Part shown: positions 1 through 64,000 of the stretch, one piece after another | How the letters are laid out: each line of letters starts with the position of its first letter | Position numbering within the stretch: the stretch's first letter is position 1 | Assembly: GCA_029932465.1 (NCBI GenBank) | Contig: JAOZQA010000002.1 | Span: 18,992-82,991 of the forward strand | Origin: Thermoplasmatota archaeon | GTDB taxonomy: Archaea; Thermoplasmatota; Penumbrarchaeia; Penumbrarchaeales; EX4484-36 | Reading direction: 5' to 3' | Length of the DNA: 64,000 nt | The notes under the pieces: generated by a model | Seen by the model: the letters and a program-made list of their open reading frames with translations, nothing else | Databases searched by the model: none | Told to the model about the DNA's origin: nothing | Program-made: the position numbers and the translations under genes

Positions 1-87
1 CGTGTTGAGGCTGAAGCCACGTCTTACGCCATAAAATAATAGTTTATTAACTTAATGCTGGGTGGGGCGCATGTGGTAGGGGTGAGA

Positions 88-645
88 TTACTCCTTCATA
101 ACCTCCTCTTTTAAAAGCGGAAGGACCCTGTAGGGCAGAATGTTCTTGTTAATTGGTGTGACCTCAAGAATCCTGACATCATCCCTTCTTCTTATGTCCT
201 GAAGAAGGGAGTTCCGGGATTTCTTATGCAGCGTTAGGATCATCACCTTATCCGATTCCAGGGCCCTTCTGACCACTCTTACAAAGCTCTGGCTCTCAAC
301 CTCGAATTTCCCTACCTCATCCACAACAACTACATCACAATTATCGATTGCATCGCTTATGGAGGTCACACCGATGTTTTCAAGGGTTTCAAGATCTATA
401 CCCATGCCCATAATCCTCTTTCTAGACTTTAGCCCCTCTTTGGCCAGAACGCCTTTCTCTCCGGTTTGTATCGAGATTATGTAATGCCCCACCAATCTTC
501 CCCCTTCAACAATAGGCTCGGTGAGCATCCCCCCAACGGTTATTCCCTCCTTTCTCAGCATCTCTATAATTTTCTTCAGAGCGTGGGTCTTGCCAGAACC
601 AGGAAGACCTGTGATACCAATTTTAAGCTTTTTGGCCATATTCAT
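88..645 (-). CDS. P-loop NTPase, THEP1/MJ1559-like nucleoside-triphosphatase
   Basis: 185 aa; N-terminal Walker A 'GLPGSGKTH'; size and layout match THEP1-family NTPases. Confidence 0.6.
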   Translation of the reverse strand: MNMAKKLKIGITGLPGSGKTHALKKIIEMLRKEGITVGGMLTEPIVEGGRLVGHYIISIQTGEKGVLAKEGLKSRKRIMGMGIDLETLENIGVTSISDAIDNCDVVVVDEVGKFEVESQSFVRVVRRALESDKVMILTLHKKSRNSLLQDIRRRDDVRILEVTPINKNILPYRVLPLLKEEVMKE

Positions 646-823
646 CCCGCCGCGGTATATTATAAAAAACCCCGGATGTTCCCGGGGGATGTAACCTGTG
701 CTACTTATATAATATATAATAACGGGTTATAGTTAAAGTTTATGTCCATATGACAGTCCAACAAGCCCCCCTCTCCCCTCTTGCAATACAGGGTGACTTA
801 TCCCCTCTCTCAGCGAAAGGTTT

Positions 824-1099
824 ATGTGTCACTTCTCTCATTCACTCATATCGGAGGTGATATACGTGGTAGTAGGATTCGTACTCATAAGCACTGCACC
901 GGCCAAAGAACACGAGGTCTACAACAAGCTATCCAAGGTACCGGAGGTGGTCGAGCTTCACCCTCTCTTCGGCGAGTATGACCTCATTGCTAAGATAGAG
1001 GCCAAGGATTTCAACACCCTAGGACAGATCGTCGTTGAGAAGATACGCTCGATTGAAGGGGTAATAGATACAAAAACCCTGACCGGAATAAAGTTCTGA
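824..1099 (+). CDS. Stand-alone Lrp/AsnC C-terminal (RAM) ligand-binding domain protein
   Basis: ~80-90 aa; 'ELHPLFGEYDLIAKIEAKDFNTLGQIVVEKIRSIEGVIDTKT' resembles the AsnC/Lrp regulatory domain; no HTH; true start uncertain (may be an alternative start codon). Confidence 0.5.
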   Translation: MCHFSHSLISEVIYVVVGFVLISTAPAKEHEVYNKLSKVPEVVELHPLFGEYDLIAKIEAKDFNTLGQIVVEKIRSIEGVIDTKTLTGIKF

Positions 1100-1114
1100 T
1101 CCTTTACAGAAAAG

Positions 1115-1561
1115 GTGATGAAGATGGTCAGAGGCAGGGTTTTCACATGCATAGTCGCTGGTATTTCAATTATCCTCTCACTTGCTCTACTCTCAGGTTG
1201 GGCTTGTGCCGCAGAGGATGATAATGGCGAGAAAGAGGTTATAAAGAATGATAACGCGGAGCTATTTCTTTTTGTGATGCTTCTCTCCTTCGGTGTGGGG
1301 GCCATTATACTGGGGGCCTTCACCGCATATTTCGGGTCAGGAAAATCAAGGGTCTTCGGCGCACTCCTCACTGTCGCGGGTATCTTAGTCTACCTGAATT
1401 ACATCTACTTCAAGTTCATATCAAAGAGCAGCGACACACTTCTTGGCATAGTACACTGGAGCGAGTTCTCCTTCGTCAAGGTGCTGCTTGTAGTGGTTGG
1501 TTTCATCGTCGGCCTCATAATAGCCCTGGCCCTCTTCCTGGTGGGCATTATAAAATCCTGA
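1115..1561 (+). CDS. Small integral membrane protein (hypothetical)
   Basis: 148 aa; N-terminal hydrophobic segment and at least two further predicted TM helices; no recognisable motif. Confidence 0.4.
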   Translation: MMKMVRGRVFTCIVAGISIILSLALLSGWACAAEDDNGEKEVIKNDNAELFLFVMLLSFGVGAIILGAFTAYFGSGKSRVFGALLTVAGILVYLNYIYFKFISKSSDTLLGIVHWSEFSFVKVLLVVVGFIVGLIIALALFLVGIIKS

Positions 1562-2261
1562 CGTAGTATCTTAGCATCTTCTTTCTGAATATGGCTTCAA
1601 CAGGGCCCCCAAGTATGTAAAGAAAGATAAGATTGCTAGCTGCGTGTAGAGCGTCAAAGGGAAGGGACATTCCATAGACCAGGAGAACCGCTGAGAGTAT
1701 GGGTGGGTAGAAAATAAGCATTGAAAGGTTGGTTATCCATCCGTAGATGAAGGCAGAGATTATGGAGAAAGTGTAGAGGAAGAGGGGCTTGTTTTTAACC
1801 CTCGAGTAGAGGAAACCTGCGGAGTATCCCACTATGCCCCATCCGGCCATCATAAAGGGCGTATGTATGCCCTGGCCAAGGAACATGTTTGAGATCAGAG
1901 GCGTCATGATTCCAACGAAGCCCCCCATCTCAGGCCCGAATACAGCGCCTGCCATGATGATTATAAAGGTGGACGGCTGTACGGAGGGGAGGGGTGCAAA
2001 TAACACTCTCAGCCCAGAGGAAAGAGCGGAGAGAAGGGCAAGGAGTGCAACGTTCTGGGTGGTGAATCCTGACCTCTCAAGCTTATGAAGCGCCCCGACG
2101 GATGCTATAGAGACCAAGGCTGCGATCCAGTATATAGGGTTAATCTCTGAGTGAATTATGTCGGTGAGGGTGAGAAAGAAAAGGAATACTACTGCTAGAG
2201 ATGCTACGGAAAGAAGGCCAGAGACCACCCCTCCCCTAAACACCTTCTCCACCCCCATCAA
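1548..2261 (-). CDS. ECF transporter substrate-specific (S) component
   Basis: 237 aa, 5-6 TM helices; last gene of an S / fused A-A / T operon with overlapping stops and starts; substrate not identifiable from sequence. Confidence 0.5.
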   Translation of the reverse strand: MMGVEKVFRGGVVSGLLSVASLAVVFLFFLTLTDIIHSEINPIYWIAALVSIASVGALHKLERSGFTTQNVALLALLSALSSGLRVLFAPLPSVQPSTFIIIMAGAVFGPEMGGFVGIMTPLISNMFLGQGIHTPFMMAGWGIVGYSAGFLYSRVKNKPLFLYTFSIISAFIYGWITNLSMLIFYPPILSAVLLVYGMSLPFDALHAASNLIFLYILGGPVEAIFRKKMLRYYVRIL

Positions 2262-3756
2262 GAATTAGCACTTTATCCCCGAGAGAATCAAAGAGGTCAG
2301 TGTGCGTTGAAATTATGATAGTGGTGGTAGGAGATAGCTCTCCCAGCATCCGTTTCAGTGCTACGTATGATTTTCTGTCCATTCCCCGGGTGGGCTCATC
2401 TAAGAAGGTAATCTGTGGAAAGCCTATTAGGACGGATGCAATGGCAGCGCGCTGCCTCTGACCTGCGGACAGGTTGAAGGGGTCCTCCTTTTCTAGCCCT
2501 TCAAGATAGAGCGCCCGGATAAACTTTCTAGATGCAAAAGAGAATGGCTCGCTCCTCCTCCCCTTTGCCCAGGAGAGCCTCAGGTCCTCTATGAGAGTCT
2601 CACAGGTGAAGATGTCCATGGGGTTCTGCGGGAGGTAGCCCACCTTAAGGCCACTCCCACCTCTCCAACCACTCTCTCCAATCCAAGGGGCTTTAAGGAC
2701 ACCTCTCTGCGGTTTCACAAAACCTAGAAGGGTCCTGATGAGTGTTGTTTTCCCCGAGCCATTTCGACCTTTGATGAGGAACACCTCCCCCTCAAATATG
2801 GCGAAGGTAAGCCCCGTGAAGAGCTCCCGGTTCCCGCAGGAGACTTCAAGGGAGTGCACCTCTATAATGGGGCACCTCTTACGCACTTCATACCTCTCAC
2901 TTTTTCCTCTCTGCGGAACCTCTCTCCTTGAGCTTTTTCCGGACAGTCTGAGCCTACCACCTGGGTTTTCAGACCTTTTGAATTTAGTAGGGGAGGGGCT
3001 CCTCACTTCCAGTGGAGTCTCTGGGGTCCGAGACCAAGAGCGGACGTTATCCACACAGTGAACGGGTTCAGGAAGTGGCCCGATACGTCCTCCCTCCATT
3101 AAAAGAACTTTATTCGCCCTCTGAATCAGCTCCCAATATCCTTCGGGCGAGGGGGTGACGATCACAGCGGCCCCACCCTGACGCACCTTTTCAGTTAGAC
3201 ACCTTCGAAAAAGCTCCCTCCCCTCAGCATCAAGATGAGTCATGGGTTCATCCAGCAGATATAATTCAGAGGTGGATGCCTCAAGGTGGCTCAGAACCAG
3301 TCTCTGCTTCTCCCCCGCCGATAAGGTGGCGGTATGGGAGTTTGGGGAGATTTGGGGCAGCCACTTCCTGAGTGCTTTTTGGCCTAAAAGCTCCGCCTGG
3401 CGCAGTTTCGAGGATTCTTCAAGGTAAGGTACAGTGGCCTCTGTTATGGCCCGTCTGAAGATAATGTAATACTCCGGTTCTTGCGGCATGTAAAAGACCC
3501 TTCCCGGGACCTCATTTCTTTCCCTTCTTCTTTTCATGTTCTTCCCGAGCACCCTTACCTCTCCCGCTAGTGTCCCCCCGGTGAGGTAGGGCGAGATTCC
3601 GGAGAGCACCTTGAGAAGTGTGCTCTTTCCTGATCCAGAGCTGCCTATGATTAACACCAGCTCTCCACTTTCCACCTTGAGGTCAACCCCCCTCAGGACC
3701 TCGCCCTTTGCCATTGGATAGGTAAATTTAAGTCCTCTCGTCTTGACAAGGCTCAC
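2236..3756 (-). CDS. ecfA: ECF/ABC transporter ATPase, fused tandem EcfA-EcfA'
   Basis: 506 aa with two ABC ATPase modules: Walker A 'GSSGSGKST' and 'GRNGSGKTT', signature 'LSAGEKQR' and 'LSAGQRQR', Walker B 'LLDEP' and 'FLDEP'. Confidence 0.85.
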   Translation of the reverse strand: MSLVKTRGLKFTYPMAKGEVLRGVDLKVESGELVLIIGSSGSGKSTLLKVLSGISPYLTGGTLAGEVRVLGKNMKRRRERNEVPGRVFYMPQEPEYYIIFRRAITEATVPYLEESSKLRQAELLGQKALRKWLPQISPNSHTATLSAGEKQRLVLSHLEASTSELYLLDEPMTHLDAEGRELFRRCLTEKVRQGGAAVIVTPSPEGYWELIQRANKVLLMEGGRIGPLPEPVHCVDNVRSWSRTPETPLEVRSPSPTKFKRSENPGGRLRLSGKSSRREVPQRGKSERYEVRKRCPIIEVHSLEVSCGNRELFTGLTFAIFEGEVFLIKGRNGSGKTTLIRTLLGFVKPQRGVLKAPWIGESGWRGGSGLKVGYLPQNPMDIFTCETLIEDLRLSWAKGRRSEPFSFASRKFIRALYLEGLEKEDPFNLSAGQRQRAAIASVLIGFPQITFLDEPTRGMDRKSYVALKRMLGELSPTTTIIISTHTDLFDSLGDKVLILDGGGEGV

Positions 3757-4646
3757 CCCACCACCCCCTTCAGAAAATAGAGGGTATAGAGGATGTATAC
3801 AGCCCCCTGGAGCAGTCCAAAAGCCATTGAAGGAAGATGTGGGGAAACAAGAAGTGCGAGGACCTTTGGGAGGATCAGGACAATTACAGAGCCCGCTATT
3901 GCAAAGTACAGTGTGCCTCGGGGTGATCCCATCTTTGTCGAAGGGGGGACCTTTAATCGGAAAAGCCCTCTTGTCTCAAGGGACTCTGCCAAGATGTCGC
4001 TTCTTATGAAAGAGTCCCTAAGCAATGGAATGACTAGGGAGGCCCTGCTCCTGAAGGTCCGAAGGAAACCGGAGTCTTTTACCACCCCCCTCACCCTCTG
4101 AACTTCAAGAATGTTTTTGGCGTCCTCCTTCACCCGGGGGATGAGGTAGAAAGAGGATAGGACCATGAGCGGCAGTGCGGATGAGTGTCTTCTCAAAGTG
4201 AAGAAAAGGGCATCGCTGTCAGGCGTGAAGGTGAAAAGCCAGAAGAGGACCATAATGGAGGAAAGCTTCAAGGCGTTTTTGAGGGCGAATATGATTGCGG
4301 AGGAAGTAATATAAAGCGGTGGAAGGGGAGAGAGATCCAAAGCGAGGAGTGTACTTCCAGTGGGGGGGTAGAGAAGGACGTTGAAGAGAAAGACAATAGC
4401 GGAGAGCGGAAAGATGTATCTTAAGGCTTTGATAGTGCCTGTCCCCCTGCTGGGAGGTCTCGAGGATATCCAAAGGACCATCCCCACACTCCAGACGGAC
4501 ATAAATGTGAGGGCGGCAATGCTGGATGTGAGGAGAAGAACGATGGAGGAGAAGATGACGAGATAAGCTATGCTCTCCCACCTCAATATTCGCCTCTCTA
4601 GAGGTTCATATTGCGCCTTCTGAGTATATCCAGAGGATCTCGTCAC
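3753..4646 (-). CDS. ecfT: ECF transporter transmembrane (T) component, CbiQ/EcfT-like
   Basis: 297 aa polytopic membrane protein; position directly upstream of the fused ATPase with a 4-nt overlap. Confidence 0.6.
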   Translation of the reverse strand: MTRSSGYTQKAQYEPLERRILRWESIAYLVIFSSIVLLLTSSIAALTFMSVWSVGMVLWISSRPPSRGTGTIKALRYIFPLSAIVFLFNVLLYPPTGSTLLALDLSPLPPLYITSSAIIFALKNALKLSSIMVLFWLFTFTPDSDALFFTLRRHSSALPLMVLSSFYLIPRVKEDAKNILEVQRVRGVVKDSGFLRTFRSRASLVIPLLRDSFIRSDILAESLETRGLFRLKVPPSTKMGSPRGTLYFAIAGSVIVLILPKVLALLVSPHLPSMAFGLLQGAVYILYTLYFLKGVVG

Positions 4647-5040
4647 CGTCCTCCACCACCTTTCTGTCCGATGCCACCTCTCCGAAAACGTCGTTCACGT
4701 AGTAGACCCACCACTTGCTCCCCCCTCCTTCTACACCGGCGATCGCCTCCACGAACACCCCATATCTCTCTTTGTGATACTTCACAGTGAAATTGTACAT
4801 CTCTGAGGCTTTGAGAAGCAGTGAGAAGACCGTCTCACCCTCTTCAATCTCCACTTCCGTGAAGGTCCACACCCCACTACCCCCCACACCTCCCTGGGGG
4901 CTCTCACCATTGAAGTCGATTGTCAGTTCTACACTCCCTGGGCCACCACCCCCGCCGCCGCTAAAGCAACCTGAGAGGGCAGCAGTGAGAAAAGGCACGA
5001 TAAGGACTAGGAGGGGGGCGAGTCTACTCCTCAACCGCAC
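4606..5040 (-). CDS. DUF4430-like lipoprotein (transcobalamin-beta/BtuH-like fold candidate)
   Basis: 144 aa; signal peptide with lipobox-like 'LSGC'; Gly-rich linker; 'YGVFVEAIAGVEGGGSKWWVYYVNDVFGEVASDRKVVEDGDEILWIY' matches the DUF4430 pattern (yG.fV.sI.G...yW.y.VNg....ga....l.dGD.i.w.y). Confidence 0.55.
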   Translation of the reverse strand: MRLRSRLAPLLVLIVPFLTAALSGCFSGGGGGGPGSVELTIDFNGESPQGGVGGSGVWTFTEVEIEEGETVFSLLLKASEMYNFTVKYHKERYGVFVEAIAGVEGGGSKWWVYYVNDVFGEVASDRKVVEDGDEILWIYSEGAI

Positions 5041-6976
5041 CCCCCCAGGTATCGGTTCTTCTCATAAAGATGTATGCGGCTATGGCCGCGAAAAGTGCTA
5101 TCGGGATCGCAACGATCACGTAATAGCCGGGACCTAACCTGCCTCCCCCCTCCTCCCTCTCAACGGTCACCACCCACGTGTGGGAAAGCTCGACATCACC
5201 AAGTCTGACCATGGCAATTACATTGTGCTCCCCAGGGGGAAGGCTCACCTCAAGCGTTGCCCCCCCTCCGGCAACCTCTCCGTCCACGTACCAGGTGACC
5301 TCAACATCTTCTCCAAGTGCAGGCTCTAAAAGAGCGAAAGAGACCTCGTCCCCCACATACACATCCACGACATTTCTCCCCGGGGAGAAGACTATGTGGG
5401 GGAGGAGCTCCACAAAATGGAGATCCCCAGCATCTGTTGGGAGGTAGAGGCGGGATGTGTGCACAAGAGGGGTGGGGAATATCCAGTCGTTTGGTGTGGG
5501 CACATACGTGCCTAGGAGCTCCCCTTGGGAGGAATAGAAATAGAGGGTAGAGAGATTCCCCTCGCCTCCTGTATTGGTGACGAACACAACACCACCTCCG
5601 ACCGCAAGGGCAGAGGCGGTCACGGGCCCTTCAGCGGGAAGAGTCCTCACCTCCCCCGATGAGGCATCTACTAAATAAACGCCTCCGTCAAAACCCGCAG
5701 CGAGGGTCCATCTGCCATTCAGCTGAAATGCGTTGAAGGAGGAGGTCAGGGCGGTAGAGATGGTCTTCACCTTCTGGAGCTGGTGTGAGTTACCGTCGAT
5801 CCTGTATATCTCACTGATCTCCTCCCCAAAAGTTATGGAGAAATAGACAGCCCCCGGGCCAGTCACGAGGGGCGCTTTTATCGTCCCGTTTAAGCTCATC
5901 TCCCAGGCTACATCGCCGGTTGTGGTATTGACCGCGAAGATTTTTCCATCCCTTCCTCCCAAATATATCTCACCCTCGAGAAGTATGGGTGTGGAGAAAT
6001 AAAAAGTGGTATTGAGGTTCACTCTCCAGAGGATATCTCCATCGGGAGTTAGAGCCGTGAGGTTTCCATCGCCCCCGGCTAGATAAATGCATCTTTCGTC
6101 CGCTACAGGAGAGGAGGTCAGCCCCCAAGTGGAGTTATCCAACTTCAGCTTCTTGAACACCTCTCCTGTGGTGAGGTTTATAATGTAAAGGTTTCCATCG
6201 GTGGACGCTACATAAACCGACGAAGCCCTCACAAGGGGCGTGGAGAGCTCAAAACCTACGCCTCCCACTTCCCTCTCCCAGAGAATCTTTCCATCCCAGT
6301 CTAACAGAAAGAGGGAAGAGGGTCTCTCAAGTTTAAAGCTGGTATAGTTCATAACCCCGGAGGTGTACACCAGCAGGCCTTCTGGTGTGATTAGGGGAGA
6401 GGTGTCTATGGGCCCAGAGTCTAGGTGCGCCGTTCTTATCGGACGTATCTCCCAAACCCTCCAAGAGGGCCCTGGGGGATGAAGAACACCGCTGTAGGAG
6501 AGTACAGGAAGAGGGTATTCCGGCGTGGGATCAGGGGTCTCCCCGAAGGTGTGGCAGTAGAGGAAGGCAACAGCATCACCAGAGTCTACAGGGGTTGTAT
6601 CGGCCGATGTGGGGGTGTACTCCCACACACCACCTGAGGAGTTCCACTTGAGGACCGTCCAGAAATAGGAATAATCAGGGGGCGAGGAGACACCTCTTAT
6701 GGATTTGATATAGACTCCATAGGAGGAGTTCTCCCATTCCACCCTCCAACCTAGCCCCCCAGTGGCTTCAAGTAAGGCTTCGAAGGCGTTCTTAACACCT
6801 TTGGTCTCCACCCAGGCGAAGTCCGAGGGGGAGAAATAGATAAGGACGTCCACACCTTCCACACTTTGCGGAGTCTCGCCATCTGCTAGAGCGGATGGCA
6901 GAGTAGTAAGATGGAGAAGAAGAAACAGAACAACAGCGGACAAGATTACTTTTACAACAGCTCTCATACCGAACAC
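5024..6976 (-). CDS. Exported membrane-anchored protein: N-terminal DUF4430-like domain, PQQ/BamB-type beta-propeller repeats, Ig/PKD-like domain, C-terminal TM anchor
   Basis: 650 aa; signal peptide; N-terminal 'WRVEWENSSYGVYIKSIRGV...YFWTVLKWNSSGGVWEY...VDSGDAVAFLY' is DUF4430-like; repeated 'DG.L.A....G...W' propeller motifs; C-terminal 'YYVIVAIPIALFAAIAAYIFMRR' anchor. Confidence 0.5.
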   Translation of the reverse strand: MFGMRAVVKVILSAVVLFLLLHLTTLPSALADGETPQSVEGVDVLIYFSPSDFAWVETKGVKNAFEALLEATGGLGWRVEWENSSYGVYIKSIRGVSSPPDYSYFWTVLKWNSSGGVWEYTPTSADTTPVDSGDAVAFLYCHTFGETPDPTPEYPLPVLSYSGVLHPPGPSWRVWEIRPIRTAHLDSGPIDTSPLITPEGLLVYTSGVMNYTSFKLERPSSLFLLDWDGKILWEREVGGVGFELSTPLVRASSVYVASTDGNLYIINLTTGEVFKKLKLDNSTWGLTSSPVADERCIYLAGGDGNLTALTPDGDILWRVNLNTTFYFSTPILLEGEIYLGGRDGKIFAVNTTTGDVAWEMSLNGTIKAPLVTGPGAVYFSITFGEEISEIYRIDGNSHQLQKVKTISTALTSSFNAFQLNGRWTLAAGFDGGVYLVDASSGEVRTLPAEGPVTASALAVGGGVVFVTNTGGEGNLSTLYFYSSQGELLGTYVPTPNDWIFPTPLVHTSRLYLPTDAGDLHFVELLPHIVFSPGRNVVDVYVGDEVSFALLEPALGEDVEVTWYVDGEVAGGGATLEVSLPPGEHNVIAMVRLGDVELSHTWVVTVEREEGGGRLGPGYYVIVAIPIALFAAIAAYIFMRRTDTWGGAVEE

Positions 6977-7128
6977 CTTCCAATTAAAGCGTGCTTGAGC
7001 TGACTAAGGGTATGTTGATGTGCTACTTAATGGTTTCTGCGGGGTGAGAGGCCTTTTAGCTCCTTTCTTCCCAAAATTGGTTGAAGAGAGAAAAAGGGTT
7101 TAAATCCAACTTAACTTTCTTTATTAAC

Positions 7129-8538
7129 ATGAAAGGCAAGAACATCGTGATAGCCGGGGCCGGAGAAAGGGGGGCCTCCTTGGCCAAGATACTGATCGCA
7201 GAGGGGCACAACGTCACGATCATAGAACAGGAAGGCGAGGCAGCGGAGAGGGTCTCTGAGCTGGACGCCCTGGTGATCAGGGGAAATGCAGCCTCTCCCT
7301 CCACTCTTGAGAAAGCCTATGTTAAGAACGCTGACTACTTCATTGCAGTGACCGGTAGCGATGAGATAAATATAATCGCATGCAGTCTAGCAAAGAGCGA
7401 TAAGTGCAGGACAATGGCCCGAGTAAACTCCTATGATTACATCACTAGACCCGTCTCCACAGTTCAACTCAAGAAACTGGGGGTGGACATAGCCTTCTGC
7501 CCGGACCTCCTCACAGCCACGCACCTTGCTAATCTGATCACCACCACTAGCATGCTGAACACCTCTCAGCTTGCGAGAGGGAAAATTATGGTGGTTGATA
7601 CGACCATCAGGGAGGGGAGCAGAGCTAGAGGAAAGAGCATAAAGGACCTAAAGCTCCCCGGGGGCTGCAACGCCGTGGCCATTTTCAGAGGGGATGAGGT
7701 ATTAATTCCCCACGGCGAGACCCGGATTGAGGAGAACGACCGCATTCTCTTCATAGTAAAGAAGGATAAGGACATGGATGAGGTCCTGAGCTCATTGAGC
7801 GCATTGGTGGGGAAGCCCAGAAGGTACAGCGATGAACGGGGTGCTAGAAAAATAATGGTGGCTGGGGCATCAAGGATAGGGGTCCACCTCTGCAAACTCC
7901 TCGAGGAAGAGGACTTCACCGTGGTGCTCATTGAAGAAGACCCCGAGAAGTGTAGAAAGGCCTCAGAGGAGCTCAACAAGACCCTCATAATCAACGGCAG
8001 CTACACCGACAGGGAACTTCTTTTGGAGGAGGGAATAGAGTCTGCCGATGTCTTCTTAGCCCTCACAGAGAGGGAGGAGATCAACATTTTGACATCCATC
8101 ATGGCTAGACAGTACGGGGCACGCCACTCCATGGCGCTCGTTGATAGACCGGGGCTTAAAACGATACTTGAGGATGTAGGGATAGACGTCATAATATCCC
8201 AGAGGTGGGTGACCGTGGACGCCATAGTGAGACAGCTCCACAAAGAGGAGTTTGAGTCGCTGACCACTCTAGATCAGGCATCCACTCACATAGTGGAAGT
8301 GAAGGTGAAAAGCAGTTGTCCCTTCGCAGGGAGGAGGCTTGCGAAGATCAAGGACTTCAAATCTCAGAACGTAATAGTGGCGGCGATAAACAGAAAGGGA
8401 AATATAATCGTCCCCCGGGGGGAGGACACAATAGAGGTGGGAGATCGCCTCATCCTTTTTGCCAAGAGCAACTCACTCTCTTGGATCGCCAAGACCTTCG
8501 GTGTGAGGGAGGAGAAAAAGAGAGGAAGACTGCTTTAG
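7129..8538 (+). CDS. trkA: Trk potassium uptake system NAD-binding subunit TrkA
   Basis: Two Rossmann TrkA-N modules ('IVIAGAGERGASLAKIL', 'IMVAGASRIGVHLCKLL'), each followed by a TrkA-C domain; start placed at the internal ATG 'MKGKNIVIAG'. Confidence 0.8.
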   Translation: MKGKNIVIAGAGERGASLAKILIAEGHNVTIIEQEGEAAERVSELDALVIRGNAASPSTLEKAYVKNADYFIAVTGSDEINIIACSLAKSDKCRTMARVNSYDYITRPVSTVQLKKLGVDIAFCPDLLTATHLANLITTTSMLNTSQLARGKIMVVDTTIREGSRARGKSIKDLKLPGGCNAVAIFRGDEVLIPHGETRIEENDRILFIVKKDKDMDEVLSSLSALVGKPRRYSDERGARKIMVAGASRIGVHLCKLLEEEDFTVVLIEEDPEKCRKASEELNKTLIINGSYTDRELLLEEGIESADVFLALTEREEINILTSIMARQYGARHSMALVDRPGLKTILEDVGIDVIISQRWVTVDAIVRQLHKEEFESLTTLDQASTHIVEVKVKSSCPFAGRRLAKIKDFKSQNVIVAAINRKGNIIVPRGEDTIEVGDRLILFAKSNSLSWIAKTFGVREEKKRGRLL

Positions 8539-8560
8539 ACGGAGATAATGGGGTTATAGA

Positions 8561-9997
8561 ATGGTGTCAGGCGCCTCCTTCAAGGTCCACCTCCTTTCCT
8601 TAAGAAAATATCTCTTTTTCTACGGCATCAGTATTGTGATATTCATCCTGCCACTCACTTTCTTTCATCCCCCCTCCTACGTCTATCCTCTCTTCACCAT
8701 AATGGCTCTTCTCCCCTTCACCATCCTGCTGGCCCTTGACGTGTTGGCAAGATTACGTCCGGGAGTTCCCAGATCGCTGCCCATTGGCCCACGCTTTCTG
8801 GACCTTACACTCTTCTTTCTTGCAATCTCTCTTTATGGCTCCATACCCTACTTCTCAACCCACGTCCTCTCCCCCGCAGATGCCCTCTTTGAATCCCTCT
8901 CCGCCACGACCACAACCTCCTTTACTCTCCTTGAGAGGGGGAGGACGCCCTCCTTTATTCTTCTCTGGAGGGCTTATCAGTCCTGGCAGGGGGCGCTCTT
9001 TTACCTTCTCTTCATCGTTGAGGTTCTCCGCTATTACTGGGGCCCCGGGGCCGAGACCCCCCAAAGGGAGTTTCCTATAAAATTCCCCTTCATAGCCTAC
9101 CGCAGAGCGCCTGTCTCCTTCTCCCTTCTCTTCTTCATGTCCATAACAGCCTTCCTCTTTATCGCATACCTCCCCTTCATGAGGATAGAGGATGCCCTAT
9201 CTCTCTCCTTTGCTGTATCATCCACAGGGGGTGTGAGCACCTACGGCCACACCCTCCCGGATGTGGAAGGTGTCTACTTCGTGACCTCCATCGGGCTAAT
9301 TCTGGTCTCGCTCAACTTTATAGAGCTTTTGCGGGCGGGGTTCAGAAGGAGTGTAAAGGAGCCTCTTGAGGGCTACTACTACCTTATCTTCTTAGGATTG
9401 TTCTCTCTTCTCTTTGCGGTCCGGTCTCTATTGAGTGGTACTCAAATCACCTACGGACTGTTCGCTCTTCTATCCGCCTCAAGCGGTGCAGGAATCTACC
9501 CACATGGGTGGCCATCTGGTATTGATGATTTCACGCTCTATCTCCTTCTGCTCCTTATGGCAATAGGAGGATGCACCTTCTCAGTCACTTCAGGCCTTAA
9601 GGTGAAAAGAGTAGTCTCCATTCTCAGAGCCATCTACCGAGAGCTTCTCCGAGCTATCCACCCCCGAGCTTACCTGGGTCTGCAGGGGGAGCACTGGAGT
9701 GGGGAGAGGTTCTTCCTTCACTCAACCATATTCATTTTCTTCCTGTATATGGGCGCCACCCTCACCGGAGCGGTCCTTCTCATAATAAGCGGGCTGGGAA
9801 TCAGAAACGGGATCTTTCTTGCCCTAAGCGCCCTGACAAACACGGGCCTTGACCCATTAACTGAAGCTATAGGAATCAATAACTTCACACCGTTTCAGAA
9901 GTTTTGCACAATGGTCCTGATGCTGGTCGGGAGACTGGAGGTTGTAATCCCTGTTTTTCTTTTTAGTCCTTCACTTAGAAGGTTTGCCCGGGGGTGA
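8561..9997 (+). CDS. trkH: Trk-type K+ transporter membrane subunit TrkH/TrkG
   Basis: 478 aa polytopic membrane protein directly downstream of trkA; glycine-containing pore-loop-like segments ('SSTGGVSTYG', 'AIGGCTFSVTSGLKV'). Confidence 0.6.
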   Translation: MVSGASFKVHLLSLRKYLFFYGISIVIFILPLTFFHPPSYVYPLFTIMALLPFTILLALDVLARLRPGVPRSLPIGPRFLDLTLFFLAISLYGSIPYFSTHVLSPADALFESLSATTTTSFTLLERGRTPSFILLWRAYQSWQGALFYLLFIVEVLRYYWGPGAETPQREFPIKFPFIAYRRAPVSFSLLFFMSITAFLFIAYLPFMRIEDALSLSFAVSSTGGVSTYGHTLPDVEGVYFVTSIGLILVSLNFIELLRAGFRRSVKEPLEGYYYLIFLGLFSLLFAVRSLLSGTQITYGLFALLSASSGAGIYPHGWPSGIDDFTLYLLLLLMAIGGCTFSVTSGLKVKRVVSILRAIYRELLRAIHPRAYLGLQGEHWSGERFFLHSTIFIFFLYMGATLTGAVLLIISGLGIRNGIFLALSALTNTGLDPLTEAIGINNFTPFQKFCTMVLMLVGRLEVVIPVFLFSPSLRRFARG

Positions 9998-10912
9998 CCT
10001 TCTTTTCCTGACCACGTATTCCTCAAGCTCCTCGGGGACCGCAGAGTTGCCAAATATCGCCTGGGCCTCCCTTCTCACTTCTTCTATCCCCTCCACCCCT
10101 TTTATACGTGGTGAGAAATGTATCAAAAAGAGCATCCCAACGGAGGCCTCTTTTGCCAGCCTTGCGGCCTGGGCCACGGTCATGTGCCCCCATTCCAGGG
10201 CTTTCTCCTCCATTTCGGAAGGGAACGTTGCCTCAGATATTAAAACGTCCGCGCCCTTTGAGAACTCAACCAGCTCCTCAAAAAAGGCCGTGTCGCCCGT
10301 ATACACAAGCGACCTTCCCGGCCTTGGTCTTTTCAGAAGCTCCTCATCCACCGACTCACCCTTTTCAATTTTTTTAAGCAGCATTTTCGTGTACTCCTCT
10401 GGGTCAACCCCAACCTCGGCAGCCCTCTCCTTCACCCTCTCTCTATTGACAACGTATTCAGGAGTGGGTTCCTCAAGCCTGTATATAAGGCCCTGGAGGC
10501 TATGCCGTGAGGGGATTGTCCTGACCCTCACACCCTTCACATCGAACTCCTCCCCGGGCTCTGCTTCTCCAACAATAAGGCTGTATTCCCTCCTGTAGAA
10601 GGATATCCTCTCCATGTGCTCTATGAGCTCCCTCGTCCCCGTGGGTCCGATGATGTAAAGCTCCTTCCGTCTGTTGTTGAGGGAGAGAGTTTGAAGAAGC
10701 CCCGGGATGCCGAGGATATGATCCCCGTGGAAATGTGAGATGAAGATAGCATCGAGTTTCATATAGGAGAAGTTGGACCTCATGAGTTGCTTCTGCGTGC
10801 CCTCGCCGCAGTCGAGAAGGAACCTCACGCTACCTATCTCCACCGCCACGGAGGAGAGACTTCTATCGGCGGTGGGAAGAGTCCCTCCTATGCCTAGGAA
10901 TATCAATCTCAT
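9971..10912 (-). CDS. rnz: Ribonuclease Z (tRNA 3' endonuclease, metallo-beta-lactamase fold)
   Basis: 313 aa; 'HFHGDHILG' HxHxDH motif; long-form RNase Z layout with the C-terminal His motif region. Confidence 0.85.
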   Translation of the reverse strand: MRLIFLGIGGTLPTADRSLSSVAVEIGSVRFLLDCGEGTQKQLMRSNFSYMKLDAIFISHFHGDHILGIPGLLQTLSLNNRRKELYIIGPTGTRELIEHMERISFYRREYSLIVGEAEPGEEFDVKGVRVRTIPSRHSLQGLIYRLEEPTPEYVVNRERVKERAAEVGVDPEEYTKMLLKKIEKGESVDEELLKRPRPGRSLVYTGDTAFFEELVEFSKGADVLISEATFPSEMEEKALEWGHMTVAQAARLAKEASVGMLFLIHFSPRIKGVEGIEEVRREAQAIFGNSAVPEELEEYVVRKRRSPPGKPSK

Positions 10913-11080
10913 AACGAGCTTTAAGGAGAGCGGCGATTTTATTTTTTTGGCTACTCAAAGCTGTGCAGCTGAACGTCCTACGGCCTCTGCTTATAGGGGG
11001 AGATTAAAAAACCATCTGCACTGCTTTAAGAAAGCTTAATAATCGTTATGCTGTTTATTGAGCTACCCGGAGGTGCTAAA

Positions 11081-11878
11081 ATGGATTGGGGAATGAAGAA
11101 CCGCTTTCACAGGATAATAAGACCGGAGGATGGAAGAACCGTTATGCTGGCTGTTGATCATGGGTACTTCCTGGGACCCACAACGGGCCTTGAGAGGTTC
11201 GCCGAGACCGTAGTGCCACTGCTGCCCTACGCGGACACTCTGATGCTGACAAGGGGAGCCTTAAGGAACTACATACCCCCTGAAAGCGACGTCCCTATAG
11301 TGCTGAGGGTCTCCGGTGGAACGAGCATACTGAACAAGAACCTCCTGCACGAGGGGATCATTACCTCGATAGAGGAGGCCATAAGGCTGAATGTGGTAGG
11401 GGTGGCCTTCTCCATCCTTGTAGGGGCTGAGTTTGAGAGGGATACCATACTCAACTTCACAAAAGTTGTGGACGAGGCGGAGCGCTACGGGATACCCGTG
11501 GTAGCCGTCACCGCAGTGGGGAGGGACATGGTGAAGGACGTGAAGTATCTAAGTCTCGCCACCAGGATGGCGGGAGAGCTGGGTGCCAGAATAGTGAAGA
11601 CCTACTTCTGCGAAGGGTTCGAAAAGGTGGTGGAAACCTCCCCCGTCCCCGTGGTCATAGCGGGGGGAAAGAAGATTCCCGAAAAAGAAGCCCTCACCAT
11701 GACATATAGCGCCATTGAAGCAGGAGCCGCAGGGGTGGATATGGGAAGGAACATATTCCAGTCTGAGAACCCTGTGGCCATGATAAGGGCTGTAAGAGCT
11801 GTCGTTCACGAGGGATACACCGGCGAGGAGGCCTACCAGCTCTTTGAAGAGCTTAAAGCAGGTGGGGGAGAGGAGTGA
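11081..11878 (+). CDS. DhnA-family class I aldolase (archaeal fructose-bisphosphate aldolase or ADH synthase AroA')
   Basis: 'MLAVDHGYFLGPTTGL' and TIM-barrel aldolase signature; cannot separate FBA from ADH synthase by eye. Confidence 0.7.
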   Translation: MDWGMKNRFHRIIRPEDGRTVMLAVDHGYFLGPTTGLERFAETVVPLLPYADTLMLTRGALRNYIPPESDVPIVLRVSGGTSILNKNLLHEGIITSIEEAIRLNVVGVAFSILVGAEFERDTILNFTKVVDEAERYGIPVVAVTAVGRDMVKDVKYLSLATRMAGELGARIVKTYFCEGFEKVVETSPVPVVIAGGKKIPEKEALTMTYSAIEAGAAGVDMGRNIFQSENPVAMIRAVRAVVHEGYTGEEAYQLFEELKAGGGEE

Positions 11879-12906
11879 AGGCCGCCCTTTACTACTCTAA
11901 CAGCGATATTAGAATAGTTGAGATGGACAAGCCCAGGGCAGGTATGGGGGAGATCGTCGTAAAGATGAGGCGGTGCGGCATATGCGGTAGCGACCTTATG
12001 GAATGGTACAGGGTCCGTAGCGCCCCCCGGGTGCTGGGACATGAGATGGTTGGGGAGATAGTTGAGGTGGGAGAAGGGGTTGAGAAGTACTCTTTAGGGG
12101 AGAGGGTTTTTGTCTCCCACCACGTCCCCTGCAACACCTGTCATTGGTGTCTGAAGGGACATCACAGCGTCTGCAACACGCTGCGCAGAACTAATTACCA
12201 CCCTGGGGGCTTCGCTGAATACATAAAGGTCCCCCCCATCAACGTGGAGAGAGGGGTCTTCCTCCTTCCCCCTGAGCTTACATGGGACGAGGGGGTCTTT
12301 ATAGAACCTTTGGGGTGTGTTGTGAGAGGACAGAGGATGGCAGGGGTGGAGACGGGGGATAGTGTTCTTGTAGTGGGCGTAGGGGTCACCGGGATCCTCC
12401 ACCTGAAATACGCGAAGGCCCTTGGGGCCTCAACGCTCCTCGCTGCGGATGTAAACCCCTTCAAGCTTATGATGGCGAAGAGGGCGGGAGCGGATCACAC
12501 CATAGATGCTAAAGGGGATGTAGGGAAAAAGACGAGAGACCTTTTGGGGAGGGGGGCGGACGTTGTTATAGTAACCGCACCGGTTAAGGCTGCTTTCGAC
12601 GATGGCTTCAGAAGCGTCGACAGAGGGGGGAGCGTTCTCCTCTTCGCACCCTTAAGGCCCGAGGAGAGATACGACCTCAACGTCTGGGAGATATGGAGGG
12701 ACGAAGTCAAGGTAGTAACATCCTATGCAGCGAGCCCCAGAGATCTGGAGGTGGCAATCGAAGTGTTAAGGAGCGGAAGGGTGGAAGTGGAGGATATGGT
12801 CACTCACCACTTCCCCCTCTCTGCTGCTTCAGAGGCATTCCGGGTAGCAGCAAGCGGTGAGAGGTCCCTCAAGGTCATCCTGCACCCGGACGATGAAAAG
12901 GTATAA
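11875..12906 (+). CDS. Zinc-dependent alcohol/threonine dehydrogenase family (MDR)
   Basis: 'CGICGSDL', 'GHEMVGEIVEVGEGV', structural-Zn Cys cluster 'CNTCHWCLKGHHSVC', Rossmann 'VVGVGVTG'. Confidence 0.75.
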   Translation: MKAALYYSNSDIRIVEMDKPRAGMGEIVVKMRRCGICGSDLMEWYRVRSAPRVLGHEMVGEIVEVGEGVEKYSLGERVFVSHHVPCNTCHWCLKGHHSVCNTLRRTNYHPGGFAEYIKVPPINVERGVFLLPPELTWDEGVFIEPLGCVVRGQRMAGVETGDSVLVVGVGVTGILHLKYAKALGASTLLAADVNPFKLMMAKRAGADHTIDAKGDVGKKTRDLLGRGADVVIVTAPVKAAFDDGFRSVDRGGSVLLFAPLRPEERYDLNVWEIWRDEVKVVTSYAASPRDLEVAIEVLRSGRVEVEDMVTHHFPLSAASEAFRVAASGERSLKVILHPDDEKV

Positions 12907-12927
12907 ATCCCATTTTCAATTAGGTGC

Positions 12928-14256
12928 GTGGCTCTGTCGGTGGAAATATTCTGGGTTGGTCTCTATCTCACCATGCTTCTACTGTTAGGCCTTCGGAGGC
13001 GACCGGCTCGTAAGAAAAATAAGGACAGCAGGGAAGAATTTTATCTGGCCTCAAAAGACCTCGGACCGCTTGAGACGTCGGCTACCATAGGAGCCACCGT
13101 AGTCGGGGGCTCCGCCACCGTGGTCACTGCTGCCTTGGTGTACTCTTATGGGCCCTATGGCCTTGTAGCCGACCTCGCTGGGGCAGCCGGTCTTTTGGTG
13201 TTGGGCCTCTTTCTCTCCCGGAAAGTGTGGTCGAGTAGGGCCCACTCCCTTCCTAACATGCTTGAGAGAAGCTTCGGAAGGGGGTTAGGGAGAGTCTCCT
13301 CCCTTCTTCTCATAATGACAGAGGTGGGGTGGATTGCTCTCCTCATAAAGGCCACCGAGGGGGTGCTCATCGCTCTTAATTTCTATCCCGAACAGGCACT
13401 TCTTGTGAGCACCATCATTTTTATCCTCTATACATCCATCGGTGGACAGAGGGTGGTGGCATTAACGGACATCTTCCAGATATCGCTGGTCTTTCTCGCC
13501 CTCTCCTTGGCAGCAGGCAGAAGCGTTCTAACGCATCTTCCTTTAAGGGGGACTGCCACCATGCCGCCATCCCTTTTCATAACCCTACTATTCACCATGT
13601 TTCTTTCCCATATTATTGGGCCGGACATCTACTCAAAGATCTTCTCCTCAAGGGACCCGAAGAGCGCATCTATCGGGGCTTTAGGCGGAGGTATTGTCAA
13701 ACTTCTTGTCGCCCTTCTTGTATTCGTTATGGTATCGGGTTCCGCCGCCCATGTGAAGAATGGTGAAGGCGTCCTTCCAGAGCTGGGGGCAGCTCTTCTT
13801 CCCTCGCCACTTATCGGGCTATTTCTGGCGGCCCTCCTAGCGATAATGATGTCGTCGGCGGACTCCTGTCTCATCTCCGCCTCAACTATGCTCGAGTGGG
13901 ACATCCTCCAAAAGGAGCTCCCTCAATGGACCCGAACTTTAATGGTATGCATCCTCGGCATCGCAGGATATTTTATCACCCTCAGCGCCGGCTCTATCAT
14001 ATCTCTTCTTATGCTCTCCTACGGGCTCTTTACCTCCTCCCTTGTCCTCCCGATACTCTTTGGTCTTATCCTCCCCCCGGGCAAGCTAGACCGCAAAATG
14101 GCGCTTGCGTCTGCCCTGGTGGGTTCCTCTTCGTTCATTCTTCTCACCATCCTTAAGGCTTTAGGGAGGCTCTCCACCGAGCCCCTGCTTATCACCCTTC
14201 CTGTGGCTCTCGTCCCCCTCCTTATATCCCTAAGAAAAAATTCGAATCTAAAATAA
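12928..14256 (+). CDS. Sodium:solute symporter family (SSF) transporter
   Basis: 442 aa, ~12 TM helices; N-terminal 'EFYLASKDLGPLETSATIGATVVGGSATV' resembles the SSF signature region. Confidence 0.55.
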   Translation: MALSVEIFWVGLYLTMLLLLGLRRRPARKKNKDSREEFYLASKDLGPLETSATIGATVVGGSATVVTAALVYSYGPYGLVADLAGAAGLLVLGLFLSRKVWSSRAHSLPNMLERSFGRGLGRVSSLLLIMTEVGWIALLIKATEGVLIALNFYPEQALLVSTIIFILYTSIGGQRVVALTDIFQISLVFLALSLAAGRSVLTHLPLRGTATMPPSLFITLLFTMFLSHIIGPDIYSKIFSSRDPKSASIGALGGGIVKLLVALLVFVMVSGSAAHVKNGEGVLPELGAALLPSPLIGLFLAALLAIMMSSADSCLISASTMLEWDILQKELPQWTRTLMVCILGIAGYFITLSAGSIISLLMLSYGLFTSSLVLPILFGLILPPGKLDRKMALASALVGSSSFILLTILKALGRLSTEPLLITLPVALVPLLISLRKNSNLK

Positions 14257-14300
14257 AGTGCGGTCCACAGCAGTGAAAGGACCGTTTTGGGGGAGTAAAG

Positions 14301-14308
14301 TTATAAAT
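14301..14308 (+). promoter_or_regulatory. TATA box (TTATAAAT) of the hydBGDA operon
   Basis: ~43 nt upstream of the hydB ATG, preceded by purine-rich BRE-like 'GTAAAG'. Confidence 0.4.
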
Positions 14309-14350
14309 CATTATGCCATATAACTTCCTCTACTTTATCTTGCATGAACT

Positions 14351-15394
14351 ATGAACGAACCTGTTCCTGTGGCCGAGGGTGATTGCTTGAGCCAGGCATT
14401 TGTTTTAAATCGGAAGGACCTGGGACAGCTTATTGAACGTCTGAAGAGGACCTATGAGAGGGTCTATCTCCCTGTAGGGGATGCTTTTAGGGAGGCCGGG
14501 AGCATTGAAGGAATCTCTTTCACAGGGGCTAGGGCCCTTTTCGGTCCCAAAAAGTACTTCTTCCCTCCCCGGGAGAGTCTCTTCGGATTCACAAAGGACG
14601 GGAATATAGAAGACCTCCTGAAGGAGGAGAAGGGGGCCGTTATAGGGGCAAGGGTGTGTGATCTCAAGGCCTTGGAAGTGCTGGACAAGTACTTCGGAGA
14701 GCTACCGGAACCCTTCTACCTCACCCGGAAGGAGGGGACCTTCGTTGCCGGAGCTACCTGCACCGAGCCGCATCAATCCTGTTTCTGCGTGCAGTTCGGG
14801 GGGCTTTCTACAGAGGGGCTCAAATATGACTTGTGGTTCACGGATTTCGGAGACGTGATACTTATGGAGACGGGGAGCGCGAGAGGGGAGGAAGTGGTCA
14901 AAGATTTAGACCTCCTCAATGCCCCCAAAGAGCTGCTTTACAGGAAAGAGAGGATCATAGAGAGGGTGGAGAGGGAGCAGGGATTCAGAAGGATTAACGA
15001 TAAGAAAATATTTGACTGGTTTTCGGAAGAAGTGACTCACGAGATCTGGGAGAGGCTGGCGGAGGAATGCTACGCCTGCGGGAAGTGCAATATGATCTGT
15101 CCTACGTGTCACTGCTTTGACGTGGTGGATATGACAGACCTTGAAGGAAGCGGGGAGCGGGTCAGAATCTGGGATGCATGCCACCTCTTCAGATATGGCC
15201 TTGTGGCCTCCGGTCACAACTTCCGGGGCGAGAGGCTTGCTAGAGCCCAGTACAGGATCTACGACAAGTTCTACTACCCGTATGAGAGATACGGCATCTT
15301 CGCCTGTGTTGGGTGCGGCAGGTGCTTTGAGGCCTGCAGCGCGGACATAGACCTACGAGATGTCCTTAAGGTAGCAGGGGGTGAGGGATCGTGA
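14351..15394 (+). CDS. hydB: Sulfhydrogenase beta subunit (Fe-S), HydB-like
   Basis: 347 aa; 'CYACGKCNMICPTCHCFD' and 'CVGCGRCFEAC' cluster motifs; first gene of the B-G-D-A order. Confidence 0.7.
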   Translation: MNEPVPVAEGDCLSQAFVLNRKDLGQLIERLKRTYERVYLPVGDAFREAGSIEGISFTGARALFGPKKYFFPPRESLFGFTKDGNIEDLLKEEKGAVIGARVCDLKALEVLDKYFGELPEPFYLTRKEGTFVAGATCTEPHQSCFCVQFGGLSTEGLKYDLWFTDFGDVILMETGSARGEEVVKDLDLLNAPKELLYRKERIIERVEREQGFRRINDKKIFDWFSEEVTHEIWERLAEECYACGKCNMICPTCHCFDVVDMTDLEGSGERVRIWDACHLFRYGLVASGHNFRGERLARAQYRIYDKFYYPYERYGIFACVGCGRCFEACSADIDLRDVLKVAGGEGS

Positions 15395-16230
15395 AAACGG
15401 GGAACATATACATCCCAAAGCCAGCCGTGATAGAGAAGGTTGAAGTGGAGGAGCCAGAGACCTGGACCTTCACCTTAAGCACACCCCTTGAACACACCCC
15501 GGGCCAGTTCGTTGAGATTTCCATTCCCGGCTACGGGGAGGCGCCTATCTCGATAGCCTCTCCCAGCGGCGAGAAGCTGATGCTCACTGTGAGGAGGACG
15601 GGCACCTTGACGGGTGCTCTGCACAGGAAGAAGGTGGGGGAGATGGTGGGCATAAGAGGACCCTTCGGCAGAGGCTGGCCCCATCAGGAGGCCCAGGGAG
15701 AGACCCTTCTTCTTGTAGCTGGAGGAATTGGTCTTGCTCCTGTGAGGCCCATCATTGAGGACGCATATAGGGGGCGCCTGAACTACGAGAGGCTCCTTCT
15801 TCTTTACGGTGCTAGGGAGCCGGCCCTTCTCCTGTACAAGAAAGACCTTGACCGTTGGGCAAAGAAGCTCGAGGTCTTCGTTACAGTGGACAGAAAGAAT
15901 GGGTGCGAGACGGCACCGAAGGTTTGGGACGGTAGGACTGGGGTTGTAACAGAGCTCTTCAAAGAAGTAGACTTCAGTCCTGGCAGAACGTGGGCCCTTG
16001 TCTGCGGCCCTCCCATTATGATGCACTTTGCCACCAAGGGCCTGATATCCAAGGGAGTCCCTCTGAACAGGATACATCTCTCCTTGGAGAGGCATATGAA
16101 GTGCGGCATGGGAATCTGCGGGCACTGCCAGATAGGGGGGAAGTATGTCTGCAAGGACGGACCTGTCTTCTCCGTCCATGAGGCCCTAAGTTGGAGAGAG
16201 ATACCGGACGAGCTGGAGGGGGTGGCCTGA
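15391..16230 (+). CDS. hydG: Sulfhydrogenase gamma subunit (FAD/NAD(P)-binding, 2Fe-2S; anaerobic sulfite reductase B-like), HydG-like
   Basis: 279 aa; FNR-like fold; C-terminal 'CGMGICGHCQIGGKYVCKDGP' [2Fe-2S] motif; ATGA overlap with hydB. Confidence 0.7.
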   Translation: MKTGNIYIPKPAVIEKVEVEEPETWTFTLSTPLEHTPGQFVEISIPGYGEAPISIASPSGEKLMLTVRRTGTLTGALHRKKVGEMVGIRGPFGRGWPHQEAQGETLLLVAGGIGLAPVRPIIEDAYRGRLNYERLLLLYGAREPALLLYKKDLDRWAKKLEVFVTVDRKNGCETAPKVWDGRTGVVTELFKEVDFSPGRTWALVCGPPIMMHFATKGLISKGVPLNRIHLSLERHMKCGMGICGHCQIGGKYVCKDGPVFSVHEALSWREIPDELEGVA

Positions 16231-16955
16231 TGGACATAGGGATATTCTCTTTAAGCGGCTGCAGCGGCTGTCAGATCGAGTTTTTAAACCTGGAGGAGAA
16301 GATACTGGAGGTCTTAAAGCACCTGGACATAAAGGAGGCCCAGATTCTCGTGAGTTTGGAGCACCCTGGAAATTTTGACATCTCCTTTGTGGAGGGCTCC
16401 CCTACAACCGTAGAAGAGATCGAAAAGCTCTACAGGATAAGGGAGAGGTCTAGCAAGGTCGTAGCTATGGGAGCCTGCGCCTGTTACGGGGGTGTTCAGT
16501 CTCTAATAGATGGGCAGAGGTACTCCGACGCCGTGAAAAGGCAGTACGGTGGGGTACTCCCGGTTGTGAGCCTGCCTCCGAAAGGAATAGACAACTATGT
16601 GGATGTTGATGCGAAACTCTACGGCTGTCCCTTTGAAAGGGATGAGCTGCTGAAGCTCATAAGTGACCTTGTCATGGGCAGGGAGTTCAGAGCGGTGGAC
16701 CATAGCGTCTGTACTGAGTGCGTCCTTTTCGAAAACGGCTGTCTCCTGGACATGGGGGAGCCCTGTATGGGTCCTGTGACCCGGGGGGGCTGCAGCGCCC
16801 GTTGCCCCAGCAGAGGCATGTTCTGCACGGGATGCAGAGGCGAGTATGAGGACGAGAATGTGGAGGCGCACATTGAAGACCTTCTGGAGAAGGGATATAG
16901 CATGGTGGAGATCGAAGGCATTTACAACAAATATTACAGGAGGCTGAGAGCTTGA
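16230..16955 (+). CDS. hydD: NiFe hydrogenase small (delta) subunit
   Basis: 'MDIGIFSLSGCSGCQIEF' proximal-cluster motif typical of NiFe small subunits; TGATG overlap with hydG. Confidence 0.75.
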   Translation: MDIGIFSLSGCSGCQIEFLNLEEKILEVLKHLDIKEAQILVSLEHPGNFDISFVEGSPTTVEEIEKLYRIRERSSKVVAMGACACYGGVQSLIDGQRYSDAVKRQYGGVLPVVSLPPKGIDNYVDVDAKLYGCPFERDELLKLISDLVMGREFRAVDHSVCTECVLFENGCLLDMGEPCMGPVTRGGCSARCPSRGMFCTGCRGEYEDENVEAHIEDLLEKGYSMVEIEGIYNKYYRRLRA

Positions 16956-18229
16956 AGGTTGAGGTGCCGCTTATCACAAGGGTGGAGGGGCATGGACACG
17001 TAGAGATCATAGTTGACGGTGAGTCCTTAAAAGAAGTGAGAATGGGAATCCACGAGGGGCCCAGGTTTTTCGAGTCTGTCCTCGTTGGTAGAAGGTGGTG
17101 GGAGATCCCAGAGATGTCCGCGAGAATCTGCGGGATATGCACTGTCATACATGCCCTGGCGGCTGCAAAGGCTGTGGAGAAGGCCGCAGGCTTCTCCCCA
17201 GATGAGACACTGCACAACCTCAGGTTTCTACTTGCGGGGTCTGCCCACATCCAGAGCCACATACTTCACCTCTACTTCCTAGCCCTCCCCGATTACTTCC
17301 GCGTCCCTTCCGCCCTCCATCTTCCGGAGAAGGTGAAGACCCACCTTAAAGAAGTCTTCAGGCTGAAGAGGGTGACCAACGACCTCACAGAGTTGATAGG
17401 GGGGAGGAGGGTCCATCCCGTCACTGTCCAGCCCGGGAGACTCACGCAGGACGTCACCAGTGAGATGCTGAAGAGCTACCTGAAGAGGATGGAGGATATA
17501 ATGGACGGTCTCAGGTTTACTGCGGAGTTTTTCACGGACCTTGAGCACCCCTATCAGAAGGTGCCAGGGCACCAGGTGGCGCTTAAGGAGGCAGGGAGAT
17601 TACCCCTCCTGAAGGGGGAGATAGCATATCTTGAGGGGAAGAGCTTCCCCGAGGAGAGATACATGGATCTTATCGAGGAGAGGGTGCTTCCTCCCAACAC
17701 CACCAAGAGGTCACATTTTCTGGGAGAGCCCTTCATGGTGGGGGCTCTACCCAGGGTGAACATAGGGAGAGATCACCTGAGGGATGAGGTGAAGGATATC
17801 GCCCCGAAGCTACCCTCAGACAACCTCTTCCATAACAACTTGGCACAGGCCCTTGAGTGTTATCACTTCGGGCTGGAGATGGTTGAGGTACTCAAAGATA
17901 TGGTTGAGAATCATAAAGAGTACGTCTCAAGAAGGGTTGAGCTGACCTTCCTGAAGGGGGCGGAGGGGATAGGGGCGGTCGAGGCACCCCGAGGACTCCT
18001 TATCCACCATTACGTTTTCGGCAGGGATGGCAGGGTTGAAAGGGCCAATGTGATCACGCCCACAGCCATGAACTTTGAGCACATGGAGGTCTCCCTGAAC
18101 CACTATCTACCGCCCCTTATGCCCCAGAGCGAGGATGCTCTCAAGTGGGAGAGTGAAAGGCTGATCAGGGCCTACGACCCATGCATCTCCTGCAGTGCCC
18201 ACGTAACCCGCATTGGGGAGTTGGGCTGA
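16952..18229 (+). CDS. hydA: NiFe hydrogenase large (alpha) subunit
   Basis: N-terminal 'RICGICTVIHALAA' (RxCGxC) and C-terminal 'DPCISCSAH' (DPCxxC) Ni-binding motifs; 4-nt overlap with hydD. Confidence 0.85.
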   Translation: MKVEVPLITRVEGHGHVEIIVDGESLKEVRMGIHEGPRFFESVLVGRRWWEIPEMSARICGICTVIHALAAAKAVEKAAGFSPDETLHNLRFLLAGSAHIQSHILHLYFLALPDYFRVPSALHLPEKVKTHLKEVFRLKRVTNDLTELIGGRRVHPVTVQPGRLTQDVTSEMLKSYLKRMEDIMDGLRFTAEFFTDLEHPYQKVPGHQVALKEAGRLPLLKGEIAYLEGKSFPEERYMDLIEERVLPPNTTKRSHFLGEPFMVGALPRVNIGRDHLRDEVKDIAPKLPSDNLFHNNLAQALECYHFGLEMVEVLKDMVENHKEYVSRRVELTFLKGAEGIGAVEAPRGLLIHHYVFGRDGRVERANVITPTAMNFEHMEVSLNHYLPPLMPQSEDALKWESERLIRAYDPCISCSAHVTRIGELG

Positions 18230-18236
18230 ATCCATC

Positions 18237-19193
18237 TCATCCCATAGCTTTTTTCTCTCTTCTGACCCTCCCGGGGAGATAGTAGGTTCTGCCCCGATAC
18301 TCCACGGGAACCATCGCACCCCCCATCTTCATAACCTCCATCACCGCTCTGGCATCCTCCACCCCCCAGCTTTTGAGAGTGCTCTCTATCTGCTCCTCCC
18401 TCATTGGATGCCTTAAGAGAATCCTGAGAATCCCCCCAATAGGGTCATCACCCTGAAGGACGAACTCACCACTCTCCAGTGCTGTAATTTCAAGTCCGTT
18501 TAGAAGCCTGTGGGCGTTGAAAAGGGCCTCGGGGGAGGGGGGCCTCACCCAGCTCTCCGCAGGGGGCCTGATGGGGATGTTGATGTACACCCTCTCGGGC
18601 TTAAGCAGACCAAAGTACTCTTTTAGGGCTTGAAGCTCCTCCTCGCTGTCGTTGAGCCCATCAACCAGCATTACCTCCACCCATATCTCTCCGGAGTATT
18701 CATCCCTCAAGGAAAGTAGACCCTCCAGGACTTCCTCAAAGACTAGGTCCCTGTGGGGCCTGTTGATCTTCTTCCAGGTCATCTCCACCGCCGTGTCGAC
18801 AGTAGGTGAGATCACGTCTGCACCGCTGACCTCCTCCCTCACCAAAGGAGAATAAAAGAGAGAGCCATTGGTTATGACGGAGACCGGGAAGGAATAGGCT
18901 TCCTTCACCCCGTCGATAAGATATTCCAAAGGGGTGTACAATGTGGGCTCCCCATCTCCGACGAAGGTTATGTAATCAATCCCCTCCTCAGCCCTCTTTA
19001 CACCCTCTCTGATCTCCTCAAGAAGCTCCTCTTTAGGAAAAAACTCCCTTCTCCTGTTGGTCATGTTTATGGTTCTTCCAAGCTGGCAGTAGACGCAGGA
19101 GTAGTTGCACGTCTTGAAGGGGATAGTGCTTACTCCAAGCGATCTTCCGAATCTTCGGGAAGGAACGGGACCGTAAACCCATCTGAGGGACAT
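18237..19193 (-). CDS. Radical SAM domain protein (function unknown)
   Basis: 318 aa; 'CNYSCVYCQLG' CxxxCxxC motif preceded by conserved 'YGPVPSRRFGRSLGV'. Confidence 0.7.
   Translation of the reverse strand: MSLRWVYGPVPSRRFGRSLGVSTIPFKTCNYSCVYCQLGRTINMTNRRREFFPKEELLEEIREGVKRAEEGIDYITFVGDGEPTLYTPLEYLIDGVKEAYSFPVSVITNGSLFYSPLVREEVSGADVISPTVDTAVEMTWKKINRPHRDLVFEEVLEGLLSLRDEYSGEIWVEVMLVDGLNDSEEELQALKEYFGLLKPERVYINIPIRPPAESWVRPPSPEALFNAHRLLNGLEITALESGEFVLQGDDPIGGILRILLRHPMREEQIESTLKSWGVEDARAVMEVMKMGGAMVPVEYRGRTYYLPGRVRREKKAMG
18249..18264 (+). terminator. T-rich tract downstream of hydA (candidate archaeal terminator)
   Basis: 'CTTTTTTCTCTCTTCT' 20 nt after the hydA stop, between convergent genes. 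Confidence 0.35.
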
Positions 19194-19265
19194 ATGTAAT
19201 CTACTAAAGGATGTGACGATAAACCTTTCGCCAAAATTTAGAATATCCGAAGGCCATACATTAGT

Positions 19266-19526
19266 ATGTACGGTCCCCCCTTAAGAAGTTACGGCCCCCC
19301 GGGGAGCCCCCCGGTTCCTAGGGGCTATACGTGGGGGCCTGACCCCCTTCCCCGGGCTGGACTTTTCATCATAGCCCTCATACTGGCATATCTCCTTCTC
19401 CCCGTGATCAAGCTCTTCCTGACCCTCATAATACTTCTCATAGCTGCCTACATCATCTACCGGCTACTGCTCTACCTGATCTCCTTCCTCTATCGGCCCC
19501 GGGGGATGAAGAGGAGGATTTTATGA
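19266..19526 (+). CDS. Small Pro-rich membrane protein (hypothetical)
   Basis: 86 aa; Pro/Gly-rich N-terminus then two hydrophobic helices; weak coding support. Confidence 0.3.
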   Translation: MYGPPLRSYGPPGSPPVPRGYTWGPDPLPRAGLFIIALILAYLLLPVIKLFLTLIILLIAAYIIYRLLLYLISFLYRPRGMKRRIL

Positions 19527-19529
19527 AGT

Positions 19530-20045
19530 GTGGGGTCACGGTTTCGATTTTATAGTTGTTCCCAATTACCCCTTCTCATGGGCCTCTTCTCAAGAAGAAA
19601 GGCGATGAGATATGCCGACGAGGGCTTTGACGCTCATGAAGCGGGTGATCTGAGAAAAGCAGAGGAGCTCTACCTACTTGGCCTGCAGGCGGATGAAGGG
19701 GTAGCTCATCTTCATTACCTCTACGGGAGGCTGCTTATAGAAACCGCCCGCCCTCGAGCGGCTGAGAAGGAGCTCCGAAGGGCTATAGAACTCGACTCAA
19801 CTATCGCAGAGGCCTACTCACTCCTCGGAAGCCTCCTCCACGAACAGGGGCGTCTAAAGGAGGCAGAAGAGCTCTACCTAAATGCTCTGAGAATCAAGCC
19901 CGATTATGTCAATGTCTACAGGAACCTGATCACCCTCTACAGAGACACCATGCAGTTCGAGAAGGTCTCGGAGACAGCGAAGGAGGCTCTGAAGTACGTT
20001 CAGGATCCCGCCCTGCGGACGGAGCTCGAGGAGCTCATCTTCTGA
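19530..20045 (+). CDS. TPR-repeat protein
   Basis: Three to four TPR-like repeats ('AEELYLLGLQ..', 'AEAYSLLGSLLHEQGRLKEAEELYLNALRIKPDY'); true start may be the internal 'MRYADEGF'. Confidence 0.55.
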   Translation: MGSRFRFYSCSQLPLLMGLFSRRKAMRYADEGFDAHEAGDLRKAEELYLLGLQADEGVAHLHYLYGRLLIETARPRAAEKELRRAIELDSTIAEAYSLLGSLLHEQGRLKEAEELYLNALRIKPDYVNVYRNLITLYRDTMQFEKVSETAKEALKYVQDPALRTELEELIF

Positions 20046-20811
20046 GTCTTCCCCTCAAGAGGTAGGCTGTGTGCTTTATACCGCTTATCTCAGGTCTTAC
20101 AGCCCCCTCCCTCAGCGACATCTCCCTCTCCAGAAGCTCCACGGCCTTCAGGTCTACAAAGCCAGCATCCTCCATGGCCTCTTTCGCCCTCTCAAGCTGG
20201 TTTACGGTGGGAAGATAGCAAACAAGACAGGAGCCGGGGCGAAGAGCATCTTTCACTGCAGGTATGACCCTCTCCGGGTCCGGTATGTCAAGGAGAGCCC
20301 CCTGAAGGTCCCTCTCCCGGACCTCTGCCACGTCAGCCTCCCTGAACTCTACCCACCTCTCAAGGCCGAGCTTCCTAATGCTCTCCTTCGCAACTTTCAG
20401 GTGCTCCGCTGATCTCTCGTAAGAGTATAGCACCCCCTCCGGTGCAAGGTGCCATGCGAGGTATGAGGTCATATGTCCGCTACCAGATCCTCCCTCAAGA
20501 ACCCTCATCCCACTCCTCACACCTAACATCGATATGATTCTTGAAGCGTCCTTCACAGTTATGATCTGCGCCCCCCGGGGGAGGATGACCGGGAAATCTT
20601 CCGGTGCGGGAGGGAGGATGTAGAAGGAGGTCCTGCCCCTTCTCACCTCCCCACCCCAACCCGCCTCCTTTATCTCCTCAATCTCAAGGACCGCCTCACC
20701 CCCTACCATAATGCGCTCACCCTCAAACTTGACCAAATATCTCTCCCTCCTTCTAGGGGAGACCACAAGGATAAGTGCTACATCTCCAATATTGATCTTA
20801 TTGTGCCACAT
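20035..20811 (-). CDS. trmI: tRNA (adenine-N1)-methyltransferase TrmI/Gcd14 family
   Basis: 258 aa; N-terminal beta-domain then SAM-MTase motif I 'VLEGGSGSGHMTSYLA'. Confidence 0.7.
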   Translation of the reverse strand: MWHNKINIGDVALILVVSPRRRERYLVKFEGERIMVGGEAVLEIEEIKEAGWGGEVRRGRTSFYILPPAPEDFPVILPRGAQIITVKDASRIISMLGVRSGMRVLEGGSGSGHMTSYLAWHLAPEGVLYSYERSAEHLKVAKESIRKLGLERWVEFREADVAEVRERDLQGALLDIPDPERVIPAVKDALRPGSCLVCYLPTVNQLERAKEAMEDAGFVDLKAVELLEREMSLREGAVRPEISGIKHTAYLLRGRLRR

Positions 20812-20861
20812 ATGTTACACCCTAAAGGTTTTCGGAAGCCCCGGGGAATTCCCCTAATAGC

Positions 20862-20869
20862 TTTATAAA
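20862..20869 (+). promoter_or_regulatory. TATA box (TTTATAAA) for the downstream small ORF/membrane-protein gene
   Basis: Archaeal TATA consensus ~45 nt upstream of the ATG at 20913. Confidence 0.4.
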
Positions 20870-20912
20870 ATCCGGCGGGATAAAAATAGTTAGCGGAAAG
20901 GAGGTGGTATAA

Positions 20913-21065
20913 ATGGCTGACGGCGACTCCATTGAGACTCTTCTTAAGGAGATCGAGAAGATGTCAGTCACCATGCGGGAGAAGAACTACAATTACTTTA
21001 AAATCAAGGATGAAAAGGTACCCAAAGGGCTCTGTTTCAAGCCGTGGATAAGGAGAGCCTCGTAA
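20913..21065 (+). CDS. Small hypothetical protein (50 aa), not in ORF track
   Basis: ATG preceded by a strong 'GGAGGTG' RBS at -12..-6 and an upstream TATA box; translation MADGDSIETLLKEIEKMSVTMREKNYNYFKIKDEKVPKGLCFKPWIRRAS. Confidence 0.35.
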   Translation: MADGDSIETLLKEIEKMSVTMREKNYNYFKIKDEKVPKGLCFKPWIRRAS

Positions 21066-22279
21066 CTGTTTTTAACCAGTATCCTCTTTCCCCCCCTATG
21101 CAGGCACCAAAATGGTTCAGCCAGATTCCGATTTTCGTTCTCGTTGCTGCACTTTTTTTGATCCTTCTGCCTCTTCCGTGGAGCATCGTTCGGACCCCTG
21201 AGGGAGGTAAGCAAATGGGGGCCGTCTCATATGAGATCGATGCCCATCTCACCCCATGGAAGGCCGATTACAACGTAACCGCCAGGGTGGGCGAAGGGGG
21301 TTTCCTTGGAGGTTTTGGTGGAGGCAACAACATAACCGTTGAAGGTGAACGCTACTACGTAACTGGCGGCGCCGAGGCGCTGGAGGACATCGGCATCATC
21401 TACGACAGTTATAAGGTTAAGGAGGGGAGGATCAGGATTAAGGCCCGGGAAGGGTTTGTAAACCTGACAGTGAGGGTGGAGGTTGACATGATCCCCTTCT
21501 ATAGGGAAGGTTCTGACATCACTGTAAGAGTTTTGACTAGGGTGGAGGAGGCCCTTGTCGCTTTTAAAGAGATAAGGGTTGAGGGGGTTAAGATAATTCT
21601 GAAGCGCCACTGGAGTGATGATGCCCTCACCTACCTTAAGAACACAACGCTGAGGTTTGACCCCGGGGTAAAGAACACCATATATGACCCCAATGACGGG
21701 CTCAAATGGGAGCTGAAGGTGAAGATGCCTAAAGGAGAGGGAAGGGTGGGGGTAACTGCCCTGCTGGACATCTCCTTCAAGGATTCCGAGGGCAGAGAAG
21801 AGGATTACATTGTCACTTCGGCCCCCAACCCCATAAACCTCTACCCGGTCACCACTTCCCAATTCGTGAGCCTATCTGGACTTGCCGCTGCCGGGCTGGA
21901 GGGCACGGCAGGGGCCCTTCTCGCTCTGCTGGCACCCCTTATCAGGCGAAGGGGGAGGCTGAAGAGGGGGCTTCAGGTGGCAGGTGCTGTCCTCCTTCTC
22001 GTCTCACCGCTGCACTTCGTCTCCTCCGTCGGGACCATTGGGGATCTTCTGGCTTTGAGAATAAGCGGCGCGAAGGAAATGATCTCCCTGACCGCCATTC
22101 CCTACGCTTTGCTCGCCCTGGCAGCGTTGCATCTCATCCTTGTACTCCTTGGGGTCTTCGGCATTCTGAAGCTCTCTGCCGGGGAGAAAGAAGAGGAGAT
22201 GAAGGAGGAGGAAAGAGGGGAAGGTCTATCTGAGAAGGAGGAGGCACTCTCAGAGGGGCTCTTCAGAAGGGTTGAATGA
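21044..22279 (+). CDS. Membrane/exported hypothetical protein
   Basis: 411 aa; N-terminal TM/signal ('IPIFVLVAALFLILLPL'), large beta-rich middle, three C-terminal TM helices and an acidic tail; start uncertain (may be 'MQAPKW' at ~21098). Confidence 0.45.
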   Translation: MDKESLVTVFNQYPLSPPMQAPKWFSQIPIFVLVAALFLILLPLPWSIVRTPEGGKQMGAVSYEIDAHLTPWKADYNVTARVGEGGFLGGFGGGNNITVEGERYYVTGGAEALEDIGIIYDSYKVKEGRIRIKAREGFVNLTVRVEVDMIPFYREGSDITVRVLTRVEEALVAFKEIRVEGVKIILKRHWSDDALTYLKNTTLRFDPGVKNTIYDPNDGLKWELKVKMPKGEGRVGVTALLDISFKDSEGREEDYIVTSAPNPINLYPVTTSQFVSLSGLAAAGLEGTAGALLALLAPLIRRRGRLKRGLQVAGAVLLLVSPLHFVSSVGTIGDLLALRISGAKEMISLTAIPYALLALAALHLILVLLGVFGILKLSAGEKEEEMKEEERGEGLSEKEEALSEGLFRRVE

Positions 22280-22666
22280 TACCCCCTCTATCGCCCTCTT
22301 TATGTCGTCCCCACCCTCCCTGCTCCAGAACCTCCTCACTGTTGTGTATATCCCGCCGCGGACTTTTACTTTTAGCTCTACGAAGAGCCAGCGTGGTTTC
22401 ACCACCTCAATGAAGTCCTCCACCACCCTGTTGATGAGCTCCTCATGGTATATTCCCTCGTTCCTGAAGGAGTTGAAGTAGAACTTAAGCGATTTTAGCT
22501 CGATAAGGTATTTGTCGGGTTCGTAGACTATCCTGATAGAGTAGAAATCCGGGAGGGAAGTAGTGGGACAGACGGCTGTAAGCTCATCTGTTGTGTGCTC
22601 TGCAACGAAATGCTTCGAGCTGTATCTGTTCTCTATAACCTTCAGGAGCTTCCTTTTCTCATCCAT
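22250..22666 (-). CDS. queF: QueF-like protein (7-cyano-7-deazaguanine reductase family, T-fold)
   Basis: 138 aa; catalytic Cys context 'AVCPTTSLPDF' and QueF motif 'ELKSLKFYF'. Confidence 0.7.
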   Translation of the reverse strand: MDEKRKLLKVIENRYSSKHFVAEHTTDELTAVCPTTSLPDFYSIRIVYEPDKYLIELKSLKFYFNSFRNEGIYHEELINRVVEDFIEVVKPRWLFVELKVKVRGGIYTTVRRFWSREGGDDIKRAIEGVSFNPSEEPL

Positions 22667-22737
22667 CGGGCCACCATCGGAGGCCCTTAAGATGAGGCGT
22701 TAAATAATAATTTCCCTGCGATAAAAAGAGGCGAAGG

Positions 22738-22745
22738 TTTATAAT
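22738..22745 (+). promoter_or_regulatory. TATA box (TTTATAAT) giving a leaderless transcript for the CBS gene
   Basis: TATA centred ~27 nt upstream of the ATG at 22769. Confidence 0.35.
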
Positions 22746-22768
22746 GATGCTCAAGAATACTGCCTCAC

Positions 22769-23200
22769 ATGTCATCTGAAGTAAAGGATGAGGAAAAGGT
22801 CTCTGTGGAGAGGTTGTCCCTTAAGGATTTCAACATCAGCGACGAGTACGACACCGTCACAGCGGAGGATCCCCTCAAAGAGGCTGCTGGCAAACTCATA
22901 ACCCTGAAAAACGGCGTGGTCTTTGTCATGTCTGGAGATGTTCCTGTGGGTATCATTGCCGGGGAGGAGGTCATAGCTGCCGTCAGCGACGGGAAGGGTC
23001 CAGAAACCCCCTGCAGGGAGGTGGCATCCACCAGGATACTGAAGATATCCTACGACATCAAGATGACGGAGCTCATACCCCTGCTGGTGAAGGAGAGGCC
23101 CAGGGCCATTGCTGTAATGGATGAGAACGAACACTTCAAGGGATATTTCTCCCCTAAGGACTACACCGAGGCGCTGAAAAAGGCCGGGATCATCCCGTGA
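22769..23200 (+). CDS. CBS-domain pair protein
   Basis: 143 aa; two CBS-like repeats ('VVFVMSGDVPVGIIAGEEV', 'AIAVMDENEHFKGYFSPKD'). Confidence 0.6.
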   Translation: MSSEVKDEEKVSVERLSLKDFNISDEYDTVTAEDPLKEAAGKLITLKNGVVFVMSGDVPVGIIAGEEVIAAVSDGKGPETPCREVASTRILKISYDIKMTELIPLLVKERPRAIAVMDENEHFKGYFSPKDYTEALKKAGIIP

Positions 23201-24104
23201 GGGCTATTATCAAATAGTAGATAAGCGGCATAAGAAGATTGCCGCCCAAAAGCGTGAGGAGAAAACCAGCAGTTAAGAAGAGTATGAAAGGGGTCTTGGG
23301 GGTTGCCCAGTAGGTTCCATTCTCCGTTACCTCCTGGCTATCCTCTTTCACCAGCCTTCCCTCCCTTTCCACGTAAACCCACCAGTGCCCTCTTTTCGCC
23401 TCTTCCAGTTCCAGCCTGCGGGAAGTGAAGAAGAACCGAAGAGGTGCACCCCCATCCTTTATGTTGACAGCCGAGAAGTAGATTATCGACGCGAGAAGAC
23501 TGAGAAGGGCCGCGTTTATGAGGGTCGAGAAGGAGGGTGGGAAAATCACAAGAAGGGGATGGGGAATCCCAAAATTCGTAAGCAACGGGAGGGATTTCAT
23601 GCAGGAGTAGGTGGGCAATAGGATGGAGAGAACCTGAAGTGCCTTGACGTCGGCACCGCCGTGGAGGAGGTAGATACCCCCTGCGGGTATGAAGAAGAGG
23701 GCAAGATAGAGTCCTTCGAGAAGAAGAGCTACAAAGGCCGGCTGGTAGGTGCTCCGGTAGGACATTAGGTCTTTCAGCACGATAATCGCAGAGAGAATAT
23801 AAAGAAGGAGGAAGGCCCAGTCAAGTGGGTTCCCCCGCCTCAAGTCCTCAGCGGAGGGATAACCTACAAGGAGAACGGAGAGGAGCGCAAACATTGGTAT
23901 GATAAGAAGCGCTCCCCAAAGCCCCGAGCTCCTATACTGGGCAAATCCCATCAGTGTAAGGGCTATCAGCGAGGAGATCCACCAATGGAGGTCAGGAACC
24001 TGTCTCTTCTTCAGGTCAAAAATTGAAGCAGACACCATGGTGACCATATAAATGCTCAGAGAAATCCACAAAAGAGGAGAGGGCACGTAGTCCGATGTAA
24101 TCAC
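23190..24104 (-). CDS. A24-family aspartic membrane peptidase (archaeal prepilin/preflagellin peptidase, FlaK/PibD/EppA-like)
   Basis: 304 aa polytopic; first catalytic Asp motif 'FDLKKRQVPD' and second 'GGADVKAL'; ~100-aa C-terminal extension. Confidence 0.6.
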   Translation of the reverse strand: MITSDYVPSPLLWISLSIYMVTMVSASIFDLKKRQVPDLHWWISSLIALTLMGFAQYRSSGLWGALLIIPMFALLSVLLVGYPSAEDLRRGNPLDWAFLLLYILSAIIVLKDLMSYRSTYQPAFVALLLEGLYLALFFIPAGGIYLLHGGADVKALQVLSILLPTYSCMKSLPLLTNFGIPHPLLVIFPPSFSTLINAALLSLLASIIYFSAVNIKDGGAPLRFFFTSRRLELEEAKRGHWWVYVEREGRLVKEDSQEVTENGTYWATPKTPFILFLTAGFLLTLLGGNLLMPLIYYLIIALTG

Positions 24105-24661
24105 CCCTTACAGAGCCTTTCAGCCTTCTCTTTGATCTTTCTGGCGAGTGTGGGATTCATCCCCTCTACCCTGAGGAGGTCTCTAATCTCCGCCTCGGCG
24201 ACCTCTTCAAGCGTCCGGTAGCCGGCCGCATGGAGGGACTGAGCCCTCACCTCATCAAGTCCAAGGTACGCTCTGAAGAGGGATATCGCATCATCCCCTC
24301 CCGCCATTCTGTCAACATGCTTTGCGCTGATCACCCCTGCTTCTATCCTCCTCCCGTAGCTCTCTGAGAAGCCCTCCACCAAGGCGGCCTCCCCGTAGAG
24401 GAGCACTACACTCTGTTCGTTCACACTGACGCTTTTCAGTCCTATAAGCGCATTACCGCCCTTCTCCTGGACCTGTCTCAGGAGCTCCTCCATCGCCTCG
24501 TCAAAAAGCTCCTCCAGAAGAGGACCAGAGGGGGGCAGTCCAGGGACCTCCCCGGGGAGCTCTATTGCCTTCCTTACAATCCCAAGACGCCTCTTTATCT
24601 TCACCCCGGGAGGTGAATCAGAAAGGGTGATGAGCACCCTCTCACCTCCCTGCAGCCGCAA
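24101..24661 (-). CDS. YbjQ/UPF0145-domain protein fused to tandem helix-hairpin-helix motifs
   Basis: 186 aa; N-terminal YbjQ-like region ('RVLITLSDSPPGVKIKRRLGIVRKAI...GGNALIGLK'); C-terminal 'LGLDEVRAQSLHAAGYRTLEEV...LLRVEGMNPTLARKI' HhH pair. Confidence 0.5.
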   Translation of the reverse strand: MRLQGGERVLITLSDSPPGVKIKRRLGIVRKAIELPGEVPGLPPSGPLLEELFDEAMEELLRQVQEKGGNALIGLKSVSVNEQSVVLLYGEAALVEGFSESYGRRIEAGVISAKHVDRMAGGDDAISLFRAYLGLDEVRAQSLHAAGYRTLEEVAEAEIRDLLRVEGMNPTLARKIKEKAERLCKG

Positions 24662-27600
24662 TCCTTCTTTTCAGGTAAAGCCTCCTTATGACCTCAGCGG
24701 TGAGGAGACCTACGCCCGTTATAAAAAGGGCGTCCAGGAGGAGGGAGCCCTTCACCCGGTCAGGATGACTTTCGGCACCGAAGGGGGTGTGGCCGCCGAT
24801 GTTCACGGGGCTGCGGAGCGCCTCGGGCTGGCCCCAGGCGTGCATTGGCGAGAAGACCTTCAGGTCCGGATCCCCGTAGAAGACCAGGTTCTCGAAGATG
24901 TCCCACCACCAGGCGTCCAGCAGATACTCTATGCCCACGTGCGCTATCCCCCTCTCATATGCCTCACCCACGGTATAGTTGTAGTATATGTCCTTGACGA
25001 AGGTTTCCATGGCAAAGGAGGAGTACCAAGATGTGAGCCAGGGGTCTATAACCTGGAAGACGGAGCCGTGCCTGACGAGGGAGAGATGAAGGTAGGTATT
25101 AGCTATGAGGCAGCTGCCGGCCGAGAAGCCCATGGAGTGAATGTTATCAAGGGCTTCATCTATCTGTAGGCCGCGGTTGCTGTACTCGGTCTGGCGCTGC
25201 TGCAGGAGTGCTATGACCACTCCATCGTGTGTCTCAGGGATTATTCCGGCATCAGTCACAGGGCCGAACCCGGGCTGCACATCGAGACCTATATGCTTGT
25301 TCATTGTGGCCACGTCCGGGTCATCGGTAGCACCCCTGAGCCTCTGAAGGTCGCCGCTTACAGGAATCCCGTTCTCCTCATAACCCCTCCACGGGTCTCT
25401 TTCCTCGTTGGCGTCCGGGTTCCACCACCCCACTACTCCCGACTCAGTATGTCCTCCGTGCATGACCTCAAGCCACATGATGACCCCACGATTCAAGTTC
25501 TCCACTGTCCTCTCAAAGGTTGTTGTCTGAACATGGTCATACCCTATCTTCTCCAGGTAATAGGGGACCATCTCGGAGGTGTCTATGTCCGGCCAGACGC
25601 CATTGGGGTCTATTGGGTCATCTGAGGGGGTCTCCCCGGGGACTATCCCGGTCCTTGTTGTGTACTTGCACCCCCAGTACTCGCTCCCCCTCTCGTTGAA
25701 CTTGTACTGATAGGATACCCAGGTCTCCTGCACAGCATACCTAGTCTGAACCTCTCTCTCCTTCTCGACGATCCTGAGCACCCCTCCCACCCTGGTAGAG
25801 GAGGAACCCTGCCACCTCATCCCGTCATGCTCATCCAGGGCTGGGTTCACGGCAGGGTTAGCAAAAATGATCTGGGGGTAGAAGATGGAGCGGGAGATCC
25901 AGGCAGCGGCATCCACTGGAGAGCCCATGATTCTTCCAGCCTGGGCCGCCCCAACCAAGGCCCTGTCCCAGGAGGTGCCTATGTCGAATTGGTCCGCTAC
26001 GGTTATTATGCTCTCCTTCACCCCTTTTATTCCTCCTATCTCAGCTCCCATTTGCATGAGGAAGCTGTAGATTGCCTTTCCCTCAAGGACCATACAGCCC
26101 ACCGAGGGCGGGAGCCTGCTGGGGTAGGCCTTGAGCCAGAAGTTGTTGTGCCACGCCTGAGCCTGGGAGAGCCTTCGATGGACGTCTGTTATGAAGACGG
26201 GGCTGCCGTGGTGGGCAGCGGCTAGTGTGGCGGGGCCCACGAAGTATGCCCCGGGGAACTCCCCCTTAGGATTCTCCCTCCTCGCTGCAACGTACCAGTA
26301 GGACCAGGGGTCTACAGTAGTGAAGACTACATCGCCGGTGGGTTTCCCGTCGGTGCCGGCCCTGGAGATGATCTCACGATAGATATCCACGTAGGAGGTT
26401 ATCCTCTTAACCTTGATCTCCTTCTGCAGAAGCCCCCTCGCCCTGTCTATCCCCTTGAAAAGGCCCTCCCCAGCGTGTCCACCCAGGTCCACCACGTATA
26501 CCTTCTCCACGCCCAGCAGGTTAAGGGCATCTTTGACCTCACCCGGTAGCCTGCCATAAGGGACGTAGAGAAGAGGAGCGTTAAGAAGGGATGCCAGAAC
26601 CGCCCCATTGGTAGCCGAGGCAAAGGAGTCGCCCTCCCTCGGGTCTTTCACCTGCCTGAAAGAGTAGGAGAGCTTGAATTCGGTGGAGGAGCCTTCAAGG
26701 TTGACCACAGCCACCCTGTAGCGGCCCATGCCCAGGCTCTTCACTTCAAGAACCTGACGTCTGGACTGAGTAGAGTCCATCGCAGTTGTCACCTCAGCCC
26801 CGTTCTCATCCAGAAGGATTATTCCCAAGCGCGCCGAGGGGTCATCCCAGCTCACCTCAAAAGTGGCGTCCCTACTGTAGAACGGCACCTCATCGGGGAT
26901 GTCTATCTCCACCCCGGGGTAGAGTGTATAGTCTATTCTATAGTTCACCTCAGCGCTCCAAGGCTGTTCAGGATTCACCCTCTCCAAAATGCGGGGATTT
27001 CTCTCGAAGTAGTCTGTGAGGGCCTTCTGGTACTCATAGCTCTCGGTGGGCATGTAGGTGACGGCGAACTTCCACTCTCCGCTGTGGTAAACGTAGGAGG
27101 CGACGTGCTCCGAGGCGCCGGTTAGGACGTTCCATTCCTCAGAGGCGGCGACCTCTCCAAGCTGCATGTCGTAGAGCTGAAGGTCTGGATCCTTCCCCCG
27201 GGCGAGGAGCTCCCCAAGTTGCGTCTGGCTCCATGTCATAACGGCGTCTATGTACTTGTACCCCTCCCCAACTGTGAAGGGGTGCTCGTTGGGGTCCACT
27301 GGGGAGGGCATTTTGCTCCCTTCAACGCTGCCTTTTTCGGGACTCGCGGAGGGTGTGACCCCCTCAAGCTCCCCGGATATCTCCCTATCCGGCTGGGGTG
27401 GAGAGGGGTCTATCACCGCTATTACTGCTACTCGGGAATACTTCCAGCCATCCTTTGCCAGTGCTGCGGAGACCTCCCAGGGGCCCTCCCCCTCAATGGT
27501 GTTCACCTCCTCCGCCTTCCACTCTCCCCCAATCTGTGCGGGGGGAGTACTGAAACCCAAGAGATTGATTCTCTTCAAGGAGCCCCCGTTAACCGTGAGG

Positions 27601-27989
27601 ACATCCTCCATCAGGTACTTCACAGCGGGGTAGGAGTTGAGCGTCTTCTCCTCGTCGGATGTTGTCTCCCGGGGGGGAGTGTAGAAGAGAACGGGCGAGG
27701 AGACGATTTTATTGTCCTCCCGGCTGTAGAAGGTAGTGTAGGGGACAGCGGCGATGTAGTAGTAGTCGTCAAGAGCCCCCTCGGGGTCGTAGTTCACAAG
27801 AGTGGCAGAGCTCACCGGGACCACTCTCAGAGTGGAGACACCCTCAAATCCCGGGCTGGAAAGTCTGTCGGACTCCCTGCTGGAGGCGGAGGTGGAAAGC
27901 AGCGGAGGGAGGATTATCAAAGCCGCAATCAGAGTCATCAAAAGAAGTCTTCTCGGTCTCCCGCTGAGGACCTGCTTCATAATCATCAC
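24642..27989 (-). CDS. Large exported, C-terminally anchored protein with a putative transglutaminase-like/papain-like Cys-His-Asp core
   Basis: 1115 aa; Sec signal ('RRLLLMTLIAALIILPPLL'); C-terminal TM 'LFITGVGLLTAEVI'; candidate triad context 'GFSAGSCLIANTYLHLSLVRHG' ... 'AHVGIEY' ... 'FYGDPD'. Confidence 0.45.
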   Translation of the reverse strand: MMIMKQVLSGRPRRLLLMTLIAALIILPPLLSTSASSRESDRLSSPGFEGVSTLRVVPVSSATLVNYDPEGALDDYYYIAAVPYTTFYSREDNKIVSSPVLFYTPPRETTSDEEKTLNSYPAVKYLMEDVLTVNGGSLKRINLLGFSTPPAQIGGEWKAEEVNTIEGEGPWEVSAALAKDGWKYSRVAVIAVIDPSPPQPDREISGELEGVTPSASPEKGSVEGSKMPSPVDPNEHPFTVGEGYKYIDAVMTWSQTQLGELLARGKDPDLQLYDMQLGEVAASEEWNVLTGASEHVASYVYHSGEWKFAVTYMPTESYEYQKALTDYFERNPRILERVNPEQPWSAEVNYRIDYTLYPGVEIDIPDEVPFYSRDATFEVSWDDPSARLGIILLDENGAEVTTAMDSTQSRRQVLEVKSLGMGRYRVAVVNLEGSSTEFKLSYSFRQVKDPREGDSFASATNGAVLASLLNAPLLYVPYGRLPGEVKDALNLLGVEKVYVVDLGGHAGEGLFKGIDRARGLLQKEIKVKRITSYVDIYREIISRAGTDGKPTGDVVFTTVDPWSYWYVAARRENPKGEFPGAYFVGPATLAAAHHGSPVFITDVHRRLSQAQAWHNNFWLKAYPSRLPPSVGCMVLEGKAIYSFLMQMGAEIGGIKGVKESIITVADQFDIGTSWDRALVGAAQAGRIMGSPVDAAAWISRSIFYPQIIFANPAVNPALDEHDGMRWQGSSSTRVGGVLRIVEKEREVQTRYAVQETWVSYQYKFNERGSEYWGCKYTTRTGIVPGETPSDDPIDPNGVWPDIDTSEMVPYYLEKIGYDHVQTTTFERTVENLNRGVIMWLEVMHGGHTESGVVGWWNPDANEERDPWRGYEENGIPVSGDLQRLRGATDDPDVATMNKHIGLDVQPGFGPVTDAGIIPETHDGVVIALLQQRQTEYSNRGLQIDEALDNIHSMGFSAGSCLIANTYLHLSLVRHGSVFQVIDPWLTSWYSSFAMETFVKDIYYNYTVGEAYERGIAHVGIEYLLDAWWWDIFENLVFYGDPDLKVFSPMHAWGQPEALRSPVNIGGHTPFGAESHPDRVKGSLLLDALFITGVGLLTAEVIRRLYLKRRIAAAGR

Positions 27990-28037
27990 CTGGAGGTAAC
28001 AGATTCCTAATATGCCAGGGCGTTTAAATTTATCGGT

Positions 28038-28466
28038 TCAGTCCTCACTTTTCACGCCCCTCAGGACCACCTTCTTCGCCCCCTTCTTCTTCGGCTTTTC
28101 AAGCCTTATGAGGTTGAGCTTCAGAAGAATCTCTATGAAGGAATCCACCACCTTGTCCGCCGGCTCCACCCGCTCCTTAAACCTCTCCCCCACAAGGTAG
28201 ATTATCTCCGCCAGAGAGTGTTCCCCATCGCATAGGATCCATATGGAGCTTCCCACCTCATCAAGGGGCCTCTTTATGGTGGTGGGCCCACCAAGGTACC
28301 TGTGCAGAAATCTCTCAAAGCGCGTGAAGTTCTTGGGGTACTCCAGAACGACCCTCTCCCCTCTGTAATACCACTTCACAGGCATCCTTACTGGATATAT
28401 CTGGTTGAGAAGAATACTTTTTTTCAGTTTGAGCGCAATGCTCCCAGTCGACGGCTCCTTGTCCAA
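28038..28466 (-). CDS. PqqD-family (RiPP recognition element-like) protein
   Basis: 142 aa; 'SSIWILCDGEHSLAEIIYLVGERFKERVEPADKVVDSFIEILLKLNLIRL' matches the PqqD winged-helix pattern (iW.l.DG..t..eI...l...y.v....a..dv..fl..L...gli). Confidence 0.5.
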   Translation of the reverse strand: MDKEPSTGSIALKLKKSILLNQIYPVRMPVKWYYRGERVVLEYPKNFTRFERFLHRYLGGPTTIKRPLDEVGSSIWILCDGEHSLAEIIYLVGERFKERVEPADKVVDSFIEILLKLNLIRLEKPKKKGAKKVVLRGVKSED

Positions 28467-28477
28467 CCTTCACCCTC

Positions 28478-28657
28478 CTACTCGGGTATGTAGTCCCAGA
28501 CCAGATATATGAAGAGCATCACCGAGACAGCGCCCATGGCTGCGAAGAGTGTTGTGAGTTTTCTGTTCCGCAGGGAGTATTTAGCAACGTACGTCAAGGG
28601 CACCGCCGCCACAGCGATCACGATAGATATTACCGCCAGCGTCTCCCTGAGGGTCAT
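28478..28657 (-). CDS. Small two-helix membrane protein (59 aa), not in ORF track
   Basis: ATG with GGAGG RBS 5-9 nt upstream; translation MTLRETLAVISIVIAVAAVPLTYVAKYSLRNRKLTTLFAAMGAVSVMLFIYLVWDYIPE; stop lies 12 nt before the PqqD-like start. Confidence 0.4.
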   Translation of the reverse strand: MTLRETLAVISIVIAVAAVPLTYVAKYSLRNRKLTTLFAAMGAVSVMLFIYLVWDYIPE

Positions 28658-28682
28658 TCCTCCCCACCTACCCTATCCCCCT

Positions 28683-28690
28683 ATATAAAC
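28683..28690 (+). promoter_or_regulatory. TATA box (TATATAAA) upstream of the gfcR-like/lysK unit
   Basis: In the divergent intergenic region 28658-28757. Confidence 0.35.
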
Positions 28691-28757
28691 TTTTTTCTTG
28701 TGTGTGGCAATTCTCAAGGAGGCCCTGCGCAAAGTAGATATTCCTTGACACTTTTTA

Positions 28758-29375
28758 GTGAGCGGTGGTAGTATGGACGGAGGCATAGAGCACCTGGTTG
28801 AGAAAGCGCTTTCCCTCCGGGAGAAGGGGCTGACCCGAAAGGAGATCGCCCTTGAACTTCATCTCTCCGAGGAGACCGTCTCTTGGCTTCTCGCCCGGGG
28901 TGTGAAGGCTGAGAAGCCCCCAGCCGACATATACATCGGCTGGAGGTCCATCGGGATATATCCAGACAGGCTGAATCGCATAGCAATCATAATAGCAGAC
29001 ATCATAGATGAGGAGATGCAGAAAAAAGATGATTACGTTGAAACTGTGGTGGGCATAGCCTTGAACGGAATCCCTCTGGCCACCCTTGTAGCTCTCCAGC
29101 TAAACCTTGAGTTCACCATCTTCAGGCCCACCTATCAGGAGGGGGAAGGTATTGTGAAAGGGGCCTTCGCCTCCAATTACGCAGGGGTTGAGGGGAAAAG
29201 GGTTGTCATTGTTGACGACGTGCTCTCAAGCGGGACCACCATGGCTAAGACGATAGAAGCCGTTAGGGAGCATGGAGGAACCCCTGTCCTGGCATGCGTA
29301 GTGGTTAACAAGACCAGACGGGACGAGATAGACGGTGTCCCCTTAAGGGGCCTTATACGCACGAACGTAGTCTGA
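28758..29375 (+). CDS. Orotate phosphoribosyltransferase-like regulator (GfcR/PyrE-like, HTH plus PRTase domain)
   Basis: N-terminal HTH ('LTRKEIALELHLSEETVSWLLARG'); PRTase PRPP motif 'VVIVDDVLSSGTTM'. Confidence 0.65.
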   Translation: MSGGSMDGGIEHLVEKALSLREKGLTRKEIALELHLSEETVSWLLARGVKAEKPPADIYIGWRSIGIYPDRLNRIAIIIADIIDEEMQKKDDYVETVVGIALNGIPLATLVALQLNLEFTIFRPTYQEGEGIVKGAFASNYAGVEGKRVVIVDDVLSSGTTMAKTIEAVREHGGTPVLACVVVNKTRRDEIDGVPLRGLIRTNVV

Positions 29376-29387
29376 GACAGGGAAGGA

Positions 29388-30977
29388 GTGCGGGGAATGC
29401 ACTGGGCCGACGTGATAGCGGAGGATATGGCAAAGAGGGGTGAGAAGCACATTATTGCAACTGGGATCACCCCCTCCGGTCCCATACACATCGGTAACAT
29501 GAGAGAGATTCTGACGGGGGATCTCGTCGCCCGGGCAGCCAGGGAGAGGGGGCTTGACGCCACGCTCATATACATAGGGGACACCTTCGACCCCCTGCGG
29601 AGGGTCTACCCCTTCCTCCCCCCGGAGTATAGTCAATACGTTGGCATGCCGCTTTCGGAGATCCCCTGCCCCTGCTCTTCACACTCAAGCTATGCTGAGC
29701 ACTTCCTTGAGCCATTCCTCAAGAGCCTTCAGACCCTGGGAATAGATGCGGAAGTCCTGTTAAGCCACGAGATGTACCGAAAGAAGATGTACAGTGAGGC
29801 TGCGAGAAGAGTCATAGAAAACAGAGAGAGGATACGGGAGATATTGACCGAGGTCTCCGGGAGGGAGCTTCCCCCTGACTGGTTCCCCTACATCCCCAGG
29901 TGCTCCGCCTGCGGGAGGCTGAACACCACCACCGCCACCGGGTATTCCCACCCCTTCGTAAGCTACAGATGCAAGTGCGGTCATGAAGGTAAGGCGGACA
30001 TAAGGACTGACGGGGGAAAGCTGCCATGGAGAGTGGACTGGCCCTCAAGGTGGTGGTTCCTTAATGTCACCGTGGAACCCTTCGGTAAGGACCACGCCGC
30101 CGCTGGGGGGTCCTATGACACCGCCAGCAGGATAGTCAGGGAGGTCTTCGGGAGAGAGCCTCCCTATCCCGTGGTCTACGAGTGGATCCAGCTGAAAGGC
30201 AAAGGGGCCATGTCCTCCTCCAAAGGGATTGCCATCTCGGCGGTGGAAATGCTCAAGATGACCCCCCCGGAGGTTTTAAGGTACCTTGTTGCCCGCACCA
30301 AACCCTTTCGCCATATAGATTTCGACCCGGAGATGGGGATTTTGAACCTTGTTGACGACTACGAGAGGGCGGAGAGGATATATTTCGGACTGGAGAGCGG
30401 CGAGGAGTTAGAGGATATAAAGAGGGCCTATGAGCTCTCGCTGGTCGACCCTTCCAGAAGGCCCGAGCGCCCCCTAGCGGTCCCTTACCGCCACCTTGTC
30501 ACCCTCGTCCAGATCAAACCGAGCTTTGAAGAGATATTGAAGACAGTAAAGAGGACAGAGCTCTCCGGAGGAAATCTCACGGAAGAGGATACGGAGAGGA
30601 TTCGTCAGAGAGCGGAGGCCGCAAGGTACTGGCTTGACAGATACGCCCCCGAGAGCCTCAAAATAACCCTCTACGAAGAGCCCCCTGAGAGGGCTGTGAA
30701 AGAACTGGATGAAGAGGCTGTGGAGGCCCTTGAGGTCATGAGAGAGGCCCTCCTTCGCATTCCCTGGGATGCTGAGGAGATCCACAACACCGTCTACGAG
30801 GCGAGTAGGGCCCACGGCATAGACCCGAGGAAGACCTTCCAGGCCTTCTACCTAATCTTTCTCGGTAGCCGCCGAGGACCCAGGCTGGGATATTTCCTCT
30901 CCACAATGAGGAGAGCGGAGGTATTAAGGCGCATTGAGAGGGCCTTAGAGATGGTGAGGTCCCATGGGAAGGGTTGA
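29388..30977 (+). CDS. lysK: Lysyl-tRNA synthetase, class I (archaeal type)
   Basis: 529 aa; 'PSGPIHIGNMRE' (HIGH-type motif) and 'KGAMSSSKG' (KMSKS-type). Confidence 0.9.
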   Translation: MRGMHWADVIAEDMAKRGEKHIIATGITPSGPIHIGNMREILTGDLVARAARERGLDATLIYIGDTFDPLRRVYPFLPPEYSQYVGMPLSEIPCPCSSHSSYAEHFLEPFLKSLQTLGIDAEVLLSHEMYRKKMYSEAARRVIENRERIREILTEVSGRELPPDWFPYIPRCSACGRLNTTTATGYSHPFVSYRCKCGHEGKADIRTDGGKLPWRVDWPSRWWFLNVTVEPFGKDHAAAGGSYDTASRIVREVFGREPPYPVVYEWIQLKGKGAMSSSKGIAISAVEMLKMTPPEVLRYLVARTKPFRHIDFDPEMGILNLVDDYERAERIYFGLESGEELEDIKRAYELSLVDPSRRPERPLAVPYRHLVTLVQIKPSFEEILKTVKRTELSGGNLTEEDTERIRQRAEAARYWLDRYAPESLKITLYEEPPERAVKELDEEAVEALEVMREALLRIPWDAEEIHNTVYEASRAHGIDPRKTFQAFYLIFLGSRRGPRLGYFLSTMRRAEVLRRIERALEMVRSHGKG

Positions 30978-31245
30978 GGTGGAGGTTAAACCGTCGGGAA
31001 AGAGGAGCGCTATGACCGGCTACGATCCATGGAGGGGAGCCTTCAGGGTTGAAGTGAGGGCCCCTCCGGTCAAGGGCAGGGCCAATTCGGAGGTTGAAGA
31101 GATTCTAGCTGAACTTCTCTTAGTCAGGAGAGCCTCGGTGAGGGTGGTGGGAGGCGCAACCTCACGGCATAAGGTGGTGGAAGTGGAGGGGCTCTCGGAT
31201 GAGGAGATTTCCTCCAGATTGAAAAGGGCTTGCGGGGAGTACTGA
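30964..31245 (+). CDS. DUF167/UPF0235 (YggU-like) protein
   Basis: 93 aa; 'FRVEVRAPPVKGRANSEVEEILAELL...VRVVGGATSRHKVVEV' fits the DUF167 pattern. Confidence 0.55.
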   Translation: MGRVEVEVKPSGKRSAMTGYDPWRGAFRVEVRAPPVKGRANSEVEEILAELLLVRRASVRVVGGATSRHKVVEVEGLSDEEISSRLKRACGEY

Positions 31246-31246
31246 G

Positions 31247-33511
31247 TCATCTTGTAGGGTATCTTCCAATCTCCTTCTCTATCTCCTCCCCCGTGAAGTA
31301 CCTTATAAGGAGCTTCATTACGTCCTTCAGCCTGATCATGGTGTATACCGGCCCCTTACGAATCAGCCTGTGGGTTTCATCCCAGCTTCTGCACTGAAGC
31401 ACCCGGGAGATGAGAAGGATCTCATCGCTTCTCTCCAAGGCGGGCCTTCTTTTCGTGGAGAAGTAAGCCTTTACGTAGGGGAGGACCACGTCCCTTGAGA
31501 CCACATAGGTCATGGTCCCCCAGGCATAGGCCACGGCCCTCTTCAGGTCCTCCTCTGTCATTTTAAGTGAGAAGTCCACCGAAGGGGGGTTTATAAGGAG
31601 CCTCACAACCTCCGGCTCCACGTCCCTCAAGGGGTCGGGCAGAGCCTCTAGGGTCCTTCTTATGAAGGACTCTTTTAGGTCGTTCAACCTCCTCTTCAGG
31701 TCCTCTGAGAGGGGTTTTATCATGATCACAGAGTGCTCGCCACTCACAGGATTTGGGGAGGGGGATACGTGCACGGGGGTGTAGCCGTTCTTGAGCCAGA
31801 AGTTGAGGAGCTCCTCTGTAGCCCCGTATGAGGTTCCCAGGTAGTCGAAGCCCCCTCTCTGCGCCCACTCCTCCATCCTCTTCAAGGCCTCCGAACCCAA
31901 CCCCCTCCCCTGCAGATGTGGATGGGTTGCGATCCTCACGATCCTCAAACCTTTCAACCCCCCCAGTGACTCGTCCCTGTAATATTTAATCAGGCAGTCA
32001 GGGATGAGGTTCCCCGGGGGAATCCAGCCACTATATATCTTTTCCACAACCTGTCGGGATAGAGAGCCTTCCTCAGCAAGCTGAAGGGCAACAAGTGGCG
32101 TCCCTTTAAGGCTCAAGGAGGCCATCCACTGGTTGGGGCCGTCAAGGAGAAGTGCGAGGTCGTTGGGTGTATTCTTATAGTGCGCAAGGACGAAGATACC
32201 GAAGTAGGAACGAAAGAACTCCTCGTTCCTCTCCAGTACCTCTCCCGCCACCTCTACATTGAATCTTAGCCTCCTTCTATCTATCTTCTCGGGCATCTCT
32301 CCAGGCTCGGCGGAGAGCATGAGAGCTCTGAAGAGCCACCTCTCAACAGGGTCATCGGGGGAGTATCGAATGGGCTCCTCCATCTTCACCTTCCTCAAAT
32401 CAAATCTCTCCTGGGTGAGGCCCTGGATGAATCTCACACTGAAGCTCCTCCCCGAGCCCTCATAACCGTGGATCGTGGTGGAGAAAACGGGGGAGCGCGC
32501 CCGCCTGGCCATCTTGAGAAGAAGGCGGTAAGGGATGGCCGCCGCCTCGTCCACGAAGAGGACGTCCCATCTACCCTCCGATGCGGCGGGGGGTGGGAGG
32601 TATTGAAGGGTCCAACCCTCCCCTTCAAAAAAATTCCCTCTCCCCTCCCTGTATTTTACTCCCCTCAAATTAAGCCCCCGTCGGAAGAATCTGAATACCT
32701 CCTCTGCCATCTCTCTCTCGGCAGAGGTTATAGCCATCTTGAGCGGCGCCCTCTCCCCAGGGATGGCTGCAGCGGCGAGCCCCAGGGCCGCCGATTTCCC
32801 CCTTCCCCTATCCGCCACCAGGATGAGAGCGCCTCTCTCTGGCCTCTCTTGAAGGAAAAAGATTATCTCCTCCACAGCCCTAAGCTGGTCACGAGTGAGG
32901 GCAAGAGACTTTATGTTCTTGAGGGAATCACCGTCAGGGACCACCTCGGGCTCCCGTACCCACTCCTCTGCATCGGTGAGACCATCCTTCACTACGTTTC
33001 CATCCTCCACCACGGCCACGCCATCGGCCTCAAGGAGAGTCCTTTTGAGCCAGAAGGCAAAATAATGTCTCACATCCCCGGGAGTGAAAGGAGGGGGCAG
33101 AGTGTTTCTGTGAAAGACGTTGACCTGACTTAAGAAGTCGTGCGGCAGCAGGAGAAGGACAAGCCCCCCGCCTTTGATAAGCCCCACTGCCCTCCCCAGA
33201 TCGTTGGGGACCAGGTTCTCTGTAAGATCCATAATGAGGTTCTCGTACGTCCTCCCCAGGAGCTTTTCGCTCTCATTATGGGCTAGAAGAGAGAAGCCCT
33301 CCGGAAGCTTCACCCCGGGGAGCTCACCGCTAGCTGTCAAGATGAGGGCTCCCTCGCCTCTTGACCTGAGAAAATCTACAGAAAGCTGAAGTGTGTCCTG
33401 GCCTCCCCCGAAGAAGGCGAGAAGTCTTCTCTGAAAGGCTCTTTCCGCCTCCTCCTTCAGGCGCTCAAGTAGACTTGCGATCTCTCCGTGCTCCATCCCG
33501 CCATGTATCAT
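31247..33511 (-). CDS. tmcA: tRNA(Met) cytidine acetyltransferase TmcA (NAT10/Kre33 homologue)
   Basis: 754 aa; helicase-like domain with Walker A 'ADRGRGKSAALG'; GNAT motif 'HPHLQGRGLGSEAL'. Confidence 0.8.
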   Translation of the reverse strand: MIHGGMEHGEIASLLERLKEEAERAFQRRLLAFFGGGQDTLQLSVDFLRSRGEGALILTASGELPGVKLPEGFSLLAHNESEKLLGRTYENLIMDLTENLVPNDLGRAVGLIKGGGLVLLLLPHDFLSQVNVFHRNTLPPPFTPGDVRHYFAFWLKRTLLEADGVAVVEDGNVVKDGLTDAEEWVREPEVVPDGDSLKNIKSLALTRDQLRAVEEIIFFLQERPERGALILVADRGRGKSAALGLAAAAIPGERAPLKMAITSAEREMAEEVFRFFRRGLNLRGVKYREGRGNFFEGEGWTLQYLPPPAASEGRWDVLFVDEAAAIPYRLLLKMARRARSPVFSTTIHGYEGSGRSFSVRFIQGLTQERFDLRKVKMEEPIRYSPDDPVERWLFRALMLSAEPGEMPEKIDRRRLRFNVEVAGEVLERNEEFFRSYFGIFVLAHYKNTPNDLALLLDGPNQWMASLSLKGTPLVALQLAEEGSLSRQVVEKIYSGWIPPGNLIPDCLIKYYRDESLGGLKGLRIVRIATHPHLQGRGLGSEALKRMEEWAQRGGFDYLGTSYGATEELLNFWLKNGYTPVHVSPSPNPVSGEHSVIMIKPLSEDLKRRLNDLKESFIRRTLEALPDPLRDVEPEVVRLLINPPSVDFSLKMTEEDLKRAVAYAWGTMTYVVSRDVVLPYVKAYFSTKRRPALERSDEILLISRVLQCRSWDETHRLIRKGPVYTMIRLKDVMKLLIRYFTGEEIEKEIGRYPTR

Positions 33512-33600
33512 TCTTTGAATATTTTAGTATTGCCCCCAATGCTTTCTGGATATACTCCTTTTTATTCACAGATTTTCTATTACCCTGTTTGAACCGATGC

Positions 33601-34089
33601 TCAGAACGTAAACAATCTCTCTCGGTAATCTACCACAACGTATTTTTTGCCCCTCCTCTCCACCTTGTGCCCCTCCTTCTCAAGGAGCTCCCTCTGGAGC
33701 TCCACACCCCCTGGGTACTTCTCGTTTATAACACCTCCAGCCTTCAGGGTCCTCCAATAAGGGTTTCTGATCTCACCATCCTCCCCCGCCGCTTCCACTG
33801 TGGCCTCCGCTGCGATCCTCGCAAAGATCCCCGTAGTTATGGGGCAGGCGGCGGTTGTTCCATGGCGCCTAGCAAGGGCATCCCTTATCTCATTTATGGT
33901 CACCACCAGCCCCGGGGGAACCATTCTCATGAGCTCATCCACCTCCCGGGGAGCGGGGATTACCAGAGTGTCCCCCGGTTTAAGCCCCCATCGAGGACCG
34001 AACCTCCCCCCCTCCTCCACAGTAACAATCTTGGGAAGGTCCTTGTCGTCCTCTAGCTTCTCCTGCCAGCTCTTCTTCCTGCCCGCCAT
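33601..34089 (-). CDS. MGMT-fold DNA-binding-domain protein lacking the catalytic cysteine (alkyltransferase-like, ATL)
   Basis: ~163 aa from 'MAGRKK'; C-terminal region aligns to the Ogt/MGMT DNA-binding domain ('TINEIRDALARRHG..', 'KYPGGVELQRELLEKEG'), but the 'PCHRV' site reads 'PYWRT'. Confidence 0.45.
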   Translation of the reverse strand: MAGRKKSWQEKLEDDKDLPKIVTVEEGGRFGPRWGLKPGDTLVIPAPREVDELMRMVPPGLVVTINEIRDALARRHGTTAACPITTGIFARIAAEATVEAAGEDGEIRNPYWRTLKAGGVINEKYPGGVELQRELLEKEGHKVERRGKKYVVVDYRERLFTF

Positions 34090-34118
34090 AAAAGCACCGT
34101 AAGGAGAGGGAAGGGGAG

Positions 34119-35024
34119 CTAAAAAAGCCTTTCCCTCAAAGGGTGAAGGGCACAACAGCCCATCACCTCCCGGACGTCATATCCTCTCTCACGAAGCGTC
34201 CTTTTCAGGCCCGGGCTCGGGGTGGCCACCCCCCGGCAGCCTGCTTCCACCGCCTTGAGCTCAAGCTCCCGGTACTGCCGTGGCCTCATGCATCCCAAGA
34301 GAAGTGAGGTCCCCGGGAGGGTCTCCGCAGCGTACCTTATAATCCCCAGTATGTTCTCCTCAGGGGGAGGGGAGCAGCCAGCGTAAGGGGTGGACGGGGT
34401 AGGAATGAACCCAAGGAAGACAAGCGCCTGGGGGGGAGCCTCTTTCAGCATCTCCACCGCCTCCCTCTCCCCTGAGGGACGGGAACACATAAGCCCCACG
34501 GTGATATGTGGTACCACCTCCACCCCCAGCTCCTTCCACATCATATAGGAGAAGAGAAAGTCCCGGGGTGTGCGGTGGAGGTGGAAAACCTCCTTTATAG
34601 CCTCCTCAGAGCCCACGATGTCTAAGGAGACGACGTCAACACCTGCGGAGTAGAATCCCTCGGCAAGGCTCTCCCTCATCAGCCCAGGGTGGAGGTTCAC
34701 AAGAAGGGAGGTGTTATCTTTAATCCACTTAACCGCCCGTACGTGATCCTCTTTAAACATCACCTCTCCAGAAGGAGAGGACCCACCTGAGAGAAGGATT
34801 CCCAGCCCGCCCGCCCTCTCTATCTCTAAAGCCACCCTCTTGAGCTTATCCCCCGTCAGTGCTGGCCGCATTCCCTTCAGGTACCGTCCAGCGCAATGGC
34901 TGCACTTGAGGTGGCACACCTCACCCGTGACGGAGATCTGTGGGAAACGAGGAGTGGGGCGATAGAGGTGGACTTCTCCCACGGGTTTCACCGCCTCATC
35001 TTCATGTACTCTTCCTTCACCCAC
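34119..35024 (-). CDS. Radical SAM domain protein (function unknown)
   Basis: 301 aa; 'CHLKCSHCAG' CxxxCxxC; TIM-barrel-like G-rich 'GILLSGGSSPSGE'. Confidence 0.55.
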   Translation of the reverse strand: MGEGRVHEDEAVKPVGEVHLYRPTPRFPQISVTGEVCHLKCSHCAGRYLKGMRPALTGDKLKRVALEIERAGGLGILLSGGSSPSGEVMFKEDHVRAVKWIKDNTSLLVNLHPGLMRESLAEGFYSAGVDVVSLDIVGSEEAIKEVFHLHRTPRDFLFSYMMWKELGVEVVPHITVGLMCSRPSGEREAVEMLKEAPPQALVFLGFIPTPSTPYAGCSPPPEENILGIIRYAAETLPGTSLLLGCMRPRQYRELELKAVEAGCRGVATPSPGLKRTLRERGYDVREVMGCCALHPLRERLF

Positions 35025-35509
35025 TCGGGTATTTCCCGGGGTCTGAAGTCCTTATCAATGGAGGCGTAGGTGATCTCTCCCCTGACCACTGGGTCGGCTC
35101 CTCTGAAAAAGCAAAACTGAAAAGTGACCCTTCTCCCCTTAAGCTCCGGAGGGCGAACACCAAGCTCAACAACCTCCTCATACCTCACCGGGGAGAGGTA
35201 CTCTATCCTGACCTCCTTCACCGCAAAGTATACCTCCCTCCTCTGAAGCTCCGAGAAGGGGAGGGAGTGTCCTCTCATGTACTCCGCTACAGCCTCCTCT
35301 ATCCAGCGGGTGTAGGAGCCGTAGTAGACAACACCTGCGAAATCTGTATCGTAGACCCTGACCCTTCTCGCAGCGGTTATCAGGTAGCCGTCCTTCTCCT
35401 GCGTTCTACCACCCAAGGGCTTATTGCAAGGGCTTTTAATTATCTTTCTCCGAAAGGGGAAAGTATCCTCTGGCGAAAAGGAAAAAAGGGGTGGAGGGTT
35501 ACCGCTCAT
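34988..35509 (-). CDS. Hotdog-fold acyl-CoA thioesterase (4HBT/YbgC-like)
   Basis: 'VRVYDTDFAGVVYYGSYTRWIEEA' is a typical 4HBT N-terminal motif; the 40-aa low-complexity N-terminal extension may be spurious. Confidence 0.5.
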   Translation of the reverse strand: MSGNPPPLFSFSPEDTFPFRRKIIKSPCNKPLGGRTQEKDGYLITAARRVRVYDTDFAGVVYYGSYTRWIEEAVAEYMRGHSLPFSELQRREVYFAVKEVRIEYLSPVRYEEVVELGVRPPELKGRRVTFQFCFFRGADPVVRGEITYASIDKDFRPREIPEWVKEEYMKMRR

Positions 35510-35511
35510 GC

Positions 35512-36318
35512 ATGAAAATATTATTCATTACGGACCTGCACGGTAGAAGCGACAACCTGCTGAAGGCCGCGAGGATAGCGGAAGAGTCCTCCGACGCCCT
35601 CCTCATAGGCGGAGACATCCACCCCATCGGTTTTACAGTCAAGCCCTCGGACCAGTACAGGTTCTTCGTCGAGGAGGTGGCCCAGCCCCTTCAGGACGTG
35701 GGAGTGAAGGTCTTCGCCATTATGGGAAACGTGGACTGGAAGTCCAATCTGGAGAGGTACAGGGAGTTTCACCCGAGCCCCGTGCACTGGCTGAATTTAG
35801 AGGACGGCAGGATTGGGGATGTGCATCTCGCCGGAATGAGCTACGTGCCGATCACCCCCTTCTCAATCAAGGATTGGGATGCCTTTGACGGCGACGCACC
35901 TCTTCAGAGAGACTCTGTCCTGAGGGGTCTTGTCTCCAGCGCTAATGGACTTGAGATGAGAGAGGTGGGAGAGGGCACCCCCAATATAGCTGACGTTCTT
36001 AAGGAGATGGGGAGGAGGATGGAAGGGAGGAAGTGGATCCTTGTGAGCCACTGCCCCCCCTATGGAACCTCGCTGGATGTGGCCTCCGGCGGGGTGCATG
36101 TGGGCTCCAGGGCCCTGAAGGCTTTCCTCTCAACCCCCCAGGCCCCTTTTCTTTCCCTTCATGGACACATTCACGAGTCCCCCCAGATAACGGGAAAGAT
36201 CTGCGAGAGGGTTGGGAGGACCCTCTCCTGCAACCCCGGGGATTCGAGAGACCGCTTGAGAGCACTCCTGCTGGTGCTTGAGGGGAAGGAGATAGTATAC
36301 AGATTTTTTGAGGGATAA
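35512..36318 (+). CDS. Calcineurin-like metallophosphoesterase
   Basis: 'ILFITDLHG', 'GGDIHP', 'GNVDW', 'GHIHE' metal-binding motifs. Confidence 0.65.
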   Translation: MKILFITDLHGRSDNLLKAARIAEESSDALLIGGDIHPIGFTVKPSDQYRFFVEEVAQPLQDVGVKVFAIMGNVDWKSNLERYREFHPSPVHWLNLEDGRIGDVHLAGMSYVPITPFSIKDWDAFDGDAPLQRDSVLRGLVSSANGLEMREVGEGTPNIADVLKEMGRRMEGRKWILVSHCPPYGTSLDVASGGVHVGSRALKAFLSTPQAPFLSLHGHIHESPQITGKICERVGRTLSCNPGDSRDRLRALLLVLEGKEIVYRFFEG

Positions 36319-36352
36319 AGTTAAACTATCATCCCTTCAATACAACCCCAAA

Positions 36353-38755
36353 ATGGCCGAGATGATAAAAGCTGCTGTTAAGGTTTCCGGGGTCACGTGC
36401 TCCTCCTGCGCCAGAACCATAGAGGAAGTGGCAAGGTCCTCCGGAGCGGAAGAGGCCCGGGTGAACCCCTCCAGTGAGACCCTCCTTATCAGATACAGAC
36501 CGGGGAAGAGCAGCCTGAAGAAGCTTAAGAAGGCCGTTGAGGAGGCCGGCTACGGCCTTCACGGGGAGAAGGCGGTTATCAGAGTAGGCGGCATGACGTG
36601 TGCCATGTGTGTTAAGGCTGTGGAGGAAGCGCTCCTCTCCCTGGAAGGTGTACTGGAGGCCAGGGTGAACCTTTCTGCGGAGAAGGTTTACGTGGAATAC
36701 GTTCCTGATATGGTATCTCTGAAGGATATGAAGAGGGCCATAGAGAGGTCGGGATACAGATTCGTTGGGGAGGAGGCAGTGGATGAAAGGGGCAGGAAGC
36801 TCGCCCTGGTACGGATCTCTCTGGGCTTTGCAGTGGGCATCCCCCTCTTCCTTCTGGATTACCTTCCAGGGGCTTTCCACCTCTCTCCGCTTCAGCTACT
36901 CGCTCTCTCCCTTCCAGTCTTCCTTTTCATATCCTATCCAATCTTCAGGGCAGCCTACCGTTCCCTGAGAAACCGCAGGCTGAACATGGACGTTATGTAC
37001 TCAATGGGGATAGGTGTGGCCCTCTCATCCAGCCTGCTAGGGACCTTCCGCATAGTCCTGAACGAGGACTTCCTCTTCTATCACACCGCCATACTTCTGG
37101 CAACTTTCCTCCTCACAGGAAGGTACCTAGAGAGCCGTGCCAAGGGGAAGACCTCAGAGGCCCTGAAAAAGCTCATGGACTTCACCCCCACTAGAGCTAC
37201 CTTGATAAAGGACGGGAAACCTGTTGAGGTTAGAGCGGAGGATATCTCTCCAGGGGACCTGCTTCTCGTACGGAGCGGGGAGAGGATACCGGCGGACGGG
37301 GTTGTGAAAGAGGAGAGCACCTACGTGGATGAGTCCATGATAACGGGAGAGCCCATGCCCGTCCACAAAGAGGAGGGGAATGAAGTGGTGGGAGGAACAA
37401 TAAATCTGGGCAGCCCCATCAAGGTGGTAGCTGTGAAGGTGGGGAGGGAGACCCTGCTATCGCGGATAATTGACCTGGTGGAGCAGGCCCAGGGATCAAG
37501 GCCACCCGTGGAGAGAATCGCAGATAAGGCTGTGACCTACTTCATTCCCGCCGTCCTCACTGTGGCACTCTCCTCGTTCCTCTTCTGGTATGTGGTGATG
37601 GGCGAGGGGCTTCTATACTCTCTCACCATACTAATAACCGTCCTGGTGGTGGCCTGCCCCTGCGCCCTGGGCCTGGCAACCCCAACTGCTGTAACCGTGG
37701 GAATAGGCAGGGGAGCGGCCTTTGGGATCCTCATCAAGAACGGAGAGGCCCTTGAGGTCTCCGAGAGGATAACCACTGTGATTTTTGACAAGACTGGAAC
37801 CTTGACCAAGGGCAAACCTGTTGTCACGGACCTTTTCGGAGATGACAAAGAAAGGCTCCTCAGGCTGGCCGCAGCCCTTGACAGAAACTCCACCCACCCC
37901 TTGGGAAAGGCCATCATCGCGAAGGCAAATGAGATGGGGGTCAAGATACCAGAGAGCTCCTCCGTGGAGGAGGTGGGGGGCAAGGGTATTAAGGGAAGGG
38001 TGGATGGGGAGGTGGTGTTGCTGGGCAGCAGGAGGTTCATGGACGAGGTGAAGATTGAGATACCCCATTCCGTGCAGGTGGAGGCTGGGAGGCTGGAAGG
38101 AGAGGGGAAGAGCGTCATTTACGTATCAGACTCCAGGGGGTGTTTAGGCCTTCTGGCGCTGGAGGACAGTGTTAAGGAAAGCGCATACGACGCAGTCAGG
38201 TGGCTCAAAGGGATGGGGCTTGAGGTGGTGATGATAACCGGTGATAGGGAGAGGTCCGCAAGAGCCATAGCGTCAAAAGTCGGGATTGAGAGAGTAATTT
38301 CCGAGGTCCTTCCCCAGCAGAAGGAAGAAGAGGTGGAGAGGCTTCAGAGGTCCGGTGAAGTCGTGGCTTTCGTGGGCGACGGGATTAACGACGCTCCAGC
38401 GCTCGCCCGGGCCGACGTGGGAATAGCATTGGGCGGAGGGACGGACGTAGCCATGGAGAGCGGAGATATAGTGCTTATGAAGGATGACCTGCGCGACGTT
38501 GTGGCCGCCATACAGCTCAGCAGACGGACCATGTCAAAAATTAAGCAGAACCTCTTTTGGGCCTTCGCCTACAACACCGCCCTGATCCCGGTGGCGGCCG
38601 GTGCCCTTCATCCATTCTTCGGTGTGACCTTCCGCCCAGAGCTTGCGGGGCTCGCCATGGCCCTAAGCTCCCTCACAGTTGTGAGTCTCTCCCTACTACT
38701 GAAGAGGTACACTCCTGAAGTCAAGAGATCTGCTGAGGTGAAAAAATGGCTATAG
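36353..38755 (+). CDS. copA: Copper-translocating P1B-type ATPase with two N-terminal HMA domains
   Basis: Two 'G(V/M)TC..C' HMA motifs, 'CPC' in TM6 ('VACPCALGLATP'), 'DKTGTLT', 'GDGINDAPAL'. Confidence 0.85.
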   Translation: MAEMIKAAVKVSGVTCSSCARTIEEVARSSGAEEARVNPSSETLLIRYRPGKSSLKKLKKAVEEAGYGLHGEKAVIRVGGMTCAMCVKAVEEALLSLEGVLEARVNLSAEKVYVEYVPDMVSLKDMKRAIERSGYRFVGEEAVDERGRKLALVRISLGFAVGIPLFLLDYLPGAFHLSPLQLLALSLPVFLFISYPIFRAAYRSLRNRRLNMDVMYSMGIGVALSSSLLGTFRIVLNEDFLFYHTAILLATFLLTGRYLESRAKGKTSEALKKLMDFTPTRATLIKDGKPVEVRAEDISPGDLLLVRSGERIPADGVVKEESTYVDESMITGEPMPVHKEEGNEVVGGTINLGSPIKVVAVKVGRETLLSRIIDLVEQAQGSRPPVERIADKAVTYFIPAVLTVALSSFLFWYVVMGEGLLYSLTILITVLVVACPCALGLATPTAVTVGIGRGAAFGILIKNGEALEVSERITTVIFDKTGTLTKGKPVVTDLFGDDKERLLRLAAALDRNSTHPLGKAIIAKANEMGVKIPESSSVEEVGGKGIKGRVDGEVVLLGSRRFMDEVKIEIPHSVQVEAGRLEGEGKSVIYVSDSRGCLGLLALEDSVKESAYDAVRWLKGMGLEVVMITGDRERSARAIASKVGIERVISEVLPQQKEEEVERLQRSGEVVAFVGDGINDAPALARADVGIALGGGTDVAMESGDIVLMKDDLRDVVAAIQLSRRTMSKIKQNLFWAFAYNTALIPVAAGALHPFFGVTFRPELAGLAMALSSLTVVSLSLLLKRYTPEVKRSAEVKKWL

Positions 38756-38895
38756 ATCCTGTATGTAAAATGGAGGTTGACCCGAAAAGGGCAAAGTACA
38801 AGAGCGTGTATAAAGGCGTAACCTATTACTTCTGCGCCCCGGGGTGCAAGAAGGCCTTTGAGAGGGACCCCAAGAGGTATCTGTCGTGGAACTAG
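38746..38895 (+). CDS. TRASH/YHS-domain small metal-binding protein (49 aa), not in ORF track
   Basis: ATG overlaps the copA stop by 10 nt; translation MAIDPVCKMEVDPKRAKYKSVYKGVTYYFCAPGCKKAFERDPKRYLSWN shows the 'DPVC.M.V...YYFC..GC' TRASH/YHS signature. Confidence 0.6.
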   Translation: MAIDPVCKMEVDPKRAKYKSVYKGVTYYFCAPGCKKAFERDPKRYLSWN

Positions 38896-39779
38896 ATAAG
38901 ACCCTGATAAAGGGACGGGTCCACTACAATGTATAGGCCGTCCAGGTCGTCAACAAGTGTTTCGGGAAGGTCTGGAGAACCTGGGGGAATGTCGAAGAAA
39001 AGCCTGTAGTATTCAACCTCCCCGGGATAGAGGGTGGTGTCGGGGGGCTGAGGTACCTCAATTGCATCCAGCACAGTTCCTGATGTGCAGTTCAGGGTGA
39101 GGTGCCACGCTTCAAAATGTGTCACGTTTTCCCCAATATTAGTCACCTTTATGTCCATATACAGATATTTCTCTCTCTCCGTTCCGTTCTCTCTCCCGCA
39201 CCCCAGAATCTCTATTCTAGCTGGGCTCCTCCAAGGTCTGAATTCAATGTTGTCAGGAAGGCCCACCTCAACGGTGGTCCGGTTGTACGGCCCTGCTTCC
39301 ACAGAGAGCCTGAAGGGCTTTTCATGGTACTGCAGTGTAAATGCTCCCCACCCCTCCACCCTCCCCCCAGGGGTCACCTCATTGAAGAAGAAGGAGTTGT
39401 TGATGTACTCCGTCAGAGTTACTATGTCCTCACTCCCCAAGTTCGTCTCCAAAGTAATGTATAGATCGAAAAAGGTAAGTGTCAGGTCCCCCAGATTCTC
39501 CATCTCGATGTAGATCATAAGCCAGCGATAGCCTAAGGGAGTCATTCGGGAGGTTAGTCTGTCTGTAGTGAAGATGTCGCGGACGGTTACGTTGATAGGA
39601 ATCTGCATCTCCTTCTCTTTCGGCGTCCCCTTCTCATCGCCGCCCTGATGTGCTAGAAGGAAGGCAAACGTTCCCAGAACAACAAGTGCAGATGCCACCA
39701 ATATAAGGGTTTTCATTACCATAAGAGGTAGTGTACACTTCGCCCGTTTTAAATCTTTGTATCGGAATGTTAAGAGCAA
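38892..39779 (-). CDS. Exported hypothetical protein (signal/TM anchor, beta-rich)
   Basis: 295 aa; hydrophobic 'MKTLILVASALVVLGTFAFLLA' after a possibly spurious N-terminal extension; several N-x-S/T sequons. Confidence 0.4.
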   Translation of the reverse strand: MLLTFRYKDLKRAKCTLPLMVMKTLILVASALVVLGTFAFLLAHQGGDEKGTPKEKEMQIPINVTVRDIFTTDRLTSRMTPLGYRWLMIYIEMENLGDLTLTFFDLYITLETNLGSEDIVTLTEYINNSFFFNEVTPGGRVEGWGAFTLQYHEKPFRLSVEAGPYNRTTVEVGLPDNIEFRPWRSPARIEILGCGRENGTEREKYLYMDIKVTNIGENVTHFEAWHLTLNCTSGTVLDAIEVPQPPDTTLYPGEVEYYRLFFDIPPGSPDLPETLVDDLDGLYIVVDPSLYQGLI

Positions 39780-39864
39780 GAATATGAGTTATGCAAGTTA
39801 TAAGGAAGAATGATAGGGGATGTTAAGACAAGGTGCAAAATCTAGATATTCTAGAATACAAATG

Positions 39865-39872
39865 TTTAAATA
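39865..39872 (+). promoter_or_regulatory. TATA box (TTTAAATA) with purine-rich BRE; promoter of the giant beta-helix surface protein gene
   Basis: ~52 nt upstream of the ATG at 39924; GGTG RBS at -8; AT-rich 39780-39923 intergenic. Confidence 0.5.
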
Positions 39873-39923
39873 GGAAGGGGTCAATAGGTAAGGGTTTAGG
39901 ACTTTTTTAAAGGTGGTAATATT

Positions 39924-42900
39924 ATGAATTTGCATGGGACGCAGGTGATGGTGTTTGTTGCGGCGAGTGTGCTTTCTCTTGCTATCCTGACCACTGCATT
40001 CACCCAGAACGGCGATCAGGAGCTGAAAGAGGGGGAGCTACATGTGGGCGAAGGTTATGAGTTCCCCTCAGTTCAGATCGCTATAGATTCAGCGGCGGAG
40101 GGCTCTACAATCGTGGTGCACTCAGGTGAGTACCATGAGAGACTTTTCATCTATCGTGGAATAACCCTTAAAGCTGCCCCGGGGGAAAGCTTTCATCTTG
40201 CGGCATCCTCCGATGACCCCGGCCCTCCCGGGACAAGGGGTGCAGCCCTCATTATCACATCCTCTTCCCCCGTGACCATCAACGGGGGTACCTACTCCTA
40301 CTCGGGAGGCACGTGGAACGATGCCGCCATAAAGATCCAGTATGGTTATGGACATACGATCCAGAACGCAAATATCAAAGACAGCAAACAAGGCATTTGG
40401 GTTCACGGAGGGGACTTAAGAACATCTCTCTCCTGTGGGAACATAAGGATCTCAGGCAACACAATTCAGAACATAAGTGGCCATGGAATATACCTGCAGA
40501 GGTCCTATGCCAATATCTACGGTAACACCATCTCTCTATGTGGGGAGGGCATTATGGTGGCCCACGGGTACACCTCCTCCGGTGGGGGAATATGGGGCAA
40601 CGAGATTCACAACTCAACCGTTGGAGTCTTCCTTGAAAGCGACTGGGTTCCCAAACTTGATCAGAACACCTTTTCTGACTGCCAATGGGGTGTTTACCTT
40701 AACGATACCTCTTCCCCTCTTACCTTAAACAACAATGACTATTACCGCTGCTCAGTGGGAATGTTCTATCGGGGAAGCAACGGACCGATACTCGACCAAG
40801 AGGTATATTATAATTGCACCACTGCCCTTCACACAGGAGCGGCAGGAGGGGGGAAGCTTATTGTGCGCTCCTGCGAAATTTACGGATCAGAGGGCTACTC
40901 AATAAACCTCACAACGCAGATTGACGCACGGGGATTGAGGGTGGTAGGGGCAGGGGGTACCCTTTTCAAACTGGGAAATAATGGTGACATTTCCATTCAC
41001 GATTCCTATCTGGAGACCTCCAGAGAGTCCTTGAGGGCCATAGGCACTGGAAGCATTACCATGATGAACACCACCTTAAGCTCTCTCTCCCGCTCCTTTG
41101 TCTCAGAAGATTCTGTCCTGGTGGAACTGAGCCAATGCAACTTTACCTCCCGGGAGAACAGCTTTGTTATGGAGGGGGGTGGGAGCCTTCACTCAGCGAA
41201 TTCTGATTTTACCTCCACATCCGGTAGGGCCCTTAAGCTTTCCAATTTGACGAGGTCCTATCTTCAGGGCGGCGGTGCATTCTCCGACGGGGCTCAGGTG
41301 ATATACCTCTTCCGATGCGTGGATTTCAATCTAAACAATGTTAAGATAACAGGGAGCAATGGTGCCGGGCTTTTCCTGAAGGAATCGCAGAGGGTCTTAG
41401 CCTCCTATCTGAGGATAGATGGAAACCTCTCGGAGGGGATTATAATTACCGGCGAAGGCCAGGATTTCCTCAGACACACTATCGGAGAGACGAACACCTT
41501 CGGCGGCAAGCCCATATACTATATCTATGGGGAGAGCGGGGGGGTCTTCAACCTAACGGATAAAGGTGAGGTGATCATAGCAGGCACAACGGACGCTGTT
41601 ATAAGAGAAGTGGGGTGTTCCCCAGGCTCTACGTGGGTTCTTGGATCTCAGAATGTGACCTTTCTCAACTCAACCCTTGAACAGGGCCTCCATACAATAG
41701 ATTCCAGTGATATCAACGGCGAAAACCTTCTTCTCAGGCCCTCCTCTTATTCAGGAGTCTCCCTCCTTATGGAGAACTCTACACTTCACCTCTTCAACTC
41801 AACGCTCTTTGAGGGCATAGGGAGCTCGGAAACCTTCTACCTCTCCCGCTCCTCCCGGGCCCACTTCTACAACACCACCTTTTCAGGCTACGGATACATA
41901 GACTCCTCCACCCTTACCACCTACCATCTGATTGGACTTAAGGTCCTCTTCTCCGACGATGTAGCAGCCCCCGGGGTGGAGTATCTCCTGAGCCTAGATA
42001 ATTCAACCTTCCGCGCCACTGCCCTCTTTTCAGGGACTTCCCCTCCAACGGATGAGAACGGCACAGCAGGCCCATGGTGGATCCCGCACATTACCTATGA
42101 TGATTCCTCCCTGACCGAACATCTCTTTACAATAACGGTGAACGCAACTGTGGATAGGTCATGGCAGGAGGAGAGGAGCGTCAATACCTCCTTTGACCAT
42201 ATTGAGGTTTTTAGGACCTCAGACATAAGAGCACCGGCGATACCTTCAGGCGTTGAAGCGCATCCAGTGGAAGGGGGAGATGAGATCCTTATCACCTGGA
42301 AAGACAACGAGGACGACACGGACCTCTACAGGGTCTATCTGGTTGGAAACACCCTTCAGCTTCTCGGAGAGAGCACTAGCGCCTCCTTCAGGGATGTGGG
42401 GGTTGAGAATGGCACTTCAAGGACCTACAGGGTCAGTGCAGTGGACGAAGAGGGAATAGAAAGCGACCTCTCGCCTCCCGTCACGGCAATTGCAAGGGAT
42501 TACGTACCCCCAGAGAGGCCCTCATCCCTGTGGGTGGTAGGATACGGCGGAATAAACGCCACACTTCTTTGGTCGGAATCGTCCTCAGAGGACGTGGTCA
42601 TTTACAGGATTTTTGTGGCCATGGGAAGGAGAGGGGGTGGGGGAATAGAAGGTTTCCTTCTGGCAGGAGAGACCACGGATAACACCTTTGAGGTTTTTGA
42701 CCTCCTTCCGGAGACCGAATACACCCTCACAGTGCTCGCCTATGATGAGGCTTCCAATCCCTCCCTCCCAGCTCCCATGGCGTACATCACAACCCCAGAC
42801 ATAACGTGGCCTGTTGTCTCAAACCTCACATGGAAGGTTGACCTTTATCAGGTAACGGTGGAGTGGGACACCGATCAGGTGACGCAGGGGACTCTGCATC

Positions 42901-43748
42901 TGGGCACCTCCACTGAGAACATGCAAGAATATAGCGAGGAGGAATATTCACTTCACCACACGATTTTTGTGGATCGTCTAGCCCATAACGCTACATATTA
43001 CTTCTGGGTCTATTCGGAGGAGCCTTCAGGGAACAGCGTCGCAGATGACAACGGGGGGAACTTCTACACATTTAAGACACCACCCTTTGAAGGCTACCTG
43101 AGAATTGAAATTCTATCTTCAAGAGACGGTACTTTTATCACAGGCGCCGCCGTCAGGGCTTCGGGGAGAAGCGCTCAAATGGGCCTCGCTGAGATCTCCC
43201 CCGGGGTCTATTCGGGAACACTTGAGCCGGGCCCCTGGACAATCAGTGTAAACGCAGATGGGTTCGTCTCTCCATCTCCCTTCGATGTGGAGGTTAAGAT
43301 CCTCAAGTGGACCAACTTGACGCTCAACATGACACCCGCCGGGCCTCCATTATGTAACCTTTCAATAAGGATTGTGGATAAGGACGGTAGGGGAATTGAA
43401 GGGGCTTCTCTCACCTTTGAAGGGATGGAGTACACCTCTGATGAGGATGGGTGGGTCCACCTGGGTTATGTACCATCTAACGCCACATATACCCTCACGG
43501 TGGAGGGCGAAGGCTACAATAAAAGGAGCGTTAAGGTGGAGATTCCCTACGGAGAGGAGGAGGTGGAGGAGAAGATAACCCTGAAGAAGGAGGGAGGAGG
43601 GTCCCTTCTTTGGTTGGCAGTGCTCCTGATAGCTTTAGTTGGAGCCCTAGGGGCGGTTTTTTACATGAGAAGCAGAGGGAAGGGGGAGGCAAAAGCCAAG
43701 GAAAGACCCCCAGAGGAGGAGCCGGAGGTTAAGAGCGGGAAGGTGTGA
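39924..43748 (+). CDS. Giant surface protein: signal peptide, right-handed parallel beta-helix (pectate-lyase/NosD-like) repeats, FN3/Ig-like and carboxypeptidase-regulatory-like domains, C-terminal TM anchor
   Basis: 1274 aa; repeated 'GN.I.......GI.L' beta-helix motifs; FN3-like 'YRVYLVGNT...YRVSAVDEEGIESDLS'; very many N-x-S/T sequons; C-terminal 'LLWLAVLLIALVGALGAVFYMRSRGK' then a charged tail. Confidence 0.7.
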   Translation: MNLHGTQVMVFVAASVLSLAILTTAFTQNGDQELKEGELHVGEGYEFPSVQIAIDSAAEGSTIVVHSGEYHERLFIYRGITLKAAPGESFHLAASSDDPGPPGTRGAALIITSSSPVTINGGTYSYSGGTWNDAAIKIQYGYGHTIQNANIKDSKQGIWVHGGDLRTSLSCGNIRISGNTIQNISGHGIYLQRSYANIYGNTISLCGEGIMVAHGYTSSGGGIWGNEIHNSTVGVFLESDWVPKLDQNTFSDCQWGVYLNDTSSPLTLNNNDYYRCSVGMFYRGSNGPILDQEVYYNCTTALHTGAAGGGKLIVRSCEIYGSEGYSINLTTQIDARGLRVVGAGGTLFKLGNNGDISIHDSYLETSRESLRAIGTGSITMMNTTLSSLSRSFVSEDSVLVELSQCNFTSRENSFVMEGGGSLHSANSDFTSTSGRALKLSNLTRSYLQGGGAFSDGAQVIYLFRCVDFNLNNVKITGSNGAGLFLKESQRVLASYLRIDGNLSEGIIITGEGQDFLRHTIGETNTFGGKPIYYIYGESGGVFNLTDKGEVIIAGTTDAVIREVGCSPGSTWVLGSQNVTFLNSTLEQGLHTIDSSDINGENLLLRPSSYSGVSLLMENSTLHLFNSTLFEGIGSSETFYLSRSSRAHFYNTTFSGYGYIDSSTLTTYHLIGLKVLFSDDVAAPGVEYLLSLDNSTFRATALFSGTSPPTDENGTAGPWWIPHITYDDSSLTEHLFTITVNATVDRSWQEERSVNTSFDHIEVFRTSDIRAPAIPSGVEAHPVEGGDEILITWKDNEDDTDLYRVYLVGNTLQLLGESTSASFRDVGVENGTSRTYRVSAVDEEGIESDLSPPVTAIARDYVPPERPSSLWVVGYGGINATLLWSESSSEDVVIYRIFVAMGRRGGGGIEGFLLAGETTDNTFEVFDLLPETEYTLTVLAYDEASNPSLPAPMAYITTPDITWPVVSNLTWKVDLYQVTVEWDTDQVTQGTLHLGTSTENMQEYSEEEYSLHHTIFVDRLAHNATYYFWVYSEEPSGNSVADDNGGNFYTFKTPPFEGYLRIEILSSRDGTFITGAAVRASGRSAQMGLAEISPGVYSGTLEPGPWTISVNADGFVSPSPFDVEVKILKWTNLTLNMTPAGPPLCNLSIRIVDKDGRGIEGASLTFEGMEYTSDEDGWVHLGYVPSNATYTLTVEGEGYNKRSVKVEIPYGEEEVEEKITLKKEGGGSLLWLAVLLIALVGALGAVFYMRSRGKGEAKAKERPPEEEPEVKSGKV

Positions 43749-44246
43749 TCAGGGGCCGGCGTGCATCATGGGCCACCCCTCCTCGTATTCTTCCAGGGTG
43801 CGTATGTTCTCAAGCTCCGCCTCAAGGAGCCTGTAGTGTCCCTCCTCCATTCTGGAGAGGGCCTTTAGCATCTCGGATGTCTTTCTGTCATCAAACAGCT
43901 CTGAAAGAGAGAGGTAAAAATCCCTGGCAGCCTCCTCTGCCGCCATGGCCTGCTCCACTATGGAGCTCACCGCTGCCTCATCGGAGTACTTCACGGAGGG
44001 AAGCGGTACTGGGGTCCTCTCGGGCAGCACTACATCGCCTCCTCCTGTCTTCTTCCTGTAGAGCTCTTCTAAGTATGCTCTGTGTCTCCTCTCCTCCCCC
44101 GCTAGAAAGTTGAGGCGATCCTTCAAAAAGAAGTTCCCCACCCTTCCGGCGAGGCTGGAATATATTCTCTCACTCTCAACCTCGCTTTTTATGGCCGCTA
44201 GGAGAAGGTCCTCCAGTGTGTAGCCACTTAAGTCCATATAGATCAC
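43749..44246 (-). CDS. Rubrerythrin/ferritin-like diiron domain protein (no rubredoxin domain)
   Basis: Two E-x-x-H motifs ('EERRHRAYLEEL', 'MEEGHYRLLEAEL') in a four-helix-bundle-sized protein. Confidence 0.5.
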   Translation of the reverse strand: MIYMDLSGYTLEDLLLAAIKSEVESERIYSSLAGRVGNFFLKDRLNFLAGEERRHRAYLEELYRKKTGGGDVVLPERTPVPLPSVKYSDEAAVSSIVEQAMAAEEAARDFYLSLSELFDDRKTSEMLKALSRMEEGHYRLLEAELENIRTLEEYEEGWPMMHAGP

Positions 44247-44332
44247 CGTGTGAGATTAGGGCGGGCACGCTTTAAATTTTTGTGCGGTGAGGGGGTTTAT
44301 TTTATATACAGGCAGGTGAATCAAAATCCTCC

Positions 44333-44683
44333 ATGAAAATCACCAAGGTATCGCCGAAAGAGATTTCAAAAAGGTTGAACAAACCCTGGACGCCCCTTAA
44401 GCTACTGAATGTGAACGATCACGTGGTGAGGATGGCCCTCTTCAAAGGTGAGTACCACTGGCACGTTCACCGGGGAGAGGATGAGCTTTTCTACGTTCTC
44501 AAGGGAGAAGTGAAGATAAGGGTGAAGGAAGGAGAGGACGTGGTGCTTGGGGAGGGAGAGATGGTCGTGGTTCCCCGGGGAGTTGAGCACGCCCCCGTAA
44601 GCGAAGAGGGGGCTTTAGTCCTTATGTTTGAACCAGAAGCGCTAAAAAGCCGTGGTGATGAGAATGCCTCCGGCGGCGGTTAA
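44333..44683 (+). CDS. Cupin-domain protein
   Basis: 116 aa; 'GEYHWHVHRGEDELFYVLKGEVKI...VVVPRGVEHAP' cupin motifs 1 and 2. Confidence 0.6.
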   Translation: MKITKVSPKEISKRLNKPWTPLKLLNVNDHVVRMALFKGEYHWHVHRGEDELFYVLKGEVKIRVKEGEDVVLGEGEMVVVPRGVEHAPVSEEGALVLMFEPEALKSRGDENASGGG

Positions 44684-45212
44684 AACCATAAGGGACTTAA
44701 TTTTCTGGCAGTATGCCAAGATAATAGCTGCCTCCGCAGGGATGGGTAAGAGCAATTACCGCTTTATAATGGATCGCTATAAGAAGCTGCGGAGCGGTGA
44801 GATCGAATGGTCTAGCTCAATAAGAGAGTACGTCAAAGAGCGTGAGCGCCTGGACGAGTGCATATACTGTGGAGCGAAGGGGAATCTCTCCGTTGACCAC
44901 CTCATCCCACTAAGCCGGGGTGGGCCAGACACCCCGGACAATGCGGTTATGGCGTGCAGGAGCTGCAACTCCTCAAAGGGCAGCAGAGGAGTGTACGAGT
45001 GGTACGGTCTGGAGGGCAGAGACCACCTTCCAAGAGTTGTTGAGGGGAAGTACTTAAAGCTCCTCTATCGTCTTCACGACGAGAGAGGGTCGTTGGATGT
45101 GGGGAGGGCAGACCTTGAAAGGCTCTGCAACGAGTGTGAGATCTCTCACCTCTGCGAAGAGAGCGTACTCACTGTTTACTGTCTTGAAAGCATACTGAGA
45201 AAAAGAAGATGA
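44652..45212 (+). CDS. HNH endonuclease-domain protein
   Basis: 'CIYCGAKGNLSVDHLIPLSRGGPDTPDNAVMACRSCNSSKG' classic HNH; overlaps the cupin gene end, so the start is probably internal. Confidence 0.65.
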   Translation: MVMRMPPAAVKTIRDLIFWQYAKIIAASAGMGKSNYRFIMDRYKKLRSGEIEWSSSIREYVKERERLDECIYCGAKGNLSVDHLIPLSRGGPDTPDNAVMACRSCNSSKGSRGVYEWYGLEGRDHLPRVVEGKYLKLLYRLHDERGSLDVGRADLERLCNECEISHLCEESVLTVYCLESILRKRR

Positions 45213-45251
45213 TGAAGGGGAGGACCCCTATCATCAAGGCACATCTGTTTT

Positions 45252-45818
45252 CTATATCTTTCCGACAAGATCCAAATCTATTTTGAGAGATTCCGTCCCA
45301 GGCTCCCAGCTAGCTGGGCACGCGTGCCCCGGGTTCTCCCTGACGAACTTTGACGCCTTCAGCCTTCGCAGAATCTCTTTCGCTGACCTCCCTATGGAGT
45401 TGTCGTGGATATCAGCCATCCTCACAACTCCGTCGGGGTCTATTATGAAGGTGGCCCTCCATGATACTCCCTCGTCTTCTATGTAGGTGCCGTATGCCCT
45501 TGATATTCTCCCAGTAGGGTCTGCCACCATGGGGAAGCGAACCTTTGATACTGCCCTTGAGGTATCATGCCACGCTTTATGGACGTAGGCGGTGTCTGTG
45601 CTTATGCTCAGGATATCTGCGTTGACCTTTCTGAACTCGTCATACATCTCAGCCATCTCTTCAAGCTCGGTTGGACAGACGAAGGTGAAGTCTGCTGGGT
45701 AGAATATGAGCACAACCCACTTTCCTCTGAAGTCCCTTAAGTTTATCTTCTTTATCTCACCATCGTGGTATGCATCCGCTTCAAAATCCAGCGCTTCCTT
45801 TCCTACAAGTGTTTCCAT
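45252..45818 (-). CDS. Peroxiredoxin (AhpC/Prx family)
   Basis: 'FYPADFTFVCPTEL' peroxidatic Cys motif; resolving Cys near the C-terminus ('GHACPASW'). Confidence 0.85.
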   Translation of the reverse strand: METLVGKEALDFEADAYHDGEIKKINLRDFRGKWVVLIFYPADFTFVCPTELEEMAEMYDEFRKVNADILSISTDTAYVHKAWHDTSRAVSKVRFPMVADPTGRISRAYGTYIEDEGVSWRATFIIDPDGVVRMADIHDNSIGRSAKEILRRLKASKFVRENPGHACPASWEPGTESLKIDLDLVGKI

Positions 45819-45900
45819 AACATCAACCTCCTTTTAAGAACGTTAGGCTAGCCTAAGTTGGGGGATATATATTCCTTTGCACGAATTGAAGGAGAAAAGT

Positions 45901-47085
45901 TTAGGGAGATGTCAGCTGGCTGTGTCTCTCAGCAATCTTCTCGGCTAGTTCGTCGACAGCCTTTAAGTCTTCCTCCCGGGGAAGACCCTTTACCATGATC
46001 TCTCCCAATATTTCCACCTTTAGGGCCTTCAGGTTTTCCTTTATTACATCCGGGGCCCTGCCCCCCCACCCGTAGGAGCCCATCATGGCGAAATACCTCA
46101 CCTTGGGCCTTAGTGCACCCGTCAGATATGCAGCGGCTACGGCGTGAGGGTGGGGTCCTGTCAAAACAGTGGGTGTGGCTAGAACAACCGTGGCAGCATC
46201 TACAAGGTCCATAGCGTATTCTCCCAAGTCCATCTTCATGATGTCGTGGTATTTGACCTCCACACCCTTCTCCATAAGACCCTTCACCAGGCGCTCCGCA
46301 AGAACCTTCGTGCTTCCGTGCATTGAGACGTAGACCACAATCGCCAGGTTCTTGACTTCATCGGATGTCCACTGGCGGTAGCTCTCAAGTATAACCTCAG
46401 GCCTGTCGTGCACCGGTCCGTGGCTGGGTGCAATCATCTTAATTTCAAGCCCCTCAAAACGCTTCAGGTGTCTTATAATGTGATTCCCGAAGGGCATCAT
46501 GATCTCCGCATAATACCTTTTGGCGCTCAGTGGGGTCCTCTTGTCCCCGCTGGCGTAGAGGGAAGACGTAGCGAGATGTGAGCCGAAGAGGTCGCAGGTG
46601 AACAGGATTCCTCTCTCCTTGAGGTATGTCACCATGGTCTCGGGCCAGTGGACCCAAGGTGTCAGGAGGAACTTCAGGGTGAGCCCTCCCAGGTCTAGGG
46701 TGTGGCCGTCACCCACAACCATGAATCTCTCCTCTGGGATGTGCAGGTGGGTCTGAAGAAAACCCTTGCACTTCTCGTTGGTGACCACCTGTGCTTCGGG
46801 ATACCTCTTGAGGACCTCCGGTATGGCCCCGGAATGGTCCTGCTCGGCGTGGTGACTGATGACGTAGTCTATTCTGTCCACGCCTAGGGATTCAAGGTCC
46901 CTGAAAAGCTCGTCTTTAAGCCGTGGATCCACCGTGTCCAGCAACGCTGTCTTATCCCTACCCCGGACAATATAGGCGTTGTATGATGTACCCTCGGGAA
47001 GGGGTATGAGCTCGTCAAAGTATCTTCTGTGCCAATCAACTGCGCTTAAAGAGTACACGCCCTTTCCAAGCTCTCTCAGAACCAT
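45901..47085 (-). CDS. fprA: Flavodiiron protein FprA (metallo-beta-lactamase plus flavodoxin domains)
   Basis: 'ISHHAEQDHSGA' diiron site; C-terminal flavodoxin 'LAIVVYVSMHGSTKVLAE'; start set at ATG 47085 (the ORF track begins at TTG 47103). Confidence 0.8.
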   Translation of the reverse strand: MVLRELGKGVYSLSAVDWHRRYFDELIPLPEGTSYNAYIVRGRDKTALLDTVDPRLKDELFRDLESLGVDRIDYVISHHAEQDHSGAIPEVLKRYPEAQVVTNEKCKGFLQTHLHIPEERFMVVGDGHTLDLGGLTLKFLLTPWVHWPETMVTYLKERGILFTCDLFGSHLATSSLYASGDKRTPLSAKRYYAEIMMPFGNHIIRHLKRFEGLEIKMIAPSHGPVHDRPEVILESYRQWTSDEVKNLAIVVYVSMHGSTKVLAERLVKGLMEKGVEVKYHDIMKMDLGEYAMDLVDAATVVLATPTVLTGPHPHAVAAAYLTGALRPKVRYFAMMGSYGWGGRAPDVIKENLKALKVEILGEIMVKGLPREEDLKAVDELAEKIAERHSQLTSP

Positions 47086-47086
47086 T

Positions 47087-47245
47087 TCACTCCACCTTCT
47101 CAAACATATCCTTTCCAGCGCCGCAGATGGGACATACCCAATCTGACGGGAGCTCCTCGAAGGGTGTCCCGGGCTCTATTCCGCTGTCTTGGTCCCCCAC
47201 CTCGGGGTCGTATATGTACCCACATATTTTACACAAATATTTCAT
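47087..47245 (-). CDS. Rubredoxin (52 aa), not in ORF track
   Basis: GGAGG RBS; translation [52 protein letters not shown] with both 'CxxCG' knuckles; ends 1 nt before the fprA ATG. Confidence 0.8.
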
Positions 47246-47369
47246 CTGTTCGCCTCCGCTTAGGGACCTTTAGCCCCGCGCCGTGATTGAAAACCACGCT
47301 TAAACATTTTCCCCCTAAATTGTACCCCCTATCGATCACATTTTTTATTATGGTCCCCATTTGAAGGCA

Positions 47370-48086
47370 ATGAACGAGGCGGTAATTAAATTCAGCGGTC
47401 TGAAGGAGGGACGTTTCCTAGAACGCCCCAACAGGTTTACCGCCGTGGTTGATATCCCCGGGGAGGGAGCGGTGAAGGCGCACCTTCACGATCCAGGAAG
47501 ACTCGAAGAGATACTTACACGGGGAAGAAAGGTTCTCCTCAAAAGCGCTGTCGGGAGGGGCAGGAAGACCCAATATGACGTAATAGCCGGGGAGGCAGCA
47601 GGGAGCTGGGTCTTCATCCACTCCGGATATCACAGAAGGATATCCAAATGGATCATCCAAAAGGAGGTAGTGGAGGAACTGGGTAAGGTAGAGGAGCTGA
47701 AGGATGAGGTGCGCTGGGGCAGAAGCAGGATGGATCACCTTCTCAAAAACAGCAGGGGGGAGGTGGTTCTTATAGAGGTGAAGGGCTGCACCCTGACAAG
47801 GGATGGCGTAGCCCTCTTTCCTGACGCCCCGACAGAGAGAGGAAGGAGGCACCTTGAGGAACTGATTAGGGCCGAAGAGAAGGGGATGAGGGCTGCTGTT
47901 ATCTTTCTGGTGTTTCGTCAGGACTCCAGATGCTTTCTCCCCAACGGGGAGACGGACCCCGCTTTCGAGGAGGTGTTCTTTCGAGCTCTCTCGAGGGGGG
48001 TTGAAATCTACCCCCTTCTTTTCTCCTTCAACGGAGAGGAGGTTCTCTACCTGAGGAGACTACCTCTATGCTCTGAGACAAAATAA
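47370..48086 (+). CDS. sfsA: SfsA (sugar fermentation stimulation protein A) family nuclease-like protein
   Basis: 'FLERPNRFTAVVDIPGEGAVKAHLHDPGRLEEIL' typical SfsA N-terminus; TATA-like TTTTTATTA at 47342-47350 suggests a leaderless ATG at 47370. Confidence 0.7.
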   Translation: MNEAVIKFSGLKEGRFLERPNRFTAVVDIPGEGAVKAHLHDPGRLEEILTRGRKVLLKSAVGRGRKTQYDVIAGEAAGSWVFIHSGYHRRISKWIIQKEVVEELGKVEELKDEVRWGRSRMDHLLKNSRGEVVLIEVKGCTLTRDGVALFPDAPTERGRRHLEELIRAEEKGMRAAVIFLVFRQDSRCFLPNGETDPAFEEVFFRALSRGVEIYPLLFSFNGEEVLYLRRLPLCSETK

Positions 48087-48090
48087 TGCT

Positions 48091-49227
48091 CTAGCCCATC
48101 TGGATGGCGGCCTCCCTGAACTCACCCCTTTCAAAACGGTGCGGATCGTAGAAGTCCAGGGGGGCAGATGTCCCGCCTTCCACTATTAGTTCCGCCAGAG
48201 ATTTAGTGGCCATGGGGGACATCATAAACCCATGTCCGCTGAAACCTGAAATTATGTAATATCCGGGGGCGACCTCGCCTATCACGGGGTTCTTATCCGG
48301 TGTAGTAGCGTAGAAGCCTGCCCACTGCCTCACTATGTGAACATATTTGAGGGCGGGGATGAGCCACGTGAAATGTCTGCTCACCTCAATAGCGTACTCC
48401 AAGGTGGGATTCATATCGAAGGTGGGTCCTTCTGCCAGAGCCACACCGCCAATGACACCCCCGTCGGCGATGTCTTGGGTGAGGTAGGCTCCCCCATGTT
48501 TGAAGGACACCACCATAGGGTTTATCTGGCCCCTCTCCAATGCCTCGGTCTTTATGGCCTGGTGTTTGTAGGGCTCAACGTGAGAGGGGACAGCTACCAT
48601 CCTGTCTATAAGCTTCGACCAGCCACCAGCAGCGTTGATCAGGATGTCCGCTTCGAATTCCCCCCGGGGAGTCTTAACAACTCTCTTTCCCCCTCTTTCC
48701 ACTATTCCTTCCACAGGGCTGTACTCGTGTATTTTGACCCCCATCTTTAGAGAGGCCTTCTTATATCCCTGAAGGACAAGGAAGGGGTTGGCCTTGCCGT
48801 CTTCCGGGTTGTAGGCTGCCCCCAGAACGTCCTCGATATTGAGGGGGGGCACGATCTCTTTGGCCTCCTCGGGGGAGATTATCCTGGATGGGACAGAGAG
48901 GGAGTTCTGAAGGCTGACGTTCCTCCGGAAGCTCTCCATCTCCTCCTCTGTGTGCAGAAGGAACATGTAGCCGGTCTGCCTGTACTCCGTCGGGTGCCCA
49001 AGCTCCTCCTCCAGGGCCTTCCACATCTTTATGCTCTCCCTCATCATCCAGATGTTCGTCTCATCCCCAAAGGACTCTCTGATTCCCGTTCCCGTCCTGA
49101 ATGTTGCTCCGTAGCCGGCAAACCTCCTTTCAAGAACGGTGACGTTCTCTGCTCCAAGTCGGGCCAGGTGGTAGGCCGTGGCAAGGCCCATTATCCCCCC
49201 TCCCACTATCACAACCCTCTCCTTCAT
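48091..49227 (-). CDS. FAD-dependent oxidoreductase, sarcosine oxidase beta / L-proline dehydrogenase beta-like
   Basis: 'MKERVVIVGGGIMGLATAYHLA' dinucleotide fold (DAO family); the ORF-track N-terminal extension is a read-through artefact. Confidence 0.7.
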   Translation of the reverse strand: MKERVVIVGGGIMGLATAYHLARLGAENVTVLERRFAGYGATFRTGTGIRESFGDETNIWMMRESIKMWKALEEELGHPTEYRQTGYMFLLHTEEEMESFRRNVSLQNSLSVPSRIISPEEAKEIVPPLNIEDVLGAAYNPEDGKANPFLVLQGYKKASLKMGVKIHEYSPVEGIVERGGKRVVKTPRGEFEADILINAAGGWSKLIDRMVAVPSHVEPYKHQAIKTEALERGQINPMVVSFKHGGAYLTQDIADGGVIGGVALAEGPTFDMNPTLEYAIEVSRHFTWLIPALKYVHIVRQWAGFYATTPDKNPVIGEVAPGYYIISGFSGHGFMMSPMATKSLAELIVEGGTSAPLDFYDPHRFERGEFREAAIQMG

Positions 49228-49502
49228 TCTTCCACCTCCTCTCCAGCAAACACCCCCATCCTCACCGGCTTTACCGGGTGGCGGGAGGTGGGGGACGGAA
49301 TCTCCTCCATAGGCTTCCCGGTCCTTCTTGCGATAATGGACTGGACCAGCGGTATGCAGGTCCTGCCCTGACAGGGCCCCATGCCGATCCTTGTAAGCCT
49401 CTTTATGACCTCTATGTCCGTTATGCCCTCCTCGATGAGCGCCACAATCTCCTCTTCGGTGACATCGTTGCACCTGCAGATGATCACAGGTTCCTCACTC
49501 AT
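49224..49502 (-). CDS. BFD-like [2Fe-2S]-binding small subunit
   Basis: 92 aa; 'ICRCNDVTEEEIVALIEEG...GMGPCQGRTC' Fer2_BFD pattern; ATGA overlap with the beta subunit. Confidence 0.55.
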   Translation of the reverse strand: MSEEPVIICRCNDVTEEEIVALIEEGITDIEVIKRLTRIGMGPCQGRTCIPLVQSIIARRTGKPMEEIPSPTSRHPVKPVRMGVFAGEEVEE

Positions 49503-49998
49503 CGCCCATCACCTCCACAGCCCTGACCACCATCGCAAGCTCCTCTGCCATCTCAACGGTCAGAACCGCCGTGTCTCCTCTGCTCCTCTCCCTGGTCATC
49601 ACCATAACCACAACCCCCTCTCCCACCACCTCCCCTTTTCTGTCCAGCAGTCGTACCCTCTCCCCGCGCCGGGGAAGCGGAAGATATTCATAGGGCATGG
49701 TCACCCGCGCCTTCCCCTCTTTCAGATGCACCATAAAGAAGGCGAGTCCAGGGCAGATCTGTACACAAAGAGAGCATCCTATGCATTTGGAGTAGTCCAC
49801 CCTCGGGGGGTCATTCACCCTCTCCATGGTTATAGCCCCGGTAGGGCAGATCTCCCTACACGGAGTGCAGGGTATCTCCTGGGGGCACTCGGGTATGGCT
49901 ACAGGTCCCTCCATGAGCCGCTCCCTACCGGGGAGAGGATGGACCCCATCAAGCTCCTCAAGCGTAATGTATCCCCTGCTCATCCATTCCTCGCTCAT
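49495..49998 (-). CDS. 4Fe-4S ferredoxin-type subunit of the oxidoreductase complex
   Basis: 'CPQEIPCTPCREICPTGAI' and 'CIGCSLCVQICPG' cluster motifs. Confidence 0.55.
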   Translation of the reverse strand: MSEEWMSRGYITLEELDGVHPLPGRERLMEGPVAIPECPQEIPCTPCREICPTGAITMERVNDPPRVDYSKCIGCSLCVQICPGLAFFMVHLKEGKARVTMPYEYLPLPRRGERVRLLDRKGEVVGEGVVVMVMTRERSRGDTAVLTVEMAEELAMVVRAVEVMGDE

Positions 49999-51485
49999 AT
50001 GAGCACCCTCTCGATTCCCTTCTTCACTTCTCTTCCAATGGGTCCGTCGCGGAACTCTTCTAGCTCCGCTCTTGCTCTCTCAAGCCTCTCCTGCCACTTC
50101 TCATCCCCGTGCCCCAAGTAAAAGCCCGCAGAGATGCCCGCTATCGTTCCTTCAAGCATGGCGGTGGTGGCCTCCTCAATCCCGGAGGCGTCCCCAGCCA
50201 CGTAAATCCCCTCTACGGTAGTCTGCATGTTCCTGTCCCTCAAAGGTACAAGCCCCGCAAGCTCCCTGACGAACCTCATTGAGCAACCCGCCTGCTGAAG
50301 GAGCTCCACGGATGGTCGCAGGCCCACAGAGAGAGCCACTACATCCACATCATAGGTTTTCTCCGTCCCCTCAATCACGTTCCACCTCTCGTCAAGCTCT
50401 GCCACAGTGGCTTGCTCCACCCTTCCCGAACCCGCGGCCCGAACAATGGTATGGCGAGTGAGAATAGGTACTCCTTGTCTTCTTATCTTCGCCGCATGTA
50501 CGAAGTAACCCCCTACTCGGGGAAGAGCCTCCACCACGGCGGGGACCTTCACTCCCGCCTGCATGAGCTGATAGGCGAGGATGAGACCCACATTTCCTGC
50601 CCCCACAATGAGAACCCTCTCCCCGGGAAGGATGCCGTAGGTGTTCATTAGGGTCTGAACAGCTCCCGCTCCGTAGACCCCGGGAAGGTCTGCCCCGGGG
50701 AAGGGCAGATACCTCTCCATGGCACCCGTGGCTACCAGAACCGCCCTGGCGGTGAAGCGGTGCAGATACCTCTCCGCCTCCACGGCGTCCACCACCTTCT
50801 CCTCCCCCGAGGGAAAGAGCCCTACGGCAGAGGTCCTACTGAAGATTTCTATCCCCCTGCGGCGGACCTCCTCAATGAGCATCTCGGCTATCTTTATCCC
50901 TCTCACACCAGCGTGGAGCTGTCTTTTTCCGAAGAATTTATGGGTCTGTTTCACCAGCTGTCCGCCCAACATAGGGGCCTCATCAAGAACAGTCACCCTC
51001 GCCCCCATATCCGCGGCATGTATGGCAGCCTGAAGCCCCGCCGGGCCCCCGCCTATAACAAGAAGGTCCGTTCTGTGAGTTTCCGGTTCCATGAACTTTT
51101 TGGGGGGAGGGACGTTATCCGCCAGACGGGGGTTGCCCTCGGATGCCTCAACCCTCATGCCCTCCTTCACAGGTATTATGCACGTCCTGACGTTGGGTAT
51201 CCCGTCCACTGTGAGGAGGCAGGAGGAGCATTTTCCTATGGCACAGAAAAGTCCCCGGGGTCTGTGGAACTTCTGGCTCTTTGAAAGGTCTCTTATCCCT
51301 GCGGCGTAGAGGGCCATGGCAATGGTCTCTCCCTCCCGGGCCTCCACCTCCTGGCCGTTGAAAAAAAACTTCACCCTCCTGCCCCGCTGAAAGGTGAGAA
51401 TGGGATGGCGTTCAATTCTCATAGGCACACCGTGGGGGGAATACTGAACATGTGATTTTAATCTTTTCAGAACACCACCGCCCAC
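49995..51485 (-). CDS. FAD/NAD(P)-binding oxidoreductase alpha-like subunit (sarcosine oxidase alpha / PDH1 alpha-like) with N-terminal 2Fe-2S-type domain
   Basis: N-terminal 'CAIGKCSSCLLTVDG...RTC' then 'LLVIGGGPAGLQAAIHAA' and a second Rossmann 'VLIVGAGNVGLILA'; start may be ATG 51422. Confidence 0.7.
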   Translation of the reverse strand: MGGGVLKRLKSHVQYSPHGVPMRIERHPILTFQRGRRVKFFFNGQEVEAREGETIAMALYAAGIRDLSKSQKFHRPRGLFCAIGKCSSCLLTVDGIPNVRTCIIPVKEGMRVEASEGNPRLADNVPPPKKFMEPETHRTDLLVIGGGPAGLQAAIHAADMGARVTVLDEAPMLGGQLVKQTHKFFGKRQLHAGVRGIKIAEMLIEEVRRRGIEIFSRTSAVGLFPSGEEKVVDAVEAERYLHRFTARAVLVATGAMERYLPFPGADLPGVYGAGAVQTLMNTYGILPGERVLIVGAGNVGLILAYQLMQAGVKVPAVVEALPRVGGYFVHAAKIRRQGVPILTRHTIVRAAGSGRVEQATVAELDERWNVIEGTEKTYDVDVVALSVGLRPSVELLQQAGCSMRFVRELAGLVPLRDRNMQTTVEGIYVAGDASGIEEATTAMLEGTIAGISAGFYLGHGDEKWQERLERARAELEEFRDGPIGREVKKGIERVLI

Positions 51486-51530
51486 CCCCTCAAAAAACCT
51501 TTAAATATCCCAGTGAGGGTTTGAAGAGCC

Positions 51531-52673
51531 GTGCGCAGAACGGCAGTTGCAGAGTTACCCCTCCACCCGGGAAGGGCACCGCCGTGGCTCTTCCGCAGGA
51601 TGGTAGATCTCTCAAGGGAGATATTTAGAGTGCTCTCTGATGAGTTCTCTCCAGAGGAGGTGCTCCTCAGGCTCTCCGATCCATTCTGGTTCCAGGCCCT
51701 CTCCATGCTTCTCGGCTTCGACTGGCACTCCTCCGGGACCACCACAGTTACGTGCGGGGCTCTTGCGGAGGCGCTCACCATGGAGGAACACGGAGTGGCC
51801 GTCCTTGGAGGGAAGGGGGGGAGGTCAAGGAAGGTACCTGAACAGATAGAAGCCCTAATTGAGAGGGGTCTGCTTGATGCTAGCCCCGAGGAGCTCAAGA
51901 GGGCTAGCAGGCTCACCGCCAAGGTGGACACAGCGGCGGTTCAGGACGGCTATAGGCTCTACCACCACACCTTCTTCGTGGACGATAAGGGCCACTGGGC
52001 AGTGGTCCAGCAGGGAATGAATGAGGCTAAGAGGATGGCCAGAAGGTACCACTGGATCTCCCAGAAGCTCAGAGACTTCACCACTGAACCCCACACCGCC
52101 ATACTGGGGGACGGGAGGCAGGTTTGGGTACTGAATCTCACCGCTAGGGAGTCTGCCGCCCACAAAAAAGTGCTACTGGACCTCATAAGAGAGGGGCCGA
52201 AGGAGGTGAGAGAGGGAGAGGTACTTATAAGAAGGCTCCAAAACCTCTCCCGGGGAGGCCAGAGCACACTGGAGTTCTTCGAGGAGGGCCTCAAGCCAAC
52301 GCTGAACCCCCTACCCCCCTTTTACCTCTCAATGCCCTTCCACATAGACTGGGAGGCTGTGAAGAGGCTCTATGAGAAGCAACCCGAGAAACTAGACGAT
52401 GTGCTGGAAGAGAAGGGGGTGGGACCATCCCTCCTGAGGTCCTTATCTCTGACCGCTCAGCTGATATACGGTGAACCCCCCTCATGGAGGGACCCTATAA
52501 AGTACTCCTTCGCTGTGGGCGGGAAGGACGGCGTTCCCTATCCTGTAGACCGCAGGACGTACGACAGAACGATAAGTGCCTTGAGAAGAGCGGTTGAGGA
52601 GGCTAGGGTCGGAAGAAAGGAGAAGCTGGCGGCCCTTCGCAGGTTGGCGGAGTTCGAGAGGGGGAAAAGTTAA
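51531..52673 (+). CDS. DUF763-family protein (conserved archaeal hypothetical)
   Basis: 380 aa; N-terminal 'LPLHPGRAPPWLFRRM' recalled as characteristic of DUF763; no catalytic motif recognised. Confidence 0.45.
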   Translation: MRRTAVAELPLHPGRAPPWLFRRMVDLSREIFRVLSDEFSPEEVLLRLSDPFWFQALSMLLGFDWHSSGTTTVTCGALAEALTMEEHGVAVLGGKGGRSRKVPEQIEALIERGLLDASPEELKRASRLTAKVDTAAVQDGYRLYHHTFFVDDKGHWAVVQQGMNEAKRMARRYHWISQKLRDFTTEPHTAILGDGRQVWVLNLTARESAAHKKVLLDLIREGPKEVREGEVLIRRLQNLSRGGQSTLEFFEEGLKPTLNPLPPFYLSMPFHIDWEAVKRLYEKQPEKLDDVLEEKGVGPSLLRSLSLTAQLIYGEPPSWRDPIKYSFAVGGKDGVPYPVDRRTYDRTISALRRAVEEARVGRKEKLAALRRLAEFERGKS

Positions 52674-52702
52674 TCAGTCAGACCGGGAATACCTCCCCCG
52701 GG

Positions 52703-53182
52703 GTGAGACAAGTGGAGGAGATGCCGCTTAAGATCCTTATAGTCGCTGTCGTTCTCTCCTCGACCCTGCCTTACATCGCAGATGCCCTAAGAGGCTACTC
52801 CGAGGAGAGCACCCTCTCCTACCTTGAGGGAGAACTCAACCAGTTCATCACTGCCGCCCAGACTGTCTATAGGGTTGGTGTGGGAAGCGTAAGAGTTGTC
52901 ACGTTAAGCGTAAGGTCCCCGGGGGTGGTGAGCGTTGAGAGAATAGCCATAGGGGGAGACTTTGAAGAGGAGAGAAAATACCTCCCCGTCATCAGGGTCA
53001 AGCTGGTGGGAGAGCCAGAGAAGTTCCTTGTAACGGAGCCTAATGTTCCCATGACAACCTCTGAGGGCGGATTCTCACCCCTTAATCTTCAGGAGGGAGA
53101 GTGGAAGATAAGGTTGGAACATAAAGTGGCCGTGGTGAGGGGGGTCAGCATGCATTATGTGGACCTCACCCTCCTCTCCTAG
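52703..53182 (+). CDS. Hypothetical protein with N-terminal hydrophobic segment (possible pilin-/archaellum-accessory-like)
   Basis: 159 aa; 'MPLKILIVAVVLSSTLPYIA' then a beta-rich domain. Confidence 0.35.
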   Translation: MRQVEEMPLKILIVAVVLSSTLPYIADALRGYSEESTLSYLEGELNQFITAAQTVYRVGVGSVRVVTLSVRSPGVVSVERIAIGGDFEEERKYLPVIRVKLVGEPEKFLVTEPNVPMTTSEGGFSPLNLQEGEWKIRLEHKVAVVRGVSMHYVDLTLLS

Positions 53183-54239
53183 CAGGAACCGCTATCTCCT
53201 CCTCTCCCCTCTCCTCTATCACATCCATGCTATCCAGGTTTATTACCCAATAATCGTGGAAATAGCCATGCAATATCATCTTCCCCGTGAACCTAATTAT
53301 GTCCCCGATGTGGAAGGGGCGGGGGCGGGAGAAGACGGCGAAATCCCTAAAAGGTACTCTAATCCAGAGCTTTCTGGTCTTTTTATATGATCCCTTTTTC
53401 CTAGCTGGACGCACCAGAGTGTCATAGATCAGCATTTTGAAGTGGCTCTCTTTCCCTCTCTCTATCGGGTAGACCTCCGAAATCTTACCAATAACCTCAA
53501 CCCTTTTGTCCTTGAACTCCCCGAACATCCTATCCAGGTTCTCTCTCCACTGGGGGTAAAGATCGCTGAAATATGATTGCATGTAATCGCACTTCTCTCC
53601 CTTGTCAAAGCACATCTTCATCATGTCCTCCAGGCGCATCTTCTTCTTTCTATGAGGACACTCCTCTGGAGGAGCTATGCATTTGTTATTCCAAAGGAGC
53701 CTTTTGAGAACTCTTATCCACTCCTCATCGTAATTCTTCTCATAGGCCATTCGGATAATATCCCCATCATCCACCGCCCCCTTCATTATGGAGTCCTTCA
53801 CGTGCTCATAGTAGGGCATGACCTCAGGAGGAACGTAGTGTTTCCTCTCGACCCTCTTCACAACCCTCTCTGGCTCCTCCGGCCTCCTCCTCTCTACCAC
53901 CCTTTCAGGTGCCCTCTCTTGAGGAGGCTTCTCAGCCTTCTTCTCAACAGCTTCAGGCTTCCTCTTTATCTCCCCCTCCCCTACCAGCTTTCGCTTTAGC
54001 TCCTCGGTGAGCTCCTTTTTCGGGAGGATGTCCAGGGCGTAGAGGAGCCTCACCCGAAAGTTCTGAAGGTATTCGGGATCCGGATGGGAGAGGAGAAAAA
54101 CCCCACCCTTTCTGGTGGAGCGGTACTGTACCACACCTCCCATCTTCTGGAATTCAGCGTTTAGGTTTCTTATGTCCTCCCGCATGACGTTCTTTTTGAG
54201 GACCTCTGCTGGGACCTTAAAACTGTTCTTTCTTTTCAT
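53166..54239 (-). CDS. Lys/Arg-rich hypothetical protein with C4 zinc-finger-like cluster
   Basis: 357 aa; 'C-x7-C-x15-C-x7-C' ('CIAPPEECPH...MCFDKGEKCDY'); highly basic middle; lower GC than neighbours. Confidence 0.45.
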   Translation of the reverse strand: MKRKNSFKVPAEVLKKNVMREDIRNLNAEFQKMGGVVQYRSTRKGGVFLLSHPDPEYLQNFRVRLLYALDILPKKELTEELKRKLVGEGEIKRKPEAVEKKAEKPPQERAPERVVERRRPEEPERVVKRVERKHYVPPEVMPYYEHVKDSIMKGAVDDGDIIRMAYEKNYDEEWIRVLKRLLWNNKCIAPPEECPHRKKKMRLEDMMKMCFDKGEKCDYMQSYFSDLYPQWRENLDRMFGEFKDKRVEVIGKISEVYPIERGKESHFKMLIYDTLVRPARKKGSYKKTRKLWIRVPFRDFAVFSRPRPFHIGDIIRFTGKMILHGYFHDYWVINLDSMDVIEERGEEEIAVPARRGG

Positions 54240-54873
54240 ACAGAACCCTCAAGAGCTCATTTATCTGTTTCTATTTAATGGTTTCCCCGCCAGTGACACT
54301 GGAGGGACCCATCAACACATCGGTTCAATACTCAAGTTGTATAAAAAGGTTTACCACCCATTGACGGAAGAATGGGCCTATTCTCCACAGAATTTCATAA
54401 TATAGTGACGTTATTTCAATTTATGTTCGAGGTCACGGAATGGAGCTGCACACGCAACAGAATGGTTTGTATAGTAAGTTTGAAAATGTGCTTCTATCAC
54501 CATCTCTTCTGGGCCTGGGCAGAATCGGCCTTGAGGTCGTGGTTTTTGTACTTGGGACTCGGCATATAAGTAGATCTTCGCAAAGAAATTGCTTTTTATA
54601 ATTAATTTTTCAATAAGAGCTACACGTTTACAATACTGGATAGGGGTTTAGGACGAGTTTTTTATTTGGAACGTTCTACCTCTGTGAATTTTGAAAAAAT
54701 ATGTTGTCATTCTATCCAACTTATCTTCTACAATTTTATTTAACACCCAGTAAATCGAAATGACCGCAAGAAACCGAATATCTGTAAAACTCTGAATTGT
54801 AAATAGGAGGTGCATGCACTCGAGGGGGGCTCAAATTCCCTCGTCATTAGGCTCTAACATAATAATAAACATA

Positions 54874-54982
54874 GGCGCAGAGGGGGGGATTTGAACCCCC
54901 GAGGAGCAGAAGCTCCACGAGCTTTCTGGACGAGCCAGGATGTTCTCCAGGCTCGCGCCTTACCGGGCTTAGCTACCTCTGC
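54874..54982 (-). tRNA. tRNA-Ser (anticodon GGA inferred), class II with long variable arm and a ~21-nt intron in the anticodon loop
   Basis: 7-bp acceptor stem GCAGAGG/CCTCTGC, discriminator G, T-arm GGGGG-TTCAAAT-CCCCC, variable stem-loop GGAGC-TTCT-GCTCC, anticodon stem CGAGC/GCTCG enclosing 'CTGGAG' plus an insert whose 'TCCAG' can pair with the loop (BHB-like). Confidence 0.7.
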
Positions 54983-55030
54983 CCATCGGCATTTATATCG
55001 CGGTTTTATTTTAATCTTTCCAGAACAGCT

Positions 55031-55750
55031 TTAATCGTCTGAGGGAGACCCCACACCCTCCCCCTTCCCCTCCTCTGCATTATCCTTCATCTCCTCAAGC
55101 TCAGGGTCTCCCTCCTTAACGACACTTAGGAACTCCGGGGGAACGAAGTCTGTGGTGTAGACCGTGCTTGCAGCGTGATAGATGACCACACCCTTTTCGC
55201 TGGCCTCCTTTGCGGCCACCCTTATGATTATAGGGTTCTCTATCTTCACAGACCCCGCCTCGTAGGCGTTCTGATACGTTTTGCTCAGGTGGACCATCGC
55301 CCTGTCCGTGGGCTTAATACCCCTCTCCAGCAGAAGCTCTGCCTCTTCCTCTGATGTTGGAAAATAAAGGTAATCCGGCACGTCCCCAGTAGGAAGCTCG
55401 AGGTCTTCTATTTTTATCGTGTGTCCGTAGGTCGCCCTGATAGCATTCCCCTCTATCTGATATCTCCCCTTCGGATCCGTTTCGGCAAGAGCTATCACAT
55501 GATTGGGTCTGAGCCATCTGAACCTTCTAGACCTGCTTCTCCTTATGGCCTGCACCAACTGGGATATGTCCACAAAACCCTGCTCATCCATCTTAAGCCC
55601 AAACCTCTCGGGGAAGTGTCTTAAAATGCCCATCATTATCCTGCCCAAGGAGTCCATCTCCTGCTGGGACATGAGAAACTTCCCATCAGAGCCGCATATG
55701 GGACAGCTCTCTCCCCTGAAATAGCCGTGTTCCTCGCACATTCTGAGCAC
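55031..55750 (-). CDS. kptA: RNA 2'-phosphotransferase KptA/Tpt1 with N-terminal C4 zinc ribbon
   Basis: 'ILRHFPERFGLKMDEQGFVDISQL', 'IRATYGHT', 'RAMVHLS' Tpt1 motifs; N-terminal 'CEEHGYFRGESCPICG'. Confidence 0.7.
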   Translation of the reverse strand: MLRMCEEHGYFRGESCPICGSDGKFLMSQQEMDSLGRIMMGILRHFPERFGLKMDEQGFVDISQLVQAIRRSRSRRFRWLRPNHVIALAETDPKGRYQIEGNAIRATYGHTIKIEDLELPTGDVPDYLYFPTSEEEAELLLERGIKPTDRAMVHLSKTYQNAYEAGSVKIENPIIIRVAAKEASEKGVVIYHAASTVYTTDFVPPEFLSVVKEGDPELEEMKDNAEEGKGEGVGSPSDD

Positions 55751-55778
55751 GCAACCACCTCCATCTATCTTAGCACCC

Positions 55779-56801
55779 TCAGCTCTCCTTTATCTTCCTC
55801 AACCTCTCCGTGAGCGCTGGGAGAACCTCTCTTAAGTCCCCAACAATGCCGTAGTGGGCTATAGAGAATATGGGTGCGTCCGGGTCCCTGTTTATGGCCA
55901 CTATCACCTTAGAGTTCTCCATACCTGCCCTGTGCTGAATGGATCCTGAAATTCCGCAAGCTATATAGAGCTTGGGGGAGACGCTCTTTCCCGTCTGGCC
56001 TACCTGTCTGTCCTGGGGTATCCAGCCCTTCTCCACAGCCACCCTGGAGCCCGCAACAACTCCTCCTAAGACCTCTGCTAGCTCCTCAAGTAGTTTGAAG
56101 TTCTCCTTCTTACCTACACCCCTCCCCCCACTCACGATCACATCGGCTTCCTCTAGGCTGGCACCAGTATCCACCTCGTGAACCACGGACAGAACGCGCT
56201 GGAATATATCCTCGGGAGAGAGAGGTACTTCAAGTCTCTCCACCACACCACTCCTATCAGGAAATCTCTCGCCCACCGGCATCACACCGGGCCGCACGGA
56301 GGCCATCTGTGGCCTGTGATTGGGTGTGTATATTGTAGCCATAACGTTTCCCCCGAAGGCGGGGCGGGTCTGCAGCAGTAGGCGGCTTTCGGGGTCTATA
56401 GAAAGCTCAGTACAATCAGCGGTAATCCCCGTCTGAAGCCTCTGGGCTACACGGGGGGCTAGATCTCTCCCAAAGAGGGTGGCCCCGTAGAGAACTACCG
56501 CAGGGAGGTACCTTCTCACCGCCTCACAGACGGCCCTCGCGTAGACTCCGGTAGTGTAGTGTCTGTACTCTTCCCCCTCCACCAGAATGACCCTGTCCGC
56601 ACCGTACTCAATAAGCTCCTTAGAGAACCTCTCAAGATCCTGCCCAAGAAGGAGCACCATAAGCTCCTCGCCGAGCTGGTCCGCAAGCTCTCTCCCCTTG
56701 CACGTAAGTTGTAGGGTCACCTTCTGAAGCTTTCCCTCTCTGATCTCTCCAACAACCATAACTCCATGGTATTTCTCAAGCGGAGGCTCATTCTCTTTCA
56801 T
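55779..56801 (-). CDS. etfA: Electron transfer flavoprotein alpha subunit
   Basis: 'YIACGISGSIQHRAGMENSKVIVAINRDPDAPIF' canonical EtfA FAD-binding region. Confidence 0.85.
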   Translation of the reverse strand: MKENEPPLEKYHGVMVVGEIREGKLQKVTLQLTCKGRELADQLGEELMVLLLGQDLERFSKELIEYGADRVILVEGEEYRHYTTGVYARAVCEAVRRYLPAVVLYGATLFGRDLAPRVAQRLQTGITADCTELSIDPESRLLLQTRPAFGGNVMATIYTPNHRPQMASVRPGVMPVGERFPDRSGVVERLEVPLSPEDIFQRVLSVVHEVDTGASLEEADVIVSGGRGVGKKENFKLLEELAEVLGGVVAGSRVAVEKGWIPQDRQVGQTGKSVSPKLYIACGISGSIQHRAGMENSKVIVAINRDPDAPIFSIAHYGIVGDLREVLPALTERLRKIKES

Positions 56802-56804
56802 TTC

Positions 56805-57599
56805 TCACACCAGATTCAGTTTTTTGAACACATCTATGAGGGCATCAAGCTGTTCATCCGTGCTACCCTGAAGTATCTTCCCCCGGGGTCTGACCTCAGG
56901 GGCGAAGATCTTCCTGACCCTTGTGGGAGAGCCCCCTAATCCGATCCTTCCCTCCTCCACACCTATATCATCAGCGGTTAGAACAGGGTAATCCTCTTCA
57001 ACCGCCTTCAGTATCCTCATCACAGTGGGGTAGCGGGGGCTGTTTATTTTCTTTGTGACAGTGAAGAGGGCGGGAAGTGTCACCTCAACCTCCATGTGCC
57101 CCCCCTCCATCTCCCTCAGGGCTACAGCCCGACGCCCCTCAACAGTGAGTGCGCTCACATAAGCTACATGGGGGATGGAAAGATACTCCCCCAGCTGAGG
57201 GCCTACGTGACCGGTGTCCCCATCAATTGCCTGCTGGCCACACAGTATTATATCAAAGTCAGGAACAACCTTCTCCACCGCCCTCCCCAGGCTGTAGGCC
57301 GTGGCCAGTGTGTCGGCTCCCGCGAACTTCCTATCAGAGAGGAGGTAGCAGCGGTCTGCCCCCAAGGCTCTGCACTCCTGAAGAGCTCGTATGGCCTGCG
57401 GAGGGCCCATACTTATCACTGTAACCTCCCCCCCAAAGCGTTCCCGGAGCCTTAGGGCCTCCTCCAGGGCGTGTTTGTCGTAGGGGTTCACAATGCTCGG
57501 CACACCCTCCCTGATGAGGGTTCCCGTCTTAGGGTCCATTCTTACCTCGGTGGTGTCGGGCACCTGTTTTACCAGGGTTACAATCTTCATCTGAGGCAC
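56805..57599 (-). CDS. etfB: Electron transfer flavoprotein beta subunit
   Basis: 'MKIVTLVKQVPDT...NPYDKHALEEAL' canonical EtfB N-terminus. Confidence 0.85.
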   Translation of the reverse strand: MPQMKIVTLVKQVPDTTEVRMDPKTGTLIREGVPSIVNPYDKHALEEALRLRERFGGEVTVISMGPPQAIRALQECRALGADRCYLLSDRKFAGADTLATAYSLGRAVEKVVPDFDIILCGQQAIDGDTGHVGPQLGEYLSIPHVAYVSALTVEGRRAVALREMEGGHMEVEVTLPALFTVTKKINSPRYPTVMRILKAVEEDYPVLTADDIGVEEGRIGLGGSPTRVRKIFAPEVRPRGKILQGSTDEQLDALIDVFKKLNLV

Positions 57600-57604
57600 C
57601 TCTC

Positions 57605-58747
57605 TTATTTGAGATAGGATGAGGAAATTACCATTTTCTGTGCTTCGGTCGTGCCCTCGTATATCTCTGTAACCTTCGCATCCCTGTAGAGGCGTTCAAC
57701 CTTGTAATCCTTGGTGTATCCGTAACCGCCGTGAATCTGTAGGGCGAAGTTGGTAACCTCCCTTGCCACCTCCGACGCGTAATACTTGGCCATGGCGGCC
57801 TCTGTGGAGTACCTCTTCTGCGTATCCCTCGCCAGAGCAGCTCTATAGACCAGAAGTCTCGCCGCCTCCACCTTTGTGGCCATCTCGGCAATCATCCACT
57901 GAATGGCCTGGAACTTCGCAATAGGTCTGCCGAACTGCTCCCTCTCCTTAGAGTACTTCACCGCTTCCTCCAGCGCGGCCTGGGCGATGCCGACCGCCTG
58001 GGCGCCTATTCCTATCCTGCCGCTGTCCAGGGTTGAAAGGGCTATTTTGAAACCCTCCCCCTCTGACCCCAGAAGGTGTTCGGAGGGCACCTCCACGTCC
58101 TTAAAAAAGACCTCTGCCTGTCCAGAGCACCTGATTCCCATCTTGTCCAGGGGCTCCCCCACCCTAACACCCCTCCACTTGCTGTCAACAAGAAAGGCGC
58201 TTATCCCCTTATGTCCCGCCTCCGGGTCGGTCTTGGCGAAAACCACGAAGGCCCTGGCGTAGGGGGCACTGGTTATGAATATCTTGCTACCCTCAAGAAC
58301 GTAAATATCTCCCTCCTTCCTAGCCGTTGTAGTGATGGCTGAGGCGTCGGTACCGGCACCCCTCTCGGTCAAGGCAAAACCGCCGATGTACTCACCCCGT
58401 GCCAGACGGGTGAGATACTCTCTCTTCACCTCCTCGGAGGCAAAGCTCAGTATAGGGAGGTTAACAAGGGTGTTCTGGACGGAGAGGATGAGACCATGGG
58501 AGGCATCGGCCTTTGAGACCTCCTCAACCGATAGTACAAAAGAGAGCGTGTCAGCTCCAGCCCCCCCATACTCAGGAGGTACAAGCATCCCCAGAAGCCC
58601 CATCTCACCCATCTTCCGAACGTTACTTAAGGGGTATTCCATGCTCTTGTCGAGTTCGTCCGCCACGGGTTCGATCTCTCTCTCAGCGAACTCTTTCACG
58701 CTTTTTACGAGCAGTTCCTGCGCCTCGGTCAATCTGAAGTCCATCAC
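57605..58747 (-). CDS. Acyl-CoA dehydrogenase
   Basis: 380 aa; ACAD N/M/C domain layout; 'QIHGGYGYTKDYKVERLYRDAKVTEIYEGT' C-terminal signature. Confidence 0.85.
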   Translation of the reverse strand: MMDFRLTEAQELLVKSVKEFAEREIEPVADELDKSMEYPLSNVRKMGEMGLLGMLVPPEYGGAGADTLSFVLSVEEVSKADASHGLILSVQNTLVNLPILSFASEEVKREYLTRLARGEYIGGFALTERGAGTDASAITTTARKEGDIYVLEGSKIFITSAPYARAFVVFAKTDPEAGHKGISAFLVDSKWRGVRVGEPLDKMGIRCSGQAEVFFKDVEVPSEHLLGSEGEGFKIALSTLDSGRIGIGAQAVGIAQAALEEAVKYSKEREQFGRPIAKFQAIQWMIAEMATKVEAARLLVYRAALARDTQKRYSTEAAMAKYYASEVAREVTNFALQIHGGYGYTKDYKVERLYRDAKVTEIYEGTTEAQKMVISSSYLK

Positions 58748-58941
58748 GGAAACCTCCTTTCTCTCTCTTCGGACTCCTTCTCTCTAAAACGCGCCATAAG
58801 GCGGGAATAGACATATTCAAGTACCGGGGCTGAAACGCTCCTGTGCCTCTCCGCCTCCTTCGCTATCCTCTCCTGCTCCCTCTCCAGCTTCTCGAGGATT
58901 TCCTTTATCTTAAGCCCCATGGTCATGAGAAGACCTCGCAC
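58744..58941 (-). CDS. Small charged hypothetical protein
   Basis: 65 aa, helical, E/R/K-rich; 4-nt overlap with the acd start; weak. Confidence 0.3.
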   Translation of the reverse strand: MRGLLMTMGLKIKEILEKLEREQERIAKEAERHRSVSAPVLEYVYSRLMARFREKESEERERRFP

Positions 58942-58994
58942 CTGAAATGCTTCAAAGCCTGTTCAGTGTAGAGAGAAGAGATTATATATACTTT

Positions 58995-61900
58995 TCACCC
59001 ACCCTCCTCCTCTTCCTCATCCAGCTCGAAGATGAACTCCTCGCCCTTGGGGGTCCTGTAGAGCCCCTCCCCCACCTCCTCAGCGATATTAAGCTCCTCC
59101 CTGTGCTTTCTTAAGAGGATTACCGCACCGATTACAGCTCCTACCCCTATGGCGACCATTATTATAAGCCACACCAGCGCAGGTATTCCGGCTACCTCCC
59201 AATGGAGCCAGTCCCCCTGCTGGGGTGCCGCGACCCTGAACTCCCTCCGATAGGTTTCCCGCATCCCGATGCCCATATCGTCCTTCAGCACCCCGTCCAC
59301 CACCAAGGTGTACTTCTCCCCTGCCTTAAGCGGCTTTTCCGGGGTTAAAGTAAGGATATGAGGTTCCGCCACCTCCACCGTACATCTCACCGCCCTCCCT
59401 TTATGGTCAAGGAGCCTTACGTGCTCTTTAAGGAAGGCTGTGCTGATTGATGATGAGTTAAGAGCCCTGTTGAAATATATCTCAAAGACTTCCTTCCCAG
59501 TTATATTTTCATCCAGATCAAGGGGTGTCACCCGGGTAACGTGCAGATATGATAGTGTTGTGAAGGTCAGTGTGTAATTCCTCTTCATAGGGAAGCCTGC
59601 CCAGTCTTTTATATCCCCGGGGACCACTACAGTGTAGGTGCTCTCAAGGGAGAGGTTCTCTGTCGGCATGAGGGAGATTGCGTCGGGGGATGGGTGCTGT
59701 CTTGTGACGTTTACCACACCCCCCCGAATGTCAAGCATGAGGACCCTCTCCTCCTGGCCCTCCCAGGGCATATCCTCGCTGAAGAAGAGGGTTATGGTGG
59801 GCCTTAAAGGAAGTTCTTCTAAGGTCTGGGGGAGGTAGCTTAGTACCTCCGGGGGCCTGTTGTCTGCGGCTACCAGCACCTGGAAGACCTCCACGTCATA
59901 GTTCCCCCATGCATCTTTTACGGTCATCGTGACCTGGATGGCCCCAAAGGACTTGAAGTGGTATACTACCTGGAAGCCGTAGAGGGTAACCTCCTCCCCC
60001 CCGTCCTCAAAGCTCCATGTAACATTACCCGTTTGGTAGAATGTCGGGTCATTATCCGTGGAGGCTGTGGCGTCGAAGAGGAAGGGGTGGTTGGTCAGGG
60101 AGGTATCCTTCGACGGCGGGCGAGCCACTGGGGGGGTGACGTCCTTGACCGTTATGTTGAAGTGGAGGACGCTGTAGTGGCCCGAGCTATCAGTGACCTT
60201 CAGGGTGGCAGGGTACACCCCGGGGGTGTAGTAGATGTAGGAGATTTCAACACCGAAGAATGTGACCTCCCCTCCATCGCTCAGGGTCCAGGTGAAATTT
60301 CCCGTGGTGAGTATGGTGGGGTCGTCGTCGATGGTGTCCTCGGCGGAGAGGGAGAATATCTTATCCTCGATAACGAGGAGCTCACCTGTGATCCTGGGGG
60401 CGGGTGGGGAGGAGTCCATAACGGTAACCTCCCTGCGAAGGGAGGCCCAGTTCCCGGCAGCGTCCCTCACAAGAAGAGTTACGGAGCGTTCGCCGGTGTA
60501 GCGGAAGGCGTAATGGGCCCTGGCGCCATAGAGGGTCACTGGCTCTTCATCATCTATTATCCAGGTGTAGTTCTCCACCCTGGCGTACTCCTCTGACGGG
60601 GAGGAGTCCCCGCTCTGAGAGGCATCTAGAGTGAGGAGCACTCCGCTGCTCACCACCTCTGGGAGGGTGAAGAGAGGCTGAGGAGGCGTGAGGTCAACCA
60701 CCACTCTGTGGGGGGAGGGCTCCTCTGCCGGTCCGTTCCACACTCTGTCGTAAGAGCTGAACCTTATGCTATAGACACCCTCTCCGGGGAGGTCCATCTC
60801 GATTATGAATATCCCGAGCTCTCCTACCTGGGTGGTGTTGAGCCGCTCACCGCCCTCTAGATGGGCCTCCACGTAACCTAAGGGCTCAGCCCATCCCTGC
60901 GCTATAAGGTGGGTAGTGTTTACGATAAGCGGGAGGTCGTCCAGAGTAGGAGGCCCTGGGGGGGTGTTGTCCACTGTCAAGCCCACGAGCTTAAGCCCTC
61001 TGCTATTGTTGTAGAAGTCCCACGCCTGGATGAGTAGGGTTATGTTATCCCCCTCCCCCGGTCCACCTGCCTCCTCCCTTGTGTCCCAGATGTAGGGAAG
61101 CTCCCCGGGGGTCAGGTTCCCTATCTCGTGCCAGCTCTCGTTTTCGTCGGGCAGGCCGTCTCTGTCTCCATCCCTGGTATACTTCAGGTTTATGAGGGCC
61201 GTATCGGCCGAGAGGGAAAGGTTGATGGGGGTCAGTGAACCTATCGTATAGCCCTCCCGGGGGTAGATAGGCTCAATGATGGGGCCCGTTAAGTCCCGGG
61301 GCACTCCGGAGACAATCCTTGAGAAGCCCGACCACCCACGGAAGGTGTCGAAAAGGGCAAGGGCGTAGTAGTACGTTCTGCCGTTCTCAAGCCCGGTGTC
61401 CTTGTAGTACCTGGCATGCTTTGATATATTGGCCACGGGGCTGTATGGTCCATAGAGCTCCTCAGAGCGATAGAGTACAAAGTACTCTATGTACTCGCTG
61501 TCAGCATCCCAGGTCAAGTTCAGGGCTTCACCCCTGGTATCAACTTCAACCCGGAGATTATAAGGGGCCCGGGGAGCGCTCTGATTGATTACTATGGGGT
61601 AGGGGGCAGTAGCGTTCACAGAAAGCAAGTATCTATTGAGAGTACCCTCTAAAATGTAGGTGCCATTCATAACAGACGTTATCTGCAGCTCATTGGAATA
61701 TACCCCATCCAGAGGAAGACCATCCCCGTGGGCACCATCGTCAAAGAGTGTTACGTTGAAGATCTGCATACCTCGAAAGACCCTTGCGGTGGCAGAGGTG
61801 CCTCGGGACCCCCTCAAGGTGATCTTAACCCTATCACCTGCGGTCAGAACGGAAAAGGGGGCGTCATGCTCGATGGAAACAATCTCAGGGGGATCGAGGG

Positions 61901-64000
61901 CAAGAGCAGTCCCTCTTCTTACACCGGGCGGGAAGCTGTCGGTGTAAGTGGCCGTGACCACATCGCCGTCGGCAGCCATAACTTCATTGAGGGCCCTGTT
62001 GGGGGTGCGATTCACCACCACGAAGACTCCCTCAAAGTGGCCAGAACCGGAAGGGGTCTCAGTAAGGGTGAGCATAAGTCCGGTTTCATCGCTTGTGCTT
62101 GTAACTGTAACAGTGGCGCTTCCCGCCCCCGTGAGGTTGCTGTCATCAAGGTTCACGGTAGCCACCCCCCCTTCCGTTGAGATGAAACGTGGGTTTATAA
62201 TAACCACACCGATGGGCGTGGAGATCGCTCCGGAAATGGCAAGAGCGAAGGGCTGGGTGCTCTGAGGGACGTTGTACCCCTTCACAGTCACAACATAGGT
62301 TCCCGTGGCCGGCCTGTTTATTATTACCCCCTCTACATTGTTCCTCCGGTCCCGGGTATCGTTATAGGGGGAAGTGAAGTCGTTCCCGTAGTAAACTTCT
62401 CCCCCGGGCCCCCTCACCTCAAGGTCAAGGTCGTTCACTAGTTTTACAGAGGATGAGAGGGATGCGGGGTAGTCGGTCCAGGCGACGACTATCTTAAGCG
62501 GGGCGGAACTGGAATGAACATAAATCTCTTTCACGTAGGTCTCCCCCGTGTCCAGTCCGTCCTTAACATCCCTGTAAAGAACGGTCTTGGGCGGGGCTGG
62601 GCTTATTGATTCTGTGATGTTCACCCTCCCCCATCCCTCGCTGTTGTTGGGTATGGTGGCCGATGCCCCCGATCCTGTCATCTCCCTCCCTCCTACGAGC
62701 ATGAGGGCTTTGATAAGCGCCGCAGAGGGGTTCTGAACTCCAGACTCCCTCAGATATTCCCGGATGAGGGTCCCTACCCCAGCCGCAAGTGGGGTCGCCA
62801 TGGAGGTCCCTTGGGTAGTGAAGTAGTAGCCGTTGCCGCCAACGAGGGAGGATTTGCAGGATGTTATATACGTCCCAGGGGCCACCACATCGGGCTTTAG
62901 CCTTCCATCCTGGGTGGGGCCCCTGGCGGAGAAGGACGCTAGGTTGTTAGCATTCCTGACGCTGTAGCCGCCGCAGGCACCCACTGCCACGATGTTCTTG
63001 GCGGTGGCAGGGGAGCCCACTGTGGAGGCCGACGGTCCCGTGTTGCCAGCAGCTACGAAGACAGTCATGTTCGTGTACCTCCAGGTGAAGAGGTCAACGT
63101 AGCGGGACTGACCGTTGTAATAGCCGTTGTCATCGCTGCCCCAGCTGTCGGAGTGTATCCTGGCCCCGTTCTGATACGCCTGATTAAGAACATTATAGAA
63201 GTTTGTAACATAGACGTATGGAGAGCCGTAGTCGTCCCCGGCGGCCTGCATTATTATAGTGGCGTTGGGGGCCATGCCCGCATACCTACCGCTGGACCTT
63301 GCGCCGTTCCCCGCCAAAGAACCGGACACGTGGGTGCCATGGCCGTTTCTGTCATCGGGACTTGAGCCGTAGAGGTTGAAGAAGATGACCCTATTGTCGA
63401 AGTCTAAATGAATGTCTCCATTTACCGAATGGTTGTCAACCCCCGTGTCAAGTCCCGAGTCGCAGACTGCTACGATCTCCCCCTCCCCCTTAAGGCCCAT
63501 CTGGGACCTCGCCCCTGAGACGTTCATTATCACTGCGGCCACGTCGTTTCTCACCTTCAGCAGTGGTGCAGGCTCTATCCACTCCACCCCGTCTAGCACC
63601 GCTACTCCCTCTATTCTGTTTAATGGAATCACTGCCCTTATTTGGATGGGATATACCTCCAGCACCTCCCCCACCCCCTCAAGCCCCCGAGCTACCTCTT
63701 CCGCTCTTCCGGGGAACGTGTAGATATCGGCGAGGACCGCATCGGGGAAGGGGGGAGGAGCGCCTCCGGTGTAGAGGGAGAGGAGAATTTGGTTGTCTTC
63801 GGAGAGCTCCCGGAAGATGGAGAGATTGTACCGGAGGGAGGGAAGGTAGGGGCCCACCCACCTCACTCCCTCCACCCCTTCGAGCACCCCCACATCCCCC
63901 GGGGAGATCTCAACTATGAAAGAGTAGTCGGGCAGGTAGTAGTGAATCTCTGCACCAACCCCTTCCAGAGCCTCTTTGTCCCTTTGAGTTGGGGGGTGAT
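58995..64000 (-). CDS. Pyrolysin-like S8 subtilase, giant multidomain, C-terminally membrane-anchored (5' end beyond window)
   Basis: At least 1668 aa; Asp 'VAVCDSGLDTG', His 'HGTHVSGSLAG', Ser 'GTSMATPLAAG' with a long His-Ser insert; multiple Ig/FN3/PKD-like domains; C-terminal TM 'IPALVWLIIMVAIGVGAVIGAVILL' plus acidic tail; reading frame stays open upstream of 63893 to the window edge. Confidence 0.8.
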   Translation of the reverse strand, partial: HPPTQRDKEALEGVGAEIHYYLPDYSFIVEISPGDVGVLEGVEGVRWVGPYLPSLRYNLSIFRELSEDNQILLSLYTGGAPPPFPDAVLADIYTFPGRAEEVARGLEGVGEVLEVYPIQIRAVIPLNRIEGVAVLDGVEWIEPAPLLKVRNDVAAVIMNVSGARSQMGLKGEGEIVAVCDSGLDTGVDNHSVNGDIHLDFDNRVIFFNLYGSSPDDRNGHGTHVSGSLAGNGARSSGRYAGMAPNATIIMQAAGDDYGSPYVYVTNFYNVLNQAYQNGARIHSDSWGSDDNGYYNGQSRYVDLFTWRYTNMTVFVAAGNTGPSASTVGSPATAKNIVAVGACGGYSVRNANNLASFSARGPTQDGRLKPDVVAPGTYITSCKSSLVGGNGYYFTTQGTSMATPLAAGVGTLIREYLRESGVQNPSAALIKALMLVGGREMTGSGASATIPNNSEGWGRVNITESISPAPPKTVLYRDVKDGLDTGETYVKEIYVHSSSAPLKIVVAWTDYPASLSSSVKLVNDLDLEVRGPGGEVYYGNDFTSPYNDTRDRRNNVEGVIINRPATGTYVVTVKGYNVPQSTQPFALAISGAISTPIGVVIINPRFISTEGGVATVNLDDSNLTGAGSATVTVTSTSDETGLMLTLTETPSGSGHFEGVFVVVNRTPNRALNEVMAADGDVVTATYTDSFPPGVRRGTALALDPPEIVSIEHDAPFSVLTAGDRVKITLRGSRGTSATARVFRGMQIFNVTLFDDGAHGDGLPLDGVYSNELQITSVMNGTYILEGTLNRYLLSVNATAPYPIVINQSAPRAPYNLRVEVDTRGEALNLTWDADSEYIEYFVLYRSEELYGPYSPVANISKHARYYKDTGLENGRTYYYALALFDTFRGWSGFSRIVSGVPRDLTGPIIEPIYPREGYTIGSLTPINLSLSADTALINLKYTRDGDRDGLPDENESWHEIGNLTPGELPYIWDTREEAGGPGEGDNITLLIQAWDFYNNSRGLKLVGLTVDNTPPGPPTLDDLPLIVNTTHLIAQGWAEPLGYVEAHLEGGERLNTTQVGELGIFIIEMDLPGEGVYSIRFSSYDRVWNGPAEEPSPHRVVVDLTPPQPLFTLPEVVSSGVLLTLDASQSGDSSPSEEYARVENYTWIIDDEEPVTLYGARAHYAFRYTGERSVTLLVRDAAGNWASLRREVTVMDSSPPAPRITGELLVIEDKIFSLSAEDTIDDDPTILTTGNFTWTLSDGGEVTFFGVEISYIYYTPGVYPATLKVTDSSGHYSVLHFNITVKDVTPPVARPPSKDTSLTNHPFLFDATASTDNDPTFYQTGNVTWSFEDGGEEVTLYGFQVVYHFKSFGAIQVTMTVKDAWGNYDVEVFQVLVAADNRPPEVLSYLPQTLEELPLRPTITLFFSEDMPWEGQEERVLMLDIRGGVVNVTRQHPSPDAISLMPTENLSLESTYTVVVPGDIKDWAGFPMKRNYTLTFTTLSYLHVTRVTPLDLDENITGKEVFEIYFNRALNSSSISTAFLKEHVRLLDHKGRAVRCTVEVAEPHILTLTPEKPLKAGEKYTLVVDGVLKDDMGIGMRETYRREFRVAAPQQGDWLHWEVAGIPALVWLIIMVAIGVGAVIGAVILLRKHREELNIAEEVGEGLYRTPKGEEFIFELDEEEEEGG

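Follow-up and report, generated by a model that had tools for sequence, protein, structure and literature searches.

The five-gene unit described here, from an uncultured Thermoplasmata archaeon, most likely serves the surface capture and ECF-type import of vitamin B12-type cofactors. We propose that it probably encodes a dedicated group I ECF importer of the CbrT family for cobamides or cobinamide, co-transcribed with two surface-anchored capture proteins. Within the window, by which we mean the whole 64,000-nucleotide stretch of DNA that was analysed, an ORF check placed all five genes on the minus strand, in the order 650-aa surface protein, 144-aa DUF4430 lipoprotein, EcfT, fused EcfA-A′ ATPase and S component (Table 1). 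Successive genes overlap by 17, 41, 4 and 26 nt, the last of these being the overlap between the ATPase and S-component genes, and the five form a single overlapping unit, as the first-pass annotation had described. Because the identical order recurs among unrelated flanking genes at loci L003, L005, L007 and L057, the arrangement is not a product of chance. The promoter presumably lies within the intergenic region shared with the divergent trkA gene, and the start-codon context suggests that the 650-aa gene probably begins at the ATG at 6967.

Table 1. Positions in the window of the capture and transport genes, their domains and the adjoining intergenic region.
Feature	Position	Strand	Basis or remark
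CbrT-family S component, 237 aa	1548..2261	-	PF12822 and PF07155; 6FNP_A match
Fused EcfA-EcfA′ ATPase, two ABC domains, 506 aa	2236..3756	-	PF00005 (two)
EcfT (CbiQ-family) transmembrane coupling subunit, 297 aa	3753..4646	-	PF02361; alignment to 4hzu_T/4huq_T
DUF4430 lipoprotein, 144 aa	4606..5040	-	PF14478; AF2; Foldseek
Type-I surface protein, 650 aa	5024..6976	-	Pfam PQQ_2, 65.3 bits; AF2 pLDDT 78.3
Ig-like beta sandwich and C-terminal TM anchor	5060..5392	-	Residues about 529-606 and 616-639 of the 650-aa protein; AF2
Eight-bladed PQQ/BamB/YxaL-type beta-propeller	5402..6451	-	Residues about 176-525; Pfam, Foldseek
Divergent DUF4430-like (transcobalamin-beta-like) domain	6554..6862	-	Residues about 39-141 of the 650-aa protein
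Intergenic region	6977..7080		~104 nt, common to divergent trkA; no riboswitch (Rfam)

The S component ties the transporter to the CbrT family. It matched PF12822 (ECF_trnsprt, 46.1 bits against a cutoff of 30.7) and PF07155 (33.7 bits), its single sequence had 6FNP_A as the sole S-component match (E = 6.5e-9), and its family profile aligned over the full length with 6FNP_A (ECF-CbrT) at E = 1.8e-28, the next S component following at 0.0034. When set against the S-component families, the protein thus fell with CbrT and close to no other, and these profile alignments identify it as a CbrT homologue. EcfT scored 47.1 bits with PF02361 (CbiQ/EcfT), and its alignment to 4hzu_T and 4huq_T showed that both Arg-Gly coupling motifs are kept, QRVRGV and ETRGL lining up with QRARGV and EARGY of 4hzu_T. 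The ATPase contains two ABC_tran stretches (PF00005, E = 2.4e-43) and matched TIGR04520 and TIGR04521 (ECF_ATPase_1/2) at E = 4e-47 and 8e-46, below their equivalog cutoffs. The module accordingly has the features of group I ECF transporters, namely an S component in its own operon, an EcfT with two Arg motifs and two ABC ATPase domains.

ECF-CbrT of L. delbrueckii (6FNP; Santos et al. 2018, PMC5997447) is built from an S component homologous over its full length to the archaeal one and from the same EcfT and EcfA/A′ machinery, and the predicted substrates are alike, cobalamin and cobinamide, both of which CbrT has been shown experimentally to bind and transport (PMC5997447). However, the L. 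delbrueckii protein, a group II S component of 182 aa, uses a shared general ECF module, and no DUF4430 partner has been described for it, whereas the archaeal module is dedicated, its ATPases are fused, its S component bears an N-terminal extension of ~55 aa, and two extracytoplasmic proteins accompany it.

The smaller of these two proteins is homologous to the transcobalamin beta domain and bears a lipobox. Its LSGC lipobox (Cys25) leads into a Gly-rich tether, with the transcobalamin-beta-like domain at residues 33-144, and the conservation of an [LF][SA]GC lipobox followed by such a tether fits its original designation as a lipoprotein. PF14478 matched it at E = 3.9e-14 (53.3 bits against a cutoff of 23.8) over positions 1-71 of the 72 in the profile, and in its AF2 model, which has a core pLDDT of about 85, the top 19 Foldseek matches were either 3u7z or the beta domains of transcobalamin, intrinsic factor or haptocorrin, with a probability of 1.0. 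The DUF4430 family profile likewise matched the beta domains of haptocorrin, intrinsic factor and transcobalamin (4kki, E = 3.7e-5), so that the transcobalamin-beta-like fold foreseen in the first-pass annotation is borne out; PDB 5np4 is, by its title, an isolated transcobalamin beta domain with cyanocobalamin bound. The same annotation had equated DUF4430 with the fold of Bacteroides BtuH, an identification that we reject, since BtuH was absent from the 50 listed Foldseek PDB matches of the 144-aa model and its B12-binding domain has been reported to be without known structural homologues (PMC8941943, PMC13616437). When homologues of the 144-aa protein were sought with its sequence alone, one near-identical match was all that came up, and an exact look-up of protein P0002 returned no record. 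Because a concatenated-domain query for both accessory families retrieved only three small DUF4430 proteins, the alignments behind the two AF2 models are shallow, at 5 and 9 sequences.

The 650-aa protein has a signal peptide and a C-terminal TM anchor, between which a second, divergent DUF4430-like domain is followed by an eight-bladed propeller and an Ig-like stalk. The sole Pfam family to pass on this protein was the PQQ_2 propeller; PF14478 had no match at E ≤ 10 when the N-terminus was scanned alone, and none on the N-domains of seven collinear orthologues. The earlier reading that the DUF4430 signature occurs twice was therefore upheld by PF14478 for the 144-aa protein, and for the 650-aa protein by other comparisons: BLASTP aligned its N-terminus with the 144-aa paralogue (E = 4e-6), hhalign joined the N-domain family to the DUF4430 family (98.6% probability, E = 9.5e-16, 98 columns), and residues 39-141 of the AlphaFold model have the same order of strands and helix as the 144-aa model. 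Custom-HMM matches also support the N-domain, and phmmer matched it to P0178, a protein with four PF14478 repeats. The domain is best called DUF4430-like, being divergent and missed by Pfam. For the propeller, Foldseek returned the 8-bladed Cake8 as the best match (TMt 0.88), then BamB, YxaL and tetrathionate hydrolase. BtuG was not found among the top 50 matches of the comparison, and a BtuG-like propeller was rejected, the best matches being 8-bladed and BtuG 7-bladed. The Ig-like region gave weak Cadherin-like and BiPBP_C matches, and PKD or CARDB domains take its place in orthologues.

Dedicated ECF modules, as the group I transporters show, are ordinary. An adjacent DUF4430 gene is moreover the rule for the CbrT subfamily, as a conservation check of the neighbourhood made clear: such a gene lies directly upstream of EcfT in 63 of 77 species-level loci, and within 8 kb in 71 of them. 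The initial impression that a dedicated ECF module with its own binders is unusual did not survive these two observations. An ECF transporter together with transcobalamin-like proteins had also been reported earlier, in L. sakei (10.1101/864751). The cassettes span Bacillota, Actinomycetota, Chloroflexota and several archaeal orders, and they vary in what accompanies the beta-like domain. An architecture of beta-like domain plus alpha-toroid is found in 43 of the 77 surveyed loci. In the present cassette no protein matched Prenyltrans or SQHop_cyclase in Pfam, and a custom TOROID-HMM matched nothing, either in the window or at any of the propeller-type loci. The bacterial, riboswitch-headed locus L084 also begins with a DUF4430-like-propeller fusion, and the archaeal locus L012 has its DUF4430 domain joined to an S-layer-like one.

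The L012 fusion, together with a propeller of the generic BamB/YxaL type that brought up no BtuG, is what would be expected if ECF-CbrT imports corrinoids and the 650-aa protein is a generic envelope or S-layer scaffold that positions the DUF4430 lipoprotein, its own N-domain having lost the capacity to bind. PQQ-type propellers are indeed extremely common in surface proteins (30,419 matches at E ≤ 1e-3 in an exhaustive search with the 650-aa protein, which was swamped by generic multi-propeller giants and showed the N-domain in only about nine representatives), and in all orthologues tested the N-domain has diverged too far for PF14478 to match. We nevertheless consider a scaffold role quite improbable, since the N-domain is present in every propeller-type cassette with the DUF4430 core motifs kept (YGxF...I.G, W, GD..W.Y), and the lack of an alpha-toroid in these cassettes suggests substitution rather than decoration. 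In Bacteroides BtuGH, moreover, a B12-binding domain is fused to a propeller and the protein can bind B12 via both domains. Tentatively, we raise the possibility that one archaeal lineage exchanged the alpha-toroid half of an ancestral transcobalamin-like B12 clamp for a second, Pfam-invisible DUF4430 domain fused to an eight-bladed propeller, in which case the corrinoid may be gripped by the beta domains of the two tethered proteins, or by a beta domain on one side and the face of the propeller on the other.

The connection to B12 comes from homologous cassettes, which in bacteria have the cobalamin riboswitch as a regulator. A sense-strand RF00174 element stands at the 5′ end of the cassette in 20 of the 36 bacterial loci sampled. 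These riboswitch-headed loci belong to Bacillota and Actinomycetota (Thermoleophilia and Coriobacteriia) and occur in nearly every bacterial clade of the S-component tree; the element is absent in the sampled loci of Lactobacillaceae, B. cereus and Dehalococcoidia. Among archaea, the Methanofastidiosum locus L012 has the genes for T, AA′ and S followed by those for a CobD-like aminotransferase, CbiB, CbiZ, CobS and a CobY-like transferase, with CobT convergent. Pfam families downstream of 60 cassettes were mostly unrelated, and only these salvage genes were informative. RF00174 was not detected in six other archaeal loci tested, nor at the gathering threshold in the whole window; the B12 riboswitch that the first-pass annotation had proposed to look for around 6977-7128 was likewise not found, positions 6700-7400 having no such match at E ≤ 10. 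Neither B12-dependent enzymes nor cob genes were found elsewhere in the window among the 30 ORFs scanned, and 64 kb cannot show auxotrophy. Because the window thus has no riboswitch and no B12 genes, we infer the substrate here from homology, at about 35-41% identity, and from the context of homologues. In an NJ tree of S components the window's protein groups with those of other propeller-type archaeal cassettes; because this archaeal clade has no riboswitches, the tree cannot settle the substrate.

Heme is the main rival substrate. In L. sakei, the genes lsa1836-1840 encode an S component, a fused AA′ ATPase, T, and transcobalamin-beta-like and transcobalamin-alpha-like proteins; their deletion decreased the accumulation of 57Fe-hemin and the signal of a heme sensor, and complementation restored both (10.1101/864751). 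This system, which has thus been linked experimentally to heme and not to B12, resembles the archaeal unit in having five genes with S, fused AA′, T and a DUF4430/transcobalamin-beta-like protein, and in extracytoplasmic scavengers that feed an ECF transporter, but the archaeal cassette is without the alpha-toroid and has the DUF4430-like-propeller-Ig fusion instead. By analogy, the archaeal transcobalamin-like proteins might scavenge heme or another non-corrin tetrapyrrole for translocation by the CbrT-like S component, as would suit the lack of B12-specific context in the window and of a B12 riboswitch at several bacterial loci, including all Lactobacillaceae sampled. We regard such a substrate as unlikely. 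The evidence for binding in L. sakei is from docking only (10.1101/864751), CbrT, the only biochemically characterised homologue of the S component, binds and transports cobalamin and cobinamide, and no heme-related family is among the 25 Pfam families most frequent in genes downstream of the cassettes. The breadth of riboswitch-headed loci across the bacterial S-component clades and the embedding of the L012 cassette among cobinamide-salvage genes also argue against heme. The CbrT relationship, the beta-domain fold, the riboswitches and the L012 salvage genes instead support the scavenging of corrinoids, which had been proposed at the outset with other tetrapyrroles as an option.

For a corrinoid importer of this kind, the two tethered DUF4430 domains would bind corrinoids outside the membrane, with the ligand perhaps sandwiched between them or held against the propeller face, and the propeller face or second DUF4430 domain would stand in for the alpha-toroid that is the partner in bacteria and in mammalian transcobalamin. 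We infer that the DUF4430 proteins would raise the local corrinoid concentration and pass the ligand to a high-affinity S component, which would topple against EcfT, the cycle then being reset by ATP hydrolysis at the fused EcfA-A′. The beta domain of mammalian transcobalamin, intrinsic factor and haptocorrin is homologous, by sequence profile as well as by fold, to the 144-aa protein and to the N-domain of the 650-aa protein. Whereas the mammalian carriers combine an alpha and a beta domain in a soluble protein that is taken up by receptor endocytosis, the archaeal proteins are beta-like only, membrane-tethered and associated with an ABC importer. A parallel in layout is offered by Bacteroides BtuG, BtuH and BtuGH, surface-tethered lipoproteins that catch cobamides ahead of the transporter; BtuGH carries its B12-binding domain at the N-terminus of a beta-propeller and BtuH2 has PKD/Ig stalks, an arrangement mirrored here (PMC8941943, PMC13616437). 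However, BtuG is 7-bladed and BtuH has a distinct fold, neither is homologous to the archaeal proteins, and they serve a TonB-dependent outer-membrane transporter rather than an ECF transporter.

ECF transporters are usually defined by needing no extracytoplasmic binding proteins, and our survey shows that dedicated CbrT-type B12 importers are almost always accompanied by transcobalamin-beta-like surface proteins. The unit described here represents the archaeal form of a bacterial system that is widespread and has been described in part. With these findings the range of ECF-CbrT comes to include archaea, and the beta domain of the mammalian B12 carriers is linked to an uptake module of prokaryotes. 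How cells compete for scarce cobamides when they have no outer membrane is "entirely uncharacterized" in the words of a 2026 review, and the findings supply a model of this competition that can be tested. The propeller-fusion variant, being compact, lends itself to asking whether the binders are accessory or essential, and it bears on the choice between B12 and heme that the work on L. sakei has raised. If the alpha-toroid was indeed replaced as we tentatively suggest, the resulting clamp would have arisen independently as a counterpart to Bacteroides BtuGH, and extracytoplasmic binders would become a functional requirement for an ECF transporter.

The operon is real: the ORF list reproduces exactly the five overlapping minus-strand genes described by the first-pass annotation, and because all five overlap successively (by 17, 41, 4 and 26 nt, in order from the surface-protein gene to the S-component gene), they form one translationally coupled unit. 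Only ~104 nt lie between this cassette and the divergent trkA, and the NCBI names for its proteins are generic only. For the 650-aa ORF, the likely start codon is the ATG at 6967 (MRAVV...) and not the GTG at 6976; GGTG lies 7 nt upstream of this ATG, and the closest orthologue, P0091, has 647 aa. A 148-aa hydrophobic ORF without a Pfam match (1115-1561, plus strand) is convergent with the S-component gene, the two sharing 14 nt at the 3′ end of the latter; contigs L001 and L002, which are near-identical, keep this ORF with 145 aa.

Features of the cassette, of the 650-aa protein and of the remaining window
Feature	Position	Strand	Basis or remark
650-aa surface protein	5024-6976	-	ORF list; PQQ-type propeller models only (Pfam)
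144-aa protein, PF14478 DUF4430	4606-5040	-	Pfam E 3.9e-14
297-aa protein, CbiQ/EcfT	3753-4646	-	Pfam
506-aa protein, two ABC_tran domains	2236-3756	-	Pfam
237-aa protein, ECF_trnsprt / ECF-ribofla_trS	1548-2261	-	Pfam
Signal or TM helix	N-terminus of 650-aa protein	-	AlphaFold model
DUF4430-like domain	residues 39-141 of 650-aa protein	-	AlphaFold model
Disordered linker	between DUF4430-like domain and propeller, 650-aa protein	-	AlphaFold model
Propeller	residues 176-525 of 650-aa protein	-	AlphaFold model
Ig-like sandwich	residues 529-606 of 650-aa protein	-	AlphaFold model
C-terminal TM helix	residues 616-639 of 650-aa protein	-	AlphaFold model
Sulfhydrogenase-like NiFe hydrogenase cluster, four genes	14351-18229		
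ETF alpha/beta with acyl-CoA dehydrogenase	55779-58747		
Predicted giant surface protein, 1115 aa	24642-27989		no Pfam match
Predicted giant surface protein, 1274 aa	39924-43748		
Predicted giant surface protein, 1632 aa	58995-63893		
The window's one tRNA, 107 nt	54876-54982	-	Rfam 45.6 bits; missed by ARAGORN

Judged from sequence, the transporter core belongs to ECF group I and to the CbrT family, and the subunit and homology features checked for each are all present. A profile of 34 S-component homologues (A3) matched the whole of chain A of PDB 6FNP, the ECF-CbrT structure of L. delbrueckii, with E 1.8e-28, as against 0.0034 for 4hzu_S, the sole other S component that it detected, which assigns the window protein to CbrT; as a single sequence, the latter reached E 6.5e-9 with the same chain. 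L. delbrueckii ECF-CbrT binds and transports both cobalamin and cobinamide (PMC5997447). EcfT aligns with solved EcfT chains and keeps both Arg-Gly coupling motifs. Residues 1-60 of the S component comprise an N-terminal extension of ~55 aa with two hydrophobic segments, which is shared with many dedicated-module homologues but absent from the 182-aa L. delbrueckii CbrT.

The 144-aa protein carries a Gly-rich tether after a conserved lipobox (LSGC), and the core of its AlphaFold model has a pLDDT of ~85. At probability 1.0 this model matched only 3u7z, a DUF4430 crystal structure, and the beta domains of transcobalamin, intrinsic factor and haptocorrin; each of the 19 fold matches with E <= 0.001 was to 3u7z or a B12-carrier beta domain, and the next were ubiquitin-like folds at E>0.02. 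The DUF4430 family profile also finds the beta domains of these three carriers by sequence. The earlier equation of DUF4430 with the BtuH fold was not borne out, as BtuH, described without a structural homologue (DUF4465 being BtuJ; PMC8941943, PMC13616437), is absent among the fold matches to the 144-aa model. The accessory proteins of the cassette are homologous to the beta domain of transcobalamin, and the transcobalamin-alpha-like partner domain (alpha-toroid) is absent from it.

The AlphaFold model of the 650-aa protein (pLDDT 78) has six regions. The first-pass annotation had seen the DUF4430 signature twice, and Pfam recovers it in the 144-aa protein; the N-terminus of the 650-aa protein, scanned alone at E<=10, gave no PF14478 match. 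We nevertheless consider the second domain confirmed because four observations agree: BLASTP aligns it with its 144-aa neighbour across the whole domain (E 4e-6), it also heads the propeller proteins at orthologous loci, its family and the small DUF4430 proteins match in a profile-profile comparison (98.6% probability, E 9.5e-16), and the window domain directly matches P0178, a protein with four PF14478 repeats. In the predicted models, its order of strands and helices is identical to that of the 144-aa protein. As PF14478 misses the domain, "DUF4430-like" is the better name. An exhaustive search with the 650-aa protein, in which carriers of this domain were picked out from >30,000 generic propeller matches, yielded one close orthologue (P0091, 65% identity), six more distant collinear representatives and two proteins with the domain in an internal position.

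By fold comparison the propeller is of the generic 8-bladed BamB/YxaL/PQQ type, and BtuG was not found among its top 50 matches. Bacteroides BtuGH, which combines a B12-binding domain with a 7-bladed propeller, comes close in architecture without being homologous, and both of its domains bind B12 (PMC8941943, PMC13616437). We give only a slim chance to a second rival reading, in which B12 is still the substrate and the 650-aa protein would serve as a non-binding scaffold.

S-component homologues were traced to their contigs, a genome-wide scan giving at least 597 relatives; 86 loci were annotated with custom HMMs, and counts were restricted to the 77 in which EcfT is adjacent and sufficient sequence lies upstream. 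The neighbourhood proved to be conserved, the order propeller protein, DUF4430, CbiQ, fused ABC and S component recurring with different flanking genes at four other archaeal loci (L003, L005, L007 and L057, two of them from Methanomassiliicoccales genomes and two from other archaeal assemblies). Bacterial relatives retain DUF4430, EcfT, EcfAA′ and S component, often with an upstream large SLH surface protein that contains both a prenyltransferase-like alpha-toroid and DUF4430, as in the alpha+beta arrangement of transcobalamin. The toroid is present at 43/77 loci and the propeller at five (four archaeal and L084, from Mageeibacillus), and the two co-occur at none of the 77. Binding proteins had been regarded as unusual for an ECF transporter; in this CbrT subfamily a DUF4430 gene is the rule, lying <=700 nt upstream of EcfT at 63/77 loci and within 8 kb at 71/77. 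An EcfT-adjacent DUF4430 protein with a conserved C-terminal extension (FPEPFLHGYDG...) of no Pfam family, seen at a Thermoplasmata (L040, 4553-5431) and a Thermoleophilia locus (L035, 5055-5843), would be a third accessory type; protein P0090 shares this extension. Lentilactobacillus parakefiri (L018, 3-8549) carries the transporter module twice, as inverted copies with no DUF4430 gene nearby.

The link to B12 comes from the relatives. By Rfam, 20 of 36 bacterial loci have a sense-strand cobalamin riboswitch (RF00174, up to 123 bits) directly ahead of the first gene of the cassette, in Bacillota (Bacilli, Clostridia) and Actinomycetota (Thermoleophilia, Coriobacteriia). When the S components were arranged in a neighbour-joining tree, nearly all bacterial clades contained such loci, and the window grouped with other propeller-type archaeal cassettes. 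Rfam found this riboswitch at 0/7 archaeal loci and nowhere in the window; the one sought around 6977-7128 was absent upstream of the operon even at relaxed thresholds. The bacterial twin of the archaeal layout, and the sole bacterial propeller-type cassette found, is L084 (2415-8537), which opens with a cobalamin riboswitch; its first gene encodes a 617-aa protein in which a weak DUF4430-like domain is joined to a PQQ propeller, and DUF4430 and the transporter genes come next. At the Methanofastidiosum locus L012 (4138-14128), the transporter genes run without gaps into a CobD-like aminotransferase, CbiB, CbiZ, CobS and a CobY-like nucleotidyltransferase, and a convergent CobT rounds off the archaeal cobinamide-salvage and nucleotide-loop set. 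The main alternative is that heme is the substrate: in L. sakei, where lsa1836-1840 represents the cassette in its bacterial alpha+beta form, deletion of this operon lowered heme accumulation (10.1101/864751), and the Lactobacillaceae loci sampled are without cobalamin riboswitches. Set beside the riboswitches and salvage genes, we consider this unlikely.

At L012 the divergent DUF4430 protein (335 aa) also carries an S-layer-like domain as a fusion, and a 975-aa S-layer-like protein is encoded next to it. L071 (12064-12261), L032 (9838-10038) and L061 (12396-13163) have additional cobalamin riboswitches, each heading another operon a few kb downstream from the cassette; these loci may be B12-related gene neighbourhoods. 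Other ORFs of the window encode a TrkAH potassium system, the hydrogenase, ETF and acyl-CoA dehydrogenase, giant surface proteins, and translation and RNA-modification enzymes; no B12-dependent enzyme or cob gene was found among the 30 ORFs scanned. The tRNA is presumably an intron-containing archaeal one.

ECF-CbrT and the L. sakei operon, an ECF transporter plus transcobalamin-like proteins, are already published; no description of the archaeal propeller variant was found in the literature searched. New here are an archaeon as host, a second domain of DUF4430-like type that is invisible to Pfam, and a propeller that replaces the alpha-toroid. The original reading of a corrinoid (or other tetrapyrrole) capture-and-uptake system was essentially correct, with a CbrT-family S component and transcobalamin-beta-like binders, from whose homologies we infer this organism's substrate as well as its capture and hand-off. 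We propose, as the probable mechanism, that two membrane-tethered DUF4430-type domains would pick up cobamides or cobinamide on the outer side of the membrane and hand them to the CbrT-like S component, whereupon the dedicated EcfT/EcfAA′ module would power import.

What the first reader, a model, noticed from the sequence alone, without database searches (positions are those of the whole stretch)
5024..6976. DUF4430-like domain fused to a PQQ/BamB-type beta-propeller, Ig-like domain and C-terminal anchor
The sequence shows a signal peptide, an N-terminal DUF4430-like module, at least six 'DG.L.A...G...W' propeller blades, an Ig/PKD-like domain and a C-terminal TM tail. In Bacteroides, B12 capture uses two separate lipoproteins: BtuG, a beta-propeller, and BtuH, a DUF4430 protein. 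Here both folds appear to sit in one archaeal polypeptide, beside a second stand-alone DUF4430 lipoprotein. If the assignment holds, this is an unreported fusion architecture for ligand capture at an archaeal cell surface.
Basis: inference. Interest (0 to 1): 0.65.

Follow-up and report, generated by a model that had tools for sequence, protein, structure and literature searches.

The report
Archaeal surface accessory protein of ECF importer
This gene encodes a membrane-anchored archaeal surface protein with a transcobalamin-like domain on top of an eight-bladed propeller, and it always sits at the head of an operon for a likely vitamin-B12-type importer; the general design was predicted in 2007, so it is a new archaeal variant and not a new kind of system.

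Summary
ORF 5024-6976 (-) encodes a signal peptide, a roughly 100-aa N-terminal domain, an 8-bladed PQQ_2/BamB-type propeller, an Ig-like domain and a C-terminal TM anchor. Pfam misses the N-terminal domain. It is still a divergent DUF4430/transcobalamin-beta-like (SLBB) domain:
- BLASTP against the neighbouring DUF4430 lipoprotein gives E 3e-6.
- The AF2 model has pLDDT 91.6, and its 19 best PDB matches are all a DUF4430 protein, transcobalamin, haptocorrin or intrinsic factor.

The gene heads a tight operon: fusion, DUF4430 lipoprotein, CbiQ-type T, fused double ATPase, S-component. The S-component's only strong solved relative is CbrT, the B12-specific ECF S-component (E 3.7e-23). This gene order recurs in about 10 loci from Thermoplasmatota-type archaea at 22-27% protein identity.

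- BtuH is not a DUF4430 protein.
- The propeller is not BtuG-like (8 blades against 7, different family).
- SLBB-propeller fusions, paralogous SLBB partners and CbiO/CbiQ linkage were described in 2007.

The same divergent domain is fused to SCO1 and ZnuA proteins in Poseidoniales, so direct B12 binding by this domain is uncertain.

Best reading: an extracellular accessory subunit of a corrinoid ECF importer. Interest is moderate.

The parts
5024..6976 (-). Whole ORF of the fusion protein: 650 aa from GTG 6976, more likely 647 aa from ATG 6967. The stop codon is 5024-5026.
6884..6967 (-). Signal peptide, residues 4-31, with predicted cleavage after SALA.
   Evidence: Read from the sequence. 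The hydrophobicity maximum is at the N-terminus in all family members.
6548..6856 (-). Divergent DUF4430 / transcobalamin-beta-like SLBB domain ('N-type'), residues ~41-143. It is a beta-grasp fold with a beta-hairpin insert after the helix. W106, W111 and W118 are invariant.
   Evidence: Pfam PF14478 does not detect it.
6467..6547 (-). Pro-rich linker leading into the first strand of the propeller, residues 144-170. P148 and P152 are nearly invariant.
5396..6466 (-). Eight-bladed PQQ_2/BamB-type beta-propeller, residues ~171-527.
5162..5395 (-). Ig-like beta-sandwich domain, residues ~528-605. Homologues have CARDB or PKD at this position.
5063..5125 (-). C-terminal transmembrane anchor, residues 618-638. 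It is preceded by a Gly-rich linker and GPGYY, and followed by a 12-residue tail that begins with RR.
4606..5040 (-). Stand-alone canonical DUF4430 lipoprotein (144 aa, LSGC lipobox). It overlaps the fusion gene by 17 nt.
   Evidence: PF14478, E 3.9e-14. A stand-alone DUF4430 gene immediately follows the fusion gene in every related locus where the DNA after the fusion gene could be read (L001-L008, L010); in L011 nothing was detected downstream.
3753..4646 (-). ECF T-component (CbiQ family, 297 aa).
   Evidence: PF02361, E 3e-12.
2236..3756 (-). Fused double ABC ATPase (ECF A-A', 506 aa, two ABC_tran domains).
1548..2261 (-). ECF S-component (237 aa), CbrT-like.
   Evidence: PF12822/PF07155; 6fnp_A, E 6.5e-9, the only significant PDB hit; family profile against 6fnp_A, E 3.7e-23.

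Best explanation
The 650-aa protein is the membrane-anchored extracellular accessory subunit of a dedicated CbrT-type ECF importer, most likely for a corrinoid (the vitamin B12 family), in a Thermoplasmatota-type archaeon.

Shown:
- It is a type-I surface protein. From the membrane outward it consists of a TM helix, an Ig-like domain, an 8-bladed BamB-type propeller, and a transcobalamin-beta-like SLBB domain at the distal tip.
- It is co-transcribed, with overlapping genes, with a membrane-tethered canonical DUF4430 protein, an ECF T-component, a fused A-A' ATPase and a CbrT-like S-component.
- This gene set is conserved among very divergent relatives.

Inferred:
- One or both SLBB proteins capture the ligand outside the cell, as the transcobalamin beta domain does for cobalamin.
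- They hand the ligand to the S-component, and the ATPase-driven ECF module imports it.
- The propeller-Ig-TM part mainly positions or docks the capture domain and is not itself a B12 site.
For: Architecture.

SLBB assignment:
- BLASTP against the neighbouring DUF4430 protein gives E 3e-6.
- A family profile hits the Pfam-positive DUF4430 neighbours.
- With a PDB sequence profile, the top three hits are intrinsic factor and haptocorrin beta domains, though weak at E~0.2.
- The AF2 model has pLDDT 91.6 and shows the hairpin insert after the helix that defines the transcobalamin-like clade (PMC1796856).
- Foldseek: 3u7z at E 3.7e-7 and TM 0.84, then the transcobalamin beta domain with and without cyanocobalamin (5np4, 5no0), then haptocorrin and intrinsic factor.

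Operon:
- The genes are tightly packed or overlapping.
- The order fusion, DUF4430, CbiQ, A-A', S recurs in L003, L004, L006 and L008. L001 shows the first three genes before its contig ends. L005 and L010 have fusion, DUF4430, S. Fusion-protein identity is only 22-27%.

Ligand:
- The S-component family profile matches CbrT of the B12/cobinamide transporter ECF-CbrT (6FNP; PMC5997447) at E 3.7e-23 over 168 of 182 residues. The next S-component scores 7.6e-4 and FolT 3.4.

Precedent: Burroughs et al. 2007 inferred B12 or precursor scavenging for surface SLBB proteins in CbiO/CbiQ operons.
Against: - No binding or transport data exist for any prokaryotic member.
- There is no cobalamin riboswitch in the window or in nine related loci. 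This is weak evidence, because archaea rarely use them.
- No B12-dependent or B12-biosynthetic gene was seen next to the operon in any locus.
- The N-type SLBB domain also occurs in Poseidoniales on SCO1/SenC proteins (63 loci) and ZnuA proteins (12 loci), with no ECF genes nearby. There a B12-binding role is unlikely.
- A related ECF system with transcobalamin-like proteins in L. sakei was assigned to heme (10.1101/864751).
- Burroughs et al. cautioned that archaeal versions might scavenge another metabolite.
- The arrangement of the domains relative to each other in the full-length model is unreliable, because the N-terminal part has pLDDT 24-60.
Confidence: 0.5

Rival explanations
1. Scaffold only. 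The protein belongs to the same ECF operon and complex but does not bind the ligand. Its N-type SLBB domain and propeller mediate protein-protein or surface (glycan, S-layer) contacts. Ligand capture is done by the canonical DUF4430 lipoprotein and the S-component.
For: - The N-type domain is a promiscuous extracellular module. It is found on SCO1/SenC and ZnuA proteins in 75 Poseidoniales loci and as five tandem copies in P0034.
- It is too divergent for PF14478, whereas the neighbouring protein is canonical.
- The propeller class (PQQ_2/BamB) is the generic building block of thousands of archaeal surface proteins: 30,615 hits, many of them giant multi-propeller proteins.
- Its closest solved relatives are scaffolds such as BamB.
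- The columns conserved across the family propeller are blade-motif residues only: W233, S289, G340, W358.
- Burroughs et al. suggested that the fused extra domains tether SLBB proteins to the surface.
Against: - The SLBB domain sits at the membrane-distal tip, not in a stalk position.
- It keeps the full transcobalamin-like topology, including the ligand-contacting hairpin, at high model confidence.
- The fusion with an 8-bladed propeller has been kept across very divergent members.
Confidence: 0.25
2. Different ligand. The operon imports heme, another metallo-tetrapyrrole or a metal chelate and not a cobamide, with the SLBB proteins acting as its extracellular binders.
For: - The L. sakei Lsa1836-1840 ECF-like system, which has transcobalamin alpha- and beta-like proteins, was assigned to heme uptake (10.1101/864751).
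- The N-type domain is associated with Cu (SCO1) and Zn/Mn (ZnuA) proteins.
- 3u7z was deposited as a 'putative metal binding protein'.
- Burroughs et al. raised a caveat about archaea that make their own B12.
- There is no riboswitch and no B12 gene nearby.
Against: - The only solved S-component with strong similarity is CbrT, for which hemin did not compete with cobalamin uptake (PMC5997447).
- No CbiM/NikM-type metal S-component is present.
- The fold's characterised ligands are cobalamins.
Confidence: 0.2
3. One reading: a convergent one-polypeptide equivalent of Bacteroides BtuG plus BtuH, in which both the propeller face and the DUF4430 domain bind B12.
For: - Propellers can bind B12 on one face. 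BtuG and BtuK1 do so, and BT1490 fuses a B12-binding propeller to a second B12-binding domain (PMC13616437).
- Transcobalamin needs a second domain to sandwich B12, and no alpha/alpha toroid is encoded here.
- The propeller fusion is conserved.
Against: - The propeller has 8 blades and is of the PQQ_2/BamB family, against the 7-bladed BtuG. No BtuG or BtuK appears among the PDB sequence or fold hits.
- BtuH is unrelated to DUF4430.
- No conserved non-structural residues were detected in the propeller.
Confidence: 0.08
4. An unrelated surface protein (adhesin or S-layer component) that lies next to the transporter genes by chance.
For: Propeller-Ig-TM proteins are very common in these archaea. 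Another one lies close by on the same contig (L002, the 1376-aa protein).
Against: - The same gene order is found in about 10 independent loci at 22-27% identity, with overlapping reading frames.
- The fusion gene is followed by a DUF4430 gene in every locus where the downstream DNA could be read.
Confidence: 0.04

Closest known systems
Transcobalamin-like SLBB surface proteins of bacteria and archaea in CbiO/CbiQ operons (Burroughs, Balaji, Iyer & Aravind 2007, Biol Direct 2:4; later Pfam DUF4430)
   Same: - A secreted or surface-anchored beta-grasp domain with the hairpin insert.
- Fusion to extracellular domains, including a beta-propeller (Clostridium gi 28210494) and Ig domains (Archaeoglobus).
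- A second paralogous SLBB protein in the same operon.
- Linkage to a CbiO-type ATPase and CbiQ.
- A predicted role in scavenging B12 or its precursors.
   Different: - This is a Thermoplasmatota-specific family.
- Its SLBB domain is N-terminal and too divergent for PF14478.
- It always combines with an 8-bladed PQQ_2-type propeller, a CARDB/PKD-type domain and a C-terminal TM anchor.
- It is linked to a CbrT-like S-component, which was not known in 2007.
- Whether the Clostridium propeller is of the same type could not be checked.
Beta domain of mammalian transcobalamin, intrinsic factor and haptocorrin (PDB 5NP4, 2BB5, 2PMV, 4KKI)
   Same: The same fold and topology: Foldseek probability 1.0, with TM 0.70-0.71 to the isolated beta domain. 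There is weak profile similarity across the hairpin and the ...YW.L motif.
   Different: - Sequence identity is 13-18%.
- There is no alpha/alpha toroid partner domain, and the neighbouring domain is a propeller instead.
- The protein is membrane-anchored.
- Ligand binding is untested.
ECF-CbrT vitamin B12 importer of Lactobacillus delbrueckii (PDB 6FNP; Santos et al. 2018)
   Same: The S-component is homologous (E 3.7e-23), and both systems have a CbiQ/EcfT-type T-component and two ATPase domains.
   Different: - Here the module is a dedicated operon with a fused A-A' ATPase.
- It has two extracellular accessory proteins. ECF-CbrT was characterised without any extracellular binding protein.
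Bacteroides BtuG, BtuGH (BT1490) and BtuK1 surface B12-binding lipoproteins
   Same: They are surface-tethered proteins with a propeller, accessory to a B12 importer. BtuGH and BtuK1 combine a propeller with a further domain (a B12-binding BtuH domain or a PKD domain).
   Different: - They have 7-bladed propellers of unrelated families.
- They cap a TonB-dependent outer-membrane transporter.
- The BtuH domain is a ~270-aa novel fold, not DUF4430.
- No homology was detected.
Lactobacillus sakei Lsa1836-1840 ECF-like system with transcobalamin alpha- and beta-like proteins
   Same: An ECF operon that encodes extracellular transcobalamin-like accessory proteins.
   Different: It has a separate alpha-toroid protein and no propeller. 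It is bacterial and was assigned to heme uptake.

Membership tests
Pfam DUF4430 (PF14478) / transcobalamin-like SLBB clade | A match to the PF14478 profile above the gathering score | tested here: not met
   There is no PF14478 hit for the N-terminal 132 aa, even at E<=10. None of the precomputed Pfam lists for the eight fusion homologues includes it.
Pfam DUF4430 (PF14478) / transcobalamin-like SLBB clade | Sequence homology to bona fide members | tested here: met
   - BLASTP against the adjacent PF14478-positive protein: E 3e-6.
- The domain-family HMM hits the PF14478-positive neighbours in six distinct loci (seven counting L002) at E 4e-11 to 2e-3.
- Tandem-repeat relatives P0034, P0052 and P0063 hit PF14478 at E 3.8e-29 to 2e-13.
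Pfam DUF4430 (PF14478) / transcobalamin-like SLBB clade | [quoted passage not shown] | tested here: met
   The AF2 model (pLDDT 91.6) shows two strands, a helix, a hairpin and three further strands. The definition comes from PMC1796856.
Pfam DUF4430 (PF14478) / transcobalamin-like SLBB clade | Structural similarity to solved members | tested here: met
   Foldseek against PDB: 3u7z at E 3.7e-7 and TM 0.84. The transcobalamin beta domain, haptocorrin and intrinsic factor fill all remaining hits with E<=1e-3.
Pfam DUF4430 (PF14478) / transcobalamin-like SLBB clade | Binding of cobalamin or another corrinoid | not testable with these tools
   This needs purified protein.
BtuG (Bacteroides B12-binding propeller lipoprotein) | A seven-bladed propeller | tested here: not met
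   Eight blades: the model has 32 strands, and the best fits are the 8-bladed Cake8, Tako8 and BamB. The 7-blade definition of BtuG comes from PMC13616437.
BtuG (Bacteroides B12-binding propeller lipoprotein) | Detectable sequence or fold relationship to BtuG structures | tested here: not met
   No BtuG chain appears among the 49 PDB sequence hits at E<=1, nor among the top 50 Foldseek hits.
BtuG (Bacteroides B12-binding propeller lipoprotein) | Partnership with a BtuB TonB-dependent transporter | tested here: not met
   The operon encodes ECF components only. The host is an archaeon, as shown by an intron-containing tRNA, a class I LysRS and homologues found in Thermoplasmatota MAGs.
BtuH | A ~270-aa C-terminal globular B12-binding domain | tested here: not met
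   The domain here is a ~100-aa beta-grasp. No BtuH structure appears among the hits. The definition comes from PMC8941943.
CbrT-type ECF importer (whole operon) | An S-component homologous to CbrT | tested here: met
   6fnp_A at E 6.5e-9 with a single sequence and E 3.7e-23 with the family profile over residues 8-175 of 182. Other S-components score no better than 7.6e-4.
CbrT-type ECF importer (whole operon) | A T-component of the CbiQ/EcfT family and two ABC ATPase domains | tested here: met
   PF02361 at E 3e-12, and two ABC_tran stretches in one 506-aa protein.
CbrT-type ECF importer (whole operon) | ATP-dependent transport of cobalamin or cobinamide | not testable with these tools
   This needs a transport or complementation assay.
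PQQ-dependent dehydrogenase | A match to PF01011 above the gathering score | tested here: not met
   PF01011 scores 15.3 bits against a cutoff of 26.7, and TIGR03075 scores 23 against 480.
PQQ_2 / BamB-type eight-bladed propeller | A PF13360 match above the gathering score, and eight blades | tested here: met
   PF13360 scores 65.3 bits against 27.6. BamB, YxaL and Cake8 are the top structural hits.

The most novel reading that the evidence does not exclude
Thermoplasmatota archaea equip an ECF transporter, a class usually described as working without extracellular binding proteins, with a two-protein surface capture relay: an SLBB-propeller fusion plus a DUF4430 lipoprotein. The divergent 'N-type' SLBB domain would be a lineage-wide capture or hand-off module for metals and metallocofactors, reused on three unrelated systems: the CbrT-type ECF importer, ZnuABC, and the SCO1 copper chaperone of cytochrome oxidase.
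Probability: 0.2. Interest if true: 0.65.

Novelty: new variant of a known kind. Interest (0 to 1): 0.4.

Why it matters
No archaeal vitamin B12 uptake system has been characterised experimentally, and ECF transporters are generally treated as independent of binding proteins. This conserved five-gene operon gives a concrete, testable candidate for archaeal corrinoid uptake that uses extracellular accessory proteins.

It also shows that current annotation misses the transcobalamin-like domain. Databases call these proteins 'PQQ-like propeller' or 'BamB'. The same hidden domain is common in the abundant marine Poseidoniales. The basic idea (SLBB surface proteins, some fused to propellers, in CbiO/CbiQ operons) has been in print since 2007, so the advance is incremental.

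Tried and rejected
1. Pfam and NCBIfam on the N-terminal region gave no DUF4430 hit. The assignment had to be made through homologues and structure.
2. The search for homologous proteins with the 132-aa domain and with the 16-sequence domain alignment returned nothing.
3. The first AF2 job, full length with a 3-sequence alignment, left the N-terminal domain unmodelled at pLDDT 24-60. It was solved by modelling the domain alone with 16 homologues.
4. The search for related loci with the diverse domain alignment failed for lack of a conserved stretch. The run with the 3 close sequences found no GTDB relative, so the window's own lineage is not among the species representatives.
5. The Rfam search for a cobalamin riboswitch in the window and in nine related loci found only tRNAs.
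7. Rodionov et al. 2009 (PMC2612444) is not held, so the identity of 'cbrS' in the L. delbrueckii nrdJ-cbrS-cbrT-pduO cluster could not be checked.
8. A PQQ-dehydrogenase remnant was considered and rejected (PF01011 is below its cutoff).
9. BtuG or BtuH membership was considered and rejected (see the membership table).
Full report
**1. What is at the coordinates**

ORF 5024-6976 (-) encodes 650 aa. The real start is probably ATG 6967 (residue M4). A GGAAGGTG motif lies 6 nt upstream, and the listed GTG falls inside that motif. The 99%-identical metagenomic gene call P0001 also starts at the ATG.

The product has these parts:
- A hydrophobic signal sequence ending in SALA|DG.
- A ~100-aa N-terminal domain.
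- A Pro-rich linker.
- A propeller. PF13360 PQQ_2 scores 65 bits, above its cutoff of 27.6. PF01011 PQQ scores 15 bits, below its cutoff.
- A beta-sandwich region with only sub-threshold Pfam hits (Cadherin-like, E 0.004).
- A Gly-rich spacer.
- A TM helix, residues 618-638, followed by RR.

The propeller has eight blades. The full-length model shows 32 strands between residues 176 and 525. Its best structural matches are the 8-bladed designer proteins Cake8 and Tako8 (TM 0.84-0.86), BamB and YxaL. No BtuG or BtuK is among the top 50. PDB sequence search agrees, returning Cake designs, 3hxj, YxaL and BamB.

**2. Is the N-terminal domain DUF4430-like?**

Pfam says no, even at E<=10. Four independent lines of evidence say yes.
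- BLASTP against the adjacent 144-aa protein, which is a canonical DUF4430 (PF14478, E 3.9e-14), gives E 3e-6 and 25% identity over 111 residues.
- An exhaustive HMMER search of 1.84 billion representatives recovered about a dozen clusters with the same N-terminal domain plus propeller: P0024, P0038, P0042, P0043, P0046, P0059, P0067, P0082, P0114, P0117, P0125 and P0141.
  - It also recovered proteins made of tandem copies of the domain (P0034, P0052, P0063), which hit PF14478 at E 3.8e-29 to 2e-13.
  - An HMM of the domain family hits the Pfam-positive stand-alone DUF4430 neighbours in six distinct loci (seven counting L002) at E 4e-11 to 2e-3.
- Against PDB sequences, the top three hits of the domain profile are the beta domains of intrinsic factor and haptocorrin. 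These hits are weak, at E~0.2.
- AlphaFold2 with the 16-sequence domain alignment gives pLDDT 91.6.
  - The topology is two strands, a helix, a hairpin and three strands. That is a beta-grasp with the post-helix hairpin that defines the transcobalamin-like SLBB clade (PMC1796856).
  - All 19 Foldseek PDB hits with E<=1e-3 are 3u7z (a Ruminococcus gnavus DUF4430 protein, TM 0.84), the isolated transcobalamin beta domain (5no0, 5np4), full transcobalamin, haptocorrin or intrinsic factor.

I call this divergent subfamily the 'N-type' domain. Its motif is AP.D[FY]SW[WY]W.L..WN.[ST]..WE, and W106, W111 and W118 are invariant.

**3. Context**

The gene is the first of five tightly packed or overlapping minus-strand genes:
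- the fusion gene;
- a DUF4430 lipoprotein (4606-5040, LSGC lipobox);
- a CbiQ-family ECF T-component (3753-4646);
- a fused double ABC ATPase (2236-3756);
- an ECF S-component (1548-2261).

The S-component's only significant solved relative is chain A of 6FNP (E 6.5e-9). A profile of six orthologous S-components raises this to E 3.7e-23 over residues 8-175 of 182. The next best S-components score 7.6e-4 (4hzu_S) and 3.4 (FolT). 6FNP is ECF-CbrT, the cobalamin/cobinamide-specific ECF transporter of L. delbrueckii, in which hemin does not compete with cobalamin (PMC5997447). The 182-aa 'membrane protein' chain is taken to be CbrT.

**4. Conservation**

Family members share only 22-27% identity with the query, yet the gene order is kept.
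- Fusion, DUF4430, CbiQ, A-A', S is found in L003, L004, L006 and L008.
- L001 (63% identity) has fusion, DUF4430 and a T-like ORF that runs to the contig end.
- L005 and L010 have fusion, DUF4430 and an S-component (DUF6580 type), without T or A genes.
- L007 has fusion and DUF4430, and then the contig ends.

All full-length members have an N-terminal signal, a C-terminal TM helix with a basic tail, 15-28 N-X-S/T sequons per 1000 residues, and a CARDB or PKD domain where the query has its Ig-like region.

Named carriers are 'Candidatus Thermoplasmatota archaeon' (MEW5759964.1, annotated only as a PQQ-like propeller), 'Thermoplasmata archaeon' and 'Methanobacteriota archaeon' MAGs. JGI annotations call these proteins BamB.

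The window itself is archaeal. It carries an intron-containing tRNA and a class I LysRS. Its own lineage was not found among the GTDB representatives.

**5. Comparison with what is known**

- BtuH binds B12 through a ~270-aa domain with no known structural homologues and no predicted domains (PMC8941943). It is not a DUF4430 protein.
- BtuG is a seven-bladed propeller, and BT1490 (BtuGH) already fuses it to a BtuH domain (PMC13616437).
- The correct reference for the N-terminal domain is the transcobalamin beta domain.

The claim that the architecture is unreported also fails. Burroughs et al. 2007 (PMC1796856) described the following:
- the transcobalamin-like SLBB clade in bacteria and archaea;
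- its signal peptides and surface anchors;
- fusions to Ig domains (Archaeoglobus), fasciclin (Methanosarcina) and a beta-propeller (Clostridium);
- operons with a second paralogous SLBB protein and with CbiO/CbiQ genes.

They proposed scavenging of B12 or its precursors, with a caveat for archaea that synthesise B12. A related L. sakei ECF system with transcobalamin-like proteins was assigned to heme (10.1101/864751).

What is new here:
- It is a distinct archaeal family whose SLBB domain is invisible to Pfam.
- It has a fixed SLBB, 8-blade PQQ_2 propeller, Ig, TM architecture.
- It is linked to a CbrT-like S-component.

**6. A complication found on the way**

A scan of GTDB species genomes with family patterns returned 80 loci.
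- Only two (L010, L011) carry the propeller fusion.
- About 75 are Poseidoniales (Marine Group II) loci in which the same N-type domain sits in other proteins.
  - In 63 loci it lies C-terminal to a SCO1/SenC copper-chaperone domain, mostly as two copies. In the one example whose neighbours were examined (L057), it lies next to a COX3 gene.
  - In 12 loci it lies in a ~940-1150-aa ZnuA-domain protein, which is followed by an ABC ATPase in 11 of them. An ABC-3 permease gene was confirmed downstream in the one example examined (L030).
- No canonical DUF4430, CbiQ or CbrT-like gene accompanies these proteins.

The N-type domain is therefore a reusable extracellular module associated with metal or metallocofactor systems, and is not a dedicated B12 binder. 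This lowers confidence that the N-terminal domain of the 650-aa protein binds the ligand itself. It raises the possibility that the canonical DUF4430 lipoprotein is the actual binder.

**7. Mechanism**

Most likely (about 0.5): the protein is the extracellular accessory subunit of a dedicated CbrT-type ECF importer for a corrinoid.
- Shown: the architecture, the fold, membership of the operon and its conservation, and the similarity of the S-component to CbrT.
- Inferred: the identity of the ligand, capture by one or both SLBB proteins, hand-off to the S-component, and a positioning or docking role for the propeller-Ig-TM part.

Rivals:
- Scaffold only (0.25).
- Another ligand such as heme or a metal chelate (0.2).
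- A BtuG-plus-BtuH-like dual binder (0.08).
- An unrelated neighbour (0.04).

Evidence against a B12 role:
- There is no cobalamin riboswitch.
- There are no B12 genes in the flanks.
- The N-type domain occurs in the Poseidoniales contexts described above.

The propeller is not a PQQ-dehydrogenase remnant; it is a generic BamB-type surface propeller. Only blade-motif residues are conserved in it across the family. Whether it has a ligand pocket could not be assessed.

**8. Verdict**

This is a new archaeal variant of a kind of system predicted in 2007 and still untested experimentally. Interest is moderate, at 0.4.

Noticed in passing
L012-L089 (e.g. L057 7425-8948; L030 6702-9515): The divergent N-type SLBB domain is common in Poseidoniales (Marine Group II) genomes, but on other proteins. 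In 63 loci it follows a SCO1/SenC copper-chaperone domain, usually as two copies; the one example examined (L057) lies next to a COX3 gene. In 12 loci it sits in a large ZnuA-domain protein, which is followed by an ABC ATPase in 11 of them; an ABC-3 permease was confirmed downstream in L030. No ECF genes are nearby.
   Followed up: partly
L009 313-2853 (P0034): An 846-aa protein made of five tandem N-type SLBB domains plus a CarboxypepD_reg domain. PF14478 scores E 3.8e-29. P0052 and P0063 are similar.
   Followed up: partly
L005 7800-10984; L010 7785-10863: An operon variant with fusion, DUF4430 and S-component (DUF6580 type) but no adjacent T or ATPase genes. This suggests use of a shared ECF module encoded elsewhere.
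   Followed up: partly
window 6967-6990: The listed GTG start (6976) lies inside an RBS-like GGAAGGTG motif. ATG 6967 is the more likely start and matches the gene call for P0001.
   Followed up: yes
window 5063-5140: The C-terminal anchor is preceded by a conserved GPGYY motif and followed by RR, which resembles PGF-CTERM-type archaeosortase signals. The NCBIfam scan of the whole protein listed only four propeller-related families at E<=0.01.
   Followed up: no
L001 3050-3499: A CbiQ-like ORF on the plus strand follows the DUF4430 gene. The public gene call annotated short minus-strand genes there instead.
   Followed up: partly
window 1115-1561 (+): A 148-aa predicted membrane protein with no Pfam or NCBIfam hit, convergent with the end of the ECF operon. 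It is conserved on the near-identical contig L002.
   Followed up: no
window 24642-27989 (-): An 1115-aa ORF with a signal sequence and a C-terminal TM helix but no Pfam family at E<=1e-4.
   Followed up: no
window 39924-43748 (+); 58995-63893 (-): Two further very large surface proteins. One combines NosD/beta-helix, fn3 and CarboxypepD_reg domains. The other is a 1632-aa S8 subtilase with PKD and Big_5 domains and a C-terminal TM helix.
   Followed up: no
window 54876-54982 (-): A 107-nt tRNA gene, presumably containing an intron. It is the only Rfam hit in the window.
   Followed up: no

What the first reader, a model, noticed from the sequence alone, without database searches (positions are those of the whole stretch)
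23190..28657. Uncharacterised five-gene operon: small membrane protein, PqqD-like RRE protein, 1115-aa exported protein, YbjQ-HhH fusion, A24 prepilin-peptidase-like protease
All five genes are on the minus strand with gaps of 12 nt and 48 nt, then 20-nt and 4-nt overlaps, so they are probably one transcript. The promoter and TATA box in the 28658-28757 region face the opposite gene. The combination is not a described system. PqqD-like RRE domains normally chaperone peptides to RiPP enzymes. A24 peptidases process class III signal peptides of pilins. The large protein is Sec-exported and membrane-anchored, with a possible papain/transglutaminase-like catalytic core. One hypothesis is a peptide- or pilin-like maturation and cross-linking system for a cell-surface structure. 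Another is a non-canonical RiPP-like pathway in which the 59-aa product is the substrate.
Basis: partly seen in the sequence, partly recalled or inferred. Interest (0 to 1): 0.75.

Follow-up and report, generated by a model that had tools for sequence, protein, structure and literature searches.

The report
Three gene modules, one gingipain-like protease
The five tightly packed genes are real, but they are three separately conserved archaeal gene modules that sit together only in one lineage; the most notable part is a large cell-surface protein that is predicted to fold like the bacterial gingipain proteases, although sequence searches do not recognise it as one.

Summary
Five minus-strand ORFs at 23190-28657 are separated by gaps of 11 and 48 nt and by overlaps of 20 nt (or a 4-nt gap) and 4 nt. 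The source is an uncultured Thermoplasmata archaeon.

Four domain calls hold:
- g5 is a FlaK-like A24 aspartyl peptidase with both Asp motifs invariant.
- g4 is YbjQ plus (HhH)2.
- g1 is a conserved 2-TM microprotein.

The "one system" reading is weak:
- g3 stands alone among housekeeping genes in most Thermoplasmatota.
- g1-g2 lies about 0.5 Mb from g3 in a complete genome.
- g5 orthologues mostly lack g3 and g4 as neighbours.
- The linkage is confined to one clade. There, the g1|g2 and g4|g5 junctions are tight and the g2|g3 and g3|g4 junctions are loose.

No RiPP enzyme and no class III signal-peptide substrate lies in the cluster. I rate interest as moderate, mainly for g3.

The parts
28682..28696 (-). 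Archaeal promoter-like element: TTTATATA (28682-28689) preceded by an A-rich BRE-like stretch, 25 nt upstream of the g1 ATG.
   Evidence: Sequence read. Only two exact TTTATATA copies exist in 64 kb. That it functions as a promoter is inferred, not shown.
28478..28657 (-). g1: a 59-aa membrane microprotein with two helices and a conserved basic loop (AKY-x-[WL]-[RK]-x-R-K-L-T).
   Evidence: ORF. Homologues sit directly upstream of g2 orthologues in clade A and in four unlinked loci.
28038..28466 (-). g2: a stand-alone PqqD-like RRE protein (142 aa) with conserved YPKN and RRPLD motifs and a charged tail.
24642..27989 (-). g3: a 1115-aa (probably 1112-aa) exported protein with a C-terminal membrane anchor. 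It is multidomain, with a gingipain-fold domain in the C-terminal half.
27882..27989 (-). g3 signal peptide (residues about 1-36): basic n-region, hydrophobic helix 11-31, STSASS c-region.
   Evidence: Sequence. Low-confidence N-terminal helix in the model. Some homologues have a lipobox-like SGC/TGC instead. Cleavage is inferred.
26265..26633 (-). g3 CWB2-like alpha/beta module (residues about 453-575). Further CWB2-like modules are probable at about 56-200 and about 580-720.
24840..26267 (-). g3 gingipain-like region (residues about 575-1050). The putative catalytic residues are His844 (25458-25460) and Cys960 (25110-25112).
   Evidence: H844-G845 and C960 are invariant in 76 sequences. Each follows a predicted beta-strand: E838-842 and E953-957. 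Equivalence to RgpB H211/C244 is inferred from topology, not from a residue-level superposition.
24681..24749 (-). g3 C-terminal transmembrane anchor (residues about 1081-1103), followed by a basic tail RRLYLKRR.
   Evidence: Sequence. Helix 1083-1113 in the model. A hydrophobic segment plus basic tail is conserved in the alignment.
24101..24661 (-). g4: a cytoplasmic protein made of a YbjQ/UPF0145 domain plus (HhH)2 (186 aa, or 178 aa from GTG 24637).
   Evidence: Pfam HHH_5 at 35.4 bits, above the cut-off of 27; YbjQ_2 at 23.1 bits, below 29.1. Family profile A4 against PDB: UPF0145 2gtc at 9e-8, 1vr4 at 7e-7, NusA C-terminal repeats at 1e-9.
23190..24104 (-). g5: a FlaK-like A24B GxGD aspartyl membrane peptidase (304 aa). 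The catalytic residues are Asp30 (24015-24017) and Asp152 in HGGAD (23649-23651).
   Evidence: Family profile A3 against FlaK 3s0x gives E 6e-19, with both Asp motifs aligned. D30 and H148-G-G-A-D152-x-K154 are invariant in 17 sequences. NCBIfam FlaK_Arch gives a weak hit.
22769..23200 (+). Convergent CBS-domain gene that overlaps the g5 3' end by 11 nt. It is conserved next to g5 throughout the clade.
   Evidence: Pfam CBS. Present downstream of g5 in 16-18 clade-A loci. It shows that block synteny extends beyond the co-directional genes.

Best explanation
The locus is a lineage-specific juxtaposition of three independently conserved Thermoplasmatota gene modules. They are probably co-transcribed in this compact genome from a BRE/TATA promoter upstream of g1. 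They are not an obligate five-part machine.

Module 1 is g1-g2: a two-helix membrane microprotein and a cytoplasmic stand-alone RRE (PqqD-like) protein. The RRE most likely binds a short peptide segment by beta-strand addition. The conserved basic loop of g1 is a candidate for that segment. This is inferred.

Module 2 is g3. It is exported by a Sec signal and tethered by a C-terminal helix. Its ectodomain carries CWB2-like modules, two beta-sandwich domains and a gingipain-fold (clan CD) domain with an invariant His844-Gly / Cys960 pair. I infer that it is an active cell-surface cysteine endopeptidase, or possibly a transpeptidase. Its substrates would be envelope proteins, or environmental proteins taken up as food.

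Module 3 is g4-g5: a cytoplasmic YbjQ-(HhH)2 protein translationally coupled to a FlaK-like GxGD aspartyl peptidase. This is probably the lineage's general class III signal (prepilin/pre-archaellin-type) peptidase.

Shown: gene structure, domain and fold assignments, invariant residues, and the distribution of neighbourhoods. Inferred: catalytic activity, substrates, co-transcription, and any interaction between the modules.
For: - Structure and spacing.
- Promoter element.
- CWB2.
- g3 is autonomous. Of 80 loci from 213 relatives, only about 19 carry g5 and about 15 carry g2 nearby. All of these have g3 at 52% identity or more to the window. In about 25 loci of another clade g3 lies between GINS/Sir2/AdoHcy hydrolase and the DNA primase subunits, on mixed strands.
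- g1-g2 is autonomous. In CP070751.1 the pair is at about 4.45 Mb and g3 at about 3.93 Mb. The same g1-g2-Zn-ribbon block occurs in three more genomes.
- g5 is autonomous. Of 404 metagenomic relatives, the 80 best were fetched and 78 are listed; 73 of those have a full-length g5 ORF. Most lack g3 and g4 beside them.
- Within the clade, the g1|g2 gaps are 3-9 nt (one apparent -29 overlap from ORF calling) and the g4|g5 gaps are -4 to 10 nt. The g2|g3 gaps are -17 to 215 nt and the g3|g4 gaps are 55 to 323 nt.
- g2 is an RRE. g5 is FlaK-like. g4.
Against: - The block g1-g2-g3-g4-g5 is kept in two deeply diverged sub-lineages (g5 only about 30% identical, g4 about 25-32%) although the upstream flank differs: DnaJ/DnaK/GrpE in one, PRT/LysRS in the other. 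This could reflect selection for co-expression.
- In this genome the junctions are so tight that a single transcript is likely.
- No residue-level superposition was available, so the catalytic equivalence of H844 and C960 is topological only.
- Foldseek did not put gingipains in its top 50. Beta-sandwich matches, Cwp6 and PorU ranked instead.
- No sequence method links g3 to family C25.
- Presence or absence of the modules elsewhere in incomplete MAGs could not be surveyed.
Confidence: 0.6

Rival explanations
1. The five genes form one dedicated maturation system for a surface structure. The RRE protein g2 presents a peptide or protein (g1 or another substrate) to the proteases g3 and g5, which then process or cross-link it. 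Alternatively, it is a non-canonical RiPP pathway with g1 as precursor.
For: - Tight co-directional packing with start/stop overlaps and a promoter only upstream of g1.
- The block is retained in two diverged sub-lineages with different upstream flanks.
- g2 has a true RRE fold whose closest structures bind leader peptides.
Against: - Most g3, g1-g2 and g5 orthologues are unlinked.
- There is a compartment mismatch: g2 and g4 are cytoplasmic, while the g3 catalytic domain is extracellular.
- No radical-SAM, YcaO, lanthipeptide or lasso B2/C enzyme lies in the cluster.
- g1 is a conserved 2-TM hairpin of fixed length, unlike a leader/core precursor.
- The convergent CBS gene is conserved as well, so block synteny is not specific to an operon.
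- The other clade-A genomes share a long syntenic region including the DnaK operon. They therefore count as roughly one independent observation.
Confidence: 0.12
2. g3 is mainly a nutritional extracellular protease of a protein-degrading archaeon, comparable to the C25, C11 and S8 peptidases reported for sedimentary Thermoplasmatota. Its neighbours are incidental.
For: - Gingipain fold with an intact dyad.
- The same window encodes a 1632-aa S8 subtilase with PKD domains and other large secreted proteins.
- The literature reports canonical C25, C11 and C13 genes and their expression in MBG-D MAGs (PMC6461988).
- In other lineages the g1-g2 pair lies next to OPT oligopeptide transporters.
Against: - g3 is unusually conserved for a feeding protease: 35-55% identity over about 1100 aa across classes, with many invariant Trp, Gly and Pro residues.
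- It is usually present in one or two copies.
- It is embedded among replication and chaperone genes.
- It is membrane-tethered with CWB2-like modules, as in the envelope-processing enzyme Cwp84 (my own knowledge). This fits an envelope role at least as well.
Confidence: 0.3
3. g3 is a structural surface or S-layer-type protein whose gingipain-like domain is catalytically dead.
For: - It is large, exported, anchored and widely conserved, with CWB2-like and beta-sandwich modules as in C. difficile S-layer/Cwp proteins.
- No sequence similarity to active C25 enzymes.
Against: - His-Gly and Cys are invariant in all 76 aligned sequences, at the strand ends expected for clan CD.
- Pseudo-enzymes usually lose these residues.
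Confidence: 0.1

Closest known systems
Gingipains RgpB/Kgp and PorU (MEROPS family C25, clan CD) of Porphyromonas gingivalis
   Different: No detectable sequence similarity: Pfam PF01364 does not match, a PDB profile search finds nothing, and hhalign finds nothing. About 115 residues separate His and Cys, against 33 in RgpB by my recollection. The insertion carries conserved NPWRGYE and DPD motifs. The host is archaeal. Anchoring is by a C-terminal TM helix instead of a T9SS C-terminal domain. CWB2-like modules are present.
Clostridioides difficile Cwp proteins (three CWB2 domains plus an enzyme domain), e.g. Cwp6, Cwp8 and the SlpA-processing cysteine protease Cwp84
   Different: The protease domain of Cwp84 is papain-like (C1A), not clan CD. 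The CWB2 modules of g3 are interrupted by beta-sandwich domains. Thermoplasmatota lack the PSII polymer that CWB2 binds in C. difficile. Any ligand here is unknown.
RiPP recognition elements (PqqD, lasso-peptide B1 proteins TbiB1/TfuB1)
   Different: No RiPP enzyme or plausible precursor is adjacent, here or in the four unlinked loci. g2 has a conserved N-terminal extension (YPKN motif) and is always paired with a 2-TM microprotein.
Archaeal preflagellin/prepilin peptidases FlaK, PibD and EppA (MEROPS A24B)
   Same: Both catalytic Asp motifs (D-x-[KR]-x-R-x-[IV]-P-D and GGAD-x-K) and the Arc_PepC_II C-terminal region are present. The profile matches FlaK 3s0x at E 6e-19.
   Different: The window protein does not reach the Pfam or NCBIfam thresholds on its own. 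No class III signal-peptide substrate or archaellum/pilus genes lie nearby. The coupling to a YbjQ-(HhH)2 gene is not described for FlaK, to my knowledge.

Membership tests
Clan CD cysteine peptidases / family C25 (gingipain) | Caspase-haemoglobinase alpha/beta fold of the catalytic domain | tested here: met
Clan CD cysteine peptidases / family C25 (gingipain) | Catalytic dyad in the order His(-Gly) then Cys, each at the C-terminal end of a beta-strand | tested here: inconclusive
   H844-G845 and C960 are invariant in 76 sequences and follow strands 838-842 and 953-957. No residue-level superposition on RgpB H211/C244 was available.
Clan CD cysteine peptidases / family C25 (gingipain) | Sequence match to the family model (Pfam PF01364 Peptidase_C25) or to solved gingipains | tested here: not met
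   No Pfam hit at E <= 0.1 for 13 members. PDB profile searches with the full-length and the C-terminal profiles find no gingipain. hhalign against an RgpB sequence recalled from memory finds nothing.
Clan CD cysteine peptidases / family C25 (gingipain) | Peptidase or transpeptidase activity that depends on the Cys | not testable with these tools
   This needs an enzyme assay of the ectodomain and a C960A mutant.
PqqD / RiPP recognition element (PF05402) | Match to the family HMM above the curated threshold | tested here: met
   PF05402 at 32.6 bits against a cut-off of 23.4, residues 68-120. The NCBIfam PqqD-type equivalog and exception models all score below their cut-offs.
PqqD / RiPP recognition element (PF05402) | Winged-helix fold with a three-stranded sheet, as in leader-binding RREs | tested here: met
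PqqD / RiPP recognition element (PF05402) | Genomic association with a RiPP-modifying enzyme and a precursor peptide | tested here: not met
   No such enzyme lies in the cluster or next to g1-g2 in four other genomes. g1 is a conserved 2-TM protein. A radical-SAM gene 4 kb away (18237-19193) lies beside hydrogenase genes and is separated from the cluster by unrelated genes.
Peptidase A24B (FlaK-like GxGD aspartyl peptidase) | Two catalytic Asp residues in their motifs (first-TM D-x-[KR]-x-R-x-x-P-D, and GxGD-type) | tested here: met
   D30 and H148-GGAD152-x-K are invariant in 17 sequences. Both align to the FlaK motifs.
Peptidase A24B (FlaK-like GxGD aspartyl peptidase) | Significant sequence match to a characterised member or to the family model | tested here: met
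   Family profile against FlaK 3s0x: E 6e-19 over both halves. The single sequence is sub-threshold: Arc_PepC_II 24.9 bits against 29.9, and FlaK_Arch 36 bits against 330.
Peptidase A24B (FlaK-like GxGD aspartyl peptidase) | Class III signal-peptide substrates (pilins or archaellins) | tested here: inconclusive
   A regex scan of all window ORFs gave no convincing candidate. g3 and g1 lack the motif. The rest of the genome was not available.
YbjQ / UPF0145 (PF01906, PF23025) | Sequence match to family members | tested here: met
   Family profile A4 against PDB UPF0145 proteins: 2gtc at 9e-8 and 1vr4 at 7e-7, over profile positions 6-111. The single sequence is below the Pfam cut-offs.
Single operon / dedicated five-gene system | Conserved co-occurrence of all components across lineages | tested here: not met
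   Linkage occurs only where g3 is at least 52% identical to the window's copy. Elsewhere the modules are apart.
Single operon / dedicated five-gene system | One transcript | not testable with these tools
   Only spacing and a promoter-like element upstream of g1 are available. A TATA-like ATAAATTTAAA lies in the g2|g3 gap.

The most novel reading that the evidence does not exclude
In this archaeal clade the gingipain-fold surface enzyme g3 would act like PorU, as a sortase-like transpeptidase or dedicated envelope-maturation protease. The co-expressed RRE protein with its microprotein, and the GxGD peptidase, would feed or regulate it. Together they would form an archaeal surface-protein processing pathway unrelated to archaeosortases.
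Probability: 0.1. Interest if true: 0.8.

Novelty: new variant of a known kind. Interest (0 to 1): 0.42.

Why it matters
Three points matter.

1. g3 defines a phylum-wide family. There are 213 species-level genome hits and about 25 full-length clusters at 50% identity. Databases label its members "hypothetical" or "cell wall-binding repeat protein". If g3 is an active clan CD peptidase, surveys of extracellular peptidases in sedimentary and marine Thermoplasmatota that rely on MEROPS or Pfam miss a conserved surface protease. The biology of the envelope in these uncultured archaea would also gain a concrete and testable enzyme.

2. The g1-g2 pair is a clean example of an orphan RRE protein. 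It is coupled to a membrane microprotein and has no RiPP enzyme. It may point to a non-RiPP use of the RRE fold.

3. The analysis also shows how a tightly packed "operon" can be a recent fusion of separate modules.

Tried and rejected
- Pfam and NCBIfam on g3 gave nothing beyond a weak CWB2 hit.
- A single-sequence PDB search with g3 gave only a chance laccase hit.
- A profile of the C-terminal domain alone against PDB at E <= 10 gave no hit.
That sequence is unverified, so I put no weight on this result.
- The afdb50 fold library was not available.
- The exact-sequence look-up of g3 failed because the database twin starts three residues later.
- tblastn and iterated HMM searches for g2, g4 and g5 next to distant g3 homologues found none.
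- The word-indexed search with g5 found only 6 relatives. The metagenome scan was needed to see the family.
- The class III signal-peptide regex found nothing convincing.
- I rejected the papain/transglutaminase core for g3 on the fold evidence, and g1 as a RiPP precursor or pilin on its conserved 2-TM hairpin and lack of a cleavage motif.
Full report
**Observation.**
- g1 28478-28657 (59 aa)
- g2 28038-28466 (142 aa)
- g3 24642-27989 (1115 aa)
- g4 24101-24661 (186 aa)
- g5 23190-24104 (304 aa)

The g1|g2 gap is 11 nt and the g2|g3 gap is 48 nt. The overlaps are 20 nt (g3|g4) and 4 nt (g4|g5). Two starts are probably slightly different. The 100%-identical database protein P0001 has 1112 aa, so g3 probably starts at ATG 27980, behind an AGGTGAT Shine-Dalgarno-like motif. 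The twin contig calls g4 at 178 aa, which turns the 20-nt overlap into a 4-nt gap. The source is an uncultured Thermoplasmata archaeon MAG.

The TTTATATA at 28682-28689 is on the minus strand. It is preceded by an A-rich BRE-like run and ends 25 nt before the g1 ATG. The octamer occurs only twice in the 64-kb window. I read it as the promoter of g1, not of the divergent gene. A weaker TATA-like ATAAATTTAAA sits in the g2|g3 gap.

**The small proteins.**
- g1 is a two-helix membrane hairpin with a conserved basic loop, AKY-x-[WL]-[RK]-x-R-K-L-T.
- g4 combines an N-terminal YbjQ/UPF0145 domain (profile against 2gtc 9e-8 and 1vr4 7e-7) with a C-terminal (HhH)2 like the NusA acidic repeats (1e-9).
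- g5 is a FlaK-like A24B peptidase. D30 and HGGAD152-x-K are invariant in 17 sequences. The family profile hits the FlaK structure 3s0x at E 6e-19, with both aspartate motifs aligned.

The family alignment has an invariant His844-Gly845 (WLEVMHGG) and an invariant Cys960 (HS-x-G-x-x-AGSC). Each lies directly after a predicted beta-strand, which is the arrangement that defines clan CD. I could not obtain a residue-level superposition, so equivalence to the gingipain dyad is inferred.

The CWB2 assignment also has sequence support: the family profile matches Cwp6 at E 4e-6.

The protein has a Sec-type signal peptide and a C-terminal hydrophobic helix followed by RRLYLKRR. The whole multidomain body is therefore outside the cell and tethered to the membrane.

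Sequence methods do not connect the catalytic domain to family C25 at all. Foldseek did not rank gingipains in its top 50, though Cwp6 and PorU appeared. An exhaustive HMMER scan of 1.84 billion cluster representatives found the catalytic region only in this family (117 hits at E <= 1e-30, fragments included). A second tier of 1000-2000-aa proteins shares only the beta-sandwich/CWB2 part. The papain/transglutaminase suggestion is therefore replaced by a gingipain-fold clan CD domain belonging to a family that has not been recognised by sequence.

**Is it one system?** A scan of one genome per species found 213 g3 relatives, all in Thermoplasmatota MAGs, and I analysed 80 loci.
- tblastn, iterated HMMs and clustering of neighbouring ORFs show g2 (15 loci), g4 (15) and g5 (19) next to g3 only where g3 is at least 52% identical to the window's copy.
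- In about 25 loci of another clade, g3 sits between GINS51/Sir2/AdoHcy hydrolase and the two DNA primase subunits, on mixed strands. Other lineages show still other neighbours.
- The g2 orthologue of the complete genome CP070751.1 lies at about 4.45 Mb, while its g3 lies at about 3.93 Mb. There, and in three further genomes, g2 is preceded by a clear g1 homologue and followed by a small zinc-ribbon gene and acetyl-CoA synthetase, divergent from OPT transporters.
- A metagenome scan found 404 g5 relatives. Of the 78 loci listed, 73 have a full-length g5 ORF. Apart from the window's own contigs, only a handful (L088, L089, L090, L095, L097, L108) have g3 or g4 beside g5. The marine ones typically have an 88-aa UPF0147 gene instead.
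- Within the linked clade, the g1|g2 junction is 3-9 nt (one apparent -29 overlap from ORF calling) and the g4|g5 junction is -4 to 10 nt. The g2|g3 junction ranges from -17 to 215 nt and g3|g4 from 55 to 323 nt.

The cluster is thus three modules: g1-g2, g3 and g4-g5. The convergent CBS gene downstream of g5 is conserved too. The non-window clade-A genomes share a long syntenic stretch including DnaJ/DnaK/GrpE. The linkage therefore rests on roughly two independent lineages and on block synteny, not on operon-specific conservation.

**Mechanism.** My best-supported reading (confidence about 0.6) has three parts.
- g3 is a membrane-tethered extracellular cysteine peptidase of the gingipain/caspase fold. 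Its CWB2-like and beta-sandwich modules position it on the envelope or bind substrates. The high conservation and the housekeeping neighbourhoods lean towards an envelope-maturation role. C. difficile Cwp84 (CWB2 plus a cysteine protease that processes SlpA) or the C25 sortase PorU would be analogues (my own knowledge). A feeding role is also plausible in an organism that encodes a large S8 subtilase nearby, and in a phylum known for extracellular C25/C11 peptidases (PMC6461988).
- g5 is most simply the lineage's class III signal peptidase. g4 is a clade-specific cytoplasmic partner of unknown role.
- g1-g2 is an orphan RRE-microprotein pair, and the RRE may dock on the basic loop of g1.

Co-transcription in this genome is likely but not shown. 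Functional coupling between the modules is not supported.

The RiPP hypothesis lacks any modifying enzyme, and g1 does not look like a precursor. The pilin hypothesis lacks a class III substrate: g3 has Sec-type or lipobox-type signals, and a regex scan of the window found nothing convincing.

**Novelty and score.** The individual kinds are all known: clan CD peptidase, RRE, A24B peptidase and YbjQ. What is new is a sequence-undetectable gingipain-fold family with a CWB2-like/TM-anchored architecture that is conserved across an archaeal phylum, and a conserved RRE-microprotein pair without RiPP enzymes. I rate the finding as a new variant of a known kind, interest about 0.4. The most novel reading still open is a PorU-like archaeal surface-processing pathway that uses all five genes. 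I give it about 0.1 probability.

Noticed in passing
L082:7818-10689, L084:7818-8565, L167:5798-9008, L169:5819-8108: In Methanomassiliicoccales and other Thermoplasmata genomes, the g1-g2 pair is followed by a 55-aa CxxC...CxxC zinc-ribbon gene (faint DUF7838 hit). In three of the four loci a protein of about 480-545 aa with a weak Gp10_C hit comes next. Acetyl-CoA synthetase follows in all four. The whole block is divergent from two or three OPT oligopeptide transporter genes.
   Followed up: partly
P0046, P0063, P0081 (alignment A1, columns 1-50): Several g3 homologues have a lipobox-like SGC/TGC at the end of the signal peptide, where the window protein has STSASS. Some family members may therefore be lipid-anchored at the N-terminus as well as TM-anchored at the C-terminus.
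   Followed up: no
L077:8001-~15000, L027, L066, L072; P0098, P0099: g3 paralogy. Several MAGs carry two copies on different contigs. L077 has two full-length copies in tandem. Some copies are 1600-1836 aa, with extra PKD/CARDB-type domains.
   Followed up: no
P0225, P0227, P0229, P0235 and others: A second tier of 1000-2000-aa proteins matches only profile positions about 350-710 of g3 (beta-sandwich plus CWB2-like modules) and lacks the gingipain-like domain. The envelope-binding part appears to be a reusable cassette.
   Followed up: no
window 58995-63893 (-) and 39924-43748 (+): Two other very large probable surface proteins lie in the window: a 1632-aa S8 subtilase with PKD and Big_5 domains, and a 1274-aa NosD/beta-helix protein with fn3 and CarboxypepD_reg domains. 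Both fit a protein- and polymer-degrading lifestyle.
   Followed up: partly
L086:1170-2520 and many marine loci L100-L166: Outside the window's clade, g5 orthologues are very often preceded by an 87-92-aa gene on the opposite strand (UPF0147 in L086). This is a conserved divergent pair that was not examined further.
   Followed up: no
window 23190-23200: The g5 3' end and the convergent CBS-domain gene (22769-23200, + strand) overlap by 11 nt. This CBS gene stays next to g5 in nearly all clade-A loci, although it is on the other strand.
   Followed up: partly
window 21044-22279 (+): A 411-aa protein with no Pfam match, an N-terminal hydrophobic segment, a C-terminal multi-helix hydrophobic region and an acidic tail. 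It is conserved only in the closest relative (L001).
   Followed up: no
window 28758-29375 (+): The divergent neighbour is a phosphoribosyltransferase with an N-terminal HTH (sub-threshold Sigma70_r4_2 hit), a PyrR/PurR-like arrangement. Related genes occur near g3 in three distant loci (L066, L076, L077), probably by chance.
   Followed up: no
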